A stretch of DNA of 64,000 nucleotides, taken from contig JAQVJR010000001.1 in the NCBI GenBank assembly GCA_028695015.1, positions 33,645 through 97,644 on the forward strand. The letters are read 5' to 3'. Shown here one piece after another: positions 1-64,000 of this stretch. Below the pieces are notes generated by a model. It saw only the letters and a list, made by a program, of their open reading frames with translations, was not told the origin of the DNA and ran no database searches. Position numbers and translations under genes: made by a program. Position 1 is the stretch's first letter; each line of letters begins with the position of its first letter. Source of the stretch: Minisyncoccota bacterium (GTDB lineage Bacteria > Patescibacteriota > Minisyncoccia > UBA6257).

Positions 1-268
1 CTTCGTCTTCTAATTCTTTTATCTTGCCTTTCACCCTCCAATGCCAGTCATTATAGATTAAAAGCTTTGCAATAAAACTATATGTTAGTAGTAAAAATAA
101 CGTCCAACCAATCCAAAACAAAGATGATGCTAAAGATGGTCCTAGATGCATAGCCACATAATTAAAAACTGTTGTTTGATATAGCCCATGGACAAATTTT
201 GTCACAATACCAACTACAATAAGAATCAAGCCCCAAACTAATAAGAATTCCTTCATTTCATCTGTCAT
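1..268 (-). CDS. small multi-pass membrane protein, partial (runs off window start)
   Basis: Minus-strand ATG at 268 preceded by GGAGGTG SD (276-282). Translation MTDEMKEFLLVWGLILIVVGIV… has 3 hydrophobic helices. No stop before the window edge. Confidence 0.4.
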   Translation of the reverse strand, partial: MTDEMKEFLLVWGLILIVVGIVTKFVHGLYQTTVFNYVAMHLGPSLASSLFWIGWTLFLLLTYSFIAKLLIYNDWHWRVKGKIKELEDE

Positions 269-367
269 TTCTCTCCACCTCCTTTCTTTTTTTTAATTTA
301 ATTTTCAAAGTACAAAATCTCTTGTTTTAATAATATCTCTTTATTGTCTTTTTGTCAAGAATGAAAA

Positions 368-470
368 TGATAAAAAATGCTGCCGTCCTTGGCAAGCCAA
401 AAACGACAGCATTAGCAGTATAGCAAATCCAAAAATCTTGTCAAGTCTATTGTGGATAACTTAAAAGATA
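368..470 (-). promoter_or_regulatory. conserved intergenic module copy 1: -35 TTGACA (439-444), -10 TATACT (417-422), two-tier hairpin 376-413 + U-run
   Basis: Read directly from sequence. A second promoter (TTGACA 353-358 … TATTAT) lies downstream of the hairpin, ahead of the gene at 268. Confidence 0.6.
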
Positions 471-483
471 AAAAAACAGGGTC

Positions 484-1041
484 TTAAGGCCCTGTTAATT
501 CTTTGATTTTAAAATCTTTATAATCAAAATCTATTTTTTCCACCTTTTCTGTTAATAATCTTCCTTTTGTGTTTTCTAATGCTAGAAGGATTTCTCCATA
601 ATACAAACTAAACACAGGATTAGACACCCAAATTTCTATGATACCTCCTTTAGAAAACTCCGCGGTGCATCTAAATGATGGAATTGCCCTAAAGCCTGAC
701 GTGTATATTTTTAAATATCCACGTCTAAACCATTCTCGCAAAATGGCTTCATGGACTATCCCTTCCCCTTCAGTTTTAGGATATAATATCTTAAAACTAG
801 CAATCCTCAACTCGGTAAGCTCTATCAATTCTCCCTTGGAAATTTTTCCAAGGTCAAAGCTCGAACTTACTCTGACATAATTTTCTCTAGCTGTATAAGG
901 AACATCTAGTTTTATCACTTGCCATCTAGATGCTTTTTTCCAATTTACATAATCAATACATATTACAATAACTACCACTATCAATATAATTAATAGAATT
1001 TTCTTTTTCTTACTTTTCATTTTTTTCTCCTTTTTTTTCAA
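484..1041 (-). CDS. hypothetical signal-anchored protein (paralog of 1288..1845)
   Basis: 185 aa with Lys-rich N-terminus, one TM helix and a DYVNWKASRW motif shared with the neighbour. Stop codon sits inside the terminator hairpin at 477-496. Confidence 0.6.
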   Translation of the reverse strand: MKKKEKKMKSKKKKILLIILIVVVIVICIDYVNWKKASRWQVIKLDVPYTARENYVRVSSSFDLGKISKGELIELTELRIASFKILYPKTEGEGIVHEAILREWFRRGYLKIYTSGFRAIPSFRCTAEFSKGGIIEIWVSNPVFSLYYGEILLALENTKGRLLTEKVEKIDFDYKDFKIKELTGP

Positions 1042-1167
1042 AGAACTAATTTATACTATTATAATTATACCATTTTTAGAGATTAAAGTCAATATAAACT
1101 CAAATTACCTATAATCAATTAACTATTAAAAAAAGGGATGATAAATCATCCCTTTTATCAAAATTAT

Positions 1168-1275
1168 AAAAAAATGCTGTCATTCATTGAAGCAAGCTTC
1201 TCTAAATGACAGCACTATTAGTATAGCAAATATTAAAACCTTGTCAAGTCTTTTGGGGATAACTTAAAAGATAAT
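1168..1275 (-). promoter_or_regulatory. conserved intergenic module copy 2 (hairpin 1175-1214 with variant stem/loop; -10 1220-1225; -35 1242-1247)
   Basis: Outer stem TGCTGTCATT/AATGACAGCA and inner stem GAAGC/GCTTC replace TTGGC/GCCAA, so both tiers co-vary. Confidence 0.6.
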
Positions 1276-1287
1276 AAAAACAGGGTT

Positions 1288-1845
1288 TTAAAACCCTGTT
1301 ATTTTTTCTATTTCACTTACTTTTATTGGTCCATTATCTACATTAATCTTTATTTCCTTTTCTGCTAACAATCTTCCTCCATTATTGAAAAGTTGTAACT
1401 TTATATACCCCTTATAAACATATAGTTTATTAGGGGTTAAAATTTCTACATTTTTGTCTACAAAGCGCACTGTAATTTCAATATTTGGCACTTGTTCAAA
1501 TCCCCTATATGTTACTCTAATATTCTTTGTTTTATATAATCGATCTAGTATCCAATGATGCACATACCCTCCTCCTTGGTTCTTAGGATAATGAATTTTA
1601 AATCCCCCTAATCTAAGATATGAGTATTCAAATCTTTGTGCTGGTGAATGAATCGGATCTTCAATATCAAAACTCGGACCCACACACACAACATTATCAA
1701 AGGATATAACTGGAAGATTAGCATCTACAACTTTCCACCTTAATGAAGCTTTCCATGTTACATAATCTATAGCTAAGAATAATATTACTATAAAACCAAT
1801 AATTAATATGATTTTCTTTCTTCTGTCTTTTTGATTTCCTTTCAT
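1288..1845 (-). CDS. hypothetical signal-anchored protein (paralog of 484..1041)
   Basis: 185 aa, same length and architecture as 484..1041, with conserved DYVTWKASLRW and HYPK…G.VH motifs. Confidence 0.6.
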   Translation of the reverse strand: MKGNQKDRRKKIILIIGFIVILFLAIDYVTWKASLRWKVVDANLPVISFDNVVCVGPSFDIEDPIHSPAQRFEYSYLRLGGFKIHYPKNQGGGYVHHWILDRLYKTKNIRVTYRGFEQVPNIEITVRFVDKNVEILTPNKLYVYKGYIKLQLFNNGGRLLAEKEIKINVDNGPIKVSEIEKITGF

Positions 1846-1944
1846 TTCATTCCTCTCCTTTTAAATTTTAAAAGAACTAAAACTTAATCTATCATATTAT
1901 AATAATACCATATTAAAGCATTAAAGTCAATGTAAAATAAGTAT

Positions 1945-2015
1945 AAAAAGGCCACTTGGTCAATCGACTCAAGCGGCCACTTTTAGTATAACAAGGTCAA
2001 AAACCTTGTCAAGAA
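1945..2015 (-). promoter_or_regulatory. conserved intergenic module copy 3a (divergent hairpin GGCCACTTG…CAAGCGGCC 1950-1978; -10 1985-1990; -35 2007-2012)
   Basis: Same promoter spacing (16). Different GC-rich hairpin with a CUUG/CAAG-type inner loop. Confidence 0.5.
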
Positions 2016-2037
2016 CTTAATCTATTTTTTAAAATAA

Positions 2038-2132
2038 AAAAAATGCTGTCATTTATTGAAGCAAGCTTCTCTAAATGACAGCACTATTAGTATAGCAAAT
2101 ATTAAAACCTTGTCAAGTCTTTTGTGGATAAC
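2038..2132 (-). promoter_or_regulatory. conserved intergenic module copy 3b (hairpin 2044-2083; -10 2089-2094; -35 2111-2116)
   Basis: Near-identical to copy 2. Sits in tandem with copy 3a upstream of 1288..1845. Confidence 0.6.
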
Positions 2133-3395
2133 TTAAAAATCCAATAATTTCTTAATTTTATCCTTCTGAACCTTATTTGTATTTTTTCCAATAATAATTA
2201 CATTTACTTTCTCTTTCTTAAAGATATTATTAGCTTCAACTTTTAAAGATTGAGTGGTGATTTTATCTATAATCTTCAGATCTTCTTTAATTGGTGTTAC
2301 TTTTCCATAATAAATTAAATCATAATTAATCCAATTAATTCTATCTAAATTATCTTCAAAAGCGTTTTTATCTGATTCTTTAACCTGTTTCTTTAATTCA
2401 TCTAATTTCTTTTTTGAGATTTCTTTGTTTTTTAATTCTTTTATAGCTTGATTAAATAATTCTAGCAAAGGTAATATTTTCTCATCTGGAATAAAAGAAT
2501 AGAAATATATCATTCCCATATTTCTCCAAACCAACTTTGTATAATCTAAATCATAAATTCCCAAAACTCTTAAATCCTTTAATAAACCATCAAGGGTATT
2601 AGATAATAAATGCCCTAATATTCTTAAAGATGTTCTTTGAGCTGGTTTTATTTTAGTATTATAAATAGGAAAACTTATACCTAGGCTATTAAGTTTACTA
2701 TGATTATTACTTTTTATAAGCTTGATTTTAAATTTAGAATATTTACATTTACCAAGACCATATTTTACTGGTTTCGCAGTTAATCTACATTTTTTAATAC
2801 AAGATAAGATTTCTTGAATAACTTGTGGCTTTAATTGATAAGCACTAAAAGTAAAAACAATATTTCCCTTGGTAAAGAATTTTTGATGATATTTTTCTAA
2901 ATCTTCAAGTTTAATTTTTTTAATATTTCTAATTTGATCTTCTCTAGTTCTTGTATAATGGCATTGCTTATCAACTCTTTCAGTTAAAACAGCTTGTTCT
3001 AAAAGATTTTCTAAATCCCCTATCTTAATATACAATTCATTAATTAAAACCTCTTTTTCTGATTGAAAAGCTTGTTTATCTGTAAATTCTGGTTTTAAAA
3101 TTGTATTAATAAAATCTTGTCCTTGTTCTGTTATCTCAGCTAAGGAAGAATATAAAGAAAACCTCATATCTTCCTTACCTATAGAACCTTCTACTTTTAA
3201 CCTTTTAGGTTTTTCTATATTTCTGAGCATTCTAATAAGATAATGCTCTAATAAATGACCCATCCCAAATTCCTTATCAGTTTCTTCAACATAACCACTT
3301 TTTACTAAAATATCTAAATAAACCTTATCTGTTTTATTAGGTAATTTAATAAAATACAAATTATCTTTTAAACTTATTTCCTTAATATAATTCAT
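2133..3395 (-). CDS. putative M16 (insulinase/pitrilysin-like) zinc peptidase
   Basis: 420 aa. N-terminal GMGHLLEH matches the inverted HxxEH zinc motif of M16 peptidases, and the length fits that family. Confidence 0.45.
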   Translation of the reverse strand: MNYIKEISLKDNLYFIKLPNKTDKVYLDILVKSGYVEETDKEFGMGHLLEHYLIRMLRNIEKPKRLKVEGSIGKEDMRFSLYSSLAEITEQGQDFINTILKPEFTDKQAFQSEKEVLINELYIKIGDLENLLEQAVLTERVDKQCHYTRTREDQIRNIKKIKLEDLEKYHQKFFTKGNIVFTFSAYQLKPQVIQEILSCIKKCRLTAKPVKYGLGKCKYSKFKIKLIKSNNHSKLNSLGISFPIYNTKIKPAQRTSLRILGHLLSNTLDGLLKDLRVLGIYDLDYTKLVWRNMGMIYFYSFIPDEKILPLLELFNQAIKELKNKEISKKKLDELKKQVKESDKNAFEDNLDRINWINYDLIYYGKVTPIKEDLKIIDKITTQSLKVEANNIFKKEKVNVIIIGKNTNKVQKDKIKKLLDF

Positions 3396-3440
3396 AAAAA
3401 CCTTTATTCTTATTATACAGAAAAAAGAGTTTAATTAAAA

Positions 3441-3540
3441 TAAAAAAAATGCTGCCGCTTCTGGCAAGCCAAAAACGACAGCATTATTAGTATAGCAAAT
3501 CTTAAAACCTTGTCAAGTCTTTTGTGGATAACTTAAGAAA
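3441..3540 (-). promoter_or_regulatory. conserved intergenic module copy 4 (hairpin 3449-3485; -10 3489-3494; -35 3511-3516; upstream-gene terminator 3546-3568)
   Basis: Read directly from sequence. Confidence 0.6.
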
Positions 3541-3586
3541 TACAAAACAGGGCTAAAAAGCCCTGTTTTTATCCAATTTCTAATCT

Positions 3587-5824
3587 TTAAACTCTTTTTC
3601 CTCTAAAGATAAAATAAGCTAAGCCACCTAAGGCTAAAACAGCTAATAAAGCTATTATGGCTCCTTTATTAGTTGCTGCTTCTTCTTCGGTTTCTTCTAG
3701 TTCTATTGTTTCTATATCTTCAGTTTCTAAAATTTCCATTACTTCTTCTTCCTCTTCTGGTTCTTGCTCAGAACTAACAGGAGTATCTAAAACATCTCCT
3801 TCTGGCACTGAACCATCATCAGCTAAGGCAATAGATTCTCCTAAAACCAATCCTTCACCTAAGCCAAAACATGTTTCATCAGAAATATCTGGTTTCATTT
3901 CAGGACAAAAGATATTATTAATTGCCCATCTGGTAGTTCTATAAACATAACCAGTAGCCATTTCTTCTGAAGACAAACATCCATTAGCAACCCAAGGAGC
4001 TAAAATATCATCCTTGAGCATGGTTTGGAATGTTTTTACTGCATTAAATGTATCTAAATCATAAATTCCATTAACATCTAAATTCAATCCCAAATATCCA
4101 TTTAAGAAGATTTGGAGTTTTCTAACTTCAAATGGATCATTATTAGCTCCATATTGAATGTATTCATGTAGATAAGGAACACAAGCAACACCAGCTACAA
4201 TACCCTCATCTCTTATGGTAGATTCACCTGCTATAGTACCTGATGAAAAACCTCCGCCTCCACCTCCGCCACCACCAGTAGGAGTTCCTCCAGATTCTTC
4301 GGTTTCTGTGTTAGATTGCTCTTCAGGTGGCTCAACACAACGATATACTTTAAGGTCTAAACTTCCTGTATTATCATCCATAGCTCCTTGGTCTTGATAA
4401 GAATTATACCAAGAATTGTACCAATCAGAAATGACAAAACTAACATTTACTTCTTCTTCTCCACTAATATGATAAGCTTTTTGGTATATATGTTCTGAAT
4501 TATAATCCCCCCAAGTAACTACCCCCATTTTGCCGGTTCCCATATCAGAAAGAAGTGATAACACTCCACGATATGGATTTCCTTTAATGCCTACGTCATC
4601 TCTTGGTATTGTTTTCCAACTATCTTTAGTGCCATAGCCTGCATCTGCTTTTTTATTCTCCTCTTTGCCACTATATTTATACACTCCAGAAACCTCAAAA
4701 AGATAATCGCCTGGATTTAAATCTATATTTTGTCCAATGCTATCTTGAGAATCAATATTTATTTCTTTAAACGGCTCTTCTTCTCTCTTGGTCCCTGACG
4801 GACAATCATGGTTTCCATTATACACAGGAACTAACTTGCACGTTTCCGTACAAAAATTACTTCCATCTTCAGCAACTCCTTCAAGCCCATCACATTCTTC
4901 ATCTCCTTCTTTTTTTCCATTACCACATTCTCCTGCTGCTTCTTCTGGCACTTCTAATACATTATAAGCTATACAATAAACATTTTCAGGCCATTGTGAA
5001 GTGTCGTTTCCTAATTGTATAAATTCTTTATTATCACCATTAACTGCATCCTTATAACAACGAAGAGCTGCAAATTTAGTTGCTCCTTCCATTGCTGGGC
5101 TATTATTTAAATCTTCACTAACCCATAATTGACCACCTTCAGTTAGTTGGTTTTGTTGTTCTGGTTTTAGTTCAGAAAAAGAAATGGGTTCATTAGAATT
5201 TACAGTGCTAACATTTGTTTCTTGTTCTTCATCTGTAGAAATTATAAATTGCCAGCCTCTTGCTAAATAGCAAACTCCAGGAATCTCATCTGGATCAACT
5301 GGCTTACCATTATTGTATGAACTGGGAAAACTATTTTCTTGATAATTAGCAAACTCTGTATATTTTTCCCCAGTAGCATCTAAGTGCTCTGCATTAGCAT
5401 TTCCATTAATATCTCCCCAAGATGGACATATCACTTTTATAAAATGAAAACTGGAGTTTATTGTTTCAGACGATCCATTGTCTCCTCCTGAACTTTCGCC
5501 ACAATACCCATGCTCGTGACAATGATTATGTTCTTGTCCTTGTCCTTGTCCTTGTCCTTGCCCTTGTCCTTGCCCTTGTCCTTGTCCTTGTCCTTGTCCT
5601 TGTCCTTGTCCTTGCCCTTGTCCTTGCCCTTGTCCTTGCCCTTGTCCTTGTCCTTGCCCTTGTCCTTGCCCTTGTCCTTGCCCTTGTCCTTGTCCTTGTC
5701 CTTGCTTATTCCCTGCTTCTATTATCCCTGGCTTCAACATCAATCCATTAGTAATTAACAAACTTAATACTATTACAATTGCAAATGTTTTTGTAAGAAA
5801 TTTTTTGTTCATATTTTTTTTCAA
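3587..5824 (-). CDS. large secreted surface protein: (GQ)32 repeat, Myxococcus-type Cys-rich repeat, peptidoglycan-binding domain, poly-Gly, acidic tail, C-terminal TM anchor
   Basis: 745 aa with signal peptide. A 32x Gly-Gln run comes from the CCTTGY hexanucleotide array. CGNGKKEGDEECDG…C…C resembles the Myxococcus Cys-rich repeat. LQIFLNGYLGLNLDVNGIYDLDTFNAVKTFQ resembles PG_binding_1. There is a GGGGGGGGG run, an EEEEE-rich tail and a C-terminal hydrophobic helix ending RGKRV. Confidence 0.7.
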   Translation of the reverse strand: MKKNMNKKFLTKTFAIVIVLSLLITNGLMLKPGIIEAGNKQGQGQGQGQGQGQGQGQGQGQGQGQGQGQGQGQGQGQGQGQGQGQGQGQGQGQGQGQEHNHCHEHGYCGESSGGDNGSSETINSSFHFIKVICPSWGDINGNANAEHLDATGEKYTEFANYQENSFPSSYNNGKPVDPDEIPGVCYLARGWQFIISTDEEQETNVSTVNSNEPISFSELKPEQQNQLTEGGQLWVSEDLNNSPAMEGATKFAALRCYKDAVNGDNKEFIQLGNDTSQWPENVYCIAYNVLEVPEEAAGECGNGKKEGDEECDGLEGVAEDGSNFCTETCKLVPVYNGNHDCPSGTKREEEPFKEINIDSQDSIGQNIDLNPGDYLFEVSGVYKYSGKEENKKADAGYGTKDSWKTIPRDDVGIKGNPYRGVLSLLSDMGTGKMGVVTWGDYNSEHIYQKAYHISGEEEVNVSFVISDWYNSWYNSYQDQGAMDDNTGSLDLKVYRCVEPPEEQSNTETEESGGTPTGGGGGGGGGFSSGTIAGESTIRDEGIVAGVACVPYLHEYIQYGANNDPFEVRKLQIFLNGYLGLNLDVNGIYDLDTFNAVKTFQTMLKDDILAPWVANGCLSSEEMATGYVYRTTRWAINNIFCPEMKPDISDETCFGLGEGLVLGESIALADDGSVPEGDVLDTPVSSEQEPEEEEEVMEILETEDIETIELEETEEEAATNKGAIIALLAVLALGGLAYFIFRGKRV
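5531..5706. repeat. hexanucleotide microsatellite (CCTTGY)n, ~30 units, encoding (GQ)32 on the minus strand
   Basis: Perfect or near-perfect tandem array. Confidence 0.9.
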
Positions 5825-5850
5825 TTTATTAGTTTTCGACCTTTAGTTTT

Positions 5851-6330
5851 TTATTTTTTAAATTTATAGACAAATAAATAAGATATAGCACCTATGCCTA
5901 TTATCCACCACCAAGTAGAAATACCAATGTTTTCTTTATATGCCTGTGCCATTAATTTTTCAGAAGCTGAAAATTCTAGTTCTTCCTCCATTTCTGGGTT
6001 TTTTTCTTGAATTTCTGTTTCTAATACAGTAGTGGGCGTTATGTCAATTATTGTTGTAGTTGTAGGCTTAGTAGTCGTTGTAGTAGGCTCAAGCGTAGTT
6101 GGGGAAGGAATAGGAACAGGGTTTATAACCCCGCAAGTGCAAGAAGGACTATAGGTGCCATCATTACAAACATATCTCCCAACTGATGAGTCACAATGAG
6201 ATACTCCGCCATGCCAAGAACAACAACCTCTTTTAGCATCAACATCATTTATTAAAAATAACAAAGAACAAATTATTATTACTAAAAGTGATAATAATTG
6301 TAAAAATTTTCTATGTTTAATCAAATTCAT
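5851..6330 (-). CDS. small Cys-rich secreted protein with Thr/Pro linker and C-terminal TM anchor
   Basis: 159 aa with signal peptide, a CCSWHGGVSHCD…C…C.C head, a PTTTTTKPTTTT linker, an acidic stretch and a WWWIIGIGAISYLFVYKFKK anchor. Lies 26 nt upstream of 3587..5824, so they are probably co-transcribed. Confidence 0.6.
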   Translation of the reverse strand: MNLIKHRKFLQLLSLLVIIICSLLFLINDVDAKRGCCSWHGGVSHCDSSVGRYVCNDGTYSPSCTCGVINPVPIPSPTTLEPTTTTTKPTTTTIIDITPTTVLETEIQEKNPEMEEELEFSASEKLMAQAYKENIGISTWWWIIGIGAISYLFVYKFKK

Positions 6331-6540
6331 TATATTTACTAAAATCTGAAATAATTAAATGCATAGAAAGCAGAACAGTCTTTTAATTAATCATTAAGGA
6401 AATTAAAATCACTTTTAATAGATCTATTATCCCATCATGAACTATTAGGAGGATTTCTGATATGAGAAAAAACACAAACACTAATCTTCCTGCAATATTC
6501 TTTTTTTAATCCCTAATAGTTGATCAAGTAGTTAATTAAA

Positions 6541-6692
6541 AAAATTGACGAATAACGTCAATTTAACTAATCTGCCTTAAGAGCAGATAAACTTTTGTAT
6601 TTGTTTAAAAGAGAGCATCCCACCATTTTATTGTTTATCTACTTAGTAGTCTCCCCTGGGCCTTTGCAGGCCCAGAGGAGAACCCCACCGTG
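6541..6692 (-). ncRNA. candidate small RNA 2 (promoter TTGACA 6721-6726 / TATCAT 6699-6704; terminator hairpin 6545-6561 + U-run)
   Basis: About 150-nt minus-strand unit containing a 13-bp GC-rich stem (6648-6683, UCUCCUCUGGGCC/GGCCCAGGGGAGA) in an AT-rich gene desert. No match to SRP, tmRNA or 6S motifs that I can recognise. Confidence 0.4.
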
Positions 6693-6946
6693 CTTACATG
6701 ATACTCTATTATTTTTTGTTTGTCAAGTCCTTGTCAAGTTTTTAAATAAAAAACAAATTTGTCAAATTTAAGGAAATTTTTAAAAATTTAATTTTAAATT
6801 TAAAAAATAATTCTTTAAAGTTATTTTAAAGATCCTTATCGGAAAATTTTATTATTCAATGCTTAATAATTCAATTTATAAATCTTAATTATTATATTAT
6901 CAATCAATAACAAGATTTTCTTTAAAACAATCAAGGAATTAGGTTT

Positions 6947-7039
6947 AAAAAAATGGCGTTTTTCAACGCCACTTTAAAACCTCCAAAATTTTGGAAAATA
7001 GGTTTTATATAAGCTCTTCCGGAAAAGCTTACCCCACTA
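6947..7039 (-). ncRNA. candidate small RNA 1 (promoter TTGACA 7068-7073 / TATACT 7046-7051; terminator GGCGTT-GAAAA-ACGCC 6955-6970 + U7)
   Basis: About 95-nt unit with internal palindromes AAGCUUUUCCGGAAGAGCUU and UCCAAAAUUUUGGA. Its promoter is a partial copy of the conserved module promoter. Confidence 0.4.
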
Positions 7040-7111
7040 CAAGATAGTATATATGATAAATAAAAATTGTCAAGTCTTTTATCCACAATCTCATAATTTC
7101 ACAAACTATGG

Positions 7112-7212
7112 AATAAAAAATGCTGTCGCCCTTGGCAAGCCAAAAACGACAGCATTATTAGTATATCAAATCCAAAACCCTTGTCAAGTCTATTGGGGAT
7201 AACTTTTAAAAT
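7112..7212 (-). promoter_or_regulatory. conserved intergenic module copy 5 (hairpin 7119-7156; -10 7160-7165; -35 7182-7187; terminator 7216-7242)
   Basis: Read directly from sequence. What follows downstream is another promoter and a candidate sRNA, not a protein gene. Confidence 0.6.
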
Positions 7213-7247
7213 GAAAAAGGGACTATATTATATAGTCCCTTTTGATT

Positions 7248-7922
7248 TTAATAGTACTCAATACTTTGTGCTGTTACATAGACCACCCTCTTAGTTGGAG
7301 AGAGTTTAATCTTCACTTGTTTAGCTTTCTTTTCTCCAGCTAATCCTTCCTTCAAGTCTACACATTTGACCACTTGTGAATCATCTTCAAAGGTTATCAT
7401 AAAGCAAACCTTTTCCACTGTCACTTTTTCTCCCTTGAAGTTTTGCATTTCAAAATCTACAAATACATCACCCCAGGTCAAATAGCAACAACAGGGTCCA
7501 GAAGGAGGACAAATTGGACAAACACACTCTGGGCATTCATCACAAATACACTCTGGACATTCATCACATATACACTCTGGGCAATCTTCACAAACAGGAC
7601 AATCTGGGCAACAAGAATCACAAGCAGGGCAAGTTGGACAACAAGAATCACAAGCGGGGCAATTACATGGTGGACATGTAGGTGGTGGACAAGGAGGATA
7701 GCAATAACCACATCTTGTCATCAAATCCCTAGGTAAATCACCATTAGCAACTCTTGTTATGCCTTTTGAAGAGTCACAAGAAACCTCTTGCTCAAAGCCA
7801 GTTACCCAAACTTCTACATCTTCTGTTATTGAAGGAATGATTGATCCACTCTTACATCCAGTTAAGAACAATACCATTAAAACCATTGCTAAGATTAACA
7901 ATCTTTTTCTCATTTTTTTCAC
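7248..7922 (-). CDS. lipoprotein with extreme Cys/Pro-rich tandem-repeat core (CPxC / ICDECPEC units)
   Basis: 224 aa with lipobox LFLTGC. A 75-aa stretch contains about 40 Cys (CYPPCPPPTCPPCNCPACDSCCP…CDECPECICDECPECICDECPECVCPICPP…CCC). Consensus promoter and AGGAGGTG SD lie upstream. Confidence 0.65.
   Translation of the reverse strand: MKKMRKRLLILAMVLMVLFLTGCKSGSIIPSITEDVEVWVTGFEQEVSCDSSKGITRVANGDLPRDLMTRCGYCYPPCPPPTCPPCNCPACDSCCPTCPACDSCCPDCPVCEDCPECICDECPECICDECPECVCPICPPSGPCCCYLTWGDVFVDFEMQNFKGEKVTVEKVCFMITFEDDSQVVKCVDLKEGLAGEKKAKQVKIKLSPTKRVVYVTAQSIEYY
7523..7670. repeat. tandem 24-nt repeats (x3) plus ~33-nt repeats (x2) encoding ICDECPEC / CDSCCPxCPAC units
   Basis: acactctgggcattcatcacaaat, acactctggacattcatcacatat and acactctgggcaatcttcacaaac in tandem. 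Confidence 0.8.
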
Positions 7923-7969
7923 CTCCTTTCATTTTTTAATTTTCAAGTTACTAGTTCAAATATGTCTAA

Positions 7970-7998
7970 ATTATATATCATTTATACAATTTTGTCAA
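7970..7998 (-). promoter_or_regulatory. consensus sigma70 promoter of lipoprotein gene (TTGACA-N17-TATAAT) followed by AGGAGGTG SD
   Basis: Plus-strand tgtcaa at 7993-7998 and attata at 7970-7975. Confidence 0.6.
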
Positions 7999-8046
7999 TA
8001 TATAAGGTTTAAATTAAAAAGGGAAGACTTATCTTCCCCTTATTTG

Positions 8047-9213
8047 TTATTTAGTAAAATTATCCTGAATTACTTGTAAAACTGGTTTATCCCAGATAGC
8101 CCAACTCCGATCATTTTCTTCAGATTTAGCTGTTGGCCAATAAAACCAGAACGCTCCTGCCCACCAACTTTCTTTCTCAAACACGTTAAATAATGCTTGA
8201 GTCGCTAAAATTTGTTCTTCTGGACTATAAACCTCTCTGCCTTTTTCTCCCCTTGGAACTTTATCCTCACTATTCCAAGGCTCCATACTGGTGCCTTCTG
8301 TACTTCGATATCCAATTTCAGAAAATATCATCTTTTGGTTAAAGGTTTTTGCTATTGTTTCTAATTGCTTTACTATATTTTGATTACCATGCCTGCTTTC
8401 AAACCAAGCCCTTTCTATATCTTCTAAACTTGGATTAAGCTTTTTAGTCAAATCAAAATAAGGAGCCATAGAGATAATATCTAGATCTTTTAACCAGTCT
8501 AAAGTTAATGTTCTTTTAAAAGTTATCTCTTGCCACCAACAATTAAGCTTAGCGGTTATTAATCCCTGATATTGTTCTTTTATCTTGTAGATAAGATGCC
8601 TCCATCTCTGATCTTCTGGCCAAAGAGAATGAAATTCATTGCCTATGCAAAAAAGTTCCACCCCACAAGCCTCTGCTAAACCAGCATAATAAATTAAGGC
8701 ATTACCATAAGAAATAAACCATTGATTAATATCTTTTGGCTCTAAGCTAGCAACATAATCCCTATCCTCTCCTACGATAAGATCTGGTAATAAAGAAACT
8801 TTTTTTCCAGCTTGATGAATCATCGTAATCATGCTTTCTAAAGTTAAATCTTGAGTTTGGTCATATATTACTTGATTAGAGTCTAAAGTCTTTTGATACA
8901 AAAAAAACCTTAATTGAACATAGTTAATTTCTTGAATTTTCAAAAGGTTTTCTAAAGCATTAAAGGCTTCTAAGCTAGAATATGGATGAGGATCTGGATA
9001 AAAATCTATTCCCCTAAATTCTAAATCATTTTCCTTTATCAACCCGGTTTCTTTAGCCAATGACTCTATTACAAATTCTTCAGTGTAAATATAGTAATCT
9101 TTTTCATCTCTTAATTTAAGAAAAAAAGAAAATGTGTTCTTGATTTCTATTAAAGAAATAACCAAACAAATTAAGATTACCATAGTTATCACTATTCTTT
9201 TTTTAACATCCAT
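8047..9213 (-). CDS. membrane-anchored clan GH-A glycoside hydrolase (GH5/GH113-like)
   Basis: 388 aa with N-terminal TM. CIGNEFH (acid/base NE) and FSEIGY (nucleophile E) are spaced as in (beta/alpha)8 GH-A enzymes, and it has an aromatic-rich C-terminus. Confidence 0.55.
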   Translation of the reverse strand: MDVKKRIVITMVILICLVISLIEIKNTFSFFLKLRDEKDYYIYTEEFVIESLAKETGLIKENDLEFRGIDFYPDPHPYSSLEAFNALENLLKIQEINYVQLRFFLYQKTLDSNQVIYDQTQDLTLESMITMIHQAGKKVSLLPDLIVGEDRDYVASLEPKDINQWFISYGNALIYYAGLAEACGVELFCIGNEFHSLWPEDQRWRHLIYKIKEQYQGLITAKLNCWWQEITFKRTLTLDWLKDLDIISMAPYFDLTKKLNPSLEDIERAWFESRHGNQNIVKQLETIAKTFNQKMIFSEIGYRSTEGTSMEPWNSEDKVPRGEKGREVYSPEEQILATQALFNVFEKESWWAGAFWFYWPTAKSEENDRSWAIWDKPVLQVIQDNFTK

Positions 9214-10610
9214 TATTGATCACCTCCTTGCTCTAATTGTCGCAGAAGATTAATGTCATAAACCGTTCTCGGACGAGATATGTTTTGATCGCCATAATGA
9301 ACTGTTTTAGTTTCTTGCCATGATTTTACTCCTAAGCTATACAAACTGCACCAAAGCCAATGAAATCCAAAAATCCAATACACTGGTAAAAACAAAGCTC
9401 TTTTCCAGCCTCTTTTTTTAATACTATTGTAAAAAAGAAAACCAAAAAAAGTACTTGTCCAAATTAACCAAATCCAACCAGTAATATTAAAAATGGACAC
9501 TTGATTGGTTAAATAGTAAAACCAATAAAGAAAATTACTTGCCCACCAAGCAAACACTGATAAAGGGCTTAAACGATAAGCATAATCTAACCAATTGCCA
9601 AATCTATGCAAATTATCCCAAGTCACTCTTAAATGCCCTTTAATCCATCGGGACCTTTGTTTCATAACTCCACTCCAAGAAGGCGGTTTTTCATCATAAA
9701 CCACAAGATTATCTGCAAAGATAATTTTCTTATTTTCTAGAGTTAATCTAGTAAATAATTCAAAATCTTCTACTAAAGAATTAGTCCATCCTTCTGCTTC
9801 TTGTAAGACTCTAGTTCGGATAAATATTCCTGTGCCTGCTAAAAAACAAGGCAATTTAAAAACATCTCTTCCTCGCCATGAAATAGAAGAAAAAGTATCA
9901 TATTCCACTTCTTGAAGAAATGTCAAAATTGAAGAATACATATTGCTTGTTGAAAGCTCTGCCTGAATTGCATCAATTTCTTCATTTTTGAAATAAGCCA
10001 TTGCCCGGTTAAACAATTTTTTATCCTTTATCCTATTATCAGTATCAAATTGAGCAATAATCTTCCCTTTTGCCGCTTTTAATCCTTCATTTAAAGCTAA
10101 GGCTTTGCCTGATTTACGAGTTTGAATATCTAATACCTTAATCCTTTCATCACTTACAGATTTTGCATTCCTAATAGTATTATCAGTACAATTATGGGCC
10201 AAAACCAGAATTTCCAAGTTTTTGTATTCTTGACAAATTAAATCATTCAGAATGTTTCTTATGACTTTCTCCTCATTATGAGCCGGAATCATTACTGAAA
10301 TCAAAACTGAATCATCTTCTTCTATCTTATCTTCTTTTTTATTATAAAAGATACTGGCCACTCCCATTAAGACCCAAATAAACATACTGAGATACATTAA
10401 GACTACACATAGCAACAAGAAAAAAGGAAACTGAATATCCAAGGAAAAAAAAGCAAAACGATTACTTAAAACCAACCCTTTGCCTACCCCAAATACTTGT
10501 AAGACAGTCATCAGTAAAATAGAGATAACATATGCTGACAGAACAGTTGTAGCACAAGCATAAACAAAATCTTCTAAAGAAAAAATCCCTAATTTTCTAA
10601 GAATTTTCAC
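9213..10610 (-). CDS. processive family-2 glycosyltransferase (membrane polysaccharide synthase; D,D,D,QxxRW type)
   Basis: 465 aa with multiple TM helices, a PAHNEE…FDTDN (DxD) motif and a QRSRW motif typical of cellulose/chitin/PNAG-synthase-like GT2 enzymes. Confidence 0.75.
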   Translation of the reverse strand: MKILRKLGIFSLEDFVYACATTVLSAYVISILLMTVLQVFGVGKGLVLSNRFAFFSLDIQFPFFLLLCVVLMYLSMFIWVLMGVASIFYNKKEDKIEEDDSVLISVMIPAHNEEKVIRNILNDLICQEYKNLEILVLAHNCTDNTIRNAKSVSDERIKVLDIQTRKSGKALALNEGLKAAKGKIIAQFDTDNRIKDKKLFNRAMAYFKNEEIDAIQAELSTSNMYSSILTFLQEVEYDTFSSISWRGRDVFKLPCFLAGTGIFIRTRVLQEAEGWTNSLVEDFELFTRLTLENKKIIFADNLVVYDEKPPSWSGVMKQRSRWIKGHLRVTWDNLHRFGNWLDYAYRLSPLSVFAWWASNFLYWFYYLTNQVSIFNITGWIWLIWTSTFFGFLFYNSIKKRGWKRALFLPVYWIFGFHWLWCSLYSLGVKSWQETKTVHYGDQNISRPRTVYDINLLRQLEQGGDQ

Positions 10611-11310
10611 TTATATCTTCCTCCTTTATTAATTTAACTTTACCAAAATAAGCATTATCAACAAAAACTTGACCTATTCCTTTAAATTCTAAGACTGGAT
10701 CCCCTTTCCAAGCATCTGATGGAGAATAAACTAATAAGCCAATATATTTCCAATCTCCATAACTGCTGCCAGAAATCCAAGGGCCATAAGAAGCATATCT
10801 AGGATACCTGCCATCACCTATTCGAAAAAACTGATGAGCTAATCTAAATCCCCCTTCCTGAATTTCATACTTTACCCAAAATGACACATAGTATAATTCT
10901 TCTATTTCTACATTGGGTTTAAAAAATATATCAGGCACTGCAATAGCCCCATGATCCATTTTACTAAACCCTTGAATCATAAAAGATCGTCTTCCCATAT
11001 AACTATCCTTAGAGCATACAAAAGACACATCTCCAAAGAATATTTCTCCACCCCAAGGATAAGGCCTAAACCCATTAATGTCTGAAAAAACATCTAAAGA
11101 TTTGGGCACAAATTCAAAAGAATTGTTTTCAAACATGGCTTCACTTGAATGACTAGGTCTTGGCAAAATACAATAACCTTCAGGCAACTTAACACTATCT
11201 AGTAAAATCGGGGCATTAGCTCTTAGTTCTGCTGCTCCATAATTTAAAACAGGAATAAAGCTTAAAAACACCAATAGCAAAAAAGACAACAATACTAAAA
11301 ATCTTTTCAT
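10597..11310 (-). CDS. secreted hypothetical protein, first gene of the GT2/GH module
   Basis: 237 aa with signal peptide. Overlaps the GT2 start by 14 nt, consistent with an operon. Confidence 0.5.
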   Translation of the reverse strand: MKRFLVLLSFLLLVFLSFIPVLNYGAAELRANAPILLDSVKLPEGYCILPRPSHSSEAMFENNSFEFVPKSLDVFSDINGFRPYPWGGEIFFGDVSFVCSKDSYMGRRSFMIQGFSKMDHGAIAVPDIFFKPNVEIEELYYVSFWVKYEIQEGGFRLAHQFFRIGDGRYPRYASYGPWISGSSYGDWKYIGLLVYSPSDAWKGDPVLEFKGIGQVFVDNAYFGKVKLIKEEDISENS

Positions 11311-11425
11311 TTCTTTCTCTCCTTTCTTTTTTATTTAATTTTCAAAGTTCTTAATTGAGTTATAATATATCTTTATTATAAGTTTGTCAAGGATTAAAGA
11401 TATAAAACTTCCTAAATAATATAAG

Positions 11426-11525
11426 GTAAAAAAATGCTGCCGCTTCTGGCAAGCCAAAAACGACAGCATTATTAGTATATCAAATCTTAAAACCTTGTCA
11501 AGTCTATTGTGGATAACTTAAAACC
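11426..11525 (-). promoter_or_regulatory. conserved intergenic module copy 6 (hairpin 11433-11470; -10 11474-11479; -35 11496-11501; terminator 11521-11542)
   Basis: Read directly from sequence. Confidence 0.6.
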
Positions 11526-11547
11526 AATCTAATATTGGTTTTAATAG

Positions 11548-11970
11548 TTAATTATCCAACAATTCTTGCTCTCTCTGTATTATCCTTTCAGTAAGCTCCA
11601 TATAATGCTCCATATCTTCCATTAACAAATCAGTATAGGCGCTAAAGTTATCCTCAGTTACTCCATATTTGCGATACAAATCTTCATGATGTGATAATAA
11701 ATTCAGAGGATCTGTCTGCATATAATAAGAGAGTTGGGCTACTATTTCAACATAAACATCATCTGTCATAGCGCCTATGCCTCCACTAGATGCTTCAGAA
11801 GAAGCACCTGAATCTTCATGAGATGTTTCAGAAGGCATTTCAGATGATTCACTAATGCCAGGGATCTCTGTACCAACTCTATCTTTTGTTGATTGCCAAA
11901 CAACAATCCCTATCACTATTATTAAAATAATTGCAACAATTAACCAAATCTGTTTTGAATTAATTTTCAT
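11548..11970 (-). CDS. signal-anchored protein with Ser/Glu-rich low-complexity region
   Basis: 140 aa with N-terminal TM. Flanked by module copy 6 and a terminator hairpin. Confidence 0.5.
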   Translation of the reverse strand: MKINSKQIWLIVAIILIIVIGIVVWQSTKDRVGTEIPGISESSEMPSETSHEDSGASSEASSGGIGAMTDDVYVEIVAQLSYYMQTDPLNLLSHHEDLYRKYGVTEDNFSAYTDLLMEDMEHYMELTERIIQREQELLDN

Positions 11971-12140
11971 TTTAAAATTGTATTTAAAAGAATCTTAATA
12001 TTTTTACTTATTTCGACCTTTCTCACTCCTTTTAGTATATCAATAATTATTTAATATACCAAGATTTAAATAAATTACCTTAATTCAATTAAAAAAGCCT
12101 TTGTTTTTACACAAAGGCTTTTAAAATGCAAGAAAATGTT

Positions 12141-12365
12141 TTACTCTTCAACAACTTCTTCCACTTCTTCTACCTCTTCTTCAGGAACAGGTAAAACTGT
12201 TTCTTCTTCTATTTCAGGCATTGGCTCTTCTTCTATTTCCTCTTCAGGAATGATAGGAAGAGGTTCTTCAGTTTCTTCTATGGTTTCTGAAGAGCGAATA
12301 ATCATGAAAATGACAATCACTAAAACGATAACAATGCCAATAATTAACCAAGTTTTATTCTTCAT
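12141..12365 (-). CDS. small membrane protein with acidic (E-rich) tail
   Basis: 74 aa with one TM helix then EEPLPIIPEEEIEEE…. Chosen over the overlapping plus-strand Ser-rich ORF because of gene polarity and the TM pattern. A bidirectional terminator hairpin at 12093-12122 lies downstream. Confidence 0.4.
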   Translation of the reverse strand: MKNKTWLIIGIVIVLVIVIFMIIRSSETIEETEEPLPIIPEEEIEEEPMPEIEEETVLPVPEEEVEEVEEVVEE

Positions 12366-12507
12366 AAGTTTAAAGAATTTTTATTTTTAATACCCAAATC
12401 TTAAAGTAAAAGACTTAAGGATTTTATAAACTAAATTCGACCTTTTATGAGTTTTTATCTTCTTTATATATTCTAAAGAATATATCAATAAGAGTCAAGG
12501 AAATCCG

Positions 12508-12581
12508 TGGGTGATGCTGGATTTGAACCAGCGGCCTCGTCGATGTGAACGACGCGCTCTAAACCACTGAGCTAATCACCC
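12508..12581 (-). tRNA. tRNA-Val (anticodon CAC)
   Basis: Manual cloverleaf: acceptor GGGTGAT/ATCACCC, D-arm GCTC…GAGC, anticodon stem CGTCG/CGACG, loop TTCACAT, T-arm GCTGG-TTCAAAT-CCAGC. No encoded CCA. Confidence 0.8.
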
Positions 12582-12605
12582 ACTGAGCTGATTCTTCTAA
12601 TAAAT

Positions 12606-13046
12606 CTATTTAATTTCTAAAGTTGCTCCTGCTGCTTCAAGTTTTTGCTTAATCTCTTCTGCTTCTTTTACAGGAATATCTGTTTTTAATTCTTTTGGTG
12701 CTGCATCAACCAAATCCTTAGCTTCTTTTAAGCCAAGGCCTAAAATATCCTTAACCTCTTTAATAATCTGTACTTTTGCTTGACCAGCATCTTTTAAGAT
12801 TAAGGTAACGCTTTCTTTCTTTTCTCCTGCACCTGCTTCTTCTGCTCCTGCACTAGCGCCTCCAACTCCAGCTACCATTTGTGGAGCTGCAGAAACACCA
12901 AATTTATCTTCTAAGGCCTTAACTAAATCAACAAGCTCCATTACGCTTAACTCTTCTATTTTCTTCATTAAGTCTTGAAGTTTTTCTGAAACTTGTTTTT
13001 GTTCTTTTTCTTCTGCAACTTTTTTTTGTTCTTTTTCTTCTGCCAT
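12606..13046 (-). CDS. rplL: ribosomal protein L7/L12
   Basis: 146 aa with conserved CTD ending …EAAGATLEIK. N-terminus carries a duplicated AEEKEQK segment. Confidence 0.9.
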   Translation of the reverse strand: MAEEKEQKKVAEEKEQKQVSEKLQDLMKKIEELSVMELVDLVKALEDKFGVSAAPQMVAGVGGASAGAEEAGAGEKKESVTLILKDAGQAKVQIIKEVKDILGLGLKEAKDLVDAAPKELKTDIPVKEAEEIKQKLEAAGATLEIK

Positions 13047-13065
13047 ATTAATTAATTTTTAAAAA

Positions 13066-13584
13066 TTATTTTGTCGCTTTAATGCCTTCTAAAACAATAA
13101 CCAATTTCTGAATTGTATTATTCAAATCAGATACTAATCGTTGCATTGGAGAAGACATTGAGCCAACTAATCGACCTAAAAGCGATTCTTGGGATGAAAT
13201 TTTTGCTAATTGTTGTATTTCTTTTTTACTCAAAAACCTTCCTTCAGCCGCTCCGCCTAATATCTGAATATTTTCATTTTTTTTAGAAAATCCTAAAAGG
13301 GTTTTTGCTGTTTTAAAACAATCATCAAAAGCAATCCCTAACATCAAAGAACCTTCTTTTTCAATGGGAATGGCTTCTTGATATCCAGCTTGGGAAAAAA
13401 CAACCTGAGCCAAATTCTTTTTTATTACCTGGGCTGCAGATTGTTCTTCTCTTAATTGTTTTCTTAATTCTTCCAAATCAGATACTTTAATGCCAGAAAA
13501 ATTAAGAAAATAAACAGCCTTAGCTTTTTTTATCTCTTCTAGTAAATCTTTAACTATTTGTGTTTTTTTCTCTTTGGAAATCAT
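13066..13584 (-). CDS. rplJ: ribosomal protein L10
   Basis: L10-like sequence. Start placed at the internal ATG (MISKEKK…). The longer ORF to 13620 begins inside a leader hairpin (tctgtgg-gaaa-ccacaga + T-run) and is probably leader, not coding. Confidence 0.8.
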   Translation of the reverse strand: MISKEKKTQIVKDLLEEIKKAKAVYFLNFSGIKVSDLEELRKQLREEQSAAQVIKKNLAQVVFSQAGYQEAIPIEKEGSLMLGIAFDDCFKTAKTLLGFSKKNENIQILGGAAEGRFLSKKEIQQLAKISSQESLLGRLVGSMSSPMQRLVSDLNNTIQKLVIVLEGIKATK

Positions 13585-13690
13585 TTTTTTAATTAAAAAT
13601 CTGTGGTTTCCCACAGACAATATATAAAAAGGAGTTATTCCTGATCAGGTCTTATGCTCTGGCTGCCTGATGTCTTGGGAAACTAGATAC

Positions 13691-13718
13691 AGTATATAGG
13701 AATTAAATTTTTTGTCAA
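13691..13718 (-). promoter_or_regulatory. rplJ-rplL promoter (TTGACA-N16-TATACT) plus structured L10 leader (13585-13690)
   Basis: Plus-strand tgtcaa at 13713-13718 and agtata at 13691-13696. Leader hairpins include the terminator-like stem at 13590-13615. Confidence 0.55.
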
Positions 13719-13753
13719 GAAAATAGAGCGGCAATAGCAGGAAGAATTTTAGC

Positions 13754-14110
13754 TTATGCCGCATAATAGGTAACCTCCTTTAATCTTTCTTCAACTTTAT
13801 TGATTAATCTTTCAGCTGCATTCTTTCCAGAATGGAATATATGGAGACAAAACATTCTAATTTTTTCAATAGTTAAGCCCTTTTTGATTGCCTGCTCTAC
13901 CAGAGTTTTAATATTAGAAATATAATGTTCATCTCCTTTTGCTTTTAATTTAGCCACAGATAAGATAAATCTTAACTGTCTTTTATTTTTACCTTTTAAA
14001 GCGCTTTCAAGCACTAATTGAGCCTGTTTAAGCTCTTGAGTGTCGCTTAAGGGTTCTTTTTTAGGCCTAAAAGATTTAAAGGTTGTTGTTTTTTTATTAT
14101 TAAAGAACAT
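13754..14110 (-). CDS. hypothetical basic protein
   Basis: 118 aa, Lys-rich. Sits where rplK/rplA are normally found but matches neither L11 nor L1. Confidence 0.35.
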   Translation of the reverse strand: MFFNNKKTTTFKSFRPKKEPLSDTQELKQAQLVLESALKGKNKRQLRFILSVAKLKAKGDEHYISNIKTLVEQAIKKGLTIEKIRMFCLHIFHSGKNAAERLINKVEERLKEVTYYAA

Positions 14111-14183
14111 TTTTTACACCTCCTTCTAGTCTTCCTGCTATTGTCCAAGAGAAAATTATACCCAAGTATAATATTAAGTCAAG

Positions 14184-14255
14184 AGCCCATGGCCGGACTT
14201 GAACCGACAACCTACTGTTTACGAAACAGTTGCTCTGCCATTGAGCTACATGGGC
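14184..14255 (-). tRNA. tRNA-Thr (anticodon CGT)
   Basis: Acceptor GCCCATG/CATGGGC, D-arm GCTC-AATGGCA-GAGC, anticodon stem ACTGT/ACAGT, loop TTCGTAA, T-arm GTCGG-TTCAAGT-CCGGC. Confidence 0.8.
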
Positions 14256-14348
14256 CTGTTTTAATATAAAATACCAGAATTCAAGTAAATTGTAAATCAG
14301 AATATCCTATGATAGAATAAATAAACTTAATTGTATTAATTTTAATCT

Positions 14349-15512
14349 ATGGCTAAAACAAAACAAGTCTATCTGGATTATGCCGCCACCACTCCTGTAG
14401 ATCCTCAGGTTTTAAAAACAATGATGCCTTATCTTAAGGAAAAATTTGGCAACTCAGTTTCTTTGTATAAATTAGGTCAAGAATCTAAAAAAGCCTTAGA
14501 AAAAGCTCGTTTAATAATTACTCAAGCTATTAATGCGAAAAACAAGGAAGAAATAATTTTTACCAGCTCAGCAACAGAAAGTAATAATTTAGCCTTAAAA
14601 GGAATAGCTTTTGCTAATCAAAAAAAATCACATATTATTATCTCTGCGATTGAGCATGATTGTGTTTTAAACAGTACCTCTTGGCTTCAAAAACAAGGTT
14701 TTCAAATCACCCAAATCAAACCTGACAAATATGGATTAATAAACCCAAAGGATATAGAAAAAGCCATTAAAAAAAACACTATCTTAATTTCCATTATCCA
14801 TGGCAATAATGAAATTGGCACTATCCAACCCATAGAACAAATCGGAAATATCTGTGAAAAAAAGAAAATATATTTTCATACTGATGCGGTTCAAACCTTT
14901 GGCAAAATTCCCATTGATGTTCAGAAAATGAAAATTGATTTATTAACTGCCTCTTCTCATAAGATTTATGGACCTAAAGGCGCTGGCTTATTATATATCA
15001 AAAAAGACATAAGAATAGATCCTTTGCTCCATGGTGGCAATCAAGAATTTGGTCTTCGTTCTTCCACTGTTAATGTTCCTGCCATTATTGGTTTTGGCAA
15101 AGCAACAGAAATATGTTTAAAAAAAATGAAATCTGAATCAAAAAGATTAACTCAATTAAGAGATTATTTAATTCAAGGAATTTTAAAAAAAATACCCCAA
15201 GCGCATCTTAATGGTCATCCAATAAAACGATTGCCTAATAATGCTAATTTTTGGTTTGCTTTTATTGAAGGCGAATCAATTGTGACCAGCCTTGATCAAT
15301 ATGGCATTGCCGCCTCAACTGGCTCTGCTTGTTCTTCAGAAAAATTAGAGCCTAGCCATACACTTTTAGCTTGTGGATTATTGCCAGAATGCGCTCATGG
15401 TTCTTTAAGATTAACTCTTGGTCGATGGACAACAAAAAAAGACATTGATTATGTTTTAAATACCTTACCTAAAATCATTAAAAATTTAAGAAAAATATCA
15501 CCTTTCAAATAA
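14349..15512 (+). CDS. iscS: cysteine desulfurase (class V aminotransferase, IscS/NifS-like)
   Basis: 387 aa with an SSHKIYGPKGAGLLY PLP-lysine region and a C-terminal GSAC…-type active-site Cys region. Confidence 0.85.
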   Translation: MAKTKQVYLDYAATTPVDPQVLKTMMPYLKEKFGNSVSLYKLGQESKKALEKARLIITQAINAKNKEEIIFTSSATESNNLALKGIAFANQKKSHIIISAIEHDCVLNSTSWLQKQGFQITQIKPDKYGLINPKDIEKAIKKNTILISIIHGNNEIGTIQPIEQIGNICEKKKIYFHTDAVQTFGKIPIDVQKMKIDLLTASSHKIYGPKGAGLLYIKKDIRIDPLLHGGNQEFGLRSSTVNVPAIIGFGKATEICLKKMKSESKRLTQLRDYLIQGILKKIPQAHLNGHPIKRLPNNANFWFAFIEGESIVTSLDQYGIAASTGSACSSEKLEPSHTLLACGLLPECAHGSLRLTLGRWTTKKDIDYVLNTLPKIIKNLRKISPFK

Positions 15513-15997
15513 TGTATAATAAAAAAGTATTACAACATTTTAAAAGCCCCCATAACTTTGGCAAGATACAAAATGCTGATGGCCAAGGCCAAGTGGGCAA
15601 TGTGGTTTGCGGAGATGTAATGAATCTCTATCTTAAGATAGGGAAAAATAAAAAAGGCGAAGAAATTATTGAAGATGTTAAATTTGAAACTTATGGTTGT
15701 GTGGCCGCAATAGCCACTAGCAGCATTATCACTGATTTAGCTAAAGGAAAAACCATTAAACAAGCTATTGGATTAAATAAGGATAGCATTATTGACACTC
15801 TAGAAGAATTACCAGCAATTAAAATCCATTGTTCTGTCCTAGCTATCGATGCCTTAAATGAAGCCATATATAATTATCTTCATAAAAACAAAAGAGACAT
15901 TCCAAAAGAATTACAAAAACGTCATCAAAGAATAGAAAAAGAAAAGCAAATCATTGAGAAAAAATACGCTGATTGGATCAATTCAAGCAAAGATTAA
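15512..15997 (+). CDS. iscU: Fe-S cluster scaffold (IscU/NifU N-terminal domain)
   Basis: 161 aa with VCGDVM and YGCVAAIATS motifs. Start overlaps the iscS stop. Confidence 0.8.
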   Translation: MYNKKVLQHFKSPHNFGKIQNADGQGQVGNVVCGDVMNLYLKIGKNKKGEEIIEDVKFETYGCVAAIATSSIITDLAKGKTIKQAIGLNKDSIIDTLEELPAIKIHCSVLAIDALNEAIYNYLHKNKRDIPKELQKRHQRIEKEKQIIEKKYADWINSSKD

Positions 15998-16004
15998 AAC
16001 AATA

Positions 16005-17087
16005 ATGAAAGATTTACAAAATAAGAAAATAGTTGTCGGCTTATCAGGTGGCATTGATTCTGCTATTGCTTTAATTTTATTAAAACAACAAGGGTGGCAA
16101 CCTATTGGTGTTTTTTTAAAATTACCTCTTTGGCAAAACAATACTAATGCTTTTTCAAAAAACATTTATCAATCAGAACAATCTTTAAAAACAGCCATTG
16201 ATATTTGTAAAAAACTAGATGTTCCTTTTTATACTATTGATGCTAAAAAAGAATTTGAAAAAGAAGTTGTTGAATACTTTGTAAAAGAGTGGAAAAGCCT
16301 AAGAACGCCTAATCCTTGTGTTGTTTGTAATCCTAATTTTAAATTCAAACAATTAATCAATTGGGCTAAAAAACATAAAATTCAATACATTGCCACTGGC
16401 CATTATGCTAAATTAAAATTAAACCCCAAAACCAAATTATATGAATTATTTAGAGCCAAAGACAAAACCAAAGACCAAACCTATGATCTTTGTCTCTTGC
16501 CTCAAAAATGGCTTAAGCAAATCATTTTCCCTTTAGGAGATTATACTAAACAACAAGTTTATCAAATAGCTAAAAAACAAGGATTAAAAACCTTTTCTCA
16601 AAAAAAAGAAAGCCAGGATTTCTGTTTTATTGCTGGACAATCTCTTTGTCCCTTTTTAAAAGAAAAAATAGGAGAAAAACAAGGATTAATTACTGATTTA
16701 GAAAACAATGTTTTATCTAAACATCAAGGATTGCATTTTTATACCTTAGGCCAAAGAAAAGGTATTAAACTTGCTAATGGACCATATTTTGTCTTTGGTT
16801 TTGATAAAAAAAGAAATACCCTTTTAGTAACTAAAAATAAAAAAGACCTCTTTAAAAAAGAAATCTTAATTCATCCTTATCAATTAATTTCTGGACAAAA
16901 GATTCAAAAACCTATCAAAGCCCAAGTTCAAATCCGTTATCAACAAAAACCTTGTTCAGCCAAATTAATCCCTCAAAAAAACAAATTAAAAATAATGTTC
17001 TCAAAACCTATTCTTGCTCCTTGCCCAGGCCAATTTGCTGTTTTCTATGAAAAAAACAAATGCCTTGGTGGTGGTAGAATAATTTGA
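16005..17087 (+). CDS. mnmA: tRNA-specific 2-thiouridylase
   Basis: PP-loop motif VVGLSGGIDSAIA. Start taken at MKDLQNKK (internal ATG) to avoid overlapping iscU; the ORF track starts at 15954. Confidence 0.85.
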   Translation: MKDLQNKKIVVGLSGGIDSAIALILLKQQGWQPIGVFLKLPLWQNNTNAFSKNIYQSEQSLKTAIDICKKLDVPFYTIDAKKEFEKEVVEYFVKEWKSLRTPNPCVVCNPNFKFKQLINWAKKHKIQYIATGHYAKLKLNPKTKLYELFRAKDKTKDQTYDLCLLPQKWLKQIIFPLGDYTKQQVYQIAKKQGLKTFSQKKESQDFCFIAGQSLCPFLKEKIGEKQGLITDLENNVLSKHQGLHFYTLGQRKGIKLANGPYFVFGFDKKRNTLLVTKNKKDLFKKEILIHPYQLISGQKIQKPIKAQVQIRYQQKPCSAKLIPQKNKLKIMFSKPILAPCPGQFAVFYEKNKCLGGGRII

Positions 17088-17157
17088 GCGGGATACGAGA
17101 ATCGAACTCGCGCCTTAACCTTGGGAAGGTTACATACTACCATTATACGAATCCCGC
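17087..17157 (-). tRNA. tRNA-Gly (anticodon CCC)
   Basis: Acceptor GCGGGAT/ATCCCGC, anticodon stem TAACC/GGTTA, loop TTCCCAA, T-arm GCGAG-TTCGATT-CTCGT. Abuts the mnmA stop on the opposite strand. Confidence 0.75.
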
Positions 17158-17160
17158 TAT

Positions 17161-17553
17161 TTATTTCTTTATTTTCTCTATTAAATTATGCCAAAATTGA
17201 GAGAATTTTGAAATTACATTATCACCTAATCTTATAGAAGCTGATAATCCTTCTTCACTAGTTGTGGCTATTTCTTCTGTGTTATTAGTTGAAGGAATAA
17301 CTAAAACTACTTGCTCTCCTTCTTTCTTATACCCTAGCATTAAGCGTGCCTCTCTTTCTAAAATCTCTTCTTGAGTTCCAGTTTCCAATACCTGTGCTAA
17401 TCTTTCTTCTTCTTCTAATAAACCTTGCTTTTTCATTTCTAAATTTTCCACCTCACTGGTTAATAAGCGATGTCTTTGCCATTCTTCAGGAATTCGTTTA
17501 GCAAGAAAAAAGATGACAAAAACACTAATTAAAATTAAAAAGAATTTTTTCAT
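17161..17553 (-). CDS. ftsB: septum formation initiator (FtsB/DivIC family)
   Basis: 130 aa with N-terminal TM, a coiled-coil, and C-terminal …EEILEREARLMLGYKKEGEQVV as in FtsB/DivIC. Confidence 0.6.
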   Translation of the reverse strand: MKKFFLILISVFVIFFLAKRIPEEWQRHRLLTSEVENLEMKKQGLLEEEERLAQVLETGTQEEILEREARLMLGYKKEGEQVVLVIPSTNNTEEIATTSEEGLSASIRLGDNVISKFSQFWHNLIEKIKK

Positions 17554-17564
17554 TGTTTTTTGTA

Positions 17565-19361
17565 TTAATCAGATGAAGGAAATATTTTGAAAAAGACCTC
17601 AGAAGGAATTTGTAAATCAGCTTGCTCTAATAACTTCTTTTTCCCTTTTTGCTGTTTTTTCCAAAGCTTCATCTTTCTTGTTCTATCACCCCCATAAAGA
17701 CTACCCGTAACGTCTTTTTTCAAAGCAGGAATTGTTTCTCTAGCAATAATCCTTCCCAAACCCCTAATCTGAATAGCTACAGGGTAATTCTGACGGGGTA
17801 AGAGTTTTTTTAATTTCAAGGCCAATCCCCTAGCTTCTTTTTCTATTTTATCCTTAAATACTATTCTCGACAAGCTTTCAAATGTTTTCCCTGCTAAATC
17901 AACTTCTAGTTTTTCTAATTCTGTTTGTTCATATCCAATAATTTCATAACTCATTGAAGCATAACCTGAAGAAACAGATTTTAAATTATCATAAAAATCT
18001 TTAATGGTCTCCTCTAAAGGAATTTCACATTTAATAATTAATCTCTCAGCAAAAGTAAGCGTCTCAATATTTTTCCCTCGAGAATCATTAACTAGCTTCA
18101 TCACTGCAGATAAATACTGAGGAATAATCATGATTTCTATTTTTACCCAAGGCTCTTCAAAACCAATAATTTCACTTGGATCAGGCCATTCACTAGGATT
18201 AGTAATCATCTTTTCTTTCTTGTTTCTTAACAAGATTTTATAAGGTACTGTGGGTTGAGTGATAATTAAATCCAAACCATATTCTTTTTTTAATCTCTCC
18301 TGGGTAATTTGCAAATGCAACATACCTAAAAATCCTAAACGATAACCCCGACCCAAGGCCTCAGAACTTTCTGGAGTAAAGGATAAAGCTGAATCATTTA
18401 ATTTTAATTGAGATAAAGAATAACGAAAATATTCAAAATCCTGCTCTCCTTTTCCCAAAGATAAATCTTTTTTCCCTTTAGCCATATAAAAACCAGCAAA
18501 AACCATTGGCTTTGGCTCTTGATATCCAGGCAAAGGTTCAGCTTTTGATTTAGCCACTGTTCCCCCAACCCTAACTAAATTTAAATCTTTTAATCCAGTT
18601 GCTATCCAACCAATTTCTCCTGATTGTAATTTTTCCTTTGATTCTAATTGAGGAGCAAAATATCCTAAATCCAATACTTCACCCTTAGCCTGGCTGGCTA
18701 TAAAATAAAGTTTATCATTTTTAGAAATCTCTCCTTCAACCACTCTTAAATAAGCAATAATCCCTTTATATGAATCATAATGAGAATCAAATACTAAAGC
18801 CCGAAAAGGTTTTTCATGTTTAATCTTTGGACTTGGAATTTCAGAAATTATCTTTTGAAGCAAAGACTCAACATTTTCCCCTGTTTTAGCTGATAATAAA
18901 ACAATTTCTTTTTCATCAATTTTTAATAAATCAGCCAATTCCTTTTTCTTCACATCTAAATCAAGGATATCCATATCAATTTTATTTATAGCGCCAATAA
19001 TTTTAAGTCCTTGTTGTTGAGCTAAGGCCAGATTAGAAAGTGTTTGTGCTTGAATGCCTTGAGTGCCATCTACTAAAAGAACAGCCCCTTCTACAGCAGC
19101 TAGAGCTCGAGAAACCTCATAAGTAAAATCCACATGCCCTGGAGTATCAATTAAATTCAAAATACAATTCTGGTATTCCATTTGTACTGGCTGCATTTTA
19201 ATAGTAATCCCGCGTTCTTTTTCTAAATCCATTCTATCTAAATACCGAGGGACTAATTTATGCTCAGAAACAGTTTTTGTTAATTCTAAAAACCTATCAG
19301 CTAAAGTAGATTTACCATGGTCAATATGAGCAATAATGACAAAATTACGAATATTATTCAT
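17565..19361 (-). CDS. lepA: elongation factor 4 (LepA)
   Basis: 598 aa translational GTPase (AHIDHGKST, DTPGHVDF) with a LepA C-terminal domain. Confidence 0.9.
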   Translation of the reverse strand: MNNIRNFVIIAHIDHGKSTLADRFLELTKTVSEHKLVPRYLDRMDLEKERGITIKMQPVQMEYQNCILNLIDTPGHVDFTYEVSRALAAVEGAVLLVDGTQGIQAQTLSNLALAQQQGLKIIGAINKIDMDILDLDVKKKELADLLKIDEKEIVLLSAKTGENVESLLQKIISEIPSPKIKHEKPFRALVFDSHYDSYKGIIAYLRVVEGEISKNDKLYFIASQAKGEVLDLGYFAPQLESKEKLQSGEIGWIATGLKDLNLVRVGGTVAKSKAEPLPGYQEPKPMVFAGFYMAKGKKDLSLGKGEQDFEYFRYSLSQLKLNDSALSFTPESSEALGRGYRLGFLGMLHLQITQERLKKEYGLDLIITQPTVPYKILLRNKKEKMITNPSEWPDPSEIIGFEEPWVKIEIMIIPQYLSAVMKLVNDSRGKNIETLTFAERLIIKCEIPLEETIKDFYDNLKSVSSGYASMSYEIIGYEQTELEKLEVDLAGKTFESLSRIVFKDKIEKEARGLALKLKKLLPRQNYPVAIQIRGLGRIIARETIPALKKDVTGSLYGGDRTRKMKLWKKQQKGKKKLLEQADLQIPSEVFFKIFPSSD

Positions 19362-20963
19362 CTATCTTCTATTTCTATTTAACACTTTTTGAACAAGAAT
19401 ATTTTTTACCTCAGTTATTTCTTTAATCTCTAATTTATAACAAAGAGAGAAAAAACAAACCAAAGAAACAATAAAAGCAATTCCAGCATTAATTACTAAA
19501 TTAGCAACTTTTTCCATAAGAAAATATTGCCCTAAGAAACTAAATAACAAAGAAGCCACTAAGCCACTAATTAAAGAAACAAGCAATATCTTTAATAAAG
19601 AAATGTAAAAATCTTTTAATAACTCTGAATTAAGCCCTGGTTTTAATAAAATTCCTAATATTAGAAAATACAAGAAATAGGTCAAAGTAACTGCCAAAGC
19701 TAATCCTTCAACTCCAAAAACTAAACCAAACTTATAACATAATAAAAACCCTAAGGCATATGAAATAATTGCTGCAATAAAAGGCTTAAAAGTATTTTTC
19801 TGAGCAAAAAAGATTCTTAATAATAAAGCATTAACCCCTTGAAAGATCATTCCAAAAGACAAGATTGAAAAAACTTTAATTGTCTGACTAGTAGAATACC
19901 AATCAAATTTTCCATAACCTAATAATAAACGAATAATTGGTTCCCGAAAAACTATAAACCAAATTGCAATTGGAATTAAAAAGAAAAATATCTGAGTTAA
20001 TGTTTCTAAAGAAACCTTAGTAAATTCTTTTTGTTTTTTCTCAATTTTCAATTTTGACAAAACAGGAAAAGCAGCCACAGCAAAAGATAAGGCAAATACA
20101 GTCTGAGGTAAATTCTGAATATCATTAGCAAAATTAAAAACTGATAAACTTCCTTCTCTTAACATTGTCGCCACAATAGTCACTCCTAAAAGAAAAACCT
20201 GATTAGCAATAATACTTAAAGAACGAGGAATCATTAAAAAAACCATATTCTTCAGACTGGACATCTTTTCTTTCAAAACTAGAAAATCAAACTTAATTTT
20301 ATACCCAGTCGTTAATAAAGCTGGGATTTGAATAGCCAAATGCAAACAAGAGCCTAAAACCACTCCATAAGCTAAACCTTTTAATCCCATTCTAGGACTT
20401 AAAACAAGAATACCAATAATAATTCCTGTATTATACAATAAAGGCGCTAAGGCACAAGATAAAAACAATTTAAATACTTTTAAAACACTAGAAACCACAG
20501 AAGAAATACCCATAAATATGGGTTGAATCATCATAATCCTAGTTAAGATAATAGCCAAATTCAATTGTTCAGCATTAAATCCAATTAAAAGCCGAGAAAG
20601 AAAAGGCCGAGCAAATATTGCTACTAATATAGCAATGATTCCAATAAAAACACCAATGCACATTACAATAGCATTAGCAAATTCCCAAGCCTCTTCTTTA
20701 TTCTTAGCCCAATATTCAGTAAAAAGAGGGATAAAAGCTACTGAAACAGCACCCATAATAAAAATATTATAAATCAAATCTGGCAATCTAAAAGAAGCAT
20801 AATAAATATCTAAATACCCAGAAGCACCAAAATAACTAGCTAAAAAAGCATTTCTTAAAAGACCTAAGAAACTGCCTAATAAAGTTAAGCCACTAGTTAA
20901 CATTGCTGCTCCAAAGATTGTTTCTGACTTATGATTTAATATTTTATGAAAACGGGCAATCAT
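19362..20963 (-). CDS. murJ: lipid II flippase MurJ
   Basis: 533 aa with about 14 TM helices. N-terminus resembles MurJ/MviN. Confidence 0.85.
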   Translation of the reverse strand: MIARFHKILNHKSETIFGAAMLTSGLTLLGSFLGLLRNAFLASYFGASGYLDIYYASFRLPDLIYNIFIMGAVSVAFIPLFTEYWAKNKEEAWEFANAIVMCIGVFIGIIAILVAIFARPFLSRLLIGFNAEQLNLAIILTRIMMIQPIFMGISSVVSSVLKVFKLFLSCALAPLLYNTGIIIGILVLSPRMGLKGLAYGVVLGSCLHLAIQIPALLTTGYKIKFDFLVLKEKMSSLKNMVFLMIPRSLSIIANQVFLLGVTIVATMLREGSLSVFNFANDIQNLPQTVFALSFAVAAFPVLSKLKIEKKQKEFTKVSLETLTQIFFFLIPIAIWFIVFREPIIRLLLGYGKFDWYSTSQTIKVFSILSFGMIFQGVNALLLRIFFAQKNTFKPFIAAIISYALGFLLCYKFGLVFGVEGLALAVTLTYFLYFLILGILLKPGLNSELLKDFYISLLKILLVSLISGLVASLLFSFLGQYFLMEKVANLVINAGIAFIVSLVCFFSLCYKLEIKEITEVKNILVQKVLNRNRR

Positions 20964-20980
20964 TGTATTAATTAACTTTT

Positions 20981-22717
20981 TTAAAATTCAAATTTAAAAT
21001 CCAAAACCAAATCAGTATCTAAAAGAATAAATTCATCAAAAGAAAAAAGAGATATGGGAATTCTTTCTTGTTCAGGCATGATCAAATCTAAAGAAAATTT
21101 AGTTTTCTGTCCACTTTGTTTTTGAACTACAATTTCCCAATCAGATAATTGTCCCCAATTCTTAGGCAATTTATAAACCAAAGAAAAAGGCTTTGAAGAT
21201 AATTGGACCCAAGAACTAATTACTGTCTTTCCTCCTTCTTCATATATCTCAATTCCATTCTTCTTATCCAAAATCTTGTTTTGCTCTATTAATAATAAAT
21301 CTTTATCTTTTTGATAATCTAATCTTGCATAAACATCATCTGATTTAGCCTTTTTTATTTCTTTTAAAAACCCACCCTTAGCTTCAATAATTTGTATTCC
21401 TTTAGGTAAATAAATCTTCAAATAATTTTCCAATAGTCTATCTGCTGGCAAAAAATCTGGAGCATCAATCAAAAGTGTATTTATTATCTCTTTATTAACA
21501 TTAAATTCTGTTTTCAATTCAATTCTTTTTTCTCTTTTATCTTCTGTAAAATCATTTTTTAAAAGACTAATATTCACTCCTAAATAATCATCCTTACCTT
21601 CTTTAACTTTCCCTGTCCAGTTATAAGCATCAAAAAAATACTCTAAATTATCATCAATTAAGTAAATCTGTATTTCCTTCTCTTTAAGATTCTTCTTTAA
21701 AATATCCAATACCTTAGCTGATGTTTCTAAAGAAGATTCTGCTAATTGCTCTTGTAGTTTTTCAAAAAACAATGGCAAAACATTCTTTTCCAAGCGTAAA
21801 GGAGCTGGTTTAGCTGCTTCTTGGATTTGTGTTTTATAAAAAGAAAGGAAGTTATCATCATCCAAATACAAACCATTAATTAATCCTAAAGGACCAATTG
21901 TTTCTAAAACAGATTTTATTGTTTGGATATTAACAACAATAACACCATCTAAATCAGGTTTTTTTCCTGTTTTAGAATAAAGAGAGAGGATTTTTTGACC
22001 AGTTAAAGGAAAATCAAAAAACCAATTAGTATCATGGAAAAACCACCGATCTTCAATATTTAAAAAAGGACCTGGGGGTATAATTTTATCTAAAAACACC
22101 TCTTCTAAAGAAAATATATCATCACCTAAAAGAGTTATCTTGCCATCATTAAATGTTAAATAAGCATAAGCACCAATAAAACCTCCAGCTGGTCTAGGAA
22201 TATCTGAATCTTGAAACAAAACCAGATAATTTTTTTCTTTTTGTTTACCTAAAAAAGATAACCAATTTTCTATTTCATATTTCTTTTCTGCAACTAAAGA
22301 TAAATCATACTTTTCTAATTTAAGAAAATAACTATCTAGATCATTTAATAAAGATAAAGCATTTTCTTTTTCATCAATCATTGCTTTAAAAAGCTCCCCT
22401 TCTTGTATTTTTTCCAAAGATCCTTTAATAGATATCAATTCTTGTTGTAATTGTATTTTCTCTTTTACAAAAGGAAAAAAAGAAAACTTTTCTATTAACT
22501 GATAATCCTTATTCTTTTGAGCTAAAGTTGTTGTTTCTATTAAATCATTTGCTTCTTGTAAATTTTCTTCCCTAATTAAAGAAAGAATTTGTTCATTTGT
22601 TTCTTGAATTTGAAAAGCCTTAAAAGCAATATAAAAGAACAAACTTATTAATAATAATATTAATCCCCCTAAGAGGATATTAATAAACAAAGAAAGATTT
22701 TTATTACATAATTTCAT
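20981..22717 (-). CDS. signal-anchored large extracytoplasmic protein, unknown function
   Basis: 578 aa with a single N-terminal TM and no recognised catalytic motif. Confidence 0.5.
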   Translation of the reverse strand: MKLCNKNLSLFINILLGGLILLLISLFFYIAFKAFQIQETNEQILSLIREENLQEANDLIETTTLAQKNKDYQLIEKFSFFPFVKEKIQLQQELISIKGSLEKIQEGELFKAMIDEKENALSLLNDLDSYFLKLEKYDLSLVAEKKYEIENWLSFLGKQKEKNYLVLFQDSDIPRPAGGFIGAYAYLTFNDGKITLLGDDIFSLEEVFLDKIIPPGPFLNIEDRWFFHDTNWFFDFPLTGQKILSLYSKTGKKPDLDGVIVVNIQTIKSVLETIGPLGLINGLYLDDDNFLSFYKTQIQEAAKPAPLRLEKNVLPLFFEKLQEQLAESSLETSAKVLDILKKNLKEKEIQIYLIDDNLEYFFDAYNWTGKVKEGKDDYLGVNISLLKNDFTEDKREKRIELKTEFNVNKEIINTLLIDAPDFLPADRLLENYLKIYLPKGIQIIEAKGGFLKEIKKAKSDDVYARLDYQKDKDLLLIEQNKILDKKNGIEIYEEGGKTVISSWVQLSSKPFSLVYKLPKNWGQLSDWEIVVQKQSGQKTKFSLDLIMPEQERIPISLFSFDEFILLDTDLVLDFKFEF

Positions 22718-22783
22718 CTTTATATTATTAAATTTTACTATAAAAACTTGAAATAATCAAAAAAAGAGGTTATAATATAAAAG

Positions 22784-23128
22784 ATTGAACTGGGCAGCTA
22801 CTGGGATATAATACCCAGAGGAAAGTCCGAACACCAACAATGACCTAATTGTTAAAAGGTAGCAGCTAACAGCTGTCGTTAAGCGTTTAACGCTTAATAG
22901 AGGTGCGAACAGAGACGTTGTGTTTTGAAAAAAATACAACCTCCTTATAGGAGGAGCCCTAAAAGCAATTTTAGGAGTGAAACGGCTAAATCCTTGCTGG
23001 GTGCAAGGTCCGGGCCAAGCCTTAAGCTTGGAGTGACCGCTTGACCTTAATGGCAACATTAAGGCTAGATAAATGGCTGCCGCCTAATCCTTAAAGATTA
23101 GGTACAGAATTCGGCTTATAGGTTCAAT
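22784..23128 (+). ncRNA. rnpB: RNase P RNA (bacterial type)
   Basis: Contains GAGGAAAGTCCG (P4 5' strand) and ACAGAATTCGGCTTATAG (P4 3' strand, consensus ACAGAAnCCGGCUUA). Terminal pairing TTGAACT/AGGTTCAA. Candidate promoter TTGAAA-N18-TATAAT at 22747-22776, and an intrinsic terminator at 23143-23166. Confidence 0.85.
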
Positions 23129-23142
23129 TAATAAATGATAAC

Positions 23143-23166
23143 TGCCTCGTTAAACGAGGCAGTTTT
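23143..23166 (+). terminator. intrinsic terminator after rnpB (AACTGCCTCG-TTAA-CGAGGCAGTTTT)
   Basis: Perfect 8-bp stem plus T-run. Confidence 0.7.
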
Positions 23167-23612
23167 CATATGTTTAAAGTATTTTGTTGCTTATTAATAG
23201 CCTGATTTACCAAATAATCAGCTCTTTGATTTTTTTCCCGACGAACATGCTTAAATTGTAGATTTGGAAAATCAAATCTTAAATTCCAAATCTCCAAAAA
23301 AAGAGGTTGTAAATCTTTTTCCAAGATCTTAAATTTTCCATTTAATTGATTTACTGCTAATTCTGAATCAGAATTAACAATCACTTCAGTATCTTTCAAT
23401 TTTGATTTTCCTAATAAATGTCTTGTTTTTTTTAAAGCAAAAATAATTGCCTTGTATTCAGCAACATTATTTGTAGTTTCCCCTATATATTCTCCATATT
23501 CTTTATCACCAATCACCACTCCAATACCAGCTGGACCAGGATTATTCCTAGCACCTCCATCAGTATATATTTCTAATTTTGTTTTCATTATTAATAAAAT
23601 TAAGTTTTCCAA
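23166..23612 (-). CDS. rnhA: ribonuclease HI
   Basis: 148 aa with the LEIYTDGGARNNPGPAGIGVVI motif. Confidence 0.85.
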   Translation of the reverse strand: MENLILLIMKTKLEIYTDGGARNNPGPAGIGVVIGDKEYGEYIGETTNNVAEYKAIIFALKKTRHLLGKSKLKDTEVIVNSDSELAVNQLNGKFKILEKDLQPLFLEIWNLRFDFPNLQFKHVRREKNQRADYLVNQAINKQQNTLNI

Positions 23613-24427
23613 GGTAAAGGTTTTTTATTCTTCACAGCAAACCCAGCTGCTCTTTTATGGCCACCACCCCCATATTTTTCTGCTATCTTAGCAACATCAA
23701 CCCTCCCATTAGATCTTAAAGAAACTCTTTTATCTTCACCTGCTTCAAACCAAACAATAGCCATTGGTGGCTTTTTTTTAATTAAAGCATGACCTAATTC
23801 AGATATTAAAACTGAAGAATTAACAGCTAAAGTCTTATGTTTTTCAAATTTCACTTCCTTAGCTTCTTGCATTATCTCTTTAATCATATTGTCTTGATAT
23901 TCAATAATTTTCTTACCAATTTGAACATATTTATTCCTTCCCTTTCTATCTTCTAATTCTTTAGCTATCTTATCCCATTTTTTAAAATCCATATCATTTA
24001 AATTAATTGTAGCTAAAACTTCTCGAGTATAAGGTATTTTGAATTTCCATAAATCCATATCTTCTACATAGAGCAATAGCTTTGGAATTCTTTTTTTTGG
24101 AAAAAAATACTGCCAAACCAAAACTGAAGCTGAGCGCCTCATATTAAGATTTATTTCCACATTTTCAAACTTCTTAAGATCTAATATGTTTTTAGCACTC
24201 TGATGATGATCAATGATAATAATCTTGTTATCTTTTTTAATCAAATCTTCTAAGATCTTTCTTTCTGGCACAATATCAACAAAATAAACTATATCTCTTT
24301 CTATTAAATGATGAAAAGGACTTTGATAATTCAAAGAAAAATATTGGGCTTTATTCTTGAATTTTTTCCAAACTGCCCAAGCACTACCAAACCCATCATG
24401 ACAATTTTGATGATAAAAAACAATCAT
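23600..24427 (-). CDS. DHH/DHHA1 phosphoesterase (NrnA-like nanoRNase/pAp phosphatase)
   Basis: 275 aa with a DHHQS (DHH) motif and a GGGGHKRAAG (DHHA1 GGGH) motif. Confidence 0.7.
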   Translation of the reverse strand: MIVFYHQNCHDGFGSAWAVWKKFKNKAQYFSLNYQSPFHHLIERDIVYFVDIVPERKILEDLIKKDNKIIIIDHHQSAKNILDLKKFENVEINLNMRRSASVLVWQYFFPKKRIPKLLLYVEDMDLWKFKIPYTREVLATINLNDMDFKKWDKIAKELEDRKGRNKYVQIGKKIIEYQDNMIKEIMQEAKEVKFEKHKTLAVNSSVLISELGHALIKKKPPMAIVWFEAGEDKRVSLRSNGRVDVAKIAEKYGGGGHKRAAGFAVKNKKPLPWKT

Positions 24428-25608
24428 TATTTATTATTACTTAAAGCTTTTAATCCAGGTAATGATTTTCCAGCTAGATATTCTAAACTAGCCCCACCTC
24501 CAGTAGAAAAGAATATTTGCGATGTTGTTTCTAGGGTTTTAAGATTTGGCTCAACTTCTTTAAAGCTAGCAATTGTTTCTCCACCTCCAATTACTGAAAA
24601 AGCATTTTTGTTTTTAATTATAGCTTTTACTATCTCATTGGTTCCATCTTTAAATCTTTTATCTTCAAATTTACCCATCGGACCATTCCAAAAAATAGTT
24701 TTTGCCTTAGAAATAATCTTACCAAAGGTATGACTAGCAATAGGCCCAATATCTAAAATCATATCTTTTTCCAATACCTTTCCTAACTCTCTTACTTGTT
24801 TTTTCCCAGCCTTATCTAAAACTACAAAATCACCAGGTAAAATTAATTCTGCTCCTTCAAATCCTGATAAGTTTATTCCTTGTGAAATTTCCTCAAACAA
24901 AGACTGACCAATAGAAAAATCAAGGCTTTTCACTATTGTATTAGCCATCACTCCTCCTAAGAGAATATAATCTGCTTTAGTTAAAAACTTTTCAATCAAC
25001 GGTAATTTATCTTTAATTTTAGCTCCACCTAAAATTACTACTAAAGGCTTAGCTGGGTTTTTACTAACCTTATCTAAATTAGATATTTCCTTTTCTAATA
25101 ATTTACCAGGATAAAAAGGTAAAAATTCAGTAATCGCACATAAAGAAGCTACTTGGCGATGAGAAACAGAAAAAGCTTCATTAATAAAACAATCTGCCAT
25201 TTTAGCTAAATCTTTAGCAAAATTCTTATCATTTTCTTGCTCTTCTTTATAAAAACGAATATTTTCCAAAAGAATAACAGAACCCAAAGGTAATTTATCT
25301 ATTTCTTTTAAAAGTTCATTGCCAATAGGTAATGTTAAGAAATAAACTTTTTCCTTAATAGTTTTTTCTAAATAATCAGCTACTGGTTTTAAACTGTATT
25401 TTAAATCTTTACCATTAGGTTGACCAAGATGAGAAACTAAAATGATTTTAGCTGCCTTTTCTTCCTTTAACCATTTAATTGTTGGCAAAACATTAAGAAT
25501 ACGAAAATCATCTAAGACTTTATCCTTAGTAAAAGGAACATTAAAATCCACTCTTAATAAAACTTTTTTCTGATCTATTTTAGCAGAATCTAAAGACCTT
25601 AAAAACAT
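24427..25608 (-). CDS. pgk: phosphoglycerate kinase
   Basis: 393 aa with PGK signatures (RVDFNVP, GGGAS). Confidence 0.9.
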   Translation of the reverse strand: MFLRSLDSAKIDQKKVLLRVDFNVPFTKDKVLDDFRILNVLPTIKWLKEEKAAKIILVSHLGQPNGKDLKYSLKPVADYLEKTIKEKVYFLTLPIGNELLKEIDKLPLGSVILLENIRFYKEEQENDKNFAKDLAKMADCFINEAFSVSHRQVASLCAITEFLPFYPGKLLEKEISNLDKVSKNPAKPLVVILGGAKIKDKLPLIEKFLTKADYILLGGVMANTIVKSLDFSIGQSLFEEISQGINLSGFEGAELILPGDFVVLDKAGKKQVRELGKVLEKDMILDIGPIASHTFGKIISKAKTIFWNGPMGKFEDKRFKDGTNEIVKAIIKNKNAFSVIGGGETIASFKEVEPNLKTLETTSQIFFSTGGGASLEYLAGKSLPGLKALSNNK

Positions 25609-25620
25609 AAAGGCTATTTT

Positions 25621-26406
25621 TTACTTTATTTCGTAAGTGACATTTAAATTAATAACCACTTCTTCAGTTCCCATTTCTATTGGTGCTCCCATCTCTATGC
25701 TTTCTTCCATTACTCCACCCATGGCTTTCATATCTAAGCTAAAAGCAGGATATATAGATTGTCCTTCTACAATATTAACGATTTTACCTAAGCGAAGATT
25801 AGTTTTTTCACTTAAAACCTTAGCTCTTTCTTCTATCTTGTTTAAAGCTTGAATCCTTGCTTCGTTTTTATAAGCTTCAGGCTCATCAATTTCAAAACTA
25901 ACATTTGAAATTCTATTAACTCCTTTTTCTGTTAAGCCACCAATAATTGTATTTATCTTATCAAAATCTCTGATTTTAGTGCTAATGCTTTGGTTTAATT
26001 CATAACCTACTATTTTTGGTGGACAAGAATAAGAAATCAATGGATTATCCCGACGACACCAATCATAATCATATTGAGGAGTTAAATTATAACTAGAGGT
26101 TTGAATATCTTCTGAAACAATTCCCTGCTCTTTGATAAAAGCAATAGCCTCAGTCATTTTCTTATTGTTTTCCTCTTGAACAGTTTCTGCTTTTGTTCCT
26201 TGAGTAATAACGCTAATCACTATCTTAGCAATATCTGGTTTAGCTAAAACCTTACCCTCAGCAGAAAATGAAATAGTTCTCTCAGGATTAATAATATTCT
26301 GAGCCAAGCGATAATTATAATAACCCCAGATCAAAACACTTAAACTAAGAATTATTGTAAAAACTGTTAAAACAGTTATTAATTGTTCGTACTTTTTTGA
26401 TTCCAT
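25621..26406 (-). CDS. SIMPL/DUF541-family periplasmic protein
   Basis: 261 aa, signal-anchored, with BP26/SIMPL-like sequence. Confidence 0.6.
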   Translation of the reverse strand: MESKKYEQLITVLTVFTIILSLSVLIWGYYNYRLAQNIINPERTISFSAEGKVLAKPDIAKIVISVITQGTKAETVQEENNKKMTEAIAFIKEQGIVSEDIQTSSYNLTPQYDYDWCRRDNPLISYSCPPKIVGYELNQSISTKIRDFDKINTIIGGLTEKGVNRISNVSFEIDEPEAYKNEARIQALNKIEERAKVLSEKTNLRLGKIVNIVEGQSIYPAFSLDMKAMGGVMEESIEMGAPIEMGTEEVVINLNVTYEIK

Positions 26407-26410
26407 ATTG

Positions 26411-27178
26411 TTATTTTATTAATTTATTAAGAATTTTTGTTAATTCATTTTTTCTAGTACTGGCGCCACCGACCAAAACTCCAGCGCTTTCTTTTAATTT
26501 CAAAAAAGAAACAATATTCTGAGCATTAACTGAACCTCCATAAATAATTGGTAGTTTTTTCGCTATATCCTCAGAAAACCGACGTGCTAACCAAAAACGA
26601 ATTAACTCAATTATCTTTTGAACCTCTATCAAATCTTGTTGTTTTCCTGTACCAATAGCCCAAACAGGCTCATAAGCAATAACCAAATCAGAAGATTTTT
26701 TAACTTGAATTCCCTGGAAAATATTATTTAATTGTTCAAAGAGAATTTTTTTAACAGAAAATGATGCTGCTGAATCATTATCTTTCCTCTCCTTCTCCCC
26801 AATACAAACTATGGGTTTTAAACTATCTTGTAAACAAGCTTTTACCTTAGCATTAATCATTTCTTCTGTTTCTTTTAAATGTTCCCGACGTTCAGAATGA
26901 CCTAAAATCACATATTGTGATTTTAATGATTTTAACATCTTTGGCGAAACCTCTCCAGTAATTGCATAACGATTAAACCAAAAAACATCTTGAGCACCTA
27001 AATAACATTTAGGGCCAATTTTCTCCTTAGCTTCAGCTAAATAGATATAGGGTGGGGCTATTATTAATTTAATATTTTTTATTTTCTTTGAATATTTATT
27101 AAAAATATTAAATAATTCCTTAGCTTCAATAACTGAAGCTGGTGCCATTTTAAAATTAAAAACAATTAATTTAGCCAT
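26411..27178 (-). CDS. tpiA: triosephosphate isomerase
   Basis: AYEPVWAIGTGK active-site signature. Confidence 0.9.
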   Translation of the reverse strand: MAKLIVFNFKMAPASVIEAKELFNIFNKYSKKIKNIKLIIAPPYIYLAEAKEKIGPKCYLGAQDVFWFNRYAITGEVSPKMLKSLKSQYVILGHSERREHLKETEEMINAKVKACLQDSLKPIVCIGEKERKDNDSAASFSVKKILFEQLNNIFQGIQVKKSSDLVIAYEPVWAIGTGKQQDLIEVQKIIELIRFWLARRFSEDIAKKLPIIYGGSVNAQNIVSFLKLKESAGVLVGGASTRKNELTKILNKLIK

Positions 27179-27186
27179 ATTGAAAT

Positions 27187-27645
27187 TTAAACTAAAAAGT
27201 TAATACCTAATGAAGTTAATGTTGTCACTATTATTCCTGCTAAAACAGCACCTAGGCTAATCAAACAAAAAGCCTGCTTGTATTCTATTCCAAAAAGAAA
27301 TGCTGCTGCTGAGCCAGTCCAAACCCCAGTAAAAGGCAAAGGAATAGCCACAAAGATAATCAAAGCCCATTTACCCCAACGATTAAAACTATTAGTTGTT
27401 TTTTCCCTAGTTCTTGTAAACAACCAAGTAAAGAATTTATTAAAAAAAACAAATCGTTCACTTAAATAACCTGATAACTTATCTAAAAACCATAATAAAG
27501 GAATAATAGGTAAAAGATTACCAATTAAACTTAAAAACAATGCTTTTGACCAAGAAAAATTAAAAATTCCCATTGCCATAGGAATAGCTCCTCTTAATTC
27601 TATTATTGGAGAAGCAGCAATAATAATGGTCCAAAGTTCATTCAT
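27187..27645 (-). CDS. small multi-pass membrane protein (COG2426 small-multidrug-export-like?)
   Basis: 152 aa with 4 TM helices and N-terminal …ELRGAIPMAMG. Confidence 0.35.
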   Translation of the reverse strand: MNELWTIIIAASPIIELRGAIPMAMGIFNFSWSKALFLSLIGNLLPIIPLLWFLDKLSGYLSERFVFFNKFFTWLFTRTREKTTNSFNRWGKWALIIFVAIPLPFTGVWTGSAAAFLFGIEYKQAFCLISLGAVLAGIIVTTLTSLGINFLV

Positions 27646-27714
27646 TATTCATTATTATACCAAAAATCTAATCAAATAAAAAACCCTAACAACTATTGTT
27701 AGGGTTTTATTGAG

Positions 27715-28023
27715 TTAAAACTCCTCTGTTAATATATCCTCTTTGCTCCGCTCTTCTTCGCTTATCTTATCTTCACTGCCACTACTTAAGATCCAAAGAA
27801 TCATTATGATGATCAATACTAATATGGCAATTCCATAAAATATGTTTCCTTCAATAAGGCTAAGTAAATAATTTATAGCCTTGCCATAATACAGATATAA
27901 TAAATTAAATACCTTATACCAAGTTTTTGTTAAAACTGGAAAGAAAAATAAAATAATAACTGCTACTGAAGATGCTTTCATAAATGTCCTTTTAATCATT
28001 ATACCTATCTCCTTTCTGATCAT
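27715..28023 (-). CDS. hypothetical membrane protein
   Basis: 102 aa with 2-3 TM helices. Confidence 0.4.
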   Translation of the reverse strand: MIRKEIGIMIKRTFMKASSVAVIILFFFPVLTKTWYKVFNLLYLYYGKAINYLLSLIEGNIFYGIAILVLIIIMILWILSSGSEDKISEEERSKEDILTEEF

Positions 28024-28265
28024 TTATTATTTAATAAATACAAACTAATTTTAATTTCCTTTTTATCACCATCGCACACAGATTGAAAGCCTATTTTTTT
28101 AGCTAATCTTTGTGCTTCTCTTAAAGAAATATTTCCATATTTTGTTCTTTTATAAATTATTTCTTTAATTTCTTGCCTTTCTTTATCTATCATTTCTTTT
28201 ATCTCCTTTTTAAAATTTTCAAAGTTCAATACATATATACTACCACTTTCTAAGTAAAAAGTCAA
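28020..28265 (-). CDS. hypothetical small protein (occupies the usual infA slot after map; not IF-1-like)
   Basis: 81 aa with no IF-1 S1-fold signature. Confidence 0.35.
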   Translation of the reverse strand: MTFYLESGSIYVLNFENFKKEIKEMIDKERQEIKEIIYKRTKYGNISLREAQRLAKKIGFQSVCDGDKKEIKISLYLLNNK

Positions 28266-28268
28266 TGA

Positions 28269-29021
28269 TTATTGTGTAATCACCAATGGTCCTTTTTTAG
28301 TAATGGCTATTGTATGTTCAAAATGACAAGCTATTTCTCCATTAGCAGTTACAAAACTACCATCTTTTAATTCTCTTATTTCTCCACTTTTAAAAGTCAC
28401 CATTGGCTCTAAAGCAATAACTAAACCTTGCTCTAGTTTAAAACCCTGTCCTGGATAACCAAAATTAAAAACAGGTGGATCTTCATGAGGTAAATACCCT
28501 ACCCCATGGCCAACCAAATTTTTAATAACTGCCAAGCCATTTTTTTCAATATGTGATTGGATTGCATAACCAATATCACCTAAGGTATTACCTAATTTTG
28601 CTGCTTTAATACCTTTATCTAAAGATTCTTTGGTTACCTGTATAAGTTTACGATATTGAGGCTCTATCTTGCCTATGCCTATGGTTATTGCCATATCAGT
28701 AAACAATCCCTTGTATTCCATGCCCAAATCAAGAGAAACAATATCTCCTTGTTTAAATACTACATCTTCAGTTGGAATACCATGAACAATAGTTTCATTA
28801 ACAGAAACACATAAGCTACTGGGAAAAGGCTCTTCAGCAAATTCTGGCTGATAATTTAAAAAAGAGGGCTTGCCCCCTATCTTTGTAATAGAATCATATG
28901 CTATTTTATCCAATTCTTTTGCGCTTACACCTTTCTTAGCTGCCTTAGCCACTTTATTCAAGATAATAGATAACTTCTTTCCTCCTTCACGCAAAATCTT
29001 TATCTCTGAATCACTTTTCAT
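28269..29021 (-). CDS. map: methionine aminopeptidase type I
   Basis: 250 aa with metal ligands in D…D…H…E…E arrangement. Confidence 0.9.
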   Translation of the reverse strand: MKSDSEIKILREGGKKLSIILNKVAKAAKKGVSAKELDKIAYDSITKIGGKPSFLNYQPEFAEEPFPSSLCVSVNETIVHGIPTEDVVFKQGDIVSLDLGMEYKGLFTDMAITIGIGKIEPQYRKLIQVTKESLDKGIKAAKLGNTLGDIGYAIQSHIEKNGLAVIKNLVGHGVGYLPHEDPPVFNFGYPGQGFKLEQGLVIALEPMVTFKSGEIRELKDGSFVTANGEIACHFEHTIAITKKGPLVITQ

Positions 29022-29674
29022 TTTAAATACTTTTTTATCTTAGAAAGGATTTCCTCATGAATATCTTCTATTAATCCTTCTCCTTCAACTTCAATTAACA
29101 TATTCTTTTTTTTAAAATAGTTGATAACTGGAATAATACTTTTTTTGAAAAAATCCATTCTATTTTTTATTGCTTGAGGATAATCATCACGACGACGAAT
29201 TAATTTAGCGCCACAATGAGAACATTTTTTTAAACCAGGATTTAAAATTAAAGAGAATTCCCGATGACACTGAGAGCAAATTCTTCTATTTAATAATCTT
29301 GTTGATACTTCTTTTTCAGAGGTTCTTAAATAGACAACTAATAATTTCCGTTTACTAAACCAAGACAAGGTCTCTTCTAGTATTTTAGCTTCTTCTAAAA
29401 CCCGGGGACTACCTTCAAAGATAACTCCTTTGTCTGGAGGTAAACTTAACATCTTATCTAGCCAACAATAGGTTACTAACCAAAGAGGAACTAAATTCCC
29501 TTTTGAAATTGTCTTAGAAATATTTTCTCCAAATAAATCTTTTCTTTTAGCTAAGGCCCTAAGAATATCACCTGTATCAATATTAATTAAAGAATATTTT
29601 TCTTGCAATAACTCTGCTTGAGTGCCTTTACCACAACCTGAACGTCCTAATAAGATAATATTAAGAGATTTCAT
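29018..29674 (-). CDS. adk: adenylate kinase (zinc-lid type)
   Basis: GRSGCGKGTQ P-loop. Lid has CSQC…CSHC. Confidence 0.9.
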   Translation of the reverse strand: MKSLNIILLGRSGCGKGTQAELLQEKYSLINIDTGDILRALAKRKDLFGENISKTISKGNLVPLWLVTYCWLDKMLSLPPDKGVIFEGSPRVLEEAKILEETLSWFSKRKLLVVYLRTSEKEVSTRLLNRRICSQCHREFSLILNPGLKKCSHCGAKLIRRRDDYPQAIKNRMDFFKKSIIPVINYFKKKNMLIEVEGEGLIEDIHEEILSKIKKYLK

Positions 29675-30932
29675 ATTCTCTCATTATTAATTGTGCTTCC
29701 ATTGTGTCCATAGTTTCCATAGCCACAGATACCAAAATCAAAAGTGAAGTCCCACCTATAGCAAATGTAGTAATTCCAGTAAATTGTTGCATTAATATTG
29801 GTAAAATAGCAATAATCCCTAGGAAAACAGCACCAAACAAGGTAATTTTATTACTTGTATTCATTAAAAATTGGGTTGTGGTTTTTCCAGGGCGATAACC
29901 AGGAACAAAACCCCCTCTTTTTTGAAGATTTTCTGCTATAGATTCTGGATTAAAAGAAACCATTGTATAGAAAAAAGTAAAGAGAAAAACTAATCCAAAG
30001 TAAAACAATAAATATATCCAAGATCCTTGATTAAAATTCTTAAAAAGCAAAGCTATTTTTAACAACCAAGGATTTTGAGAGCCTGATAGAAATTGACTTA
30101 TCATTTGAGGAAACATCAATATAGAAAGAGCAAAAATAATTGGAATCACTCCAGCCTGATTAATTTTCAAAGGGAGATAGGTAGAAGCCCCACCATATAT
30201 CTTTGTGCCCCTCACTTGTTTAGCATAACTCACTGGAATCCTTCTTTCACCACCAGAAATAAAAACAACACCAATAATAATCATTAAGGCCACAGCAAAG
30301 AAAGCAATCATATTTGGCATTCGAGAAGGATCAACAGTCACAATCGTTTGCAAAATCTCTCTAGGAAAATCTATCACAATTCCAGAAAAGATTATTAAAG
30401 AAATACCATTGCCTAATTTTTGTTCAGTTATCAATTCTCCAATCCACATCAAAAACACTGAAGCGGTAATGATAATAACCAAACTCCTTATTAAATCCAA
30501 AGGACTAGCAATAATAATAACCCCTTGTCGATTTAATAAATTTAAAAACCCAAATCCTTGAACAGCTGCTAAAGGAATGGTTAATAAACGAGAATATTGC
30601 ATATATTTAGCCCTTTCTTTTTCTGTGCCTTCATAAAACAATTCCTTTAAACTTGGAAAAATCATTGTTAATAATTGCATGATAATTGAAGCAGTAATAA
30701 AAGGACTAATACCTAATAAAGCTATGGAAATATTTTTAAAAGCACCTCCAGTAAAAACATTAAAAAGACCAAATATTTGATTTGAACTTAAGAAAAGTTG
30801 TAATTGATTAACATCTACATTAGGCAAAGGAATTGTTGCCATAATCCTAAAAACCACTAGTAAAAGAAAAATATTTAATATTTTTTTTCTTAAATCAGGG
30901 GAACGTAGTAAAGATAAGAATAATTTAAACAT
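29661..30932 (-). CDS. secY: preprotein translocase SecY
   Basis: 423 aa with 10 TM helices, sitting between rplO and adk. Confidence 0.9.
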   Translation of the reverse strand: MFKLFLSLLRSPDLRKKILNIFLLLVVFRIMATIPLPNVDVNQLQLFLSSNQIFGLFNVFTGGAFKNISIALLGISPFITASIIMQLLTMIFPSLKELFYEGTEKERAKYMQYSRLLTIPLAAVQGFGFLNLLNRQGVIIIASPLDLIRSLVIIITASVFLMWIGELITEQKLGNGISLIIFSGIVIDFPREILQTIVTVDPSRMPNMIAFFAVALMIIIGVVFISGGERRIPVSYAKQVRGTKIYGGASTYLPLKINQAGVIPIIFALSILMFPQMISQFLSGSQNPWLLKIALLFKNFNQGSWIYLLFYFGLVFLFTFFYTMVSFNPESIAENLQKRGGFVPGYRPGKTTTQFLMNTSNKITLFGAVFLGIIAILPILMQQFTGITTFAIGGTSLLILVSVAMETMDTMEAQLIMREYEIS

Positions 30933-30937
30933 TGTAT

Positions 30938-31381
30938 TTATTTTTGAATTTTCCCTCCTGCCTTTTCTATTGCTTCTTTGGCTTTTTGGGAAACTAAAAG
31001 ATTTTTAATTGTATAACTCTGAGTTAAAGGCATACTGCCTAATATTTTAACCAATTGTCGCTTGCTTTTCATTCTTGAAAGCAAACCTGCCTTTTCTAAT
31101 TTTGCCGGGGTGATTATCCCTCCTTGAGGAAAATGAGTCACAATATTCTCTAATTTTACAACAACTGAAGGTTCTTTTAAAGGATTAAAATGAACCCCTC
31201 TTTTTTTAGGAAACCTTAATACCATCTCTCTTATTTGAGGCTTTATCTTAGCTCCGGCTCGAGATTTTTGTCCTTTTTGTCCTTTACCTGAATAACCACC
31301 TCTTTTACCACCACGGCCTACTCTTCTTTTCTTTTTCTGAGAAGATTTAATATTTGCTTTATTAAGCTGGTGTATTTGCAT
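30938..31381 (-). CDS. rplO: ribosomal protein L15
   Basis: Gly/Arg-rich N-terminus. Directly follows rpsE, with no rpmD in between. Confidence 0.9.
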   Translation of the reverse strand: MQIHQLNKANIKSSQKKKRRVGRGGKRGGYSGKGQKGQKSRAGAKIKPQIREMVLRFPKKRGVHFNPLKEPSVVVKLENIVTHFPQGGIITPAKLEKAGLLSRMKSKRQLVKILGSMPLTQSYTIKNLLVSQKAKEAIEKAGGKIQK

Positions 31382-31886
31382 GATCTTTATCTGATTTTAC
31401 TATTGGTTTTTCTTGTTTCTTAAAGTTTTTTAATTTAGATAAGGCTAAAATCGTTGCCCGAGAATTATTAATTGGATTACTAGTATTACCTAGGATCTTA
31501 GCAATTGCATTAGGCACATTAGCTAATTTTAATACTGTTCTTGCTGCTCCACCAGCAATAATCCCCTTTCCCTCTCTAGCTGGCTTAATAATTACCTTAG
31601 CTGCTTTGTATTTAGCTGTAATCTCATGAGGAATGGTTCCATTAACAACTGGTACTGTGATTAAGTTTTTTTTAGCTTTAGTGCTTGCTTTTTGTATTGC
31701 TTGAGCAACATCCTTGCCTTTATCAACGCCAACACCAACTTGGTTTTTTTCTTTATCACCAACAACAACTGTGGCTCGAAAACTTAATCGTTTACCTCCA
31801 GCCACAACTCGAGTAACCCGAGCAATATCTAAAACAACCTCTTCCATCTTGTTTTTATCAAATTGTCTTTTTTTTACAAATGCCAT
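31362..31886 (-). CDS. rpsE: ribosomal protein S5
   Basis: S5 dsRBD plus C-terminal domain. Confidence 0.9.
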   Translation of the reverse strand: MAFVKKRQFDKNKMEEVVLDIARVTRVVAGGKRLSFRATVVVGDKEKNQVGVGVDKGKDVAQAIQKASTKAKKNLITVPVVNGTIPHEITAKYKAAKVIIKPAREGKGIIAGGAARTVLKLANVPNAIAKILGNTSNPINNSRATILALSKLKNFKKQEKPIVKSDKDHANTPA

Positions 31887-31896
31887 AATGTGTAAT

Positions 31897-32253
31897 TTAA
31901 AATATTAAACCTCCTTTTCTAGCCTTTTCTGCTAAAGCCTTTACCCTGCCTTGATATTTATACCCTGCCCTATCAAAAACAACTTTTTGTATTTTTTTTG
32001 CCTTAGCTTTTTCTGCTATCAATTCACCTAACTTTTCTGCTATTTCTGTTTTTTTACTCTTATCTTTAATTTTAATTTCAGAATCAATAGCAGAAACAAG
32101 AGTTTGTCTTGCTTCATCATCAATGATTTGTGCTGAGATATGTCTATTTGATTTAAAAACACAAAGACGAGGTCTTTCTTTTGTCCCCTTTATCTTAGCT
32201 CTAACTTTTTTATGTCTTTGCTGTCTTTGTTTTTGTTTAATCTTTGTTGTCAT
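31897..32253 (-). CDS. rplR: ribosomal protein L18
   Basis: Position between rplF and rpsE, with a basic N-terminus. Confidence 0.85.
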   Translation of the reverse strand: MTTKIKQKQRQQRHKKVRAKIKGTKERPRLCVFKSNRHISAQIIDDEARQTLVSAIDSEIKIKDKSKKTEIAEKLGELIAEKAKAKKIQKVVFDRAGYKYQGRVKALAEKARKGGLIF

Positions 32254-32267
32254 TTTATTTTAAAAAA

Positions 32268-32813
32268 TTATTCTCCAGAACCAACAACTTTTTTACCAGC
32301 CTTTCTTAAAATTCTCTCTCCAACATAATGAATACCTTTACCTTTATATGGCTCTACTGGTCTTTTGGATTTAATCAAAGCTGCTAATTGACCCACTCTT
32401 TCTTTAGATATTCCACTAACAATGATAATATTTTTTTCCACTTTAACTTCTAAATCTTCGGGTAAAGGAATAATAATTGGATGACTATAACCTAATTTTA
32501 AATTTAAGTCCTTGCCTTCAATATTTGCTTGATAACCAACACCATTAATTTCTAATTGCTTGGTAAACCCTTCTTCTACTCCTGTAATTAAATTATCAAT
32601 CCTTGATCTTAAAGTACCCCATCTTATAGCAGTATCTTTTTGCTGCTTAATTGGGGTGATATAAACCATATTCTCTTTTATTTCTGTATTAAAATCACCA
32701 TTGAGGCTTATTGAATCCTCACCTTTTGGTCCCTTAGCTCTTATTTCATTGTTTTCCAAATTTAGAGAAACAGTTTCTGGAACAATTATTGGTTTTTTAC
32801 CTATTCTAGACAT
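32268..32813 (-). CDS. rplF: ribosomal protein L6
   Basis: MSRIGKKPI… start. Confidence 0.9.
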   Translation of the reverse strand: MSRIGKKPIIVPETVSLNLENNEIRAKGPKGEDSISLNGDFNTEIKENMVYITPIKQQKDTAIRWGTLRSRIDNLITGVEEGFTKQLEINGVGYQANIEGKDLNLKLGYSHPIIIPLPEDLEVKVEKNIIIVSGISKERVGQLAALIKSKRPVEPYKGKGIHYVGERILRKAGKKVVGSGE

Positions 32814-32835
32814 TGTTGTTTAAAATTCAATTAAA

Positions 32836-33252
32836 TTACCATATTTCTAATAAAACTTCGCCTCCCATTTTTAGCTTCTTTGCTTCCAAATCAGCTAAAA
32901 CTCCTTTTGAGGTTGATAAAATCCTAATCCCTAATCCCTTTTTAAAAGGCCAGATTTCTTTTGATTTCAAATATACTCTTCTAGAAGGCTTGGAAATTCT
33001 TTTTATTTCAGAGATTTTAGGCTGCCCGTCTTTATCATACTTGATTTTAATTTCAATAAATTTCTTAACCATTCCTGATTGAGAATTTTTTGTTTTCTTC
33101 TTTACTTGTTCAATCCCTTCAATATATCCATATTTTAATAAAGCTTTTAGAATCTCCATCTTTATCTCTGAATAAGGAACCAGAACGGTTGTTTTTTTAA
33201 CCGCTTGGGCATTGCGAATCCTTGTTAACATATCAGCTATTGGATCTGTCAT
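32836..33252 (-). CDS. rpsH: ribosomal protein S8
   Basis: MTDPIADMLTRIRNA start. Confidence 0.9.
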   Translation of the reverse strand: MTDPIADMLTRIRNAQAVKKTTVLVPYSEIKMEILKALLKYGYIEGIEQVKKKTKNSQSGMVKKFIEIKIKYDKDGQPKISEIKRISKPSRRVYLKSKEIWPFKKGLGIRILSTSKGVLADLEAKKLKMGGEVLLEIW

Positions 33253-33284
33253 ATATATTAATGAATTAAGATATTAAAATAAAT

Positions 33285-33470
33285 TTACCAACTAGATTTT
33301 TTAACCCCAGGAATCTTTCCTTGAGTAGCTAATTCTCTAAAACAAATGCGACAAAGACCAAAATCTCTCATATAAGCTCTGGTCCTTCCACAACGCCAAC
33401 ATCGTCTCACTTTGCGTGAAGAATATTTGGGTTTTTTTCTTGATCTTGCGATTACTGATTTTTTGGCCAT
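33285..33470 (-). CDS. rpsN: ribosomal protein S14 (Zn-ribbon type Z)
   Basis: 61 aa with CWRCGR…CRIC. Confidence 0.9.
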
Positions 33471-34018
33471 AATAAAGGAAATCCTAATAATTTATATAAT
33501 TCCATTGCTTGCTCTTTATTTTTTGCATTAGTGACAAAAGTCACTTCCAAACCAAACATTGGAACATTTTGTATTTGCCCTGTTTCTGGGAAAACGCTAA
33601 ATTCTCTAATACCATAACTTAAATTCCCTTGTTCATCAATGTTTTTTAAAGGAATACCCCAGAAATCTCTTGTTCTTGGTAGAACCAAATTAATAAACCT
33701 GAGAATAAAATCTTCCATTCTTTGTCCTCTTAAAGTAACTTTTAAACCTACAGGCATACCTTCTCTAAGCTTAAAACTAGCAATTGATTTTCTAGCTGGT
33801 CTTACAGATGGTTTTTGTCCAGTAATCATTGCTAATACTCCTGAGATTTTTTCAATTAAACCTTTATTGTCTTTAGAGGCAATTGTTAAACGACCAATAC
33901 CAACATTAACAATAACCTTGGTAATCTTAGGCACAGCTAAATCATTAGCCAGATTAAACTTCTTTTTCATTTCTGGCACTACTGTTTTATTAAATTGGTT
34001 TTTATAATCAAGTTTCAT
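33452..34018 (-). CDS. rplE: ribosomal protein L5
   Basis: L5 family sequence in its conserved operon position. Confidence 0.9.
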
Positions 34019-34023
34019 AAAAT

Positions 34024-34332
34024 TTATGCTATTTTAGAATTGCATTTTTTACAAATCCTATACTTGTCTTTTCCATCTTTTAGAAAATTAATCCTGGTTG
34101 GTTTTTTGCAATGAGGGCAAACCAACATCACATTAGCTCGGGCAATCGGACGAGGCACAGATATAATTTCACCTTTTTCTCCTGTTTTTTTTGCCCTTTG
34201 GATTTTTTTTACCAAATTTAAAGATTCAATAACAACTTTATCTTCAGAAGGCAAAGTTTTTATAATCTTTCCTGTTTTTCCTCTATCTTTACCTTTTTTT
34301 ATTATTACTAAATCTCCTTTTTTAATATTCAT
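34024..34332 (-). CDS. rplX: ribosomal protein L24 with C-terminal CxxC…CxxC zinc-ribbon extension
   Basis: KOW motif GDLVIIKKGKDRGKTGKI. Tail has CPHCKK…CKKC. Confidence 0.85.
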   Translation of the reverse strand: MNIKKGDLVIIKKGKDRGKTGKIIKTLPSEDKVVIESLNLVKKIQRAKKTGEKGEIISVPRPIARANVMLVCPHCKKPTRINFLKDGKDKYRICKKCNSKIA

Positions 34333-34351
34333 ATTAATAGATCTTTATTTT

Positions 34352-34720
34352 CTATACTAATTCTGGGGCTAAAGCCGCTACTTTAGTAAATCCTTTTTCT
34401 CTTATTTCTCTTGGAATTGGTCCAAAAATACGATTACCTACTGGTTCTTTCTTGTCATTAAGAATAACAGCTGCGTTTTCATCAAAACGGATATAGCTTC
34501 CATCTTTTCTGCGAAAAGCTTTTTTTTGTCGTACAATTAAAGCCTTAACCACTGCTTTTTTCTTTATCTCTTTTCGAGGCTCAGCAACTCGAACTGAAGC
34601 CACTACAATATCACCTATTTGAGCATATCTTCTTCTGCTCCCTCCTAAAACTTTAAAACAGCGAACTATCTTAGCGCCACTATTGTCAATAATTTTTAAA
34701 ATTGTCTGTGGTTGAATCAT
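34352..34720 (-). CDS. rplN: ribosomal protein L14
   Basis: MIQPQT…DNSGAK start. Confidence 0.9.
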
Positions 34721-34727
34721 TTTGACT

Positions 34728-34988
34728 TTATAAAATATTGATAACTTTCCATCTTTTATCTTTAGAGATCGGCCTTGTTTCTTCTATAACTACCTTATCA
34801 CCTATTTGACATTGTTTTTTCTCATCATGAGCTTTAAAATTCTTAAACACCTGAAAATGCTTTTTATATTTAGGATGCAATTTCAATCTTGAAACTTTAA
34901 CCACTACTGTCTTATCCATTTTATTTGAAACAACCTCTCCTTTTAGAGTTCTCTTCTTGCTTTTAGGTTTGTTTGTATTTTTCTCCAT
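34728..34988 (-). CDS. rpsQ: ribosomal protein S17
   Basis: 86 aa in the conserved operon slot. Confidence 0.85.
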
Positions 34989-34992
34989 AAAA

Positions 34993-35193
34993 TTAATCTA
35001 TAATTTGAGATTTTTCATTTAGAATAGTTAAAATACGAGCAATGTCTTTTTTCAAAGCACGTACTGAGCGGACATTCTTTACCTTACCGCTAGCTAAATT
35101 AAATCTCAACTCTCTTAATTTCTTTTGAGATTCAGAGAGTAATTGATTTAACTCTTCATTTGATTTCTGACGTAAGTCTTTAGTTTTAACCAT
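34993..35193 (-). CDS. rpmC: ribosomal protein L29
   Basis: 66 aa in the conserved operon slot. Confidence 0.85.
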
Positions 35194-35211
35194 TGTTTGT
35201 TTTTAAATTCA

Positions 35212-35622
35212 TTACTTCTTAACTACTGATGTTCTTATAGGCAACTTAGAATTAGCTAAACGGAAAGCTTCTTTAGCTTTAGCAAAAGAAACTCCATCTA
35301 TTTCAAAAAGAATTCTTCCTGGTTTTACTGGACAAACATAAAACTCCACTGCTCCTTTACCTCCACCCATAGGCACTTCAGGAGATTTTCTAGTTATTGG
35401 CTTATCTGGAAACACTCTCATCCAAACCTTACCTTCTTTTTGCAAAGATCTAGCAATTGCCCTTCGCGCTGCTTCTATTTGTCGCGCTGAAAGCCAAGTT
35501 TCTTCTAAAGCTTTTAAACCATAACTACCAAAGGTGATATGAATCCCTCGAGTATCTCTTTGACGGAATCTACCTCGTCCTTTATGTGTCTTTCGATGTT
35601 TTACTTTTTTTGGCATTAACAT
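35212..35622 (-). CDS. rplP: ribosomal protein L16
   Basis: [11 protein letters not shown] start. Confidence 0.9.
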
Positions 35623-35635
35623 AGCATTTCAATAA

Positions 35636-36292
35636 TTAAATCTTATTATCTTCTGATTGAGAAAATTTTTCTCCTTTATTAATCCAAACTTTAATCCCAA
35701 TCGTCCCATAAGTACAATGAGCTTCAGCTTTTCCATAATCAATATCTGCTCTTAAAGTAGAGAGAGGTAATGTGCCTTGTTGCAACCATTCATTACGAGC
35801 TATCTCTATTCCATCTAATCTACCAGAAACCATAATCTTAGCTCCAAAAACTTTTTTATGCTGCATTATCTTACTTAACTGCTGTTTTAATACTCGCCGA
35901 TAAGGCATTCTTTTTTCTAAATCTTCAGCAATGCTTTGAGCCACTATTCGAGCTGAAATTTCTGGATGCCTTACCTCTTCTACAGAAATATTAATATTCA
36001 AATCAGTTTTTAAAATCTTTTTAAGGCCTTTTTGCAAAGCATCAATGCCTTGCCCTTGACGACCTATTAAAAGACCTGGACGAGCAGTAGTAATAATAAT
36101 CTTAATATCTTTGGTTTTTCTTTCTATAACAATAGATTCAATTCGACTAGCCTTTGCTTTTTTAAAAATAAATTCTCTGATTTTATGATCTTCTTCTAAT
36201 AACTTAGCTCTATCTTTCAAATTAAACCATCGGGATTCCCATCCTTTATTTAAGCCTAACCTATAAAATCTTGGATTAATTTTCTTTCCCAT
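35636..36292 (-). CDS. rpsC: ribosomal protein S3
   Basis: KH domain plus S3 C-terminal domain. Confidence 0.9.
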   Translation of the reverse strand: MGKKINPRFYRLGLNKGWESRWFNLKDRAKLLEEDHKIREFIFKKAKASRIESIVIERKTKDIKIIITTARPGLLIGRQGQGIDALQKGLKKILKTDLNINISVEEVRHPEISARIVAQSIAEDLEKRMPYRRVLKQQLSKIMQHKKVFGAKIMVSGRLDGIEIARNEWLQQGTLPLSTLRADIDYGKAEAHCTYGTIGIKVWINKGEKFSQSEDNKI

Positions 36293-36313
36293 AACTAAAT
36301 ATTAAATTCTTTT

Positions 36314-36856
36314 TTAAATTGCTTTACGACGAAAAACTTGTTTCTTTGCTATTGCCCCTTCAGATGTTTTTTTCTCTATTCTTTTTTCTGCTTTCTTAAA
36401 CTGAGATTTTTTAATCTTGGATTCTTTAACTTCTTTTTTTCCTTTTATTTCTTGTTCTTGACCCTTAATAGCTTTTTTATCTTTTTCTACTTTATCTATT
36501 CCTTTCTTTATTACTGTCTTGCCTTTAATTTCATCTAAGACAATATGGATATGAGAGGTTCTTTTTTTAATTGTATAAGCTGCGCCTCGAGCTCGAGGAC
36601 GCCATCTTTTTAAAGACGGACCTTCATCCACTCTGGCTATCTTTACATAAAGATCATCTTTATTCAACTGAAAATTATTTTCTGCATTAGCAATTGCTGA
36701 TTTTAACAATTCTAAAACAGGTTGACTACTTCTTTTAGGAAGATGAATCAACTGTTGCTCAGCATCTTTGACTGACAATCCTTTTATTAACTCAGTGACT
36801 AAACGAGTTTTCCTAGGACTAATTCTCAAATATTTTAAAGAAGCTTTTACTTCCAT
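36314..36856 (-). CDS. rplV: ribosomal protein L22 with long Lys-rich C-terminal extension
   Basis: 180 aa versus about 110 typical. The tail is K/E-rich. Confidence 0.85.
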   Translation of the reverse strand: MEVKASLKYLRISPRKTRLVTELIKGLSVKDAEQQLIHLPKRSSQPVLELLKSAIANAENNFQLNKDDLYVKIARVDEGPSLKRWRPRARGAAYTIKKRTSHIHIVLDEIKGKTVIKKGIDKVEKDKKAIKGQEQEIKGKKEVKESKIKKSQFKKAEKRIEKKTSEGAIAKKQVFRRKAI

Positions 36857-36881
36857 GTCTTTTTATTTTTAAAAAGTTTTA

Positions 36882-37214
36882 TCATTTTTTATCTGTCTTA
36901 GCTTTATCTGCTGTGGCTCCAGTTTGAGTTCTAGCTTTCATCTCTAATTCTTTCTGCATTCTGCCACCATGTCGAACAAACTTACGAGTTGGAGCAAATT
37001 CTCCTAAGCGATGGCCAACCATTTCTTCTCTGGCTTCAACATCAATAAAAATCTTTCCATTGTGAACTTGAAAAACAAAACCTACCATTTCTGGAGTAAT
37101 CATTGAATCTCTAGACCAAGTTTTAATTGGAGTTTTATCTCCAGATTTCATCTTGGATAATTTTTTTAATAATTTTGGATGAACAAAAGGACCTTTTTTT
37201 AATGAACGTGCCAT
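36882..37214 (-). CDS. rpsS: ribosomal protein S19
   Basis: 110 aa with a basic C-terminal tail. Confidence 0.9.
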
Positions 37215-37229
37215 AATATTAAAAATTTA

Positions 37230-38057
37230 TTATTTTTTCTTTCTTCGACTTACTATAAATTTATCAGAATATCTTTTCTTTTTCCTTGTTTTTCTCCCTC
37301 CAGTTACTTTACCATAAATATTCTTTGGTCTCTTAGTACCCCTTTGAGTTCTTCCTTCTCCACCACCATAAGGATGATCAACTGGATTCATAGCTGTGCC
37401 TCTAACTTTAGGCCTCCTGCCTAAATGACGAGAACGCCCAGCCTTACCAAGGCTTACCATCTTACGCTCAACATTAGAAAGTTGACCTAAGGAAGCATAA
37501 TATTGATTAGGAATTTTCCTTATCTCTGAAGAAGGCATTTTAAAATGCGTATGAACACCATCTTGAGCCACCACTTGAGCAAAAGAACCAGCAGATCTAG
37601 CTAATTTACCACCAGCACCTGATTTAGTTTCTATATTATGCACAAAGGCACCAACAGGAATATTTTTTAACATCATTCGATTACCTTTTTTCAAAGGAGT
37701 TTTTTCATCACAAATAATCTTGCTGCCTTCTTTTAATCCCTGAGGAGATAAGATATAACCCCAAGCCCCATCAGCATATGAAATCAATGAAATAAAAGCA
37801 GAACGATTAGGATCATACTCTATACTCTTTACTGTACCTGGAATTCCTTTTTTTTCTTGTCCAAAAAAAATATCGCGGTAAAGCTTTTTACTTCCGCCTC
37901 CTTTATGGCGCACTGTTATCTGCCCTTTAGATCTACCAACGTTTTTCTTTAAAGATTTAGCTAATTTCTTAAAAGGCTTATCTGTTGTTAACACAGAATA
38001 ATCACTAACTGAATAATGGCGCCTACCTGGTGTTTTTGGTTTATGTTTTTTAATCAT
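37230..38057 (-). CDS. rplB: ribosomal protein L2
   Basis: 275 aa with Gly-rich C-terminal motifs. Confidence 0.9.
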   Translation of the reverse strand: MIKKHKPKTPGRRHYSVSDYSVLTTDKPFKKLAKSLKKNVGRSKGQITVRHKGGGSKKLYRDIFFGQEKKGIPGTVKSIEYDPNRSAFISLISYADGAWGYILSPQGLKEGSKIICDEKTPLKKGNRMMLKNIPVGAFVHNIETKSGAGGKLARSAGSFAQVVAQDGVHTHFKMPSSEIRKIPNQYYASLGQLSNVERKMVSLGKAGRSRHLGRRPKVRGTAMNPVDHPYGGGEGRTQRGTKRPKNIYGKVTGGRKTRKKKRYSDKFIVSRRKKK

Positions 38058-38470
38058 ATTCCTAATTCTATTTTTTGCCCCTCTTGTAAGGTCACAATCA
38101 TCTTTTTATTACCTTTTTTAATGCTTTTCTGAGCTCTCCATCTTTTTGTTTTCTGAGGTGCTCTTAATGTATTTACTTTCAAAACTTTCACTTTATAAAT
38201 ACTTTCTACTGACTTTTTAACTTCATTCTTAGTTGCCTTTTCTTTAACTTCAAAAACATATTTATTCTCTTCTTGACCTAATAAGGTAAACTTTTCACTA
38301 AAATGAGGTTTAATTAAAATCTTATGCTCTTTTGAATAACCTTTTGAAACCACAGGAGGGCTTGTTTCTTTTTTAATATCAGAAACTTTTGGAGATTCTT
38401 TTTTCTCCTGTTTTGGTTTTTTAGAAACCTTTTTTCTTGGTTTTTTTGAAAAAAAATCTAGAATAGCCAT
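38054..38470 (-). CDS. rplW: ribosomal protein L23 with N-terminal basic extension
   Basis: 138 aa. The C-terminal about 95 aa is L23-like. Assignment rests partly on operon position. Confidence 0.75.
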   Translation of the reverse strand: MAILDFFSKKPRKKVSKKPKQEKKESPKVSDIKKETSPPVVSKGYSKEHKILIKPHFSEKFTLLGQEENKYVFEVKEKATKNEVKKSVESIYKVKVLKVNTLRAPQKTKRWRAQKSIKKGNKKMIVTLQEGQKIELGI

Positions 38471-38472
38471 TT

Positions 38473-39117
38473 TTAATATTGTTTTTCTAAGACCATTAAT
38501 CCTTTTGTTGAAAATAACAGATATTTATGATTTAAAATATCTATCAAGTTTATATTTTCTATATTTATCACCTTTAGATAAGGCAAGTTTTGCGCTGATC
38601 TAAATAAATCTTTTTCCTGTGAATGAATTATAAATAAAGTGCTAGGCATTTTCTTTTTTTCTCCAATAATATCCTTACAAAGACTATCTATCATTTTAGT
38701 CTGTGGTTTTTCTATTTCTGCGCTCTTTATAACCTTAATCTCTTTATCTTTTAATTTTTGAGATAAAGCCATTTTCAATGCTTTTTCTTTAACTTTCTTA
38801 TTAATCTTCTTTTTACCCCTTTCTTCTTTAGTTCTAGGCCCAAAAGTAACTCCCCCTCCTTTCCAAAGAGGTGAGCGAATAGAACCATGACGAGCCCTAC
38901 CAGTTCCTTTTTGAACCCAAGGCTTTCTACCACCGCCTCTAATTTCTGAACGGTTTTTTGCAAAAGCTAAAGGCTCTCTTTGATTACTAACTAAATCTTT
39001 ATACACTTGTAAAACAAGAGGTTTGTTAAGTTGTTCATTAAAAATCTTTGAAGACAATTCTACTTCTTCCTTGGTCTCTCCTTTTAAATTATAAACTGGT
39101 GCTTTCATTTTAACCAC
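38473..39117 (-). CDS. rplD: ribosomal protein L4
   Basis: 214 aa. Confidence 0.9.
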
Positions 39118-39694
39118 TAATTTTTAATAATGAATTTCTCCTACCAGGAATAGCTCCTTTTAAATAAAGAAGATTCTTTTCTGGAATAACTTTTATCACC
39201 TTAACTCCTTTTAAAGTTATCTGTTCAAAACCCATTCTGCCTGGCATTTTCTTACCTTTCATCACTCGTTGAATTCCAGTTTGCCCAATTGAACCTGGTG
39301 CTCTTAATTGATCTTTTGTTCCATGACTAGCTGGAGCCCCTTTAAAACCATGTCTTTTCACCACTCCTTGAAAACCTTTTCCTTTACTTTTCCCTGTTAC
39401 TCTAACCTTATCGCCTTCTTCAAAAACATCAACTTTAATTTCATCACCTATCTTTAGATTATTCATTTCCGTTTCATTTAGTTTATTCTTTTCTAAATTA
39501 AATTCTTCAAACCATTGAAATTTGTTATTTTTCTTACCAAAACCTACTTGAATAGCTTGATATCCATCTTTTTCTTTGGTTTTTAATTGAGTAATTACAA
39601 CTGGACCCGCTTGAATAATTGTTACCGGAACAACATTGCCCTGCTCATTAAAAACCTGGGACATTTCTAATTTTTTAGCTAAAGTAATCTTCAT
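39110..39694 (-). CDS. rplC: ribosomal protein L3
   Basis: 194 aa. Confidence 0.9.
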
Positions 39695-39728
39695 CTTCTT
39701 TTATTAATTTAAATTCTTCATAGAAAAA

Positions 39729-39752
39729 CTGGGCCCTAGCCCAGTTTTCTTT
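39729..39752 (-). terminator. hairpin + U-run between rpsJ and rplC (ACTGGGC-TAG-GGCCCAGTTTTTC on the minus strand)
   Basis: GC-rich 7-bp stem inside the S10 operon. Could be an attenuator or a partial terminator. Confidence 0.4.
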
Positions 39753-39781
39753 GACTTCATTCCAGACTAGATATTCCGGGC

Positions 39782-40108
39782 TTACATCTTAATCTCTATA
39801 TCTATTCCCGCTGGCAAATCTAAATTAGTAAGTGCTTCTATTGTTCTTTGATTTGCATTAGGAATTTCTATCAATCTTTTATGAATCCTTATCTCAAACT
39901 GTTCTCGTGCATCTTTTTTAACAAAAGTCGCTTTATTGACCGTATAGCGATGAATTTCTGTGGGCAAAGGAATAGGTCCGACAACCTCATTACCATATCT
40001 CATTACTGTTTCAATTATCTGCTTGCAAGAATTATCCAGTATTCGATAATCATAACCTTTAATTTTTATCCTAATCCTTTGTTGAATTTCTGTTTTCGTA
40101 GTGGCCAC
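39782..40108 (-). CDS. rpsJ: ribosomal protein S10
   Basis: 108 aa, 9 nt downstream of tuf. Confidence 0.9.
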   Translation of the reverse strand: MATTKTEIQQRIRIKIKGYDYRILDNSCKQIIETVMRYGNEVVGPIPLPTEIHRYTVNKATFVKKDAREQFEIRIHKRLIEIPNANQRTIEALTNLDLPAGIDIEIKM

Positions 40109-40117
40109 AATAAATAA

Positions 40118-41320
40118 TTACTTTTGAATGAATTTTGTTACTATACCTGCGCCAACTGTTTTTCCTCCTTCTCGAATAGCAAATCGAGAACCTTCATCTA
40201 AGGCTACGGGAACAATTAATTTCACATTGAATTTTACATTATCACCTGGCATAACCATCTCTACTCCTTCAGGTAAAGTAACTTCTCCTGTCACATCTGC
40301 TGTTCTAATAAAGAATTGAGGCTTATAACCAGTAAAGAATGGTGTATGTCTACCTCCTTCTTCTTTAGCTAAGATATAAACTTCAGCTTCAAACTCTGTA
40401 TGAGGAGTAATTGAACCTGGCTTAGCCAATACCTGGCCTCTTCTAATTTCTTCTTTCTTTAATCCTCTTAATAAAATACCAACATTATCCCCAGCCTGGC
40501 TTTCTTCTAAAGACTTATTAAACATCTCTAAACCAGTAACTGTTGTTTTAGTTGTTGGTAAATAACCAATAATTTCTAATTCTTCATTTAGTTTTACTAC
40601 ACCTCTTTCCACTCTTCCAGTGGCTACAGTACCCCTGCCTTCAATAGAGAAAATATCTTCTATTGGCATTAAGAAAGGCTTATCAATATCTCTCTTAGGC
40701 TCTGGGAAATATGTATCAATAGCATCTAAAAGATCAAAAATTGGTTTGTTTGCTGGATCATCAGCAGTGTTAGATTCTAGGGCTTTTAAAGCTGACCCTC
40801 TGATAATTGGGACATCTTTTCCATTAAATTCATGTTTGGTTAATAATTCTCTAATTTCTGTTTCAACCAAATCTATTAATTCTTCATCTTGAACCATATC
40901 CACTTTATTTAAGAAAACAACCATTGCTGGCACCCCAACCTGACGGGCTAAAAGAATGTGCTCAAATGTCTGAGGCATGGGTCCATCAGGAGCAGAAACT
41001 ACTAAAATAGCTCCATCCATCTGCGCAGAACCAGTAATCATATTCTTAATATAGTCAATATGGCCTGGACAATCAATATGCGCATAATGTCTTTTATCTG
41101 TTTCATATTCAGAGTGATGAACATTAATGGTAATCCCTCTGGCTTTTTCTTCTGGTGCCTTGTCTATTTCAGACACATCACCGTCTTTTTTTGCAGTGCC
41201 TTTTAAGTGAAGAGCATGCAAAATAGCAGCGGTTAAAGTGGTTTTTCCATGATCAATATGACCAATGGTTCCCACATTCATGTGAGTTTTACCACGAACA
41301 AATTTTTCTTTTTCTGCCAT
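40118..41320 (-). CDS. tuf: elongation factor Tu
   Basis: 400 aa with [14 protein letters not shown] and NKVD motifs. Confidence 0.95.
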
Positions 41321-41457
41321 AATTTTTATTTATTATTTATTTTATTTATTTTGACCTATTTTATATTTTTTTATTTTGACCCTTAAAGCTCTGATTTATC
41401 CCTAAGCCTTTAAGTATCTATCATATTAAGGCATAACCTTTTTAATGTCAACCCTAA

Positions 41458-43566
41458 TTAGGCAACTTCTTTACCAATTATTTCCTGAGTGATATTATCT
41501 GGCACTTCTTGATAATGATCAAATTCCATGGTGAAAACTCCTCTGCCTTCAGTTAATGAACGTAGCTTTGTAGCAAAGCCAAACATTTCTGCTAAAGGCA
41601 CTTTAGCTAGAATAATTTTCATCATGGTTCGCTCACCAATGCTTTCAATCATTCCTCTTTTAGAACTGATATCACCAGTAACATCACCTAGGTTTTGTTC
41701 TGGAATAACAACTTCTAATTTCATTATTGGCTCTAAGAGAACTGGACTAGCTCTTTTGGCTCCATCTTGAAAAGCCATTGAGCCAGCTATCTTAAAAGCA
41801 AAATCTGAAGAATCCACTTCATGAAAAGATCCATCATAAAGAGTCACTCTAATATCAGAAATTGGATAGCCAGCTAAAATTCCTTTATCCAAAGCTTCCT
41901 TAATTCCTTTTTCTACAGCTGGAATATATTCTTTAGGGATAACACCACCTTTAATAGTATCAACAAATTCAAATCCTTTGCCTCTTTCCAAAGGTTCTAA
42001 TTTTAGTAAAACATGACCATATTGCCCCCTACCTCCTGACTGCCTAATATATTTTCCTTCAGTTTCTACTGTTTTTCTAATAGTTTCTTTATAAGCAACC
42101 TGAGGTCTTCCTGTTTTCACATTTAAATTAAATTCCCTTTTCATTCGATCCACTAATATTTCCAAATGAAATTCACCCATGCCTGAAATAATAGTTTCTG
42201 AAGTTTCTTGGTCGCTTTTTGCTGTAAAAGTAGGATCTTCTTCAGAAAGCTTTTTTAAAACTAAAGACATTTTTTCTTGGTCAGCTTTTGTTTGCGGCTC
42301 TACTTTAATTGAAATCACTGGCTCTGGAAACTCTATCTTTTCCAGAATTACTGGATGATTAGGATCACATAAAGTATCACCAGTATTTGTATTTTTCAAG
42401 CCAACTGTTGCTGCAATATCCCCAGCTCTAATTTCTTCTAATTCTTCTCTTTTATTAGAATGCATTTGTAATAACCTGCCAATTCTTTCCTGGCTGGATT
42501 TACTTGCATTTAAAAGATAATTTCCTTTTTTAAAAACACCTGAATAAACTCTAAAATAGTTTAAAGTCCCCACATAAGGATCATTAGCCACCTTAAATAC
42601 CAAAGCAGCAAAAGGTGCCTTATCATCTGGAGGGCAAACTATTGCTTCTCCTGTTTTTGGGTGAATACCCTGAACTGGAGGCAAATCTAATGGTGAAGGC
42701 ATATATTCTACAATCCCATCTAATAATGGCTGAATGCCTTTGTTTTTAAATGAACTACCACAAAATACTGGAATTATTATTCCAGCTATTGTTGCCTTAC
42801 GTAATATTTCTCGAACTTTATCTTCAGAAGGTTCAATTTCTTTTTCTAAATAATCTGTTAAAACCTCTACATCTTGTTCTGCTATTTTCTCAATGAAAAC
42901 TTTTCTGTATTCCTTAGCCTTATCCATTAAGTCAGCAGGAATTTCTTTTACACTTATTATTTCTCCCTGCTCTCCTTCAAAGTAAATTGCTTTCATTGTC
43001 ACCAAGTCTATCACCCCTTCAAATTTGCTTTCAGCCCCTATAGGGATATTAACTGCTAGAGCATTAGGAGTTAATCTTTCTAAAATAGATTTAAATGCTT
43101 TTTCATAATCAACACCTAAACGATCCATTTTATTAATAAAACACATTCGAGGAACTTTGTATTTATCAGCCTGACGCCAAACTGTTTCTGATTGAGATTC
43201 AACACCAGCGACTCCATCAAAAATTACCACCGCTCCATCTAAAACTCTTAATGATCTCTGGACCTCTGCGGTAAAATCAATATGTCCAGGCGTATCAATA
43301 ATGTTAATTCGATATTCATTTTGAGGATCTTTTTCCCTATGTGTTGGTGCCCAAAAACAAGTAGTGGCTGCAGAAGTAATTGTTACTCCCCTTTCTCTTT
43401 CTTGAGCCATCCAATCCATAATTGTTGTTCCCTCATCAATAATACCTATCTTGTGAGTAATACCAGTGTAAAATAAAACTCGCTCAGTCGTGGTTGTTTT
43501 TCCAGCGTCTATATGAGCAATAAAACCAATGTCCCTTATTTTTTCAATAGGATATATTTTTTCCAT
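41458..43566 (-). CDS. fusA: elongation factor G
   Basis: 702 aa with AHIDAGKTT and DTPGHIDF motifs. Confidence 0.95.
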
Positions 43567-43575
43567 AATATTAAT

Positions 43576-44043
43576 TTAAAAACTAAAATGAGCAAAAGCC
43601 CTATTTGCTTCTGCAATACGATGAGTGTCTAATTTCTTTTTCATTGCTGCCCCTTCGTTTTTAGAAGCTAGGATTAATTCTTCAGCTAACCTTTCTGCCA
43701 TTGACTTGCCTTTTTTAGCCCGAGAAGCATTAATTAACCAACGAGAAGCTAAAGTGGTTTTTCGATATTCAGGTACTACTTGAGGTACTTGATAATTAGC
43801 CCCTCCAATTCTTCTTGTTTTTACTTCTAATTCAGGAGATACATTTTTAACTGCCAAATTAAAAACTGCTATTGGTTCTTGCTTGGCTGTTTTTTCAATA
43901 ATATCCATTGTGTTATAAAAAACTCTCTGAGCTGTAGATTTCTTTCCATCTTTCATTAAATAGTTAATAAAGCGTGTAACTAAAGCGCTTTTGTATTTTA
44001 AATCTGGCTCGTATTGTTTTTCTTTTTGGTGTTCTCCTCTCAT
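43576..44043 (-). CDS. rpsG: ribosomal protein S7
   Basis: 155 aa. Confidence 0.9.
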
Positions 44044-44456
44044 GATTTTTTCTCTTTTTTAGTTCCGTATTTACTTCTTTTTTGTTTTCTTCCTTCAACT
44101 CCCATTGTATCATATTTACCTCGCACTATATGATATCTTACTCCAGGTAAATCTTTAACCCTACCTCCACGCACTAAAACAATTGAGTGTTCTTGTAAAT
44201 TATGACCTTCTCCTGGGATATAAGCCGTCACTTCCATTCCATTACTTAACTTAACCCGAGCTACTTTCCTTAAAGCTGAGTTTGGTTTCTTAGGCGTAGT
44301 TGTAAAAACTTTCAAACAAACTCCTTTTTTAAGAGGTGAAAAATGATGAGTTGGCTTATTCTTAATAGCATTAAAAGAAAAAGACAGAGCAACTGATTTG
44401 CTCTTTTTAGCTATTGGCTTTCTCCCTTTTCTAATTAGTTGACCTAGGGTTGGCAT
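44040..44456 (-). CDS. rpsL: ribosomal protein S12
   Basis: [13 protein letters not shown] start. Confidence 0.95.
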
Positions 44457-44545
44457 AATTAAAATAAAATAAATTTGCTTTTAAAGCAATCGGCATTAAG
44501 TTTATCAAAGAATAAGGTTTCCGTCAACTCTATTTATAGGTTTCT

Positions 44546-45166
44546 TTAACCCAAAGCAATACCTGTAAATAAAGAAAAAAACATAGAAACCAATGACAAA
44601 ATTATATCACTAGCGAAAAGAATAAAAAAGAAAAAAACAATCAATCCATACTGAGAAAGAAACATTTCTAATTTAGAAGAAGGGAAAAAATAAAACAATA
44701 TTTTTGAACCATCTAAGGGCGGAATCGGCATTAAATTAAACACCCCTAAAATTAAATTAACTTGAACAATAATCACTAAAAAAGGCAATAAAGAAACAAA
44801 AGACGAAGTTATCATTATTGCTCTAATAATTAATCCAAAAATCAAGGCCACACTAAAATTAGCTAAAGGTCCAGCAAAAGCTAATAAAGCAGTATCTCGA
44901 CGAGGATTTTTAAGTTTTAATGGATTATAAGGCACTGGCTTAGCCCAACCAAAAACAAACCCTGATTTCATTAAAATCAACAACAAAGGCAAAGCCACTG
45001 AACCAATTGGGTCTAAATGCCTTAAAGGATTTAAACTCAAACGCCCTAGTCTTTCTGCTGTATCATCTCCACAACGCAAAGCTGCCAAACCATGAGAAAC
45101 TTCATGGATAACCACAGAAAACAGCAAAACTAAGATTTGAAAAACTAATAATAACTCAGCACTCAT
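44546..45166 (-). CDS. M50-family (site-2-protease-like) membrane metalloprotease
   Basis: 206 aa with HEVSH (HExxH) in a TM helix and a downstream LDG motif. Confidence 0.65.
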   Translation of the reverse strand: MSAELLLVFQILVLLFSVVIHEVSHGLAALRCGDDTAERLGRLSLNPLRHLDPIGSVALPLLLILMKSGFVFGWAKPVPYNPLKLKNPRRDTALLAFAGPLANFSVALIFGLIIRAIMITSSFVSLLPFLVIIVQVNLILGVFNLMPIPPLDGSKILFYFFPSSKLEMFLSQYGLIVFFFFILFASDIILSLVSMFFSLFTGIALG

Positions 45167-45274
45167 AAATAATTTTATTCTTGTTTTAACTTTAAATATT
45201 ATTATAGCATTTTAAAAAAATATTAAAAACAGCGCAATCTATCTACGCTGTTTTTAACAAAACTCATCTTAAAT

Positions 45275-45643
45275 CTAAAGCAAAATCTGATAAAGATAAT
45301 AAACCAATAAAAGTACTAAAACCCCATAAACTCTATAAAAAAGATCTGACATTCTTAATAAAGAGTTTTGCATTTTCTCAGCTGTGCTTTTAGGCATAAT
45401 AATAAGAGCCAATCCTTTAATAACCGCAAACGCTGCCAAAACTTGCATTACCCAAGGAACACTAACTAAACTTACAGATTGCCAAAACAAATAACCTATT
45501 ATCAATCCTAGTATTCCCCAAAGCCAATAAGGACATGCTGAGGTAAATTTCAACATAAACTCCTTAAATGTTTTTGGTACTAAAAGAGATAAAACCCCAC
45601 AAATGCCCCAAACAACAATGAAAAAATAAATTACCCAAATCAT
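45275..45643 (-). CDS. hypothetical 4-TM membrane protein
   Basis: 122 aa, hydrophobic. Confidence 0.4.
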   Translation of the reverse strand: MIWVIYFFIVVWGICGVLSLLVPKTFKEFMLKFTSACPYWLWGILGLIIGYLFWQSVSLVSVPWVMQVLAAFAVIKGLALIIMPKSTAEKMQNSLLRMSDLFYRVYGVLVLLLVYYLYQILL

Positions 45644-45704
45644 ATTTTTATTTTTTTAAATTAACCCGACCTGCTATTAATATTATACCATTAATAATGT
45701 CAAA

Positions 45705-47225
45705 TTACTTAATAAAGTATAAATCTAATTTTTTTAAAGCATGCTTAGCTAAGGTTAATCTTTGAGGGCTATTCGTATACAAAGAACACAATGCCTCATT
45801 CTTTTTGACTTTTTCTCCTAAAGTTTTATGTAGATAAATTCCAGCTTCTTTAGTTGTTGGTGCTCCTAATAATCTACAAATCTTGTTAATATTTTTATTA
45901 TGAATTTTTTTAATAACTCCAGACTTAGATGATTTCAATTCCCATGAAACCTTTCCAATATTAATCTTTTCAGAATCAATATTAGAATCTCCTCCTTGAG
46001 CTTGTATTATTTCCTGCATTTTTTTAAAAGCTCTACCTGATTGTAAAGATTCTAAAGCCATTTTTTGACCTTGTCCTTTTTTAGCTTTTCCTACTAGTTC
46101 TAATAAATTACCCGCAAACAAAACTGATTTTTTTTCTAAATCCATTGGCCGCTCTGATTTTTGCTGCAAGACCCTCATTACATCTCTTGCTTCTAAGCTA
46201 GGTCCAATACCATAACCAATCGGCCCTAAAGTTTCAGTAATAATAATTTTAGTCTTAATTTTAAAACGTTTTGATAAATAAAGAAATAGGTTCTTAACAA
46301 AAAGAATATCTTTTTCATCATGGAGTTTTGCTGTTGGTCCTATTGGCATATCAATCACTAAATGAGTCACTCCAGTTGCTACTTGCTTAGACATAATACT
46401 CACTACCATTTTTGAATAAGGCTCTCTGCCCAGACAACGAGTAATTTCAATAAACCGATCATCTGCTGGTGCTAATCTTAAGGCACCACCCCAAATCAAA
46501 CAAGCATTTGTTTTTTGTACAATTTTTTTTATCTCTTTTGAAGCAAATCCAACTGGAGCTAAAACTTCCATTGTATCAGCTGTACCTGAAGCTGAAGTTA
46601 CTGCCCGAGAAGAAGTTTTTGGAATCACCACTTCATTACTAGCTACAATTGCCACAATTATTGGTGTAATCCTATTTCCAGGGATTCCACCAATTGAATG
46701 CTTATCAGCAACTACTTTTCCAAATTTAAGCATCTCTCCAGTTTCACTAATTGCCTTAGTAAGATAATAAATTTCTTCTTTCGAAAAATTCTTTTTATCA
46801 AAAGCTGAAGCAATAAAAAAAGCTAATTCTAAATCATTAATCCTATACTTAACAATATCTGTAACCAAATCATAAATTTCTTGATTAGATATCTTTTGAC
46901 CTTCTAATTTTTTATGAATAGTTTTCAAAGAAATTGGTTGTCCTGCTAGCTTTAACTCTAGCTTCTCTCCTTTTTTAATCTTATACCTATTAGTAATATC
47001 ACTAAATAAACCTACTTCTCCTGGCTTGACTAAGCTTTTAGTAGTATCTACTGCAATTTCAGTTTTTTTCTCTTGCCATTTTAAAACTAATTTATCCCCA
47101 GCTCTAATACCAAAACTTTCTCCATCTTTTTCATGGATAATAGCAATCCAAGGATAACCAGTTTTAATATCTAAATACTTTACTTTTAAGAAAAATGTAT
47201 GATTTGTTTTTGAGTTTTTTTTCAT
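45705..47225 (-). CDS. AMP/thymidine phosphorylase family enzyme with N-terminal extension (archaeal-type AMP phosphorylase-like)
   Basis: 506 aa with a DKHSIGG motif (glycosyltransferase family 3) and an extra roughly 80-aa N-terminal domain as in archaeal AMP phosphorylases. Confidence 0.65.
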   Translation of the reverse strand: MKKNSKTNHTFFLKVKYLDIKTGYPWIAIIHEKDGESFGIRAGDKLVLKWQEKKTEIAVDTTKSLVKPGEVGLFSDITNRYKIKKGEKLELKLAGQPISLKTIHKKLEGQKISNQEIYDLVTDIVKYRINDLELAFFIASAFDKKNFSKEEIYYLTKAISETGEMLKFGKVVADKHSIGGIPGNRITPIIVAIVASNEVVIPKTSSRAVTSASGTADTMEVLAPVGFASKEIKKIVQKTNACLIWGGALRLAPADDRFIEITRCLGREPYSKMVVSIMSKQVATGVTHLVIDMPIGPTAKLHDEKDILFVKNLFLYLSKRFKIKTKIIITETLGPIGYGIGPSLEARDVMRVLQQKSERPMDLEKKSVLFAGNLLELVGKAKKGQGQKMALESLQSGRAFKKMQEIIQAQGGDSNIDSEKINIGKVSWELKSSKSGVIKKIHNKNINKICRLLGAPTTKEAGIYLHKTLGEKVKKNEALCSLYTNSPQRLTLAKHALKKLDLYFIK

Positions 47226-47246
47226 TCTGATTGTTGTTTAATTGAT

Positions 47247-48140
47247 TTAAATAATTTTCTTTTCTAAAAGATTTCTCGCTATTGGTTTAACTATATCAAC
47301 TGCATAATGAGAATTTTCTAAAGTATTAGTAAAAACAATTTTTTTAGGATTAACAACTGCTAACTGATCCACAATCACATCACCAAAAATAGAATGAACA
47401 ATGGCAAAGCTGATTGTCTTTGGCTCAAATTCTTTTATTGCTCGAGCTGTTTCTAAAATAGTATTACCTGTAGAAATAATATCATCAACAATAATAACAT
47501 CTTTTCCTTTTAATCTCTCTGCCATATTTTCTGGATAAATAAAACTTACCTTTCCTGTTTTAAAATCCCTGTTTTTCCTAATTACTATTTTAGTAGCTAG
47601 AAAATCTGCACAAAAATCATCAACAAATAATTTAGCTTCTTCATCAGGGCCTATAACTACAGAATCTATTGGCGAATAATCTTTAAATTTTTCAGCTAAG
47701 TCTTTAAAAACAAAAAAATTATGAGCTGGGATTTTAAACAAATCACCTATTTTCTTTCTATGTTCATGCATATTACAAGTAATAAATATATCAGCATTTT
47801 TCTCTATTAGTTCAGCCACATATAAAGAAGAAAGAGGCTCACCTTCTTGAAACACATCATCCTGCCTGGCATAAGGAAAATAAGGCATAATAGCAATTGT
47901 TTGTTCTGATAAATCCTTAATCTTTCTTAATAACAACAAATACTTAATTAAATAAGCATTAATATCTTCTTTTTGTTTTTTCTGGATAATTAAAATTGCT
48001 TGAGCAAACTTACCTTCTTTTTCTAAACGAGGCTGAAGTTCTCCATCAGCAAACACCCTATCAACCACAGATATGAATGGTAAATTAAGTTCTTGGCTTA
48101 AAGCCTTTCCTAAATCATCTCCAATAATTACTTTGTCCAT
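47247..48140 (-). CDS. prs: ribose-phosphate pyrophosphokinase
   Basis: VIIVDDIISTGNT PRPP-binding motif. Confidence 0.8.
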   Translation of the reverse strand: MDKVIIGDDLGKALSQELNLPFISVVDRVFADGELQPRLEKEGKFAQAILIIQKKQKEDINAYLIKYLLLLRKIKDLSEQTIAIMPYFPYARQDDVFQEGEPLSSLYVAELIEKNADIFITCNMHEHRKKIGDLFKIPAHNFFVFKDLAEKFKDYSPIDSVVIGPDEEAKLFVDDFCADFLATKIVIRKNRDFKTGKVSFIYPENMAERLKGKDVIIVDDIISTGNTILETARAIKEFEPKTISFAIVHSIFGDVIVDQLAVVNPKKIVFTNTLENSHYAVDIVKPIARNLLEKKII

Positions 48141-48144
48141 AATA

Positions 48145-48840
48145 TTATTTTTTAATATAAATTACTATTGTAAATTCTCCTTTTATTTTATCATTTTTTA
48201 TCTTTTCTATCACCCCTTTTATTGTTCCTCGATAAATTGTTTCAAATTTCTTAGTCAATTCACGACAAACCACAATTTCATAATCTAAACCTTCTGCTTT
48301 GTTATAAATATCTTCTAAGGTTTTAATAATCCGATGAGAAGATTCATAAAAAACCACTGGGTGTTTAAAATTCTGTAATTGATAAAATAATTCTTTAAAA
48401 AACTGATTTCTTTTATTCTTACTTGGTGGAAACCCCAAAAAAACAAATTTATCCATTGGAAAACCAGAAATACTAGCCGCCGTTATCAAAGCTGAACAAC
48501 CAGGTATTGGTATAATCTCAAAGTCTTCAAGCTCATTAATTAAAAAACTTATCAATTTATTACCAGGATCTGATATGCCAGGAGTGCCAGCATCAGAAAC
48601 CAAAGCTAAATCCTTACCTTGCTCAAGCAAGGATTTTATCTGATTCATTTTTTTAATAGTCGAGTGCTGATGATAACTCAGAACTGAAGTTTTAATTTCA
48701 AAATGAGATAATAACTTCCTTGTTTTTCTTGTATCTTCACATAAAATCAAATCAACCTCTTGTAAAACTCGTTTTGCTCTTAAAGAAATATCTTCTAAAT
48801 TACCAATTGGTGTAGCTACAATAAATAATTTTCCTATCAT
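48145..48840 (-). CDS. rsmI: 16S rRNA (cytidine1402-2'-O)-methyltransferase
   Basis: Tetrapyrrole-methylase fold with VATPIGNLEDIS…CEDTR. Confidence 0.8.
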   Translation of the reverse strand: MIGKLFIVATPIGNLEDISLRAKRVLQEVDLILCEDTRKTRKLLSHFEIKTSVLSYHQHSTIKKMNQIKSLLEQGKDLALVSDAGTPGISDPGNKLISFLINELEDFEIIPIPGCSALITAASISGFPMDKFVFLGFPPSKNKRNQFFKELFYQLQNFKHPVVFYESSHRIIKTLEDIYNKAEGLDYEIVVCRELTKKFETIYRGTIKGVIEKIKNDKIKGEFTIVIYIKK

Positions 48841-48904
48841 TACAATATTCTTAAATTAATATTTTATACCCTTAACATCATATCAAAAAGAACATAAATT
48901 AAAA

Positions 48905-48943
48905 AATGCTGTTGTCTTTAATAAAGCCAAAAACAACAGCATT
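48905..48943 (-). promoter_or_regulatory. variant module hairpin (GCTGTTG…CAACAGC) without the canonical promoter
   Basis: Stem has a compensatory C:G to T:A change relative to the other copies. Lies between the Cys-module gene and rsmI. Confidence 0.5.
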
Positions 48944-48971
48944 AATGATATTAATAAGGTTGGATTAATTG

Positions 48972-50534
48972 TTAGGAGATTAATCCCCTTAAGAATCCTT
49001 GGAGTTTATCAGGTAGAACAGGAATGATTTCTTGCCACCAAGGAAGGTTAACTGCTTGGACTTCTATGTAGTCTAATTCAGTACCAAGAGTATCTTCCCA
49101 AGTAACACAAGTATTTTCATTGTCTTTGTCATAACAGGCTTTTAATTGATATGTATAGACACCTGGTGTTGTGATATGGAAAGACTTTTCATGATCAATA
49201 GAGCCAACGGTCACATTACCACTAAGAGTTTCATTATCTCCACAATCTTTATCTCCTAATTTACAAGTGATTTCACCCCATTTACAATCACTATTGGTAG
49301 ACCACTTTGCTTCATAATCAACTCCTGTCCAGACATGATTGGGTAATTCAAATTTGTTAATGGAGCATGTGGGGGATGGGAGTGGTGGAGGTGATTTTTT
49401 GCAACTAGCTTGACAAGAACTTGATGAAGAATACTTTCCTGAAGCATCTGGATAGCATTGCCCAGTACTTGTATTGCAAGAATAACGAGTAGAAGGAGTT
49501 GGTTTTTTACAGTTGGCTTGACAAGAACTTAATGAGGTGTAGGGCCCAGAAGGATCTTTAGAGCATTGCCAAGTGGTAGTATTACAAGAATAACGAGTAG
49601 AAGGAGTTGGTTTTTTACAGTTGGTTTGGCAAGAGCTTAATGTAGAATATGACCCTGAGGAACTTTCAGTGCATTGCCAAGTGGTGGTATTGCAGGCATA
49701 ACGAATAGCAGGAGGTGGTAGCTCAGGGGTGGGTGTTCCATTTTCACAATCACTATCTTTTTGGCATTGATCGTCATTAATTGACCGACATGTTTTTGCA
49801 TTTTTTAAACAATGCCAATCTCCCCATAAACCAAGGTATTGCTTATTACAATAATTACAAAACGTACAATTTGCCAAACATGCTTCTTCGGTATAAAAAG
49901 TTGTTTTTAGTGTTTTTTTGTAAACACAGGTCCCATATTTTTGCCCTGAAGAATGTTCGCAATACCAACCAGATTCTTTTCCAAAAGGATCTTCTGTGGT
50001 TGGAACACTAGATCCTCCGCATTGCTCAGGCCCCGTACATTCATCTATGCAAGATCCGGGTGTCAACTCAGATGTAGCTTTGCATTGAGTCCCCAAACAT
50101 TTAAAACATTGCACACCTGAGCAATCACTCTGCCATTCACAAGAATTTGAACAAGGCGAATTAAAAGTTTTTGATTCACATTTACCAAATGAACAAGTCT
50201 TACAGGTATATTTTTCACAAGCTGAACAATTGGTAGTGCATGGTTCTTTTGAATCTATAGTCATGCATTCTCCTCCCATACATTTATGGCATATATAATA
50301 CCCCGATGGATCAACTGCACCTTGCTTTTTAGTAGTGGTTGTCGTAGATGCTGCAGAACATTTTCTTTGACATTCTTCTAAAGTTTTATAATCTCCATCA
50401 TCATAGGTATCCCTATAACATGTTCCGGTTTGCCAATTGCAAACATATGGCTTCTTCGCACCTAAAGCTACTGAATTAGTAAAAAGAATTAAAAAGAAAC
50501 TTATTAATAATATTGTATTTATTCTTTTATTCAT
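48972..50534 (-). CDS. secreted Cys-module protein (tandem ~36-aa TWQC…SSCQxNCKK modules + conserved 135-aa C-terminal domain), cassette copy 1
   Basis: 520 aa with signal peptide and more than 60 Cys. Three near-identical 108-nt DNA repeats. C-terminal 135 aa are about 90% identical to 51740..52951. Confidence 0.7.
   Translation of the reverse strand: MNKRINTILLISFFLILFTNSVALGAKKPYVCNWQTGTCYRDTYDDGDYKTLEECQRKCSAASTTTTTKKQGAVDPSGYYICHKCMGGECMTIDSKEPCTTNCSACEKYTCKTCSFGKCESKTFNSPCSNSCEWQSDCSGVQCFKCLGTQCKATSELTPGSCIDECTGPEQCGGSSVPTTEDPFGKESGWYCEHSSGQKYGTCVYKKTLKTTFYTEEACLANCTFCNYCNKQYLGLWGDWHCLKNAKTCRSINDDQCQKDSDCENGTPTPELPPPAIRYACNTTTWQCTESSSGSYSTLSSCQTNCKKPTPSTRYSCNTTTWQCSKDPSGPYTSLSSCQANCKKPTPSTRYSCNTSTGQCYPDASGKYSSSSSCQASCKKSPPPLPSPTCSINKFELPNHVWTGVDYEAKWSTNSDCKWGEITCKLGDKDCGDNETLSGNVTVGSIDHEKSFHITTPGVYTYQLKACYDKDNENTCVTWEDTLGTELDYIEVQAVNLPWWQEIIPVLPDKLQGFLRGLIS
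49392..49715. repeat. three tandem ~108-nt direct repeats (36-aa Cys modules)
   Basis: Units at 49392-49499, 49500-49607 and 49608-49715 are about 85-95% identical. Confidence 0.8.
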
Positions 50535-50554
50535 GATTTTAAAAAATATGTAAT

Positions 50555-51037
50555 TTATTTAATTAATAATTTACCATCTAAATCTAATAACACAAATTCA
50601 TCTAATTCATGAAAATTATTATCTGGAAAAACTGAAACTTTAATTAATTTAAAAATCTCTTTATCCAAGGGTGTTTCTAATTTACCTAAATTAATACCCA
50701 AAAAAGCAGAACCACTTCTTTCATTGCACACAACCCCTTCTTCATTTAAATCTGTGTAATAACAATAAACAAATGGATCATAAGGAATATCTAATTTTTG
50801 AAAGTTAACATTTATTGATACTAAACTATAAGCTTGAAAATATTCCTGATCAGACGCATCAACCCATTCTTCACCATTAAACAACCAGATTTCATATCCT
50901 TTATCTAAGGTAAAGGGCTCTGGATAAGACTGTTCTTCATCAAGGCTTATTCTTTCTTTATAATAAGTTATTCCTCCAACTGCTATTATTAACAAAAGCG
51001 CTAAAATACCTAAAACAACAATGTATTTTTTCTTCAT
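50555..51037 (-). CDS. signal-anchored small protein, cassette copy 1 partner
   Basis: 160 aa. N-terminus MKKKYIVVLGILALLLIIAVGGITYY is paralogous to that of 52976..53773. Lies 20 nt upstream of 48972..50534. Consensus promoter at 51070-51098. Confidence 0.6.
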   Translation of the reverse strand: MKKKYIVVLGILALLLIIAVGGITYYKERISLDEEQSYPEPFTLDKGYEIWLFNGEEWVDASDQEYFQAYSLVSINVNFQKLDIPYDPFVYCYYTDLNEEGVVCNERSGSAFLGINLGKLETPLDKEIFKLIKVSVFPDNNFHELDEFVLLDLDGKLLIK

Positions 51038-51069
51038 ATATTTAATTTTATTTAAAATCCTCTGTATTA

Positions 51070-51098
51070 ATTATATCTCTTTACTAAGTACTGTCAAG
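51070..51098 (-). promoter_or_regulatory. consensus promoter TTGACA-N17-TATAAT for cassette-1 operon (50555..51037 + 48972..50534)
   Basis: Plus-strand tgtcaa at 51093-51098 and attata at 51070-51075. Confidence 0.55.
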
Positions 51099-51155
51099 CT
51101 CATTAAAAAACAAATAATTAAAAAAGAGGCATTATTTTTATGCCTCTTTTAAGCT

Positions 51156-51533
51156 TCATTCTATGAACTCTACTATGATTTTTGGAACATCAAAAGGATC
51201 ATTTCTTGCCCCTGGGCCCCAAATAATCCTAATTGGGCCTTGAGGATTTATAATGTGTATTTCTGTTATAGTATATTCCTCTCCTTCTATTACTTCTGTA
51301 TATTCTACCATTGAATACCCTTCGTGTTCTGGAGCTATAACCCCCCAAATAAAACCTTCTGTAATCACTTCATTCTGTTTATTCTGCCTGTTCTCAATTT
51401 GATATTTTTCCTTTAAACGCTCTATGCCTTGATTAGACTCTTCTGAAAGAAAATCATAATGGGCATAAGCAAAGCAAGAAAAAACAATTAAAACTAGAAA
51501 CACTAATATTCCTAGAAATATTCCTTTCTTCAT
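51156..51533 (-). CDS. small secreted protein
   Basis: 125 aa with signal peptide, good SD, a promoter shared with 53970..54617, and its own terminator at 51120-51150. Confidence 0.55.
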   Translation of the reverse strand: MKKGIFLGILVFLVLIVFSCFAYAHYDFLSEESNQGIERLKEKYQIENRQNKQNEVITEGFIWGVIAPEHEGYSMVEYTEVIEGEEYTITEIHIINPQGPIRIIWGPGARNDPFDVPKIIVEFIE

Positions 51534-51552
51534 TTTCTTTCACCTCTCTTTT

Positions 51553-51612
51553 GATTTTAAAAGTACTAAAAACTATCTTCATTATACATCTTTAGGTTTA
51601 ATTTGTCAAGAA
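51553..51612 (-). promoter_or_regulatory. promoter + 5'UTR block (TTGACA-N17-TATAAT) shared with 54635-54695
   Basis: About 60 nt nearly identical at the two sites. -35 at 51604-51609, -10 at 51581-51586. Confidence 0.55.
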
Positions 51613-51672
51613 TCATATGTGCTATCTTTTCTTCACAAAACTATGTGTTATTAATTATATACACCAATAAAA

Positions 51673-51711
51673 AATGCTGTTGTCTTTAAATAAGCCAAAA
51701 ACAACAGCATT
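51673..51711 (-). promoter_or_regulatory. variant module hairpin (second copy, inside the duplicated cassette)
   Basis: Near-identical to 48905-48943. Confidence 0.5.
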
Positions 51712-51739
51712 AATGATATTAGTAAGATTGGATTAATTG

Positions 51740-52951
51740 TTAGGAGATTAATCCTCTTAAGAATCCTTGGAGTTTATCAGGCAGAACAGGAATGATTTCT
51801 TGCCACCAAGGAAGGTTAACTGCTTGGACTTCAATGTAGTCTAATCCAGTGCCTAGAGTATCTTCCCAGATATCACAAGTATCTTCATTGTTTTTATCAT
51901 AACAGGCTTTTAATTGATATGTATAGACACCTGGTGTTGTGATATGGAAAGACTTTTCATGATCAATAGAGCCAACTGTTACCTCACCACTAAGATTTTC
52001 GTTATCTCCACAATCTTCATCTCCTAATGTACAAGTAATTTCACCCCATCTACAATCATTACTGGTAGACCACTTTGCTTCATAATCAACTCCTGTCCAG
52101 ACATGATTAGGTAATTCAAACTTGTTAATGAAGCATGTGGGAGATAGGGGTGGTGGAGGTGGCGGTGGAGTACCCTTACAATCTTGGTTAGAACTACAAC
52201 GAGTATAATTAGTAATTCTTGAGCACGAAGAAAGATTAAATGATTTAGACTGACATTTTTCTCCAATACAAACATTGCATTGTATGGAAGAAGTGGGCGT
52301 GGTAGAGGTTTTACACTGACTATCAGAACTACATAAAGTATATCCTGTTACCTGAGAACATGAAGAAACATTAAATGATTTAGATTGGCATTTTTCTCCA
52401 ACGCAGACATTACAAGATATAGAAGAAGGGATAGAAACTGGTTTTCCACAATCACTATCTTTTTGACATTCATCAGTAGGCCTAGTTCCTGTCCAAGATG
52501 CCGGCTTGCAATATAATGTATCTCTATTCCCTGTTAACCATGCCCATGAACCTGGTAAAGGAGTCCTACATTTATTATAAGTTCCACGTGACTGGCACCT
52601 AGCTAAGCATTCAGCCTCTGTAGAATAGTCAACCCTCTTTTGATTTCTGACAAAAACACACCTTCCATCATCTAAACAATTCCATCCATCTTCTGTGTCA
52701 TCAGGAAATACTGATCCAGGGCCAGAATCAGGGCTAGTTCCTGGACCAAAACCGCTATTATCATCACAAGCTGCCTCTTCTATACAGTCTTTCCAACATT
52801 GCTGTTTCCCATTTATAATTTCACATATAGGAGGGCCATAAAGAGTACAATCACCACATGTTATTATTCCAAAAATATTTTCAGGAGAAATAATTAATAA
52901 AATTAAACAAATCAAAGCAAATATTGTTGTAAATATTATTTTTTGTTTCAT
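51740..52951 (-). CDS. secreted Cys-module protein with conserved C-terminal domain, cassette copy 2
   Basis: 403 aa. C-terminal domain is near-identical to copy 1. N-terminal modules differ (two ~45-aa SISCNVCVGEKCQSKSF…SSDSQCK repeats). Confidence 0.7.
   Translation of the reverse strand: MKQKIIFTTIFALICLILLIISPENIFGIITCGDCTLYGPPICEIINGKQQCWKDCIEEAACDDNSGFGPGTSPDSGPGSVFPDDTEDGWNCLDDGRCVFVRNQKRVDYSTEAECLARCQSRGTYNKCRTPLPGSWAWLTGNRDTLYCKPASWTGTRPTDECQKDSDCGKPVSIPSSISCNVCVGEKCQSKSFNVSSCSQVTGYTLCSSDSQCKTSTTPTSSIQCNVCIGEKCQSKSFNLSSCSRITNYTRCSSNQDCKGTPPPPPPPLSPTCFINKFELPNHVWTGVDYEAKWSTSNDCRWGEITCTLGDEDCGDNENLSGEVTVGSIDHEKSFHITTPGVYTYQLKACYDKNNEDTCDIWEDTLGTGLDYIEVQAVNLPWWQEIIPVLPDKLQGFLRGLIS
52190..52450. 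repeat. two tandem ~135-nt direct repeats (45-aa Cys modules)
   Basis: agattaaatgatttagactgacatttttctccaatacaaacattgca… repeated with substitutions. Confidence 0.7.
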
Positions 52952-52975
52952 GTTAATAATAGATTAAACTTATAT

Positions 52976-53773
52976 TTATATAATTGGTTTTCCCATTTGC
53001 CACAAAAGGAAATGAGAACTTAATATTTCTTCTATATCAGAAAATGATCTACTATTTAATATGTTGTTTTTTAGATCTTCGTTATCTGGTACTAAATAAA
53101 TTTTAAGATCAAATAAAGAATCTGTTTCAGGGCCAGGAACAAGCCCACTTAATACTAGGTTAGAACTCAACCAAGCTGAAGACTCTTTGCACATAATGTT
53201 TCCTTCAGGAAATGTAATATAAAAACCCAATGGATCCTTTTCTAGTAATTCTTTTCTAAAAGGATTGATCAACGATGGTGTTGTAGCTATACAAATACTA
53301 TATTTACTTTCTTCCGATTGAAGCAAATCTTTACTTTTTTTTAATAAATCGTCTTTGTTTACTGCCATGGCAACATATTCAGATTGCGATAAAGCTACTA
53401 AATTTTTCACAGAAATAACCACTGGGCGATGTTTATTTTCAATAGTAAAATCACTTTCTTCTTCTGGTGCAACTTTATGTAAACGACAACAATTAGCTAA
53501 AATATCTTCTTCTGTAAACTCATCAACTGAAGCCATAAAATGTGGCGTAGCTGTTCTAGCACAGAAATTTTCAAAAGATTGCACCTCAGAAATAGAAATA
53601 GGGTAATTTTCTATAAACCTAGGAACTGGAACAATCTTAACCTTATTATTAGATAAAATATTTGATTCTTGAACCCTCTCCTTATAATTCTCATTATAAT
53701 AAGTAGTTGTTCCAAAAATAACTATTAATAAAAGCGTTAAAATTCCTAAAATAATAATATATTTTTTATTCAT
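52976..53773 (-). CDS. signal-anchored protein, cassette copy 2 partner
   Basis: 265 aa with paralogous signal-anchor MNKKYIIILGILTLLLIVIFGTTTYY. Lies 24 nt upstream of 51740..52951. Confidence 0.6.
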   Translation of the reverse strand: MNKKYIIILGILTLLLIVIFGTTTYYNENYKERVQESNILSNNKVKIVPVPRFIENYPISISEVQSFENFCARTATPHFMASVDEFTEEDILANCCRLHKVAPEEESDFTIENKHRPVVISVKNLVALSQSEYVAMAVNKDDLLKKSKDLLQSEESKYSICIATTPSLINPFRKELLEKDPLGFYITFPEGNIMCKESSAWLSSNLVLSGLVPGPETDSLFDLKIYLVPDNEDLKNNILNSRSFSDIEEILSSHFLLWQMGKPII

Positions 53774-53969
53774 ATACTTAATTTATTTAAAATTCTTCAT
53801 ATTAATTCTACGCCAAGGATATAAAAAGTCAAATTAAAAAACTAACTTTATCTATATAGAAAACTAATAAATTTAAGACTTCCATTTAGAAAATTACAAA
53901 AACAATATAATTTTAACATTACAAAAAATGAAAAAGAGGCAAATTTTAAATTTTGCCTCTAACTTATTG

Positions 53970-54617
53970 CTACTTTTCATCTTCATCAGGAAAATACAAA
54001 TCACGAAATACCAATCTAGGAAACAAGTTAATTGTTTCGCCAGACACTAATATCCGTGGCAAAATTACAGTGAGATCTAAATCCTTTTTTTGCCTATAAA
54101 TTTTAGCTACCGACATAAACCATTCGCTAAAAACTTTACTAAATTTACTCTTTGAGGAAACAATATCTTGTTGCTCATCTTGCTTGAATTTAATTTTCCA
54201 ACTTTCAAAGCATTTAAATTTTCCTTCCATGTCTTTTTCATACACCCTAACGGAAACTTTATTTTTCTGAGGAGGAAAAACCGCTATTGCAAGGATGGAA
54301 TCGGAAATTTTCCAATCTTCGCGATCTTCTGAAGAATAAAATAATACTGAAATTTGTCCTTCAAAGGGACTAGTGCCTCCGTAATAAAAAGTCCCCGTTG
54401 TCACAAAAATAATTGTCTCTTCGTGCTCAGGAAAACGAAAATTAAATCTTTTTGCCTTTCCTGGAGTAGCCCAGTGCCATTGCCATTTTTCACTATTTAC
54501 CGGAGGTAATTCTTCATCCCATTTATCCCATCCTTCATACTCTTCCTTAGACATAACACTAAAACCTATACAAAACAAAATCAAAATTACCAAAACCACT
54601 TTTCTCATTTTCTTCAC
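53970..54617 (-). CDS. secreted hypothetical protein
   Basis: 215 aa with signal peptide. Shares its promoter/5'UTR with 51156..51533 and has a terminator at 53941-53968. Confidence 0.55.
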   Translation of the reverse strand: MKKMRKVVLVILILFCIGFSVMSKEEYEGWDKWDEELPPVNSEKWQWHWATPGKAKRFNFRFPEHEETIIFVTTGTFYYGGTSPFEGQISVLFYSSEDREDWKISDSILAIAVFPPQKNKVSVRVYEKDMEGKFKCFESWKIKFKQDEQQDIVSSKSKFSKVFSEWFMSVAKIYRQKKDLDLTVILPRILVSGETINLFPRLVFRDLYFPDEDEK

Positions 54618-54634
54618 TTCCTTTCCTAATTTTA

Positions 54635-54695
54635 AATTTTAAAAGTACTAAAAACTACCTTAATTATACATCTTTAGGTTTAATTTGTCAATATC
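54635..54695 (-). promoter_or_regulatory. second copy of shared promoter + 5'UTR block
   Basis: -35 at 54686-54691, -10 at 54663-54668. Confidence 0.55.
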
Positions 54696-54710
54696 ATAAA
54701 TATAGCTCTT

Positions 54711-55913
54711 TTACCTAATATATTTCCTATCTTTTAATTCTTTAGGCAAATATTCTTGTTTTTCTTTATAATCATGATCTGGGCTGTATTTATATCCTTT
54801 ACCATAACCTAATTTTTTCATTAATTTAGTTGAAGCATTACGAATATGCAAAGGCACTGGTAAATTACCATATTTCCTAACATCAATAACTGCTTGCTCA
54901 TAAGCTTGGTATAAATTATTAGATTTTTTACATTTAGACATATAAACCACTGCTTGAGCTAAAACAACATTACATTCTGGCATGCCAATAAAATGACAAG
55001 CTTGATAAGCAGCCACTGCTTGCTCTAAGGCCTGGGAATTAGCTAAACCAATATCTTCTGAAGCAAAACGTACCAAACGACGGGCTATGTATAATGGCTC
55101 TTCCCCTGCTTCTAACATTCTAGCTAACCAATATAAGGCAGCATTGGGATCAGAGCCACGCATTGATTTATGCAGAGCAGATATTATATTATAATGCTCT
55201 TCTCCATCTTTATCATAAAACAAATTTGATTTTTGAAATGCTTGCTTGACAATAGATTTATCTATATTTTTTGATAAAGAAGAAGCATATTCTAATATAT
55301 TAAGAGCAATCCGTGCATCACCATTACTCATTTCCGTTATTAACTCAATTGTCTTTTCATCTATTTTAATTTTCAATTTCCCTATTCCATTTTCTTTATC
55401 TTCAACAGCTCTTTTGATTATTTTTTTTAAATAAGGTTTTGATAATTGTTCTAAAACAAAAACCCGACAACGGGAAAGCAAAGGACCAACTATTTCAAAA
55501 CTGGGATTTTCTGTAGTCGCTCCAATTAAAACAATCACCCCCTTTTCTATATTAGGCAGCAAAGAATCCTGTTGAGATTTATTCCAACGATGAATCTCAT
55601 CTATAAAAAGAATAGTTTTTACCCCTAGTCTTTTATTAACCTCAGCTTGTTTGATAATTTCCCTTAAATCCTTTAAGCCACTAGAAACAGCACTTAATTC
55701 TTGAAAATCTGATTTGGTTTTTTGAGCAATGATATAAGCTAAAGTAGTCTTTCCACTTCCTGGTGGCCCCCAAAAAATCATTGAAGGAATATTATCTGCC
55801 TCAATCGCCTTTCTTAATAATTTCCCTTTGCCAACTAAATCATCCTGACCTAAAAAATCCTCTAAAGAATTAGGTCTCATCCTATCAGCCAAAGGTTTAT
55901 TGTATAAATTCAT
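54711..55913 (-). CDS. rarA: replication-associated recombination protein A (AAA+)
   Basis: GPPGSGKTT Walker A and an MgsA C-terminal helical domain. Confidence 0.85.
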   Translation of the reverse strand: MNLYNKPLADRMRPNSLEDFLGQDDLVGKGKLLRKAIEADNIPSMIFWGPPGSGKTTLAYIIAQKTKSDFQELSAVSSGLKDLREIIKQAEVNKRLGVKTILFIDEIHRWNKSQQDSLLPNIEKGVIVLIGATTENPSFEIVGPLLSRCRVFVLEQLSKPYLKKIIKRAVEDKENGIGKLKIKIDEKTIELITEMSNGDARIALNILEYASSLSKNIDKSIVKQAFQKSNLFYDKDGEEHYNIISALHKSMRGSDPNAALYWLARMLEAGEEPLYIARRLVRFASEDIGLANSQALEQAVAAYQACHFIGMPECNVVLAQAVVYMSKCKKSNNLYQAYEQAVIDVRKYGNLPVPLHIRNASTKLMKKLGYGKGYKYSPDHDYKEKQEYLPKELKDRKYIR

Positions 55914-55977
55914 ATGATTATTATATCATAAAAAACAATAACAAAAACGCCTTGTTTAGGCGTTTTTTAAATTCTCT

Positions 55978-56223
55978 TTACTCTTCTTTATCTATTATTT
56001 CTTTTTTCTTACTAAAAAGGAAAATATAAATTATTCCCAAAATCCCAATACTATTAACAATCAATAAAGCTATGTACCACCATTGGTCATTATTTCTTGC
56101 TGCCTTCCAGAGAGCAATGCCCCTCCAAACCATATCCCAAATCATAATCAAAATAATAACCCAAGGATTTATTTCTAATAAACCAACACTTAGTGCCATT
56201 GATTCTGTAAATATTTCTGCCAT
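55978..56223 (-). CDS. small 2-TM membrane protein (PLDc_N-like pattern)
   Basis: 81 aa with a W…D…R…K…W…G.LG..Y pattern. Confidence 0.4.
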   Translation of the reverse strand: MAEIFTESMALSVGLLEINPWVIILIMIWDMVWRGIALWKAARNNDQWWYIALLIVNSIGILGIIYIFLFSKKKEIIDKEE

Positions 56224-56236
56224 ATTTATTTTTATA

Positions 56237-56491
56237 TTATTTTACGACCTTATTTTTATTACTTTCTAAGCTCAAGGGCACAGAAAAAATCTTATTGGTT
56301 TGCCTGTGTCCTTTAATAATTTTTATCTGACGCTCTGGTATTTCAAAATATTGTGATAAAACTTCCTTGGCTTCTTTATTTGCTTCACCATGCAAAGGCC
56401 TAGCCTTAACTCTAATTTCATAACTATCTATAGCTTTTTTAACCACCCCCTGTTTACGGGCACGAGAAATAACTTTAACTTTTATTAACAT
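56237..56491 (-). CDS. DUF167/YggU-family protein
   Basis: 84 aa with …GEANKE… and …IIKGHRQTNKIF. Confidence 0.6.
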   Translation of the reverse strand: MLIKVKVISRARKQGVVKKAIDSYEIRVKARPLHGEANKEAKEVLSQYFEIPERQIKIIKGHRQTNKIFSVPLSLESNKNKVVK

Positions 56492-56518
56492 CTATAAATA
56501 AAAAGTTTTCCTAATTGT

Positions 56519-57436
56519 TTAAGGTTGAAACAATTCCTCTGGCTCAAACTCTACTTTTTTTATATCAGGAAATTGCTTAGCTGTTTCCTCAATTTGATAC
56601 CATAAAACACTAGCCCGACAAGAACCCCCAGAGGTTTTATTCAAAGAATCATTAAAAGTTAAAACCAAAGTACCATCAGCTCTTAAAACTGTTGATTCAA
56701 GAGTTAATCCCTCTAATGGAAATTCTGTTGTTATTCCTTGAGCTAATTGCTCTGAAGATAAATTTTCTTTACCTTTTAATAAAATATTTATAACTTCTGG
56801 AGTAGATGTTCGATTAACTGAAATTTCTTTTTCTATGGCCACTAAACCATCACGACTGCATTTAATATTACCTGATGCATCTTTATCTAATTCTGGATTA
56901 TAATAATAAAGTAAAATCTTTGTTTTAGGGCTTTCAAATTTAATAGGAATTTCATATATTTTCTGATTTTCAGGCAAGCCAGAAGGATTAGCACTTAGAA
57001 AACGTAACCATCCTGTATCTGAAGAAAATCCAGAAAATTCTAATTCTCCCTCAAAAGCCACAAAATCTTCAGTCATCCAATTATCCTTGGCTGTTAAAAT
57101 TGCTGTTCCTGCTAAATAGTCATATTCATCATATAATTCAGCACTGAATTGACCCTCAAAATACCAAGAACCTTTTGCTTGTCCTTCTATCTTAAAAGGA
57201 CTATTCATTGTTTCCTCTTTCTTCGGAGAAAAAACAAAAATTCCTTCTGCTTCTCCTGGGCATAAATCAAATTCACATTTAGGGGGTTTTCTACCAACAA
57301 AAGAACCATCAGGACATTCTTTAGCTTCTTGTGTGCAAACTATTTCCCCTTCATCTCTATTTAGAAAATAATAACCAGTTCCAAGTAAAATTAATCCTAA
57401 TAAAATTAAAATAATTGTTAAATATGTTTTATTCAT
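56519..57436 (-). CDS. secreted protein, possible Gmad2/GerMN-like domains
   Basis: 305 aa, signal-anchored. Domain call is weak. Confidence 0.45.
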   Translation of the reverse strand: MNKTYLTIILILLGLILLGTGYYFLNRDEGEIVCTQEAKECPDGSFVGRKPPKCEFDLCPGEAEGIFVFSPKKEETMNSPFKIEGQAKGSWYFEGQFSAELYDEYDYLAGTAILTAKDNWMTEDFVAFEGELEFSGFSSDTGWLRFLSANPSGLPENQKIYEIPIKFESPKTKILLYYYNPELDKDASGNIKCSRDGLVAIEKEISVNRTSTPEVINILLKGKENLSSEQLAQGITTEFPLEGLTLESTVLRADGTLVLTFNDSLNKTSGGSCRASVLWYQIEETAKQFPDIKKVEFEPEELFQP

Positions 57437-57448
57437 TTTTTTAAATAT

Positions 57449-58423
57449 TTATTCTTCTTTTAAAATTATATCAAAACCCTCTATAAACTTCAAAGGATCT
57501 ACACTCGCCTTATTTGCCTTAATAGAAAGATGTAAATGAGGCCCAGTTGACCAACCAGTATTTCCAGTCAAGCCTATTATTTCCCCTCTTTCAACCATTA
57601 ATCCTTTAGATGTTTTAAATTCAGAAAGATGAAGATAAAGAGAATATATCCCTAAACCATGATCAACAATAATAGTTTTCCCATAAACAGTTAATTCTCC
57701 TGCAAAAACCACTTGACCATCATTAATAACATAAATTGGAGTTCCTTCTTCTGCATCTAAATCAACTCCTAAATGCTGAATTGTTATTCCATTATCTTTT
57801 CTAATATTGCCAAAAGCACCAACATTAATTAATTCATCTAAAGGATAAACAAAGCTTTTATTAAAATATATTTCTGGATTGTATTTATTAACAATCTCAT
57901 AAACAATCACCCCATCATTTGTTGAAATGTTTTTTGATATATTATCTGCCGTTAATCCTTTTTCTTCTAATTCAGGAGTAATTACAATTTTAGTAATATA
58001 AAAATCACTTTTCTTCACTTCTATAATCTCTTCAAGCATTAATTCTCCAGAAAGAAAAATTGATACAACATATTCTCCAGGTGATTTCTTAGCATCAATG
58101 CCTACAAGAGAGAATAATTTATCTTTACCTTCAATTGAAAAAAATTCCAAATCCTGAGAATCAAATTCTCCCCTAACCACTGCTTGGTCTGAAACATTTT
58201 CAGCAATAACAACTAATGTATCTCCTTGATAAATTTCTAAGGCAGAAAAAGAAATTTTTGTTTCTAAAACTGTCTCTTCCTTTGTCGTGGTCGTCGTTTC
58301 TAAAGATATTTCTGAAGAAAGATCTTCTGTTTCTTTTTCAAAAGAATAAAAACGAGTTGAATAAACAATCCCTAATAATATTAAAGAAAACAGGAAAATA
58401 GATATTATTAAAACTCTTTTCAT
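57449..58423 (-). CDS. M23 (LytM) family peptidase
   Basis: HLGVDLDA (HxxxD), a GNTGWSTGPHLHLSI (HxH) motif and an N-terminal signal-anchor. Confidence 0.85.
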   Translation of the reverse strand: MKRVLIISIFLFSLILLGIVYSTRFYSFEKETEDLSSEISLETTTTTKEETVLETKISFSALEIYQGDTLVVIAENVSDQAVVRGEFDSQDLEFFSIEGKDKLFSLVGIDAKKSPGEYVVSIFLSGELMLEEIIEVKKSDFYITKIVITPELEEKGLTADNISKNISTNDGVIVYEIVNKYNPEIYFNKSFVYPLDELINVGAFGNIRKDNGITIQHLGVDLDAEEGTPIYVINDGQVVFAGELTVYGKTIIVDHGLGIYSLYLHLSEFKTSKGLMVERGEIIGLTGNTGWSTGPHLHLSIKANKASVDPLKFIEGFDIILKEE

Positions 58424-58430
58424 TTGTATT

Positions 58431-58838
58431 TTATTCAGTTTTTAAAATCTTTATTAAAACCTCTCTGGTTCTTGGTCTTTCATCAAAATCTATTAAAATG
58501 ATTTGTTGCCAAGTGCCTAAACATAGTTTTCCTTTTTCTAAAGGAATTAATATGTCTGGCTTTAAAAGAGCAGATTTAATATGAGCCGCACCATTATTAT
58601 CTATACCTGTTAAATGATGCTTATAATCTCCTTTTTCTGGTGCTATTTTTTCTAAAATATCTTTTAAGTCTGCAAAAACACCTGACTCATCTTCCATAAT
58701 TGTTATTGCTGCAGTTGTACCTAAAACAAAAATCAAAACTGCCCCATTTTCAATATTAGAGTTTTTTATCTGTTCTTTTACCTTTTCTGTAACATTAACA
58801 AAGTCACTATGTCCCTTTGTTTCTATAAAAAATTTCAT
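58431..58838 (-). CDS. YjbQ/UPF0047 secondary thiamine-phosphate synthase family
   Basis: LCLGTWQQIILIDFDERPRTREV motif. Start moved to MKFFIETKG because the longer ORF overlaps tRNA-Pro. Confidence 0.75.
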   Translation of the reverse strand: MKFFIETKGHSDFVNVTEKVKEQIKNSNIENGAVLIFVLGTTAAITIMEDESGVFADLKDILEKIAPEKGDYKHHLTGIDNNGAAHIKSALLKPDILIPLEKGKLCLGTWQQIILIDFDERPRTREVLIKILKTE

Positions 58839-58846
58839 GTATTCTG

Positions 58847-58920
58847 TCGGGGCACTGGGACTCGAACCCAGAGTCACACGCACCCCATGCGTGTATGTTA
58901 GCCAATTACACCATGCCCCG
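58847..58920 (-). tRNA. tRNA-Pro (anticodon GGG)
   Basis: Acceptor CGGGGCA/TGCCCCG (C1:G72, typical of tRNA-Pro), anticodon stem CACGC/GCGTG, loop ATGGGGT (G37), T-arm CTGGG-TTCGAGT-CCCAG. Confidence 0.8.
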
Positions 58921-58925
58921 AAAAT

Positions 58926-59528
58926 TTATTCTAAGATACCATCTAAATTAACATCATACAAAATAGATTCTCCAACTAATTTGTATTGAATTAATTCTTC
59001 TGGATTAAACCAAAGAGAGATTTCCTTTTGTGCTTCTGAATCAGTGCCTGAAGCATGCACTAAATTCCTAACAGCCCGATCATCAATATCAGCAATTGTA
59101 CTAGAGTCAAGTGTAAAATCTCCCCGAATAGTGCCTACATCAGAAACTAAAGGTTCAGTCTGACCAGTAATTTTTCTAACCACACCCACAGCATTCATTC
59201 CTTGCCAAACCATGGCCACTACTGGCCCACATGAAAGATAGCTCTTTAGTCTTTCTAATATTAATCCCCCAACTTTTTCTGCTTCACTATGTGGGGGTTT
59301 TAAATTTTTTTCTTTATAGGCTTGAATGGATTTCTTACCTACTTTAATTTTCCATTCAGGATCTACTAAATAATGTTTTTCTATTAGATCTTTTGTTGGT
59401 AAAACAAACTTTAAGCCAATTAATTTTAAACCAGTTTTCTCATATCGGGAAATAATTTCCCCAATTAAACTTCGCTGAATTCCATCAGGTTTAATTAAGA
59501 CAAGAGTTTGTTCATTTTTAAAAGACAT
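58926..59528 (-). CDS. ndk: nucleoside diphosphate kinase (with insertion and C-terminal extension)
   Basis: N-terminal NDK fold (LIKPDG) including the active-site HASG region. 200 aa versus about 140 typical. Confidence 0.75.
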   Translation of the reverse strand: MSFKNEQTLVLIKPDGIQRSLIGEIISRYEKTGLKLIGLKFVLPTKDLIEKHYLVDPEWKIKVGKKSIQAYKEKNLKPPHSEAEKVGGLILERLKSYLSCGPVVAMVWQGMNAVGVVRKITGQTEPLVSDVGTIRGDFTLDSSTIADIDDRAVRNLVHASGTDSEAQKEISLWFNPEELIQYKLVGESILYDVNLDGILE

Positions 59529-59545
59529 TTAATACAATCTTAATA

Positions 59546-59740
59546 TTATGAAGAAATATCTTTTACTAAGCGCTTACGACAACTTGTGCAAATCAACATT
59601 CTTTTCCCATCAGGCATTCTAAACCATTGTAGATTAGGATGTTGGCGATGACGAGCCACTGGATTAAAAACAGAACGTATTTTTCGATAACGCACTGCTT
59701 TCTGATATGTTTTTCCACAAATTCCACAAATTCGAGGCAT
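59546..59740 (-). CDS. rpmB: ribosomal protein L28
   Basis: 64 aa with …FNPVARHRQHPNLQ… and CxxC pairs. Confidence 0.8.
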   Translation of the reverse strand: MPRICGICGKTYQKAVRYRKIRSVFNPVARHRQHPNLQWFRMPDGKRMLICTSCRKRLVKDISS

Positions 59741-59922
59741 AATAATAAATTAAAGTTAAATAGAGGGCCTTGTCTGAACTTAAGGTCGAATCAGCCTAGT
59801 ATCAAGTGGGTGTTCGCGCCTTTATCCCGCAGGACAAAGAATACTGAACTCCCTTAAGATAATCCACGTCCTGATTCATTCCTTAATCTAACAAGACCCA
59901 GTGAATATTATAGCACAAAAAA

Positions 59923-61344
59923 TTAAGGATTTAAAGTTTTAAGATGAAGCTCTTTTAACTGTTTTTCATCTATGATTGAAGGCGCTTCCATCATTAAATC
60001 CCTACCATCACCTGTTTTTGGAAAAGCAATTACTTCCCGAATGCTAGGCTCATCCTGAAGCAACATTACAATTCTATCTAAGCCTAAGGCAATACCACCA
60101 TGCGGAGGCGTGCCATATCTAAAAGCTTTTAAAAGATGACCAAACTTCATAGAAATTTCTTCAGGTTGATGACCTAAGATTTGAAAAATTGCTTCTAATA
60201 ATTCAGGTTCTGAGATTCTAATTGAGCCACCACCTATTTCATTACCATTTAACACACAGTCATATTGATCAGCTAGAGGTAACTGAGGATCTTTTTTAAT
60301 TCTTTGAACAGCTTGCTCTATGGTTTCTCCTGGCTCTATCTTTGGCTTGGTAAATGGATGATGAACTGCCCCCCATCTTTTATCTTCTTTTTTCCATTCA
60401 AAAAGAGGGAAATTAACCACAAAAGCAAAAGCTAATTCATCAGGGTCTTTTTCTCCTTTAGAATTAGTTTCTCTTAAATCAGGCCTATCGCTCTGATATT
60501 TATCCATTGCCTCTTGATAAGTAATCCTAGGAAAAGGAAATTCTTTAATTTTCTTATTAGGATAAATTTTTGTAACCAATTCTTTAAAAAGTTGTTCAAT
60601 TAATTGAAGAATATCTTCTTGGGTAGGAAAATCCATTTCCAAGTCTAACTGAGTAAATTCTGGTTGCCGATCCCCTCGAGTATCTTCATCTCTAAAACAA
60701 CGAGCAATTTGAAAATATCTCTCAATCCCAGAAACCATTAATAGTTGCTTGTATTGTTGTGGACTTTGAGGCAAAGCATAGAATTTTCCTGGCTCTAAAC
60801 GAGAAGGAACCACATAATCCCGAGCGCCTTCTGGAGTTGATTTTGTTAAAATTGGTGTTTCTATTTCTATAAAATCCTTAGTTGAAAGAAAATCTCTAAT
60901 GAATTTTATTATCAAATGGCGATTAATCAAATTATCTCTTAAACGCTGAGAACGTAAATCCAAATACCTGTACTTTAACCGTGTTTCTTCATTTACAGTT
61001 TTAGCATCAGAAATTTCAAAAGGTAAGGCATCAGCTTCACTAACAACTTTTAATTCTTCTGCTTCAATTTCTATTTTCCCAGTTGCAATCTTAGGATTTT
61101 GCATATTCTCAGGCCGAGAATTAACCTTTCCCTTAATCTCAATAACCCATTCTGCTCTTAATTTTTCTGCTAGTTTATAGATTTCTTTTTTTTCTGGAGA
61201 AAAAACTACCTGTATTTTTCCTGTCTTGTCTCGCAAATCAATAAAAATAATCTGACCATGGTCACGACGAGAATCAACCCAACCATAAACTTGTATCTCT
61301 TCATTAAGATGCTTAGGAGTTTCTTTTATCCAAATTCTAGCCAT
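59923..61344 (-). CDS. aspS: aspartyl-tRNA synthetase (short form lacking GAD insertion)
   Basis: Class II motifs FRDED, GGGSIR and GLDR. QSPQQYKQLLM as in AspRS. Confidence 0.8.
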   Translation of the reverse strand: MARIWIKETPKHLNEEIQVYGWVDSRRDHGQIIFIDLRDKTGKIQVVFSPEKKEIYKLAEKLRAEWVIEIKGKVNSRPENMQNPKIATGKIEIEAEELKVVSEADALPFEISDAKTVNEETRLKYRYLDLRSQRLRDNLINRHLIIKFIRDFLSTKDFIEIETPILTKSTPEGARDYVVPSRLEPGKFYALPQSPQQYKQLLMVSGIERYFQIARCFRDEDTRGDRQPEFTQLDLEMDFPTQEDILQLIEQLFKELVTKIYPNKKIKEFPFPRITYQEAMDKYQSDRPDLRETNSKGEKDPDELAFAFVVNFPLFEWKKEDKRWGAVHHPFTKPKIEPGETIEQAVQRIKKDPQLPLADQYDCVLNGNEIGGGSIRISEPELLEAIFQILGHQPEEISMKFGHLLKAFRYGTPPHGGIALGLDRIVMLLQDEPSIREVIAFPKTGDGRDLMMEAPSIIDEKQLKELHLKTLNP

Positions 61345-61410
61345 ATTTTTAAATTAAGTTATTGATTTTATTTTTATTTTATAACAAATAGCCTAATAAA
61401 GCAACTCTTA

Positions 61411-62238
61411 TCATAGCCTATCTAATTTTAACCGAATAGTACCTTCTAAATCTGTTCGTAAAATCTTAGCCCCTATTTGCTCTAATCTTTCTAAAACTTC
61501 AGGATGAGGATGGCCATAACTATTCTTGCCAACTTCTATAATTGCATAATTTGGTTCAAAAGCCTGCAAGAACTCTCTAGAAGAAGAAAAACGAGAACCA
61601 TGATGAGCAACTTTTAACACTCTAATCCCTTGCTTATTCTTTTCAAGAAAAGGAATTAATTTTTGCTCTTGCTGACTACCAATATCTCCAGTAAACAAAA
61701 AACTGTTTTGATTCAAATTAAGATAAGCTACCAAACAAAAATCATTAGGATCTTGAGCTGAAGAAACCATTGTTTCTGGATAAATAATCTGTAAATAATT
61801 TTCACCCAAACTTACCTTTATGCCTTGAAAGCCCTGAATCACTAAAATATCCCTTTTATAAAACTCTTGGAGAAGTTTTTGATATTGTGAATTATTATGA
61901 AAAACATTATTCAACATTACTGCTCTCACTTTGTATCTATCTAATAATTCAAGCATGCCATAAAAATGATCCTTTTCAGGATGAGATAGAATAAATAAAT
62001 CTATTACTTGGTCAAAAAAAGGAAAAACCTCGCCCAAAGTAGTAACAATTTTAGAGCTTGGCCCTGCATCAATTAAAATATTACCTGCTAATGATTGAAT
62101 TAATTCTGCATCACCTTGACCTACATCAAGAAAACTCACTTTTTCCTCTTTTAAGTAAAAAATTTCACTAATAATCCAAAGATTAAATAAATTAACACTA
62201 ATTAGAATTATTAAAAAATATTTTATTAATTGATTCAT
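61411..62238 (-). CDS. ComEC/Rec2 C-terminal metallo-beta-lactamase domain protein (separate ORF with own signal-anchor)
   Basis: LDVGQGDAELIQ (compare ComEC LDVGQGDA) and HxHxDH-type motifs. Starts 4 nt after the upstream ORF's stop, in a different frame. Confidence 0.7.
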   Translation of the reverse strand: MNQLIKYFLIILISVNLFNLWIISEIFYLKEEKVSFLDVGQGDAELIQSLAGNILIDAGPSSKIVTTLGEVFPFFDQVIDLFILSHPEKDHFYGMLELLDRYKVRAVMLNNVFHNNSQYQKLLQEFYKRDILVIQGFQGIKVSLGENYLQIIYPETMVSSAQDPNDFCLVAYLNLNQNSFLFTGDIGSQQEQKLIPFLEKNKQGIRVLKVAHHGSRFSSSREFLQAFEPNYAIIEVGKNSYGHPHPEVLERLEQIGAKILRTDLEGTIRLKLDRL

Positions 62239-62242
62239 ATTT

Positions 62243-63670
62243 TTATTGATTTTTTTTACGATAATACAAAAATACTAAAAGATAATAAGGCAATATTAAC
62301 CAGCGTAAAATATAAGGGAGAGAAATTTCTGCCCAAGACAAATTAGCAAAATAAGCAATTACTTTTACAAAATAGACTAAAATAATATTAAGCCAAAACC
62401 CTAAAAATAATCCTACGGGATGAATTAACAAAGATAAAATAGCTGTTAACACACCTCCACCTAATACCAAAGGAGCTAAAGGAATAACTAAAACATTAAC
62501 TAAAGGAGCCACTAAAGAAACATTTTGTGTTTTAAAAATCAGCCAAGGAATAACTAAAAATGATGCTGCAAAACAAGAAAGAATTGTTTGCTTAAATATT
62601 TGTCCTGCTTGATTATTAAAAAAGCTCTTTTGCCAAAAACAACCTTGATCCCAGATTGGATAAAATAATAATATCCCTGCGGTAGCTAAAAAAGAAAGTT
62701 GAAACCCCAAATCATAAAACAAAAGAAAGGGTTTTAACCAAACCATTGTTAATCCTGCTAAAAGTAAAGCATTAAGGGAATTATAAATACGAAAACTAAA
62801 ATGAGATAAGGTTAATAAAAAAGCCATTATTGCTGCTCGAATAATTGAAGGCGTTAATCCAGCCATAAAGGCAAAGCTCAATAAAAATAAATTAGAGCAA
62901 ATAAAATTTAAAAAATTACCAAAACTAAAGGCATTTAATAAATCTGAAAGTATTTTAACAAAAATAGATAAATGCAAACCTGAGGTAACTATAAAATGAG
63001 ATAAACCAGTTTTTCGAATATCTTTTTCTAAAGAATCAGTTAAGCTTTGTTTGCTGCCAAAAATAATACCACTTAAAAGACCTGATTGCGGTTCTGGAAT
63101 AACTTTTTGCAAACATTGAATCAATTTGTTTTTAAAAGTAATTGCCAATCCCCTAAAAGACAATTTTCTTGAAGAAATTAACTCTATCTTTGGATAGCTT
63201 AATTTTCCAGAAACAATATTTGAGCTATAAGAAAAGAAATCTTCCAAAGGTTGAATTTTACCTTCAATACGAATAATATCCCCAAATTGAAAACGAGGAA
63301 TTTTTTCAGCATAAATAACTACATTAGGAATAATTATTCTTTGATATTCATCTTTTAAAACTGGTTCTGCAACAATCATAGCTTCTATCTCTATCTCCTG
63401 AGTGTTTTTAATAGCTGACTTGTTTAATTTATCTGAGAAACTACTTTCTCGCCAAAACCCCATAAGAAAACTTAAAAAGATAAAAAAACAAACCAATATC
63501 TTCTTTTTAAAACCAACTTGAGACAGTTTTTGATTATTTAAAACCAAAACACAAACAGATAACCAAAGAACAAAGCTTATCTCTAGAGACAAGCCTAAAT
63601 GAGATAAAACTATTCCCATTAAAAAAGACGCCCCACTTTCACGGAAAAGACTTGAAAGAGAGAGCGTCAT
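62243..63670 (-). CDS. comEC: ComEC/Rec2 competence channel (DUF4131 + competence TM domain)
   Basis: 475 aa, polytopic, with an IVTSGLHLSIF motif. Confidence 0.7.
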   Translation of the reverse strand: MTLSLSSLFRESGASFLMGIVLSHLGLSLEISFVLWLSVCVLVLNNQKLSQVGFKKKILVCFFIFLSFLMGFWRESSFSDKLNKSAIKNTQEIEIEAMIVAEPVLKDEYQRIIIPNVVIYAEKIPRFQFGDIIRIEGKIQPLEDFFSYSSNIVSGKLSYPKIELISSRKLSFRGLAITFKNKLIQCLQKVIPEPQSGLLSGIIFGSKQSLTDSLEKDIRKTGLSHFIVTSGLHLSIFVKILSDLLNAFSFGNFLNFICSNLFLLSFAFMAGLTPSIIRAAIMAFLLTLSHFSFRIYNSLNALLLAGLTMVWLKPFLLFYDLGFQLSFLATAGILLFYPIWDQGCFWQKSFFNNQAGQIFKQTILSCFAASFLVIPWLIFKTQNVSLVAPLVNVLVIPLAPLVLGGGVLTAILSLLIHPVGLFLGFWLNIILVYFVKVIAYFANLSWAEISLPYILRWLILPYYLLVFLYYRKKNQ

Positions 63671-63672
63671 TT

Positions 63673-64000
63673 TTACCGTAAATTACATTCAGAAAAAAAT
63701 GGTTTTATTTTTACAATTAAAGCCTCAGCTTGTTCTTGAGGCCAACTATGAAAATTTAAAAAATTATCATCTAAGGTTTTTTCATTTTTAAATTGTTGAA
63801 GATAATAACGATCAGCTGGCTTTATCCAATCAACAATACCTAGGATATCTTTCTCTGTTAAAATTTCTGGAGCCAAAGTTGTTCTAAATTCATAATCAAC
63901 TTTACTTTTCTTTATTATCTTTATACTTTGATCTATTATTTCAGCTTTGATTTGTCCTTGAGTAAAAAGCTCATACTTTTCCTTTGGAGCTTTAATATCC
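63673..64000 (-). CDS. hypothetical protein, partial (TTG start in ORF track is internal; frame stays open to the window end)
   Basis: Hand-translating the reverse strand upstream of 63876 gives …KVDYEFRTTLAPEIL… with no stop. Confidence 0.35.
   Translation of the reverse strand, partial: DIKAPKEKYELFTQGQIKAEIIDQSIKIIKKSKVDYEFRTTLAPEILTEKDILGIVDWIKPADRYYLQQFKNEKTLDDNFLNFHSWPQEQAEALIVKIKPFFSECNLR

Follow-up and report, generated by a model that had tools for sequence, protein, structure and literature searches.

In the hinge of antibodies, whose core reads CPPCP or CPRCP (IgG1 and, in repeated form, IgG3), two parallel identical chains make up a polyproline-type double strand with one disulfide rung per cysteine. 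The CPxC motif is also the classic knuckle of rubredoxins and zinc ribbons. Fungi and ciliates possess modular metallothioneins whose capacity scales with the number of repeats, and methanotrophs export the Cys-rich protein Csp1 as a copper store. OmcA of Chlamydia is a small Cys-rich lipoprotein belonging to the disulfide cross-linked outer membrane complex (PMC2811131, PMC6812762), while Peribacteria encode large Cys-rich extracellular proteins that vary between strains and have been proposed to serve in attachment or rigidity (PMC4736985). Superinfection exclusion is a classic function of phage lipoproteins (PMC3952083, PMC9586334). The CPR represent a large share of bacterial diversity, and very little is known about their surfaces, their phages and their contact with hosts. 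Here, we analyse a gene located in a 64-kb stretch of DNA (the window, meaning this stretch at its full length) that defines a small unannotated lipoprotein family, in which a predicted Ig-like sandwich carries an expandable (C-x-x)n loop. A preliminary description of this gene had likened its Cys array to metallothioneins and had named a disulfide-rich structural role as another option.

Gene, expression signals and location

The window is chromosomal DNA of a CPR bacterium. It has a G+C content of 31% and contains RNase P RNA, four tRNA genes, rplJ and rplL, as well as other housekeeping genes (nifS, nifU, mnmA, lepA, murJ, pgk and a class II aminoacyl-tRNA synthetase gene), and the identical protein is found in Paceibacteria MAGs. 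The minus-strand open reading frame of the preliminary description proved real and extends as one ORF from 7248 to 7922; since the GTG at 7922 sits within the Shine-Dalgarno sequence AGGAGGTG, translation most likely starts at the ATG at 7913. The resulting 221-residue protein was already deposited as hypothetical protein PHG13_00200 of a Candidatus Pacebacteria MAG (P0001). Both the Shine-Dalgarno sequence and the perfect TTGACA-N17-TATAAT promoter that had been claimed for the gene were recovered at the expected places (Table 1), and such perfect sites occur three times in the 64-kb window, against 0.03 expected. Terminator-like hairpins lie on either side of the gene, which is therefore probably monocistronic, and its expression is expected to be high, judging from the promoter and Shine-Dalgarno signals only.

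The DNA of the gene is 100% identical in eight independent assemblies of the strain; a frameshift in other reads, which had been raised as a possible objection, is present in none of the eight. Because of this identity, and because the sandwich evolves under purifying selection (see below), the ORF is not a chance product. Several ORFs are found on the opposite strand within the gene, for example at 7443-7736 on the plus strand; they were rejected as genes, being by-products of the repeat.

On the minus strand, rplJ and rplL are followed by a 140-aa ORF, a 237-aa secreted protein, a GT2 glycosyltransferase, a GH113 gene and the lipoprotein gene, and then by a 917-nt stretch free of ORFs and two secreted proteins, of 159 aa and of 745 aa, the latter with a long (GQ)n run. 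The same window also encodes secreted proteins containing 50 and 33 Cys. A functional link of the lipoprotein to nifS-nifU-mnmA (14349-17087) was considered and rejected, since these are housekeeping genes that lie on the opposite strand and are separated from it by rplJL and two tRNA genes.

The N-terminus of the protein, MRKRLLILAMVLMVLFLTGC, fits the lipoprotein signal pattern, that is a positive n-region, a hydrophobic h-region and a lipobox [LVI][ASTVI][GAS]C within the first ~35 residues. The lipobox LTGC backs the earlier lipoprotein call, and a lipobox was found in essentially all family members. We thus predict that the product is a membrane-anchored surface lipoprotein of the Sec/SPase-II type in a Paceibacteria (CPR) bacterium. 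Tat export, or Fe-S cluster binding, was discarded: the Tat motif in a signal peptide is S/T-R-R-x-F-L-K, and here the n-region MRKR is followed by LLIL, without the twin-arginine RR-x-FLK motif.

Table 1. Features of the lipoprotein gene in the window; identity to the sister genome L001 was taken in 60-nt steps
Feature	Position	Strand	Identity to L001	Remarks
Terminator-like hairpin of the upstream GH113 gene	8018..8041	-		sets the lipoprotein gene apart as its own unit
Promoter-like site, TTGACA-17-TATAAT	7970..7998	-	95-97%	sigma-70-type, 12/12 match; sequence match
Shine-Dalgarno sequence AGGAGGTG	7920..7927	-		6 nt 5' of the ATG at 7913; read from the sequence
Coding sequence, 221-aa prolipoprotein	7248..7913	-		stop codon 7248-7250; translation identical to P0001
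Predicted signal peptide, lipobox L-T-G-C, aa 1-20	7854..7913	-	88%	PROSITE-style pattern match; Cys20 is the predicted lipidation site
aa 21-67, short linker, first long strand pair (aa 33-46), small hairpin and helix	7713..7853	-	60-75% (mature sandwich coding regions)	AF2 models
Acidic Cys/Pro block with period-3 repeat, aa 68-143	7485..7712	-	13-45%	28 Cys, 19 Pro, 12 Asp+Glu
Tandem DNA repeats within the block	7518..7662	-		period 24 (7518-7594) and period 30 (7588-7662), Tandem Repeats Finder
aa 144-221, last five strands of the predicted Ig-like beta-sandwich (YLxWGD...ITFEDD...KRVVYV)	7251..7484	-	60-75% (mature sandwich coding regions)	pLDDT 91-97
DNA just past the stop codon			87-100%
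Terminator-like hairpin right behind the stop codon	7215..7243	-		13-bp stem and T-run; bidirectional

A lipoprotein family with an optional insertion

Database searches uncovered a small family. A search of 5.8 billion clusters gave five relatives, a profile search of 1.84 billion representatives gave 29 matches, ~20 of them true members, and a second profile search added nine, which brings the family to ~30 relatives, none with a Pfam domain or a meaningful name. Matches P0026 and P0029-P0033 were set aside as resembling the block in composition only, with nil against the block-free profile. With a degenerate DNA pattern, two true loci were retrieved (L019 and L020); the other matches, to one and the same terminase-like ORF (L017 and L021) and to a large secreted protein (L018), were attributed to chance. 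The viral contigs searched with P0005, a homologue from a phage-like contig, yielded nothing, and the family alignments contain no conserved stretch of 7-10 columns.

No known family accounts for the protein. It matched no Pfam family at E<=10 and none in NCBIfam, and one of 22 members matched the DUF4352 profile (PF11611) at E 0.015, below the Pfam threshold. Known exclusion and defence families gave no similarity either, as searched in PHROG with P0001 and P0005 and in PADLOC with the protein and its relatives. When the block alone was compared with PDB sequences, the only matches were due to chance (E above 2), and no relative of solved structure emerged. Homology to a structural protein of known non-metal function, which would have weighed against metal binding, was not found in Pfam, NCBIfam or the PDB. 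Searches of the literature on Cys-rich CPR lipoproteins and on lipid-anchored metallothioneins turned up no account of the family.

Modeling by AlphaFold2 from a 22-sequence alignment gave a beta-sandwich at pLDDT 91-97 and left the block below 50 in both models. In the modelled sandwich, strands 33-46 and 52-56 precede the block and five strands (145-220) follow it. The part before the block holds a conserved VTGFEQEV motif with a nearly invariant Q42, and G148 and V210 are invariant in 22 sequences. According to these models the fold is a generic Ig/ApaG/DUF1425/YjhA-like sandwich; Foldseek searches of the PDB and of a viral library returned no match to it at E<0.001. Four homologues (P0015, P0025, P0041 and P0042; 117-131 aa) lack the block and keep the sandwich, so one loop of the sandwich accepts the block as an optional insert, 0 to 88 residues long.

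The cysteine block

The Cys/Pro array with CPxC motifs, put at ~75 residues in the preliminary description, could be confirmed as a block of 76 residues, 37% Cys and 25% Pro, without a single Lys, Arg or His. It contains CPPC, CPAC, CPTC, CPEC, CDEC and CDSC motifs together with CC and CxC spacings, and almost no aromatics. The estimate of ~40 cysteines was too high, the count being 28 in the block and 32 in the whole protein. As for the tandem repeats of 24 and 33 nt, the 24-nt period stands (3.2 copies), while the second one is in fact 30 nt (2.5 copies).

Across the family, 25 members carry a block, of 33-88 residues with 11-30 Cys. The commonest distance from one Cys to the next is 3, and the 205 CxxC motifs have mainly Pro (48%) or Glu (29%), then Asp (10%) or Gln (6%), at the first inner position and Glu, Thr, Asp, Ser or Ala at the second. 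Basic residues and His are essentially excluded from the blocks family-wide, and some blocks, such as that of P0017, have few Pro. The motifs at the block ends, CP.CDSCC and PCC(C)-Y-L-x-W-G-D, are conserved.

The block changes by whole repeats. P0034 and P0035 differ solely by three copies of CEECQECEQ, which add nine Cys. The closest allele to that of the window, L008, has flanks 93-95% identical and allows the two parts of the gene to be compared. In the sandwich, the two alleles show dS 0.13, pS 0.12 and dN/dS 0.17, from which we conclude that the sandwich evolves under purifying selection. In the block they are separated only by in-frame indels (18, 21, 15, 6 and 6 nt) with pS 0.75, which indicates repeat turnover. 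The array thus lengthens and shortens by in-frame gain and loss of repeats. One distant homologue, L020, is interrupted by a frameshift within the repeats that could be real or an assembly error.

An optional block that varies by simple gain and loss of repeats is also what would be expected of neutral low-complexity expansion, where a slippage-prone repeat drifts in a tolerant loop and function resides only in the beta-sandwich. Under such drift, however, one would not expect the period-3 Cys, the acidity and the exclusion of Lys, Arg and His to be kept in very divergent and phage members, every indel to be in frame and the junction motifs to be conserved, and we consider this explanation improbable.

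The variation also bears on how the cysteines may be used. Neither their number nor their parity is conserved in the family: block counts are even in 14 members and odd in 11, mature-protein counts are even in 10 and odd in 15, and parity switches between near-identical alleles that differ by three repeats only. A fixed intramolecular disulfide fold is therefore unlikely. A disulfide-knotted mini-domain, in which a ladder of hairpins would adopt a fixed fold and act as a rigid stalk or spike, has in its favour that both ends of the block must meet at one sandwich loop and that the junction motifs are conserved. Yet knottin- or granulin-like domains have a constant number of Cys of even parity, and the blocks, with 11 to 30 Cys, range from 33 to 88 residues and receive no fold from AlphaFold2; together with the unfixed parity, this makes such a domain a very remote prospect. 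The missing constraint on parity and length is compatible with in-register cross-links and equally with metal bridging or free thiols.

A bounded divergent allele

In the sister genome L001 (MAG STE_70), rplJ-rplL and the 917-nt stretch that follows the lipoprotein gene share ~94% identity with the window. The region 8041-7922 is 95-97% identical, identity is still high in the signal peptide, and it then falls in the mature sandwich and further in the block before being restored just past the stop codon (Table 1). Within this island synonymous sites are saturated (pS 0.77-0.88; dN 0.24). The mature coding sequence is thus a sharply bounded, deeply divergent allelic cassette in conserved DNA. 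Such an island is the signature of an old or imported allele exchanged by recombination rather than of simple acceleration; synonymous saturation reflects old or imported alleles and not positive selection, and dN/dS is <1 wherever it could be computed.

The glycan genes beside the lipoprotein gene have been replaced as well, the GT2, GH113 and 237-aa genes of the window standing against a GT2 and a polysaccharide deacetylase in L001. The region acts as a variable surface island. In the eight assemblies mentioned above the gene shows no variation; it is thus stable in the short term and does not qualify as a fast contingency locus. A target of a diversity-generating retroelement was considered and rejected, as no template repeat exists, no portion of the gene recurring anywhere in the 64-kb window; nor was a reverse transcriptase found beside the gene, the adjacent 917 nt having no long ORF.

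Chromosomal and phage contexts

Most members of the family are chromosomal. They are located downstream of rplJ-rplL in the window, L001, L002/L003, L020 and L026/L027; the block-less P0042 occupies a different site on a 550-kb contig. At least three homologues are borne by phage-like contigs. P0005 directly follows recT and lies near genes for an exonuclease, a methyltransferase, a DnaD-like loader, DnaB and RusA; the contig of P0040 carries portal and Mom genes, and that of P0017 has DnaB-like and small ORFs in common with the other two. With its block removed, P0005 still scored 37 bits against a block-free family profile built without it. The phage-borne genes are therefore genuinely homologous to the scaffold and carry the insert in the same place.

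These contexts are relevant to the metal question. Metal binding by the block is chemically plausible, as 28 thiols, if reduced, would bind soft metals by simple chemistry. In a metallothionein-like extracytoplasmic sink, reduced thiolates together with Asp and Glu would bind Zn, Cu, Cd or Fe at the surface of the membrane, serving detoxification, storage or capture, and the number of repeats would set the capacity. This would suit a block with 37% Cys, spaced as CxxC, CC and CxC, and hardly any aromatics, an anoxic habitat that would leave the thiols reduced, and a family in which parity and indels vary freely, both being irrelevant to metal binding; the CPxC knuckle, the modular metallothioneins and Csp1 provide precedents. 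However, the likeness to metallothioneins put forward in the preliminary description did not hold up in profile searches, as no metallothionein profile matched any of 22 members at E<=1. Homologues were also to be sought beside metal transporters, and none was found there in any recovered context: no transporter or metal-sensing regulator (SmtB/ArsR-type, P-type ATPase, CDF) lies near the gene in the window or in L001-L003, L020, L022, L026, L027 and L031, where the neighbours are rplJ/rplL, small hypothetical genes, GT2, GH113 or polysaccharide deacetylase genes, secreted proteins and phage genes. Moreover, the strong negative charge of the block is not balanced by any Lys, Arg or His, some members lack the block altogether, and a bounded divergent allele and a place in phage replication modules are unexpected for a gene of metal homeostasis. 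We therefore regard a metal sink as possible but doubtful.

The same contexts speak against a sacrificial thiol buffer at the surface of an oxygen-sensitive cell, whose free Cys would scavenge oxidants or electrophiles or carry persulfide or polysulfide sulfur. Very dense thiols at the membrane surface, strong expression signals and a function indifferent to parity and length would all agree with it, but no partner reductase, thioredoxin-like or sulfur-transfer gene is present in any context, and the allelic island and the phage copies would be left unexplained. This possibility seems to us quite improbable.

A possible role in surface recognition

Taken together, the optional insert, the variable repeat number, the bounded allelic island and the phage homologues shift the weight of evidence from a metallothionein to a variable surface or recognition role, which is nearer to the disulfide-rich structural option of the preliminary description. 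We tentatively propose, as a plausible though far from certain explanation, that the lipoprotein is a variable surface determinant, involved in phage or cell-surface recognition, and that either disulfides or bridging metals cross-link its thiol-rich loop in register.

Given a Cys at every third position, often followed by Pro, the insert probably has an extended form that places its thiols on one face. Cross-links formed in register between identical neighbouring chains would be an architecture tolerant of indels, and could consist of disulfide rungs, like those in the CPxCP core of antibody hinges, or of soft-metal bridges under anoxia. The outcome would be a stiff projection or a dimer at the cell surface, zipped covalently or by metals. 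Since CPR bacteria are mostly anaerobes, disulfides may not form; extracytoplasmic disulfide formation is nonetheless plausible in this group because MdbA-like oxidoreductases and VKOR, two disulfide-forming families, are enriched there (PMC6744442). The low Pro content of several blocks, such as that of P0017, weakens the hinge analogy.

Allelic replacement and carriage by phages both point to a surface recognition role, and a variable surface determinant in recognition is most likely. The chromosomal copy could act as a phage receptor, a shield or a cell-to-cell contact protein, and the phage copies could, by analogy with known systems, be superinfection-exclusion or receptor-masking lipoproteins. 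In a more specific form, which we consider rather doubtful, the length-variable period-3 Cys rod, zipping to itself by disulfides or bridging metals, would be a phage-recognition determinant of Paceibacteria, of which the hosts keep divergent cassettes by recombination and which the phage copies mask or replace. If this were true, the family would provide one of the first concrete receptor/exclusion pairs for CPR phages, on a previously undescribed protein architecture. If instead the array binds metals, it would be an unusual lipid-anchored thiolate sink. The gene combines three signatures usual in recognition molecules, namely repeat-length polymorphism, a bounded divergent allele and phage-borne copies, and is therefore a short, easily expressed candidate for studies of CPR surface biology and phages.

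Comparison with known systems

Metallothioneins (SmtA/BmtA, MymT and the modular ones of fungi and ciliates) and Csp1 share with the block a Cys content >30% and CxxC, CC and CxC spacings. The block differs from them in being lipid-anchored, placed within a folded domain, rich in Pro and Asp/Glu and devoid of Lys and His; it also differs from metallothioneins in matching none of their profiles, in having no metal-homeostasis neighbours and in being hypervariable between strains.

Lipid anchoring of such a protein, described as unusual in the preliminary description, has a Cys-rich precedent in Chlamydia OmcA (PMC2811131), which is likewise a lipid-anchored, very Cys-rich envelope protein and is thought to act through intermolecular disulfides. 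The two proteins show no sequence similarity (no Pfam or NCBIfam match), they belong to different lineages and envelope types, and OmcA has neither a period-3 array nor a beta-sandwich scaffold. The Cys-rich proteins of Peribacteria illustrate the same theme of secreted, strain-variable CPR proteins; they are ~1,600 aa long, are not lipoproteins, lack a period-3 array and show no detectable homology to the family.

Sandwiches of the DUF4352/YjhA-YcdA/MPT63 type and of the ApaG/DUF1425 type give generic Ig-like scores, and none of them has a Cys-repeat insertion. The lipoproteins Ltp of TP-J34 and Llp of T5 (PMC3952083, PMC9586334) are small, envelope-exposed and encoded outside the phage structural genes, as are P0005, P0040 and P0017. 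They have another fold and no sequence or PHROG match to the family, so that an exclusion role could be suggested here by analogy only; unlike them, the family is mostly chromosomal, with a conserved site downstream of rplJ-rplL.

The antibody hinge core has C-P-x-C-P repeats in common with the block and offers an architecture that is in register and independent of parity. The likeness comes from motifs alone, without homology: the block is inserted in a loop of a bacterial lipoprotein, is much longer, reaching 30 Cys, and strongly acidic, and some members carry Glu rather than Pro after Cys. None of the libraries or papers searched describes a lipoprotein that combines an Ig-like fold with an expandable (C-x-x)n loop; Cys-rich lipoproteins as such, and CPxC ladders of the hinge type, are known kinds.

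Glycan genes beside the lipoprotein gene

The glycan genes adjoining the lipoprotein gene differ between the two sister genomes. The region 8064-11308 of the window holds a 237-amino-acid secreted protein, a glycosyltransferase (GT2) and a glycoside hydrolase of family GH113, whereas its counterpart in the sister locus L001 (2305-4253) holds a GT2 and a polysaccharide deacetylase. Because both flanks of this region are about 94% identical between the two genomes, the comparison suggests that the glycan genes form a swappable surface-glycan island.

Intergenic and putative regulatory sequences

Downstream of the lipoprotein gene lies a stretch of 917 nt (6331-7247) with no ORF longer than about 60 amino acids and no Rfam match at the gathering threshold. 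It shares 93.7% identity with positions 4944-5863 of L001, a conservation equal to that of the ribosomal protein genes, and contains a second promoter-like site (see table). This stretch may correspond to a long leader or to an undescribed non-coding RNA.

An intergenic cassette of about 100 nt is repeated in the window and in L001, with copies nearly invariant in sequence. Its elements are, in order, a DnaA-box-like TTATCCACA, the promoter-like TTGACA-16-TATACT, a hairpin directly after it and a T-run. The hairpin stem reaches up to 17 bp (GCTGTCG...CGACAGC) and is kept in one variant by a compensatory G-C to A-T change (GCTGTCA...TGACAGC). Every copy has a gene downstream, and the recognisable products of these genes are secreted proteins or an M16 peptidase. 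The cassette may be a regulated promoter with a leader or attenuator, or alternatively a family of small-RNA genes. Elsewhere in the window, two identical perfect promoters of 29 nt (TTGACAAATTAAACCTAAAGATGTATAAT), separated by 3 kb, are probably elements of another repeated regulatory cassette.

Coordinates of features in the window and in the sister locus L001
Feature	Location	Coordinates	Strand
Second promoter-like site in the 917-nt stretch	window	7073..7046	minus
Cassette copies	window	7105-7229, 362-504, 11419-11549, 3434-3567, 1159-1314, 2034-2164	minus (all)
Cassette copies	L001	2080-2190, 4970-5083, 7921-8050, 8719-8859, 9567-9705	
Perfect promoters TTGACAAATTAAACCTAAAGATGTATAAT	window	51581-51609 and 54663-54691	minus
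Secreted protein, 745 aa	window	3587-5824	minus
Secreted or anchored protein, 159 aa	window	5851-6330	minus
Secreted very Cys-rich protein, 520 aa, 50 Cys	window	48972-50534	minus
Secreted very Cys-rich protein, 403 aa, 33 Cys	window	51740-52951	minus

Related loci and proteins

A lipoprotein homologue is found downstream of rplL in L020 (1189-1843), a locus from a MAG labelled Saccharibacteria. A frameshift inside its Cys repeats results in two overlapping ORFs, matching the database proteins P0024 and P0014, and could be explained by phase variation, by misassembly of the repeat or by the gene being a pseudogene. P0026, a 456-amino-acid non-lipoprotein, contains a closely similar CPECPDCPQCPDIPEC array, although it shows no similarity to the beta-sandwich scaffold of the lipoprotein family; a Cys repeat of this type may have originated in, or moved into, this other protein independently. 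Near the rplJL region of another related genome, L002, precomputed Pfam matches indicate that the NifU homologue (547-2160) contains an intein with a LAGLIDADG domain.

Other secreted proteins

None of the four secreted or anchored proteins of the table matched a Pfam family. The 745-amino-acid protein carries about 33 Gly-Gln dipeptides in one run, His/Cys-rich motifs, a segment resembling the Myxococcus-type Cys-rich repeat and a C-terminal membrane anchor; its two ends are about 89% identical to those of the L001 homologue, while the central part does not align. The 159-amino-acid protein combines a GCCSWHGGVSHC motif with a Thr/Pro-rich linker, and its gene shares 93-100% DNA identity with L001, in strong contrast to the adjoining lipoprotein gene. 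Finally, the 520- and 403-amino-acid proteins are in line with published reports of a Cys-rich exoproteome in other CPR bacteria.

What the first reader, a model, noticed from the sequence alone, without database searches (positions are those of the whole stretch)
8047..11310. Three-gene exopolysaccharide module: secreted protein – processive GT2 synthase – membrane-anchored GH-A hydrolase
Overlapping start/stop codons (10597/10610 and 9213) indicate one operon.

The synthase has the D,D,D,QxxRW signature of membrane-embedded processive beta-glycan synthases. It is directly coupled to a clan GH-A (GH5/GH113-like) hydrolase, echoing the BcsA/BcsZ and PgaC/PgaB logic of a synthase plus a trimming hydrolase.

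The first gene (237 aa, secreted) is unassigned and could be a glycan-binding or export component. Polymer identity cannot be read from the sequence. The GH-A fold would fit a beta-mannan or glucomannan-type polymer, but that is speculative.
Basis: partly seen in the sequence, partly recalled or inferred. Interest (0 to 1): 0.5.

Follow-up and report, generated by a model that had tools for sequence, protein, structure and literature searches.

The report
Three-gene polysaccharide synthase operon
A tiny uncultivated (Paceibacteria/CPR) bacterium carries a compact, conserved three-gene operon that most likely makes, holds and trims a surface polysaccharide: a known kind of machine built partly from unusual parts, with the sugar polymer still unknown.

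Summary
Three minus-strand genes (10597-11310, 9213-10610, 8047-9213) overlap by 14 nt and 1 nt. Each has its own Shine-Dalgarno site, and the unit sits between a promoter-like site and a terminator hairpin.

- **Gene 2** is a membrane GT2 with a cellulose-synthase-like fold. DxD, ED and QRxRW are invariant, but the first canonical Asp is an invariant His (HNCxD). It is nearest PgaC/IcaA and BcsA but an orthologue of neither, and it has no PilZ domain.
- **Gene 3** is an N-terminally anchored GH113. Both catalytic Glu residues (E193, E299) align with AaManA E151/E231.
- **Gene 1** has no Pfam family. It folds as a beta-jelly-roll resembling CBM4/9/22/70 modules.

The order gene 1, GT2, GH113 recurs in at least 10 independent loci. 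In some loci the gene-1 domain is fused to GH113. In others a PgaB-like CE4 deacetylase is fused to GH113.

Best reading: a minimal synthase-dependent polysaccharide system (synthase, glycan-binding partner, trimming hydrolase), closest in logic to clostridial CcsA/CcsB/CcsZ.

The polymer is unresolved. The CE4 fusions and the PgaC affinity favour an N-acetylhexosamine polymer. The GH113 family favours beta-mannan.

Verdict: a new variant of a known kind, of moderate interest.

The parts
11433..11470 (-). Upstream boundary: 17-bp hairpin plus T-run. It ends the preceding transcription unit and belongs to a repeated promoter-plus-hairpin element.
   Evidence: -24.9 kcal/mol, z -6.3.
11362..11390 (-). 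Promoter-like site for the operon (TTGACA-17-TATTAT).
   Evidence: 11 of 12 positions match. This is a consensus match only; function is not shown.
10597..11310 (-). Gene 1: 237-aa extracytoplasmic CBM-like beta-jelly-roll protein. SD AAGGAG at 11324-11319.
11245..11301 (-). Gene 1 N-terminal hydrophobic segment (residues 4-22): a signal peptide or an uncleaved membrane anchor.
   Evidence: Kyte-Doolittle 2.92. Many orthologues have R or W at the -3 position of the would-be cleavage site. The same segment is a TM helix in the P0059 fusion.
10624..11127 (-). Gene 1 conserved beta-sandwich domain (residues about 62-229), rich in invariant aromatic residues.
9213..10610 (-). Gene 2: 465-aa membrane GT2 synthase with a GTG start. 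SD AAGGAGG at 10626-10620.
10350..10577 (-). GT2 N-terminal transmembrane helix pair (residues 12-39 and 62-87).
9678..10301 (-). GT2 cytoplasmic GT-A catalytic domain (residues 104-311).
10182..10196 (-). HNCTD (H139-D143): the clade-specific replacement of the canonical first Asp ('DDG/DGSTD') by His.
   Evidence: H139, N140 and D143 invariant in 42 of 42; aligned to D in BcsA and PcManGT.
10038..10046 (-). DxD motif (D189-T-D191).
   Evidence: invariant in 42 of 42.
9765..9770 (-). ED motif (E281-D282). It occupies the position of the catalytic base in BcsA 'TED' and PgaC 'TED'.
9645..9659 (-). QRSRW (Q318-W322) on the interfacial helix.
9336..9593 (-). GT2 C-terminal transmembrane helices (residues about 340-425, three helices). 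There is no PilZ domain.
   Evidence: (no PilZ hit).
8047..9213 (-). Gene 3: 388-aa type-II-anchored GH113 glycoside hydrolase. SD AAGGAGG at 9229-9223.
9139..9195 (-). GH113 N-terminal membrane anchor (residues 7-25, preceded by KKR).
8110..8982 (-). GH113 (beta/alpha)8 catalytic domain (residues 78-368).
   Evidence: PF22612, E 3.2e-37.
8635..8640 (-). N192-E193, the acid/base Glu. It aligns with AaManA E151.
   Evidence: (E in 47 of 48).
8317..8319 (-). E299, the nucleophile Glu. It aligns with AaManA E231.
   Evidence: (E in 47 of 48).
8018..8041 (-). Intrinsic-terminator-like hairpin plus T-run that ends the operon.

Best explanation
This is a self-contained, vertically inherited three-gene operon of a Paceibacteria (CPR) bacterium. 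It most likely encodes a minimal synthase-dependent surface or exo-polysaccharide machine.

**Proposed mechanism**
1. The GT2 has two N-terminal and three C-terminal TM helices around a cytoplasmic GT-A domain, and no c-di-GMP (PilZ) module. It polymerises a beta-linked glycan from a cytoplasmic nucleotide sugar and threads it across the single membrane, as BcsA, PgaC and hyaluronan synthases do.
2. Gene 1 is a CBM4/9/22-like beta-jelly-roll held at the outer face by its N-terminal hydrophobic helix. It binds the emerging chain and may contribute a helix to the synthase. That would make it a functional analogue, not a homologue, of BcsB or clostridial CcsB.
3. The membrane-anchored retaining GH113 cuts, or possibly transglycosylates, the chain. 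This would release it, size it or clear a stalled synthase, as BcsZ, CcsZ and the PgaB hydrolase domain do.

**Shown here:** gene structure, family assignments, catalytic motifs, folds, conserved gene order, and the two kinds of domain fusion.

**Inferred:** processivity, translocation, glycan binding by gene 1, trimming by GH113, and the polymer itself.

**Polymer, rough probabilities:**
- an N-acetylhexosamine-containing beta-glycan (GlcNAc or ManNAc type), about 0.45
- beta-1,4-mannan or glucomannan, about 0.25
- something else, about 0.3
For: **Operon anatomy.**

**GT2**
- Pfam GT2 families at E 4e-27.
- The best curated family is PgaC_IcaA, at E 1.3e-27 over residues 69-365.
- 23% identity to E. 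coli PgaC (E 1.5e-21) and 22% to BcsA (E 6e-10).
- The clade profile hits BcsA at E 1e-26, including TM regions.
- GKALALN, DxDN, GTG, ED and QRxRW are invariant in 42 clade members.

**GH113**
- PF22612, 128.9 bits. The profile hits only GH113 mannanase structures, at 1e-40 to 1e-35.
- E193 and E299 align with AaManA E151 and E231 and are conserved in 47 of 48 sequences.
- N-terminal anchor.

**Gene 1**
- 9 of 15 members give weak CBM_4_9 matches.

**Functional linkage**
- The same gene order occurs in L001, L002, L006, L007/8, L011-L014 and L022/23. The GT2 there is 43-77% identical to the window's (65% in L001); in L009 it is 36%.
- Flanking genes differ between distant loci.
- In L009/L010 the gene-1 domain is fused to GH113 through two TM helices, so both domains face outward. 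hhalign gives probability 99.4 and E 1e-21.

**Hint that the polymer is acetylated**
- In L001 an orthologous triad carries CE4 fused to GH113.
- The closest solved relatives of that CE4 domain are the PNAG deacetylases PgaB and BpsB, and PplD.

**Precedents**
- ccsZABHI combines a GT2 synthase, a membrane-bound CBM11-like CcsB and the GH5 enzyme CcsZ (PMC7710045).
- The same paper notes a C. difficile locus with a synthase, GH113, CE4 and WecB.

**Substrate availability.** MurJ in the window implies peptidoglycan synthesis and therefore a UDP-GlcNAc pool. This step is inference.
Against: - No biochemical data exist for any member of the clade.
- The GT has only about five TM helices, fewer than the channel-forming set of BcsA. 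A translocation channel may need partner helices. PgaC, for comparison, needs PgaD.
- The canonical nucleotide-contacting Asp is His. The donor and the chemistry may therefore be atypical.
- QxxRW-type motifs also occur in some non-processive GT2 enzymes such as ceramide glucosyltransferase, which the clade profile hits at 5e-10.
- The window's own operon has no deacetylase, and no CE4, WecB or second synthase lies within the 64 kb.
- All characterised GH113 enzymes degrade exogenous mannans. None is known to have a biosynthetic role.
Confidence: 0.68

Rival explanations
1. The system is a true PNAG (poly-beta-1,6-GlcNAc) system. The GT2 would be a divergent PgaC/IcaA. GH113, with CE4 in some relatives, would replace PgaB.
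For: - PgaC_IcaA is the best curated family hit.
- PgaC scores better than BcsA in BLASTP.
- CE4-GH113 fusions have PgaB-like domain order.
- The nearest solved relatives of that CE4 are the PNAG deacetylases PgaB and BpsB. It also shares their atypical 'WPY/YPY' third motif, which lacks Arg.
Against: - TIGR03937 scores 96.8 bits against an equivalog cut-off of 422.3.
- There is no PgaD- or IcaD-like gene.
- GH113 shows no detectable relation to the PgaB GH153 domain (hhalign probability 0.2).
- GH113 enzymes are known to cut beta-1,4 bonds, not beta-1,6.
- The window's operon has no deacetylase.
- The CE4 matches to PDB are weak (E 5e-4).
Confidence: 0.15
2. The product is a beta-1,4-mannan or glucomannan, or a ManNAc-rich polymer, made from a mannose-configured donor. 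GH113 would act on it as a genuine beta-mannanase.
For: - Every solved or characterised GH113 hit is a beta-1,4-mannanase.
- The closest structural neighbour of the GT2 is the GDP-Man-binding PcManGT.
- PMC7710045 argues that a C. difficile locus with a synthase, GH113, CE4 and WecB makes a ManNAc-rich EPS.
- A sister subgroup of the HNCxD GT2 clade sits next to a GH38 alpha-mannosidase-like gene.
Against: - No GDP-mannose or UDP-ManNAc pathway gene lies in the window.
- The GH113 is only about 25% identical to characterised mannanases, so its specificity may differ.
- PcManGT keeps the canonical Asp that is His here, and its alignment ends before QxxRW.
- By sequence the GT2 is nearer PgaC/IcaA.
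Confidence: 0.25
3. The GT2 is not a polymer synthase. It would be a PcManGT-, GtrB- or ceramide-glucosyltransferase-like enzyme that adds a single sugar to a lipid or lipid-linked glycan. Gene 1 and GH113 would then remodel a cell-surface glycoconjugate.
For: - The GT2 has only about five TM helices.
- The clade profile also hits ceramide glucosyltransferase.
- Homologues carry Glyco_transf_21 matches.
Against: - QRxRW and GTG are invariant and align with the BcsA QxxRW and 'FFCGS' region. The PcManGT alignment stops before QxxRW.
- The alignment to BcsA and HAS covers the TM helices, 356-374 residues.
- Obligate coupling to an extracytoplasmic endo-type GH and a CBM-like domain, and to a polysaccharide deacetylase in orthologues, fits a polymer better than a single-sugar lipid.
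Confidence: 0.12
4. The locus is catabolic. GH113 and the CBM-like protein would scavenge exogenous or host beta-mannan, and the GT2 would be an unrelated neighbour.
For: Known GH113 enzymes are catabolic mannanases. CBMs typically serve degradative enzymes.
Against: - The GT2 lies between the two genes with overlapping reading frames.
- It stays there in at least 10 independent loci across 36-77% identity while the flanks change.
- No transporter or downstream sugar-catabolism gene accompanies the triad.
- The Armatimonadota GH113 that is not adjacent to a GT2 lacks the membrane anchor. The anchored form therefore appears to go with the synthase.
Confidence: 0.04

Closest known systems
Clostridial cellulose synthase locus ccsZABHI (CcsA GT2-PilZ, CcsB, CcsZ GH5); Scott et al. 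2020, PMC7710045
   Same: Both occur in monoderm-type envelopes. Both combine a membrane GT2 synthase, a membrane-held extracellular protein predicted to be a CBM-type beta-jelly-roll, and a clan GH-A retaining hydrolase, with no outer-membrane porin. In the P0059 fusion the gene-1 domain is bracketed by TM helices, exactly as described for CcsB.
   Different: - The hydrolase is GH113, not GH5.
- The GT2 has no PilZ domain and belongs to a different clade (HNCxD).
- Gene 1 shares no detectable sequence family with any named protein.
- There is no MBOAT/DHHW acetylation pair.
- The polymer is probably not cellulose.
E. coli PgaABCD / staphylococcal IcaADBC PNAG systems
   Same: The GT2 is nearest to PgaC/IcaA among curated families. 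Orthologous loci carry CE4 followed by a TIM-barrel hydrolase in one protein, the domain order of PgaB. That CE4 is nearest to the PgaB and BpsB deacetylase domains.
   Different: - The GT2 scores far below the equivalog cut-off (96.8 against 422 bits).
- There is no PgaD/IcaD and no PgaA.
- The hydrolase is GH113 rather than GH153, with no detectable homology.
- The window's operon has no deacetylase.
- There is no c-di-GMP link.
BcsA/BcsB/BcsZ bacterial cellulose synthase
   Different: - TIGR03030 scores 32 bits against a cut-off of 699.
- There is no PilZ domain.
- There are five TM helices rather than eight.
- Gene 1 is not homologous to BcsB.
- The hydrolase is GH113, not GH8.
C. difficile 630 BcsA/B-like locus with GH113, WecB and a CE4-like deacetylase (a prediction in PMC7710045)
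   Same: This is the only prior mention I found of a GH113 sitting beside a synthase-type GT2 and a deacetylase. It was interpreted as a partially deacetylated ManNAc-rich EPS system.
   Different: That locus has a BcsB homologue and a WecB epimerase. This one has the novel gene-1 family, and no epimerase lies in the window. I could not retrieve the C. difficile sequences with the tools available, so homology to the present GT2 and GH113 is untested.
GH113 beta-mannanases AaManA (3CIV/4CD6), BaMan113A (7DV7), AxMan113A (5YLH)
   Same: Same Pfam/CAZy-type family, same catalytic Glu pair, and full-length domain alignment.
   Different: The known enzymes are soluble and catabolic and act on plant mannans. 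This clade is membrane-anchored, translationally coupled to a synthase, and only about 25% identical.
PcManGT, Pyrobaculum calidifontis membrane GT2 mannosyltransferase (6YV7)
   Different: PcManGT keeps the canonical first Asp. It has no N-terminal TM pair, and its alignment ends before QxxRW. To my knowledge it is not a polymer synthase.

Membership tests
Glycosyltransferase family 2 (GT-A, inverting) | Match to the GT2 Pfam models above the gathering score. | tested here: met
   PF13641 96.1 bits (cut-off 27), PF00535 71.2 (23.3), PF13632 60.5 (27).
Processive membrane GT2 synthases (BcsA/PgaC/HAS/CHS type) | D,D,D,QxxRW signature. | tested here: inconclusive
   DxD, ED and QRSRW are present and invariant. 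The first Asp position is an invariant His (H139), with D143 conserved four residues later.
Processive membrane GT2 synthases (BcsA/PgaC/HAS/CHS type) | GT-A domain embedded between TM helices, with an interfacial helix carrying QxxRW (the cellulose-synthase-like fold). | tested here: met
Processive membrane GT2 synthases (BcsA/PgaC/HAS/CHS type) | Processive polymerisation coupled to translocation. | not testable with these tools
   This needs an in vitro or in vivo product analysis. The best structural hit, PcManGT, is not a polymer synthase.
PNAG synthase PgaC/IcaA (TIGR03937 equivalog) | Score at or above the curated equivalog cut-off. | tested here: not met
   96.8 bits against 422.3; 23% identity to E. 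coli PgaC.
PNAG synthase PgaC/IcaA (TIGR03937 equivalog) | Small membrane partner PgaD/IcaD encoded alongside. | tested here: not met
   There is no such ORF in the operon and no PgaD match in the window.
Cellulose synthase BcsA (TIGR03030) | Score at or above the cut-off, and a C-terminal PilZ domain. | tested here: not met
   32.2 bits against 699.1. There is no PilZ hit, and the protein ends 40 residues after its last TM helix.
Glycoside hydrolase family 113 (clan GH-A) | Family-model match over the whole catalytic domain. | tested here: met
   PF22612 E 3.2e-37, 128.9 bits (cut-off 27), residues 78-368. The clade profile hits only GH113 structures, at 9.6e-41 to 8e-35.
Glycoside hydrolase family 113 (clan GH-A) | Acid/base Glu after beta-4 (the 'NE' motif) and nucleophile Glu after beta-7. 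| tested here: met
   E193 aligns with AaManA E151 and E299 with E231. Both are conserved in 47 of 48 clade members.
Glycoside hydrolase family 113 (clan GH-A) | beta-1,4-mannanase or mannosidase activity. | not testable with these tools
   An enzyme assay is needed. Identity to characterised members is only about 25%.
Carbohydrate-binding modules of the CBM4/9/22 (Pfam CBM_4_9) type | Family-model match above the gathering score. | tested here: not met
   The window protein scores E 0.15, 12.9 bits, against a cut-off of 25.9. Nine of 15 relatives match weakly, the best at E 8e-4. The resemblance is at fold level only.
Carbohydrate-binding modules of the CBM4/9/22 (Pfam CBM_4_9) type | beta-jelly-roll fold. 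| tested here: met
Carbohydrate-binding modules of the CBM4/9/22 (Pfam CBM_4_9) type | Demonstrated glycan binding. | not testable with these tools
   Binding assays are needed.
Synthase-dependent exopolysaccharide systems (Bcs, Pga, Pel, Alg, Ccs, Pss) | A membrane synthase co-encoded with an extracytoplasmic polymer-modifying or polymer-cleaving enzyme. | tested here: met
   Overlapping genes, with synteny conserved in at least 10 loci.
Synthase-dependent exopolysaccharide systems (Bcs, Pga, Pel, Alg, Ccs, Pss) | Post-translational control by c-di-GMP (a PilZ, GGDEF-I-site or similar receptor). | tested here: not met
   None of the three proteins contains a receptor domain. Only the unrelated Armatimonadota locus has a GGDEF neighbour.

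The most novel reading that the evidence does not exclude
The triad would be a previously unrecognised class of minimal cell-surface glycan assembly line in CPR and other uncultivated monoderm-type bacteria.

- The His-for-Asp synthase clade would use an unusual donor or a different way of gripping the nucleotide.
- The new CBM-like protein would be an obligatory synthase subunit, supplying a TM helix and a chain guide, as BcsB and PgaD do.
- The membrane-anchored GH113 would work mainly as a transglycosylase. It would graft the nascent chain onto the wall or onto the neighbouring surface proteins, rather than act as a simple trimming hydrolase.

The polymer could then be the scaffold for the cluster of large surface proteins that follows the operon in several genomes. 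It might also take part in episymbiont attachment.
Probability: 0.1. Interest if true: 0.7.

Novelty: new variant of a known kind. Interest (0 to 1): 0.45.

Why it matters
Synthase-dependent polysaccharide systems have been defined almost entirely in cultivated Proteobacteria and Firmicutes. This locus shows the same three-role logic (polymerise and translocate, bind, cut) reduced to about 3.3 kb in a genome-reduced CPR bacterium, using parts not previously assigned to such systems:

- a GH113, a family so far known only as catabolic mannanases;
- a rare, unnamed CBM-like domain family, with 41 clusters among 1.84 billion representatives;
- a GT2 clade with an invariant His where the nucleotide-contacting Asp normally sits.

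If confirmed, it would give a small, tractable model for how a synthase and a non-BcsB glycan-binding partner cooperate. It would extend GH113 biology to biosynthesis. It would also identify a surface polymer of Paceibacteria, whose envelopes and host-attachment factors are essentially unknown.

It does not overturn any concept. The kind of system is familiar.

Tried and rejected
- **Homology of GH113 to the PgaB GH153 domain.** hhalign probability 0.2. Rejected.
- **Homology of gene 1 to BcsB.** hhalign probability 0.5 and nothing in BLASTP. Rejected; the similarity is functional and topological only.
- **Gene 1 against Pfam, NCBIfam and PDB by sequence.** No significant hit. Only sub-threshold CBM_4_9 matches across the family.
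- **CE4, WecB, PgaD or a second synthase in the 64-kb window.** None found by tblastn. Pfam scans of 20 other window ORFs found no nucleotide-sugar genes.
- **Horizontal island.** Rejected.
  - GC content is the same as in the surroundings.
  - The whole neighbourhood (DUF4012, MurJ, LepA, MnmA, NifU/S, rplJ/L, then the triad) is syntenic in relatives whose gene 1 is 60% identical.
- **Polymer identity from the GT2 fold search.** Not decisive, because PcManGT, BcsA and HAS all score highly.
- **His139 as a marker of GDP-sugar use.** Not supported, because GDP-Man-binding PcManGT keeps Asp at that position.
- **Literature.** Searches for GT2 with GH113 systems in CPR found nothing beyond PMC7710045. 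The Actinoplanes sporangium-matrix hydrolase paper does not involve GH113. GH113 structural papers giving subsite residues were not in the library.
- **afdb50 fold search of gene 1.** The library was unavailable.

Full report
**1. The observation**

The three ORFs exist exactly as described, all on the minus strand: 10597-11310 (237 aa, ATG), 9213-10610 (465 aa, GTG) and 8047-9213 (388 aa, ATG).

Reading the sequence gives the following.
- Gene 1 ends with TAG at 10599-10597, inside gene 2, whose GTG is at 10610. That is a 14-nt overlap.
- Gene 2 ends with TAA at 9215-9213, and its last base is the A of the gene 3 ATG.
- Each start has a Shine-Dalgarno sequence 8-9 nt upstream: AAGGAG 11324-11319, AAGGAGG 10626-10620 and AAGGAGG 9229-9223.

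The unit is bounded as follows.
- A promoter-like site TTGACA-17-TATTAT lies at 11390-11362.
- A 17-bp hairpin with a T-run precedes it at 11470-11433 (-24.9 kcal/mol, z -6.3).
- A 10-bp hairpin with a T-run follows the unit at 8041-8018 (-12.5 kcal/mol, z -3.1).
- A perfect-consensus promoter for the next gene lies at 7998-7970.

So the three genes form one compact transcription unit. GC content (0.32) matches the surroundings.

**2. The organism and the neighbourhood**

All three proteins are 100% identical to proteins of a 'Candidatus Pacebacteria' MAG, on a contig of 327,676 bp. There, genes 1 and 3 are annotated as hypothetical.

- Upstream in the direction of transcription lie rplJ/rplL, a tRNA and two small acidic membrane proteins. 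Further upstream are NifS/NifU/MnmA, LepA, MurJ and DUF4012.
- This whole arrangement, ending in the triad, is conserved in relatives whose gene 1 is about 60% identical (L022, L023, L013).
- The operon is therefore vertically inherited and is not an island.
- Downstream lie genes for secreted or surface proteins.

**3. Gene 2, the glycosyltransferase**

*Family placement*
- It matches the Pfam GT2 models (Glyco_tranf_2_3, E 4e-27).
- Among NCBI's curated families the best match is PgaC_IcaA (E 1.3e-27, residues 69-365). At 96.8 bits it is far below the 422-bit equivalog cut-off.
- CelA (32 bits) and NodC (29 bits) score lower still.
- By BLASTP it is 23% identical to E. coli PgaC (E 1.5e-21) and 22% to BcsA (E 6e-10).

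*Structure*
- An AlphaFold model built on 47 sequences is confident (pLDDT 90.2, pTM 0.88).
- It shows two N-terminal TM helices, a GT-A domain, an interfacial helix carrying QRSRW and three C-terminal TM helices.
- A clade profile hits BcsA (1e-26, including TM segments) and PcManGT (1.5e-26) equally well. The PcManGT alignment stops before QxxRW.

*Motifs*
- In 42 clade members the following are invariant or nearly so: GKALALN (168-174), D189-x-D191-N, G259-T-G261, E281-D282 and Q318-R-x-R-W322.
- The position of the first canonical Asp, the second D of BcsA 'DDG' and the D of PgaC 'NDGSTD', is an invariant His in an HNCxD motif. From my own knowledge of the BcsA structures, this Asp contacts the nucleotide base.
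- PcManGT, which binds GDP-Man, keeps Asp there. The His therefore does not simply indicate a GDP-sugar donor, and its meaning is unknown.
- There is no PilZ or other regulatory domain.

*Conclusion.* This is a cellulose-synthase-fold membrane GT2 in its own clade. It is very probably a polymer synthase, but processivity is inferred.

**4. Gene 3, the hydrolase**

- Pfam assigns it to GH113 (PF22612, E 3.2e-37, residues 78-368).
- phmmer against the PDB finds only GH113 beta-1,4-mannanases: AaManA 3CIV/4CD6 at 6e-16, BaMan113A 7DV7 and AxMan113A 5YLH.
- A 28-sequence profile raises these hits to 1e-40 to 1e-35, with nothing else significant.
- In the AaManA alignment, E193 (in GNE) falls on E151 and E299 (in SEIG) falls on E231, the published catalytic pair.
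- N192, E193 and E299 are conserved in 46-47 of 48 clade members.
- Residues 7-25 form a hydrophobic helix preceded by KKR. This predicts an N-in, C-out anchor with the catalytic domain outside the cell.
- There is no detectable relation to the GH153 domain of PgaB.

**5. Gene 1**

- It has no Pfam, NCBIfam or PDB sequence match.
- Only 18 homologues were found in the 5.8-billion-protein set.
- A profile search of 1.84 billion representatives found 41 clusters. Some are domains inside large surface proteins that also carry Laminin_G_3, DUF2341 or Big_5 domains.
- The AlphaFold model (pLDDT 80.9) has an N-terminal helix followed by an all-beta sandwich.
- Nine of 15 family members give weak matches to Pfam CBM_4_9, the best at E 8e-4.
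- Many invariant residues are aromatic, including W86, F144, W145, Y140, W187 and W201. This is typical of glycan-binding faces, though that reading is inference.
- The N-terminal hydrophobic stretch is 19 residues long.
- Many orthologues have R or W at the -3 position of the would-be signal-peptidase site.
- I therefore think gene 1 is more likely membrane-tethered than released, but this is not settled.

**6. Evidence that the three genes work together**

- tblastn of the three proteins against all fetched loci shows the order gene 1, GT2, GH113 in L001, L002, L006, L007/L008, L011, L012, L013 and L014, and in L022/L023. In those loci the GT2 is 43-77% identical to the window's; in L009 it is 36%.
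- The genes there overlap or sit within 23 nt of each other.
- Flanking genes differ completely between distant loci.
- In L009/L010 the system has two genes. The GT2 is followed by a 627-aa protein with this layout:
  - a TM helix;
  - a gene-1-like domain (hhalign probability 99.4, E 1e-21);
  - two TM helices with a Lys-rich loop between them;
  - a GH113 domain.
- With that topology both domains face outward. This is a Rosetta-stone fusion linking gene 1 to GH113, and it shows the gene-1 domain working while tethered to the membrane.
- In L001, where the GT2 is 65% identical, the GH113 carries an N-terminal CE4 polysaccharide-deacetylase domain.
  - Its closest solved relatives are the PNAG deacetylase domains of PgaB and BpsB, and the GlcNAc deacetylase PplD. 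These matches are weak (E 5e-4 to 7e-4), but they are the top three.
  - It has the metal-binding and catalytic DD and HxxxH motifs, and the PgaB-like Arg-less third motif.
- The module is rare. The GTDB species-representative scan found five loci: two Paceibacterota, one labelled Saccharibacteria, one unclassified and one Bacillota MAG with the domain only.
- A second subgroup of the HNCxD GT2 clade (about 380 aa, 36-42% identical) has neither GH113 nor gene 1 nearby.
- An unanchored GH113 in Armatimonadota is not adjacent to a GT2.

**7. How it most likely works**

The synthase polymerises and exports a beta-glycan. The CBM-like protein receives the chain at the outer face. The anchored GH113 cuts it.

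This matches the three roles seen in BcsA/BcsB/BcsZ. It matches the clostridial ccs system even more closely. There, CcsB is a membrane-bracketed protein predicted to be CBM11-like, and CcsZ is a clan GH-A GH5 enzyme (PMC7710045).

The GT2 has only about five TM helices, whereas PgaC needs PgaD and BcsA needs the BcsB anchor. I therefore suggest that the gene-1 helix, the GH113 helix or both pack against the synthase. This is inference.

GH113 enzymes are reported to transglycosylate (PMC4237917 abstract). A grafting role therefore cannot be excluded.

**8. The polymer**

*For an N-acetylhexosamine polymer*
- The GT2 has PgaC/IcaA affinity.
- Orthologues carry CE4-GH113 fusions with PgaB-like order and PgaB-like CE4.
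- PMC7710045 argues that a synthase, GH113, CE4 and WecB locus makes a deacetylated ManNAc-rich EPS.
- MurJ in the window implies that UDP-GlcNAc is available.

*For beta-mannan*
- Every characterised GH113 is a beta-1,4-mannanase.
- PcManGT is the top fold hit for the GT2.

*Against certainty either way*
- The window's operon has no deacetylase or epimerase.
- The GH113 is only about 25% identical to known enzymes.
- The donor site is atypical.

My estimates are about 0.45 for a HexNAc-type polymer, about 0.25 for mannan or glucomannan, and about 0.3 for something else.

**9. Comparison with known systems, and novelty**

By membership, the locus contains a GT2 and a GH113.
- It is not a Pga, Ica or Bcs orthologue. 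The curated cut-offs are missed by a wide margin, and there is no PgaD and no PilZ.
- Gene 1 belongs to no named family.
- By function it is a synthase-dependent polysaccharide system.

The combination of parts is not described in the literature I could search. The combination is:
- a membrane-anchored GH113 as the cognate hydrolase;
- a new CBM-like partner family;
- the HNCxD synthase clade;
- the absence of c-di-GMP control;
- a CPR host.

The exception is a passing note on a GH113 near a C. difficile synthase. I therefore rate this a new variant of a known kind.

**10. Verdict**

It can now be sharpened: the hydrolase is GH113, gene 1 has a CBM-like fold, the fusions tie the components together, and the first motif Asp is His. 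Interest is moderate at 0.45. It would be useful to polysaccharide-synthase and CPR-envelope specialists, but it is not conceptually surprising.

Noticed in passing
window 330-480, 1133-1283, 2002-2152, 3402-3552, 7073-7223, 11387-11537 (all minus strand); also L024-L033: A conserved element of about 95 nt occurs six times in the first 11.5 kb, always in intergenic DNA just after a gene's stop codon.
- Its layout is: a DnaA-box-like TTATCC(A/C)CA, then TTGACA, 16 nt, (TG)nTATACT, 4 nt, a 17-21-bp hairpin and a T-run.
- The hairpin comes in two sequence variants with compensatory changes (G-C to A-U, U-A to U-G). These keep the pairing only in the minus-strand RNA.
- All four hairpins that were folded give about -24.5 to -24.9 kcal/mol (z about -6.3 to -6.8).
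- There is no Rfam match at gathering threshold.
- A metagenome scan found 16 further copies on 10 contigs, all with the promoter-plus-hairpin layout.
- One copy lies directly upstream of the operon's own promoter.

It could be a dispersed tiny (about 45 nt) RNA gene, a leader attenuator or insulator, or a mobile intergenic repeat. It is unexplained.
   Followed up: partly
window 3587-5824 (-): A 745-aa secreted or anchored protein has about 30 consecutive Gly-Gln repeats near its N-terminus and an acidic, TM-anchored C-terminus, with no Pfam domain. Segments of it (residues about 320-670) have homologues a few kb downstream of the triad in two distant loci: L009 at 50% identity and L007 at 37-49% identity. 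This hints at a recurrent association between this surface protein and the polysaccharide operon.
   Followed up: partly
window 7248-7922 (-): A 224-aa lipoprotein-like protein immediately follows the operon under its own perfect-consensus promoter (7998-7970). It contains a block of CPxC/CPEC repeats encoded by 24-30-nt DNA repeats and matches no Pfam family. A homologue of its N-terminus also follows the triad in L012.
   Followed up: partly
L001 2511-4379 (P0032); also P0033: A CE4 deacetylase is fused to GH113 in one 606-622-aa protein. This is the same domain order as PgaB (CE4 plus GH153), but with an unrelated hydrolase family. The contig is binned as 'Heimdallarchaeaceae archaeon', yet its three genes are 57-65% identical to the Paceibacteria ones, which suggests a binning error.
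   Followed up: partly
P0151-P0153, P0161, P0169, P0172, P0175 (no window coordinates): The gene-1-type domain also occurs inside very large predicted surface proteins, up to 3,042 aa, some with three copies. Partners include Laminin_G_3, DUF2341 and Big_5 domains. It is therefore a mobile extracellular module and not only a synthase partner.
   Followed up: partly
L004 7001-14484 (Armatimonadota, GCA_031432545.1): An unanchored GH113, 41% identical, lies near SpoIID, a GGDEF protein, a 978-aa GHL10-DUF2334 protein and a PgaC-like GT2. This may be a different, c-di-GMP-linked PNAG-like locus that also has a GH113 nearby.
   Followed up: no
L019 2298-7173: A shorter subgroup of the same HNCxD GT2 clade (390 aa) is translationally coupled to a 96-aa ORF. 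It sits beside a 1,092-aa GH38 alpha-mannosidase-like protein instead of GH113 and gene 1.
   Followed up: no
window 11548-11970 and 12141-12365 (-): Two small single-pass membrane proteins (140 and 74 aa) with very acidic, Glu/Ser-rich tails lie between rplL and the operon. A small ORF occupies the same position in relatives (L022 9429-9626). Their function is unknown.
   Followed up: no
window 22782-23134 (+): RNase P RNA (class A, 106.7 bits) lies on the plus strand in a region where nearly every gene is on the minus strand. Four tRNA genes lie at 12508-12581, 14184-14255, 17087-17157 and 58847-58920.
   Followed up: no

Follow-up and report, generated by a model that had tools for sequence, protein, structure and literature searches.

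A str-S10-spc ribosomal-protein gene cluster lacking uL30, with a detached rplJ-rplL unit, in DNA assigned to the Paceibacterota

The window analysed here, a 64-kb stretch of DNA from a metagenome-assembled contig, carries a block of 27 contiguous genes, all on the minus strand, running from 44456 down to 28269. In order from rpsL to map, and with assignments by Pfam unless stated otherwise, these are:

44040..44456, minus strand: rpsL (uS12), 138 aa, ~14-aa internal insert; Ribosom_S12_S23 3.6e-37
43576..44043, minus strand: rpsG (uS7); Ribosomal_S7 3.1e-56
41458..43566, minus strand: fusA (EF-G), 702 aa; assigned by reading of the translation
40118..41320, minus strand: tuf (EF-Tu); GTP_EFTU, D2 and D3 domains
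39782..40108, minus strand: rpsJ (uS10); Ribosomal_S10 4.5e-31
39110..39694, minus strand: rplC (uL3), short form of 194 aa; Ribosomal_L3 7e-15
38473..39117, minus strand: rplD (uL4); Ribosomal_L4 6.7e-53
38054..38470, minus strand: rplW (uL23), 138 aa; domain at residues 50-135
37230..38057, minus strand: rplB (uL2); L2_N and L2_C
36882..37214, minus strand: rpsS (uS19), 110 aa; domain at residues 3-82
36314..36856, minus strand: rplV (uL22), 180 aa; domain at residues 5-107
35636..36292, minus strand: rpsC (uS3); KH_2 and S3_C
35212..35622, minus strand: rplP (uL16); 5.6e-44
34993..35193, minus strand: rpmC (uL29); 6.6e-16
34728..34988, minus strand: rpsQ (uS17); 2.6e-28
34352..34720, minus strand: rplN (uL14); 2.5e-49
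34024..34332, minus strand: rplX (uL24), 102 aa; KOW and ribosomal_L24
33452..34018, minus strand: rplE (uL5); L5 and L5_C
33285..33470, minus strand: rpsN (uS14), short 61-aa Cys4 form with CxxC...CxxC in the translation; Ribosomal_S14 2.9e-21
32836..33252, minus strand: rpsH (uS8); 3.5e-41
32268..32813, minus strand: rplF (uL6); 9e-29
31897..32253, minus strand: rplR (uL18); 6.4e-39
31362..31886, minus strand: rpsE (uS5); S5 and S5_C
30938..31381, minus strand: rplO (uL15); Ribosomal_L27A
29661..30932, minus strand: secY; SecY 3.4e-96
29018..29674, minus strand: adk with Cys4 lid; ADK and ADK_lid
28269..29021, minus strand: map (methionine aminopeptidase), closing the cluster; Peptidase_M24 1.5e-43

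Intergenic spacing within the block ranges from -20 to +32 nt, except for two gaps of 87 and 137 nt. Because the 27 genes are tightly packed and co-oriented, they are likely to be co-transcribed, as judged by their spacing. Their order is the same as in the canonical str-S10-spc-alpha supercluster of E. coli and B. subtilis. In contrast to that supercluster, however, the locus lacks rpmD, is not followed after map by infA-rpmJ-rpsM-rpsK-rpsD-rpoA-rplQ, does not have rpoBC upstream of rpsL and contains no intact rplKAJL. We read the whole, with a probability of about 0.9, as the str-S10-spc ribosomal-protein gene cluster of a CPR bacterium, encoding core ribosome and translation components. The initial annotation had described a ribosomal gene cluster with several gaps and extended ribosomal proteins, which Pfam and six-frame searches bear out. 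Its term "super-operon" suits the contiguous str, S10 and spc genes but is overstated, given that none of rpoBC, rplKA and the alpha operon is joined to them.

The clearest of the gaps concerns L30. The final 20 nt of rpsE overlap the start of rplO, precisely the overlap originally described, and as rplO starts inside rpsE there is no room for an L30 gene between them. Pfam gave no Ribosomal_L30 match, and a six-frame phmmer search of the whole 64-kb window returned nothing for L30 below E=0.1. In the relatives, L15 comes next after S5 wherever a locus has both genes, two loci carrying a DJ-1/PfpI insert between them, and L30 occurs in none. Absence of L30 with adjacent uS5 and uL15 is a published hallmark of all CPR (PMC9297842; PMC5220378), as had been proposed for this locus, and both papers cite Brown et al. 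2015 for a CPR ribosomal-protein cluster without uL30. As in the published cluster, uS5 leads straight into uL15 here and rpmD is missing; rpsE abuts rplO because the lineage is without uL30. The wider claim of "lineage-diagnostic gaps" holds for L30, the only documented diagnostic, but not for the other gaps.

Directly downstream of map, other genes stand in place of the canonical alpha operon, beginning with:

28020..28265, minus strand: 81-aa orphan ORF, TTG start codon; no meaningful Pfam match

This ORF shows no IF-1 or S1 domain by Pfam, and among the relatives only the closest (L001, L003 and L055) have it. Next come a 102-aa membrane ORF and an Sm_multidrug_ex membrane protein, as well as tpiA and pgk, so that the earlier description of this slot (an 81-aa non-IF-1 ORF and membrane proteins, no infA to rplQ block) agrees with both Pfam and phmmer. 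In six-frame phmmer searches of the 64-kb window, E. coli queries for IF1, L36, S13, S11, S4, L17, L30, L11, L1 and RpoA yielded no match below E=0.1, whereas in the control loci L066, L073 and L033 they did pick up the genes expected there. Queries from CPR relatives for IF1, L36, S13, S11, S4, RpoA and L11 likewise had no match in the window, and no alpha-operon, L30, L11 or L1 gene was found in ~10 kb beyond either window end (~84 kb overall). Of 52 loci that extend 1.5 kb or more past map, only 2 have alpha-operon genes downstream of it and 50 do not. The common order in close relatives is map, SmMDE, TIM, SIMPL, PGK, DHH, RNaseH, DUF4012, MurJ. By these comparisons, the post-map gap is a clade-wide rearrangement rather than a demonstrated gene loss. 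The ancestral supercluster has come apart in this clade, with the alpha operon (infA to rplQ) no longer placed behind map, nor rpoBC ahead of rpsL.

The stalk-protein genes form a second, smaller group:

13754..14110, minus strand: 118-aa basic helical protein, in the slot of rplK-rplA in other bacteria
13585..13697, minus strand: L10-leader-like element; RF00557 31.8 bits, E=0.0032 (gathering score 44)
13066..13584, minus strand: rplJ (uL10), 172 aa; Pfam Ribosomal_L10 4.8e-17
12606..13046, minus strand: rplL (bL12), 146 aa, N-terminal 27-nt tandem duplication; Pfam L12_N and L12

The initial annotation had placed the rplJ region inside 28020-44456, whereas the two genes and the 118-aa ORF actually lie at 12606-14110, ~14 kb outside it. 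Since opposite-strand genes and tRNAs intervene between them and map, rplJ-rplL does not belong to one operon with the main block. We assign the rplJ start to the ATG at 13584 (giving 172 aa, as in an identical NCBI protein) rather than to an upstream TTG. The L10-leader-like element is a full-length RF00557 match that ends 1 nt before this ATG, in 5' UTR position; a promoter-like site lies upstream of it at 13718-13691, and a terminator-like hairpin spans 13618-13599. Five of six relatives score 32-44 bits (32.4-44.2), only L095 reaching the gathering score of 44. The Rfam L10 leader, an rplJL autoregulatory element, occupies the same place directly 5' of rplJ; the window copy scores below threshold, and its regulatory role is a prediction. 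In this clade, rplJ-rplL constitute a unit of their own, with a putative L10-leader-type autoregulatory element.

For the genes missing from both groups, the alternative to relocation is loss. With respect to uL1, we rate absence from the genome, as in the OD1-L1 type, an even chance. A large group of Parcubacteria, OD1-L1, is reported to have lost uL1 (PMC5220378; PMC9297842), and the window resembles it in coming from a Parcubacteria-type organism and in having no rplA beside rplJ; no rplA was found anywhere in the ~84 kb examined. Moreover, a more distant Parcubacteria relative, L033, has secE-nusG-rplK without a following rplA or rplJ. By analogy, rplK is probably kept with secE-nusG elsewhere, and rplA is possibly absent altogether. 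The further suggestion that some alpha-operon genes or uL11 were also lost meets the objection that IF-1, S13, S11, S4, RpoA and L11 are essential and not among the CPR-lost proteins listed in PMC9297842. Being essential and reported present in CPR, their genes almost certainly lie elsewhere in the genome. From essentiality and the lineage literature, we infer that the alpha operon and rplK have been relocated, while rplA may have been lost.

The 118-aa protein upstream of rplJ, in place of rplK-rplA, was correctly noted at the outset as having no assignable family. It has no Pfam match, its 54 homologous clusters are all hypothetical, and its AF2 model (pLDDT 83.5), with four helices and a disordered basic N-terminus, finds no specific fold match. 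The gene lies directly upstream of rplJ in all six relative contexts (7/7 with the window). In the contexts examined, the family is restricted to this Paceibacterota clade and always located upstream of the L10-leader-like element and rplJ-rplL; this family is the one mildly new item of the analysis. The protein could be an unrecognised lineage-specific ribosome-associated protein or stalk-operon regulator that functionally fills the rplK-rplA slot, though we regard this as improbable. Its position is kept in 7/7 contexts, including L091 with its different upstream neighbours, and its basic character (25 K+R vs 12 D+E) and confident helical model with a disordered basic N-terminus are typical of many small ribosomal proteins. 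However, neither sequence nor fold comparison links it to any ribosomal protein or regulator, the apparent promoter-like site and leader of rplJL mean that co-transcription with the 118-aa gene is not required, and a neighbourhood kept within one shallow clade can be plain inherited synteny. If the assignment were true, the protein would be a new stalk-operon or ribosome factor in a lineage possibly without uL1.

Joins in metagenome-assembled contigs can be artefacts, but it is very unlikely that the post-map break and the separate position of rplJ-rplL stem from chimeric assembly or binning. The map-SmMDE/TIM/PGK junction recurs in independent assemblies with 66-100% SecY identity (L001, L003-L008, L010 and L055), and the unit of tRNA-Thr, the 118-aa ORF, rplJ, rplL and tRNA-Val is found again in contigs from JGI, ENA, Logan and NCBI. 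The 484-kb contig CAZUBI010000001.1 carries both secY and the rplJ region, ~13 kb apart, the latter ~3 kb beyond the SecY locus analysed.

Several of the encoded proteins carry extensions, largely as first described. The C-terminal tail of uL22, initially put at ~70 aa and Lys-rich, measures 73 aa with 33% Lys, most relatives having a uL22 of 170-200 aa. In uL23 (120-160 aa in relatives), the Lys-rich N-terminal extension is ~49 aa long rather than ~40 aa, as the Pfam domain begins at residue 50. The basic tail of uS19 comprises 28 Ala/Lys-rich residues beyond the domain. The CxxC...CxxC motif noted for uL24 corresponds to a C-terminal CPHC...CKKC, present in ~90% of relatives. Thermus thermophilus L24 (PDB 4zer chain 1Y, among many entries) has CPACGKPTR...RVCAKC at the aligned C-terminal positions, of the general form CPxCxKPTR...R(I/V)CxKC. 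For bL12, the proposed N-terminal duplication stands but its unit is not a heptad: a 27-nt tandem duplication (26/27 bases identical) accounts for a repeated 9-residue unit, AEEKEQK(K/Q)V, and relatives show variable (EEKK)n runs. All of these extensions, the uL24 Cys4 motif and the uS12 insert are common across the clade. We suppose that the extensions and the Cys4 motif may provide extra rRNA-contacting or stabilising segments. Previous work (PMC9297842) reported the uS12 insert in almost all CPR, a CPR uL3 without an internal region, the uL23 N-terminal extension, larger uL22, uL23 and bL12, and the uS19 C-terminal tail as Parcubacteria-specific. The window shares the uS19 tail, the larger uL22, uL23 and bL12, the uS12 insert, the shorter uL3 and the AT-rich compact genome with the published CPR cluster, from which nothing substantive differs. 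The missing L30 and the lengthened ribosomal proteins are real, already published lineage traits, and the cluster is ordinary for CPR. Nearly all features are already described, and a near-identical sequence is in GenBank as a MAG.

Judged by its sequence, the window belongs to an uncultured Paceibacterota bacterium (Parcubacteria; NCBI phylum Minisyncoccota; CPR/Patescibacteria). It contains no rRNA genes in its 64 kb; its DNA is 99.8-99.9% identical to the NCBI MAG contig JAQULI010000001.1 (assembly GCA_028718665.1, Paceibacterota), and the 172-aa L10 is 100% identical to an NCBI protein named "Candidatus Pacebacteria". The best 80 genome loci for SecY are all Patescibacteria/Parcubacteria MAGs, spanning 47-100% identity and headed by a 100% identical SecY from "Candidatus Paceibacterota bacterium STE_70". 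Together with the uS5/uL15 adjacency, these relationships substantiate the CPR-like organism proposed initially. An origin from an AT-rich non-CPR bacterium (Firmicute or Mollicute) with independent L30 loss, for which one could cite the window GC content of only 31% and the loss of L30 in some non-CPR lineages (PMC9297842), is effectively refuted by the 80/80 SecY loci, the near-identical Paceibacterota MAG and the presence of both a Parcubacteria-specific Ala/Lys-rich tail on uS19 and a uS12 insert of CPR type (compared with PMC9297842). Alongside the published CPR group, the window, with a coding fraction of ~90%, represents one more genome of the same kind.

The window is AT-rich (GC 0.29-0.34) and about 90% coding, and its minus strand carries nearly all of its genes. 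Pfam scans of translated ORFs resolved an unbroken block of ribosomal genes, in which only fusA was identified by reading its translation. Spacing between block genes ranged from -20 to +32 nt, with two exceptions of 87 nt (rpsJ/rplC) and 137 nt (fusA/tuf). The features of this block, and the ORF that follows it, are:

44456 to 28269, minus strand: rpsL, rpsG, fusA, tuf, rpsJ, rplC, rplD, rplW, rplB, rpsS, rplV, rpsC, rplP, rpmC, rpsQ, rplN, rplX, rplE, rpsN, rpsH, rplF, rplR, rpsE, rplO, secY, adk, map, in this order
31362-31886, minus strand: rpsE
30938-31381, minus strand: rplO, overlapping rpsE by 20 nt
28020-28265, minus strand: 81-aa TTG-start ORF without a domain, after map

rpoBC does not precede rpsL, whose upstream neighbours are an M50 protease, a membrane ORF, a thymidine-phosphorylase-family protein and a PRPP-synthetase-like protein. 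The last two (45705-48140, minus strand, just upstream of rpsL; 506 aa with an N-terminal extension of ~100 aa, and 297 aa), named from Pfam domains only, look like a nucleotide-salvage module common in CPR. At 48972-54617, also on the minus strand, six ORFs in series (520, 160, 125, 403, 265 and 215 aa) had no Pfam match at E<=0.001.

The window can be placed securely in Paceibacterota (CPR), the NCBI phylum Minisyncoccota. When SecY was scanned over one genome per GTDB species and the best 80 loci were taken, all 80 came from Patescibacteria/Parcubacteria MAGs, a few of them with placeholder names, and the top match (100%) was 'Candidatus Paceibacterota bacterium STE_70'. At the DNA level, identity of the window is 99.8-99.9% to the 220.7-kb NCBI MAG contig JAQULI010000001.1 and 92.6% to STE_70, and NCBI names the identical L10 protein 'Candidatus Pacebacteria'. 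On this evidence, the initial annotation was correct in inferring a CPR-like organism. As a side observation, a 745-aa ORF without a Pfam domain (3587-5824, minus strand) is 795 aa long in the near-identical NCBI contig (L085, 5872-8259); near window positions 5529-5705, the two assemblies differ by an indel or repeat.

The reported absence of L30 was confirmed for the window. Because rplO begins with the usual L15 start (MQIHQL...GRGG) and overlaps rpsE, there is physically no space for rpmD, and a six-frame search of the window found no L30. S5 was followed by L15 in every one of the 80 SecY loci that holds both genes. Long S5-L15 gaps were confined to two of these loci, L048 and L053, which belong to two distant Patescibacteria, and were rejected as sites of L30: the insert is a DJ-1/PfpI family gene (L048, 8924-9472; L053, 8298-8846; Pfam 1e-34 to 1e-36) in the exact place that L30 takes in other bacteria. 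Absence of uL30 with adjacent uS5 and uL15 has been described for all CPR (Tsurumaki et al. 2022, PMC9297842).

We also examined the region downstream of map, where an 81-aa non-IF-1 ORF and membrane proteins had been noted in place of the alpha operon (infA-rpmJ-rpsM-rpsK-rpsD-rpoA-rplQ). Domain scans and six-frame phmmer searches agreed with this description. After the 81-aa ORF follow, in order, a 102-aa membrane ORF, an Sm_multidrug_ex membrane protein, triosephosphate isomerase, a SIMPL protein, phosphoglycerate kinase, a DHH phosphoesterase, RNase H, RNase P RNA, a DUF4012 protein, and MurJ, LepA and DivIC. The 81-aa ORF was rejected as IF-1, having no S1/IF-1 domain and occurring only in the closest relatives. 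The RNase P RNA (22782-23134, plus strand, opposite to its neighbours) is of bacterial class A (RF00010, 106.7 bits), and a 100-aa minus-strand ORF overlapping it (22757-23059) is therefore spurious. Of the loci, 52 extend 1.5 kb or more past map, and in only two of these (L066 and L073) did any alpha-operon gene follow within the fetched flank; for annotators of CPR genomes, the spc cluster thus usually ends at map in this part of Parcubacteria (50 of 52 loci). The order map, SmMDE, TIM, SIMPL, PGK, DHH, RNaseH, DUF4012, MurJ is common to close relatives (66-100% SecY identity), which rules out an assembly artefact as cause of the break and shows an old, clade-wide rearrangement.

Six-frame phmmer searches (--max) of the whole window, using E. 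coli queries, returned nothing below E=0.1 for IF-1, L36, S13, S11, S4, L17, L30, L11, L1 or RpoA. As a control, these queries retrieved the expected genes from loci L066, L073 and L033, and the CPR-relative versions recovered from these loci likewise had no match in the window. Neither query set thus revealed any of the missing genes in small or overlapping frames of the window. None was present in the ~10 kb beyond each window end, which hold Pth, HisRS, S21, YbeY, FtsA, FtsZ and NrdDG on one side and YchF, PPDK and enolase on the other. IF-1, S13, S11, S4 and RpoA are essential, and the losses reported for CPR (PMC9297842) include none of them; we therefore infer that they are located elsewhere in the genome. 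As for L1, uL1 is missing in one Parcubacteria subgroup (PMC9297842), and an OD1-L1 group without rpL1 has been described (PMC5220378).

The extensions previously noted in L22, L23 and S19, together with the CxxC motifs of L24, are shared across relatives, and the three extensions are published for CPR. The 80 loci commonly have a uL22 of 170-200 aa, a uL23 of 120-160 aa, an extended uS19 and a uL24 with two CxxC motifs. Published CPR features include a larger uL22, uL23 (N-terminal region) and bL12, a Parcubacteria-specific Ala/Lys-rich C-terminal region of ~25 aa in uS19, an internal insert in uS12 in nearly all CPR, and a shorter uL3 (PMC9297842). The four-cysteine motif of uL24 is no CPR novelty; it aligns with CPACGKPTR...RVCAKC of Thermus thermophilus L24, a protein with hundreds of PDB entries. 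For bL12, the duplication at the N-terminus stands, but the repeated unit is not a heptad: within the first 57 nt of rplL (12606-13046, minus strand), an in-frame tandem duplication of 27 nt, with 26 of 27 bases identical, encodes the nine residues AEEKEQK(K/Q)V twice. At this position relatives have (EEKK)n runs of variable number, and the pattern suggests repeat slippage in the bL12 N-terminus. The ribosomal peculiarities have thus all been published (lack of uL30; extended uL22, uL23, uS19 and bL12; uS12 insert; Cys4 uL24); the biology is known and the sequence already deposited. The initial annotation was accurate but for minor details, with its CPR interpretation supported, and the significance beyond correct annotation is little.

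The sole mildly new element is a helical protein linked to rplJ-rplL, in the following arrangement:

13754-14110, minus strand: 118-aa basic protein
13585-13718, minus strand: L10-leader-like element with its promoter-like site and terminator-like hairpin
12606-13584, minus strand: rplJ-rplL
12141-12365, minus strand: small ORF, N-terminal membrane helix, highly acidic Glu-rich tail, no Pfam match

While rplJ-rplL indeed lacks rplK-rplA upstream, its assignment to the ribosomal operon at 28020-44456 did not hold, as the pair lies outside this range, 14 kb from map; iscS-nifU-mnmA on the opposite strand and two tRNA genes come in between. The recurrent unit consists of tRNA-Thr, a gene of 104-127 aa without a Pfam domain, rplJ, rplL, tRNA-Val and a small membrane ORF of ~65 aa. 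Among contigs with homologues of L10 and the 118-aa protein, this unit is shared by six relatives, one of which (L091) has different upstream neighbours; every relative examined keeps a small acidic-tail ORF (65-77 aa) behind rplL and tRNA-Val.

Between the 118-aa gene and rplJ, the Rfam L10 leader RF00557 matched over its full length at 31.8 bits (gathering score 44, E=0.0032), and the match recurred at 32-44 bits in five of the six relatives. A promoter-like site (TTGACA-16-TATACT) and a terminator-like hairpin flank the element. An upstream TTG start would extend the rplJ ORF to 13620, into the leader-like RNA, and this extension is not coding. In combination, these signals make it probable that rplJL is transcribed from a promoter of its own and controlled by an autoregulatory attenuator. 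Lying upstream of the element, the 118-aa gene need not be co-transcribed with rplJL. In L033, a more distant Parcubacteria locus (51% SecY identity), tmk and gatB come directly after secE-nusG-rplK (5790-7557; rplK identified by Pfam, the others by eye), with no rplA or rplJ, and secY is not preceded by a ribosomal-protein cluster. Loss of rplA splitting the rplKAJL cluster would fit such gene orders. For CPR annotators, rplJ-rplL can be treated as a unit of its own, preceded by an L10-leader-like element and a conserved clade-specific gene of 105-125 aa.

The description of the 118-aa protein as basic and without assignment was upheld: it is basic, and we found no specific sequence or fold relative. 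Pfam searches up to E=10 gave noise only, a Foldseek search against the PDB gave no match below E=1, and in the predicted structure (pLDDT 83.5) four helices follow a disordered N-terminus. A JGI label on the identical protein, 'alkylhydroperoxid...', was unsupported, with Carboxymuconolactone-decarboxylase-fold structures appearing only at Foldseek E ~4. A divergent L11 or L1 was rejected as well, the protein being all-helical, without the L11 PPVGPALG region and without a ribosomal fold match. A single-sequence homolog search retrieved near-identical copies only; a profile search retrieved 54 clusters of relatives, all unannotated. Given these clusters and several positions conserved to at least 90%, the protein is, as judged from its conservation, a real family. 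If the protein were ribosome-associated, it would bear on the working of uL1-less CPR ribosomes.

The window had no c-di-GMP-II riboswitch match at gathering score. Downstream of rplL in L095, a related Paceibacterota contig, three such aptamers scored above it (6214-6297, 6349-6435 and 7685-7769; 61-70 bits), placed ahead of small ORFs and of a gene for a CAP-domain protein.
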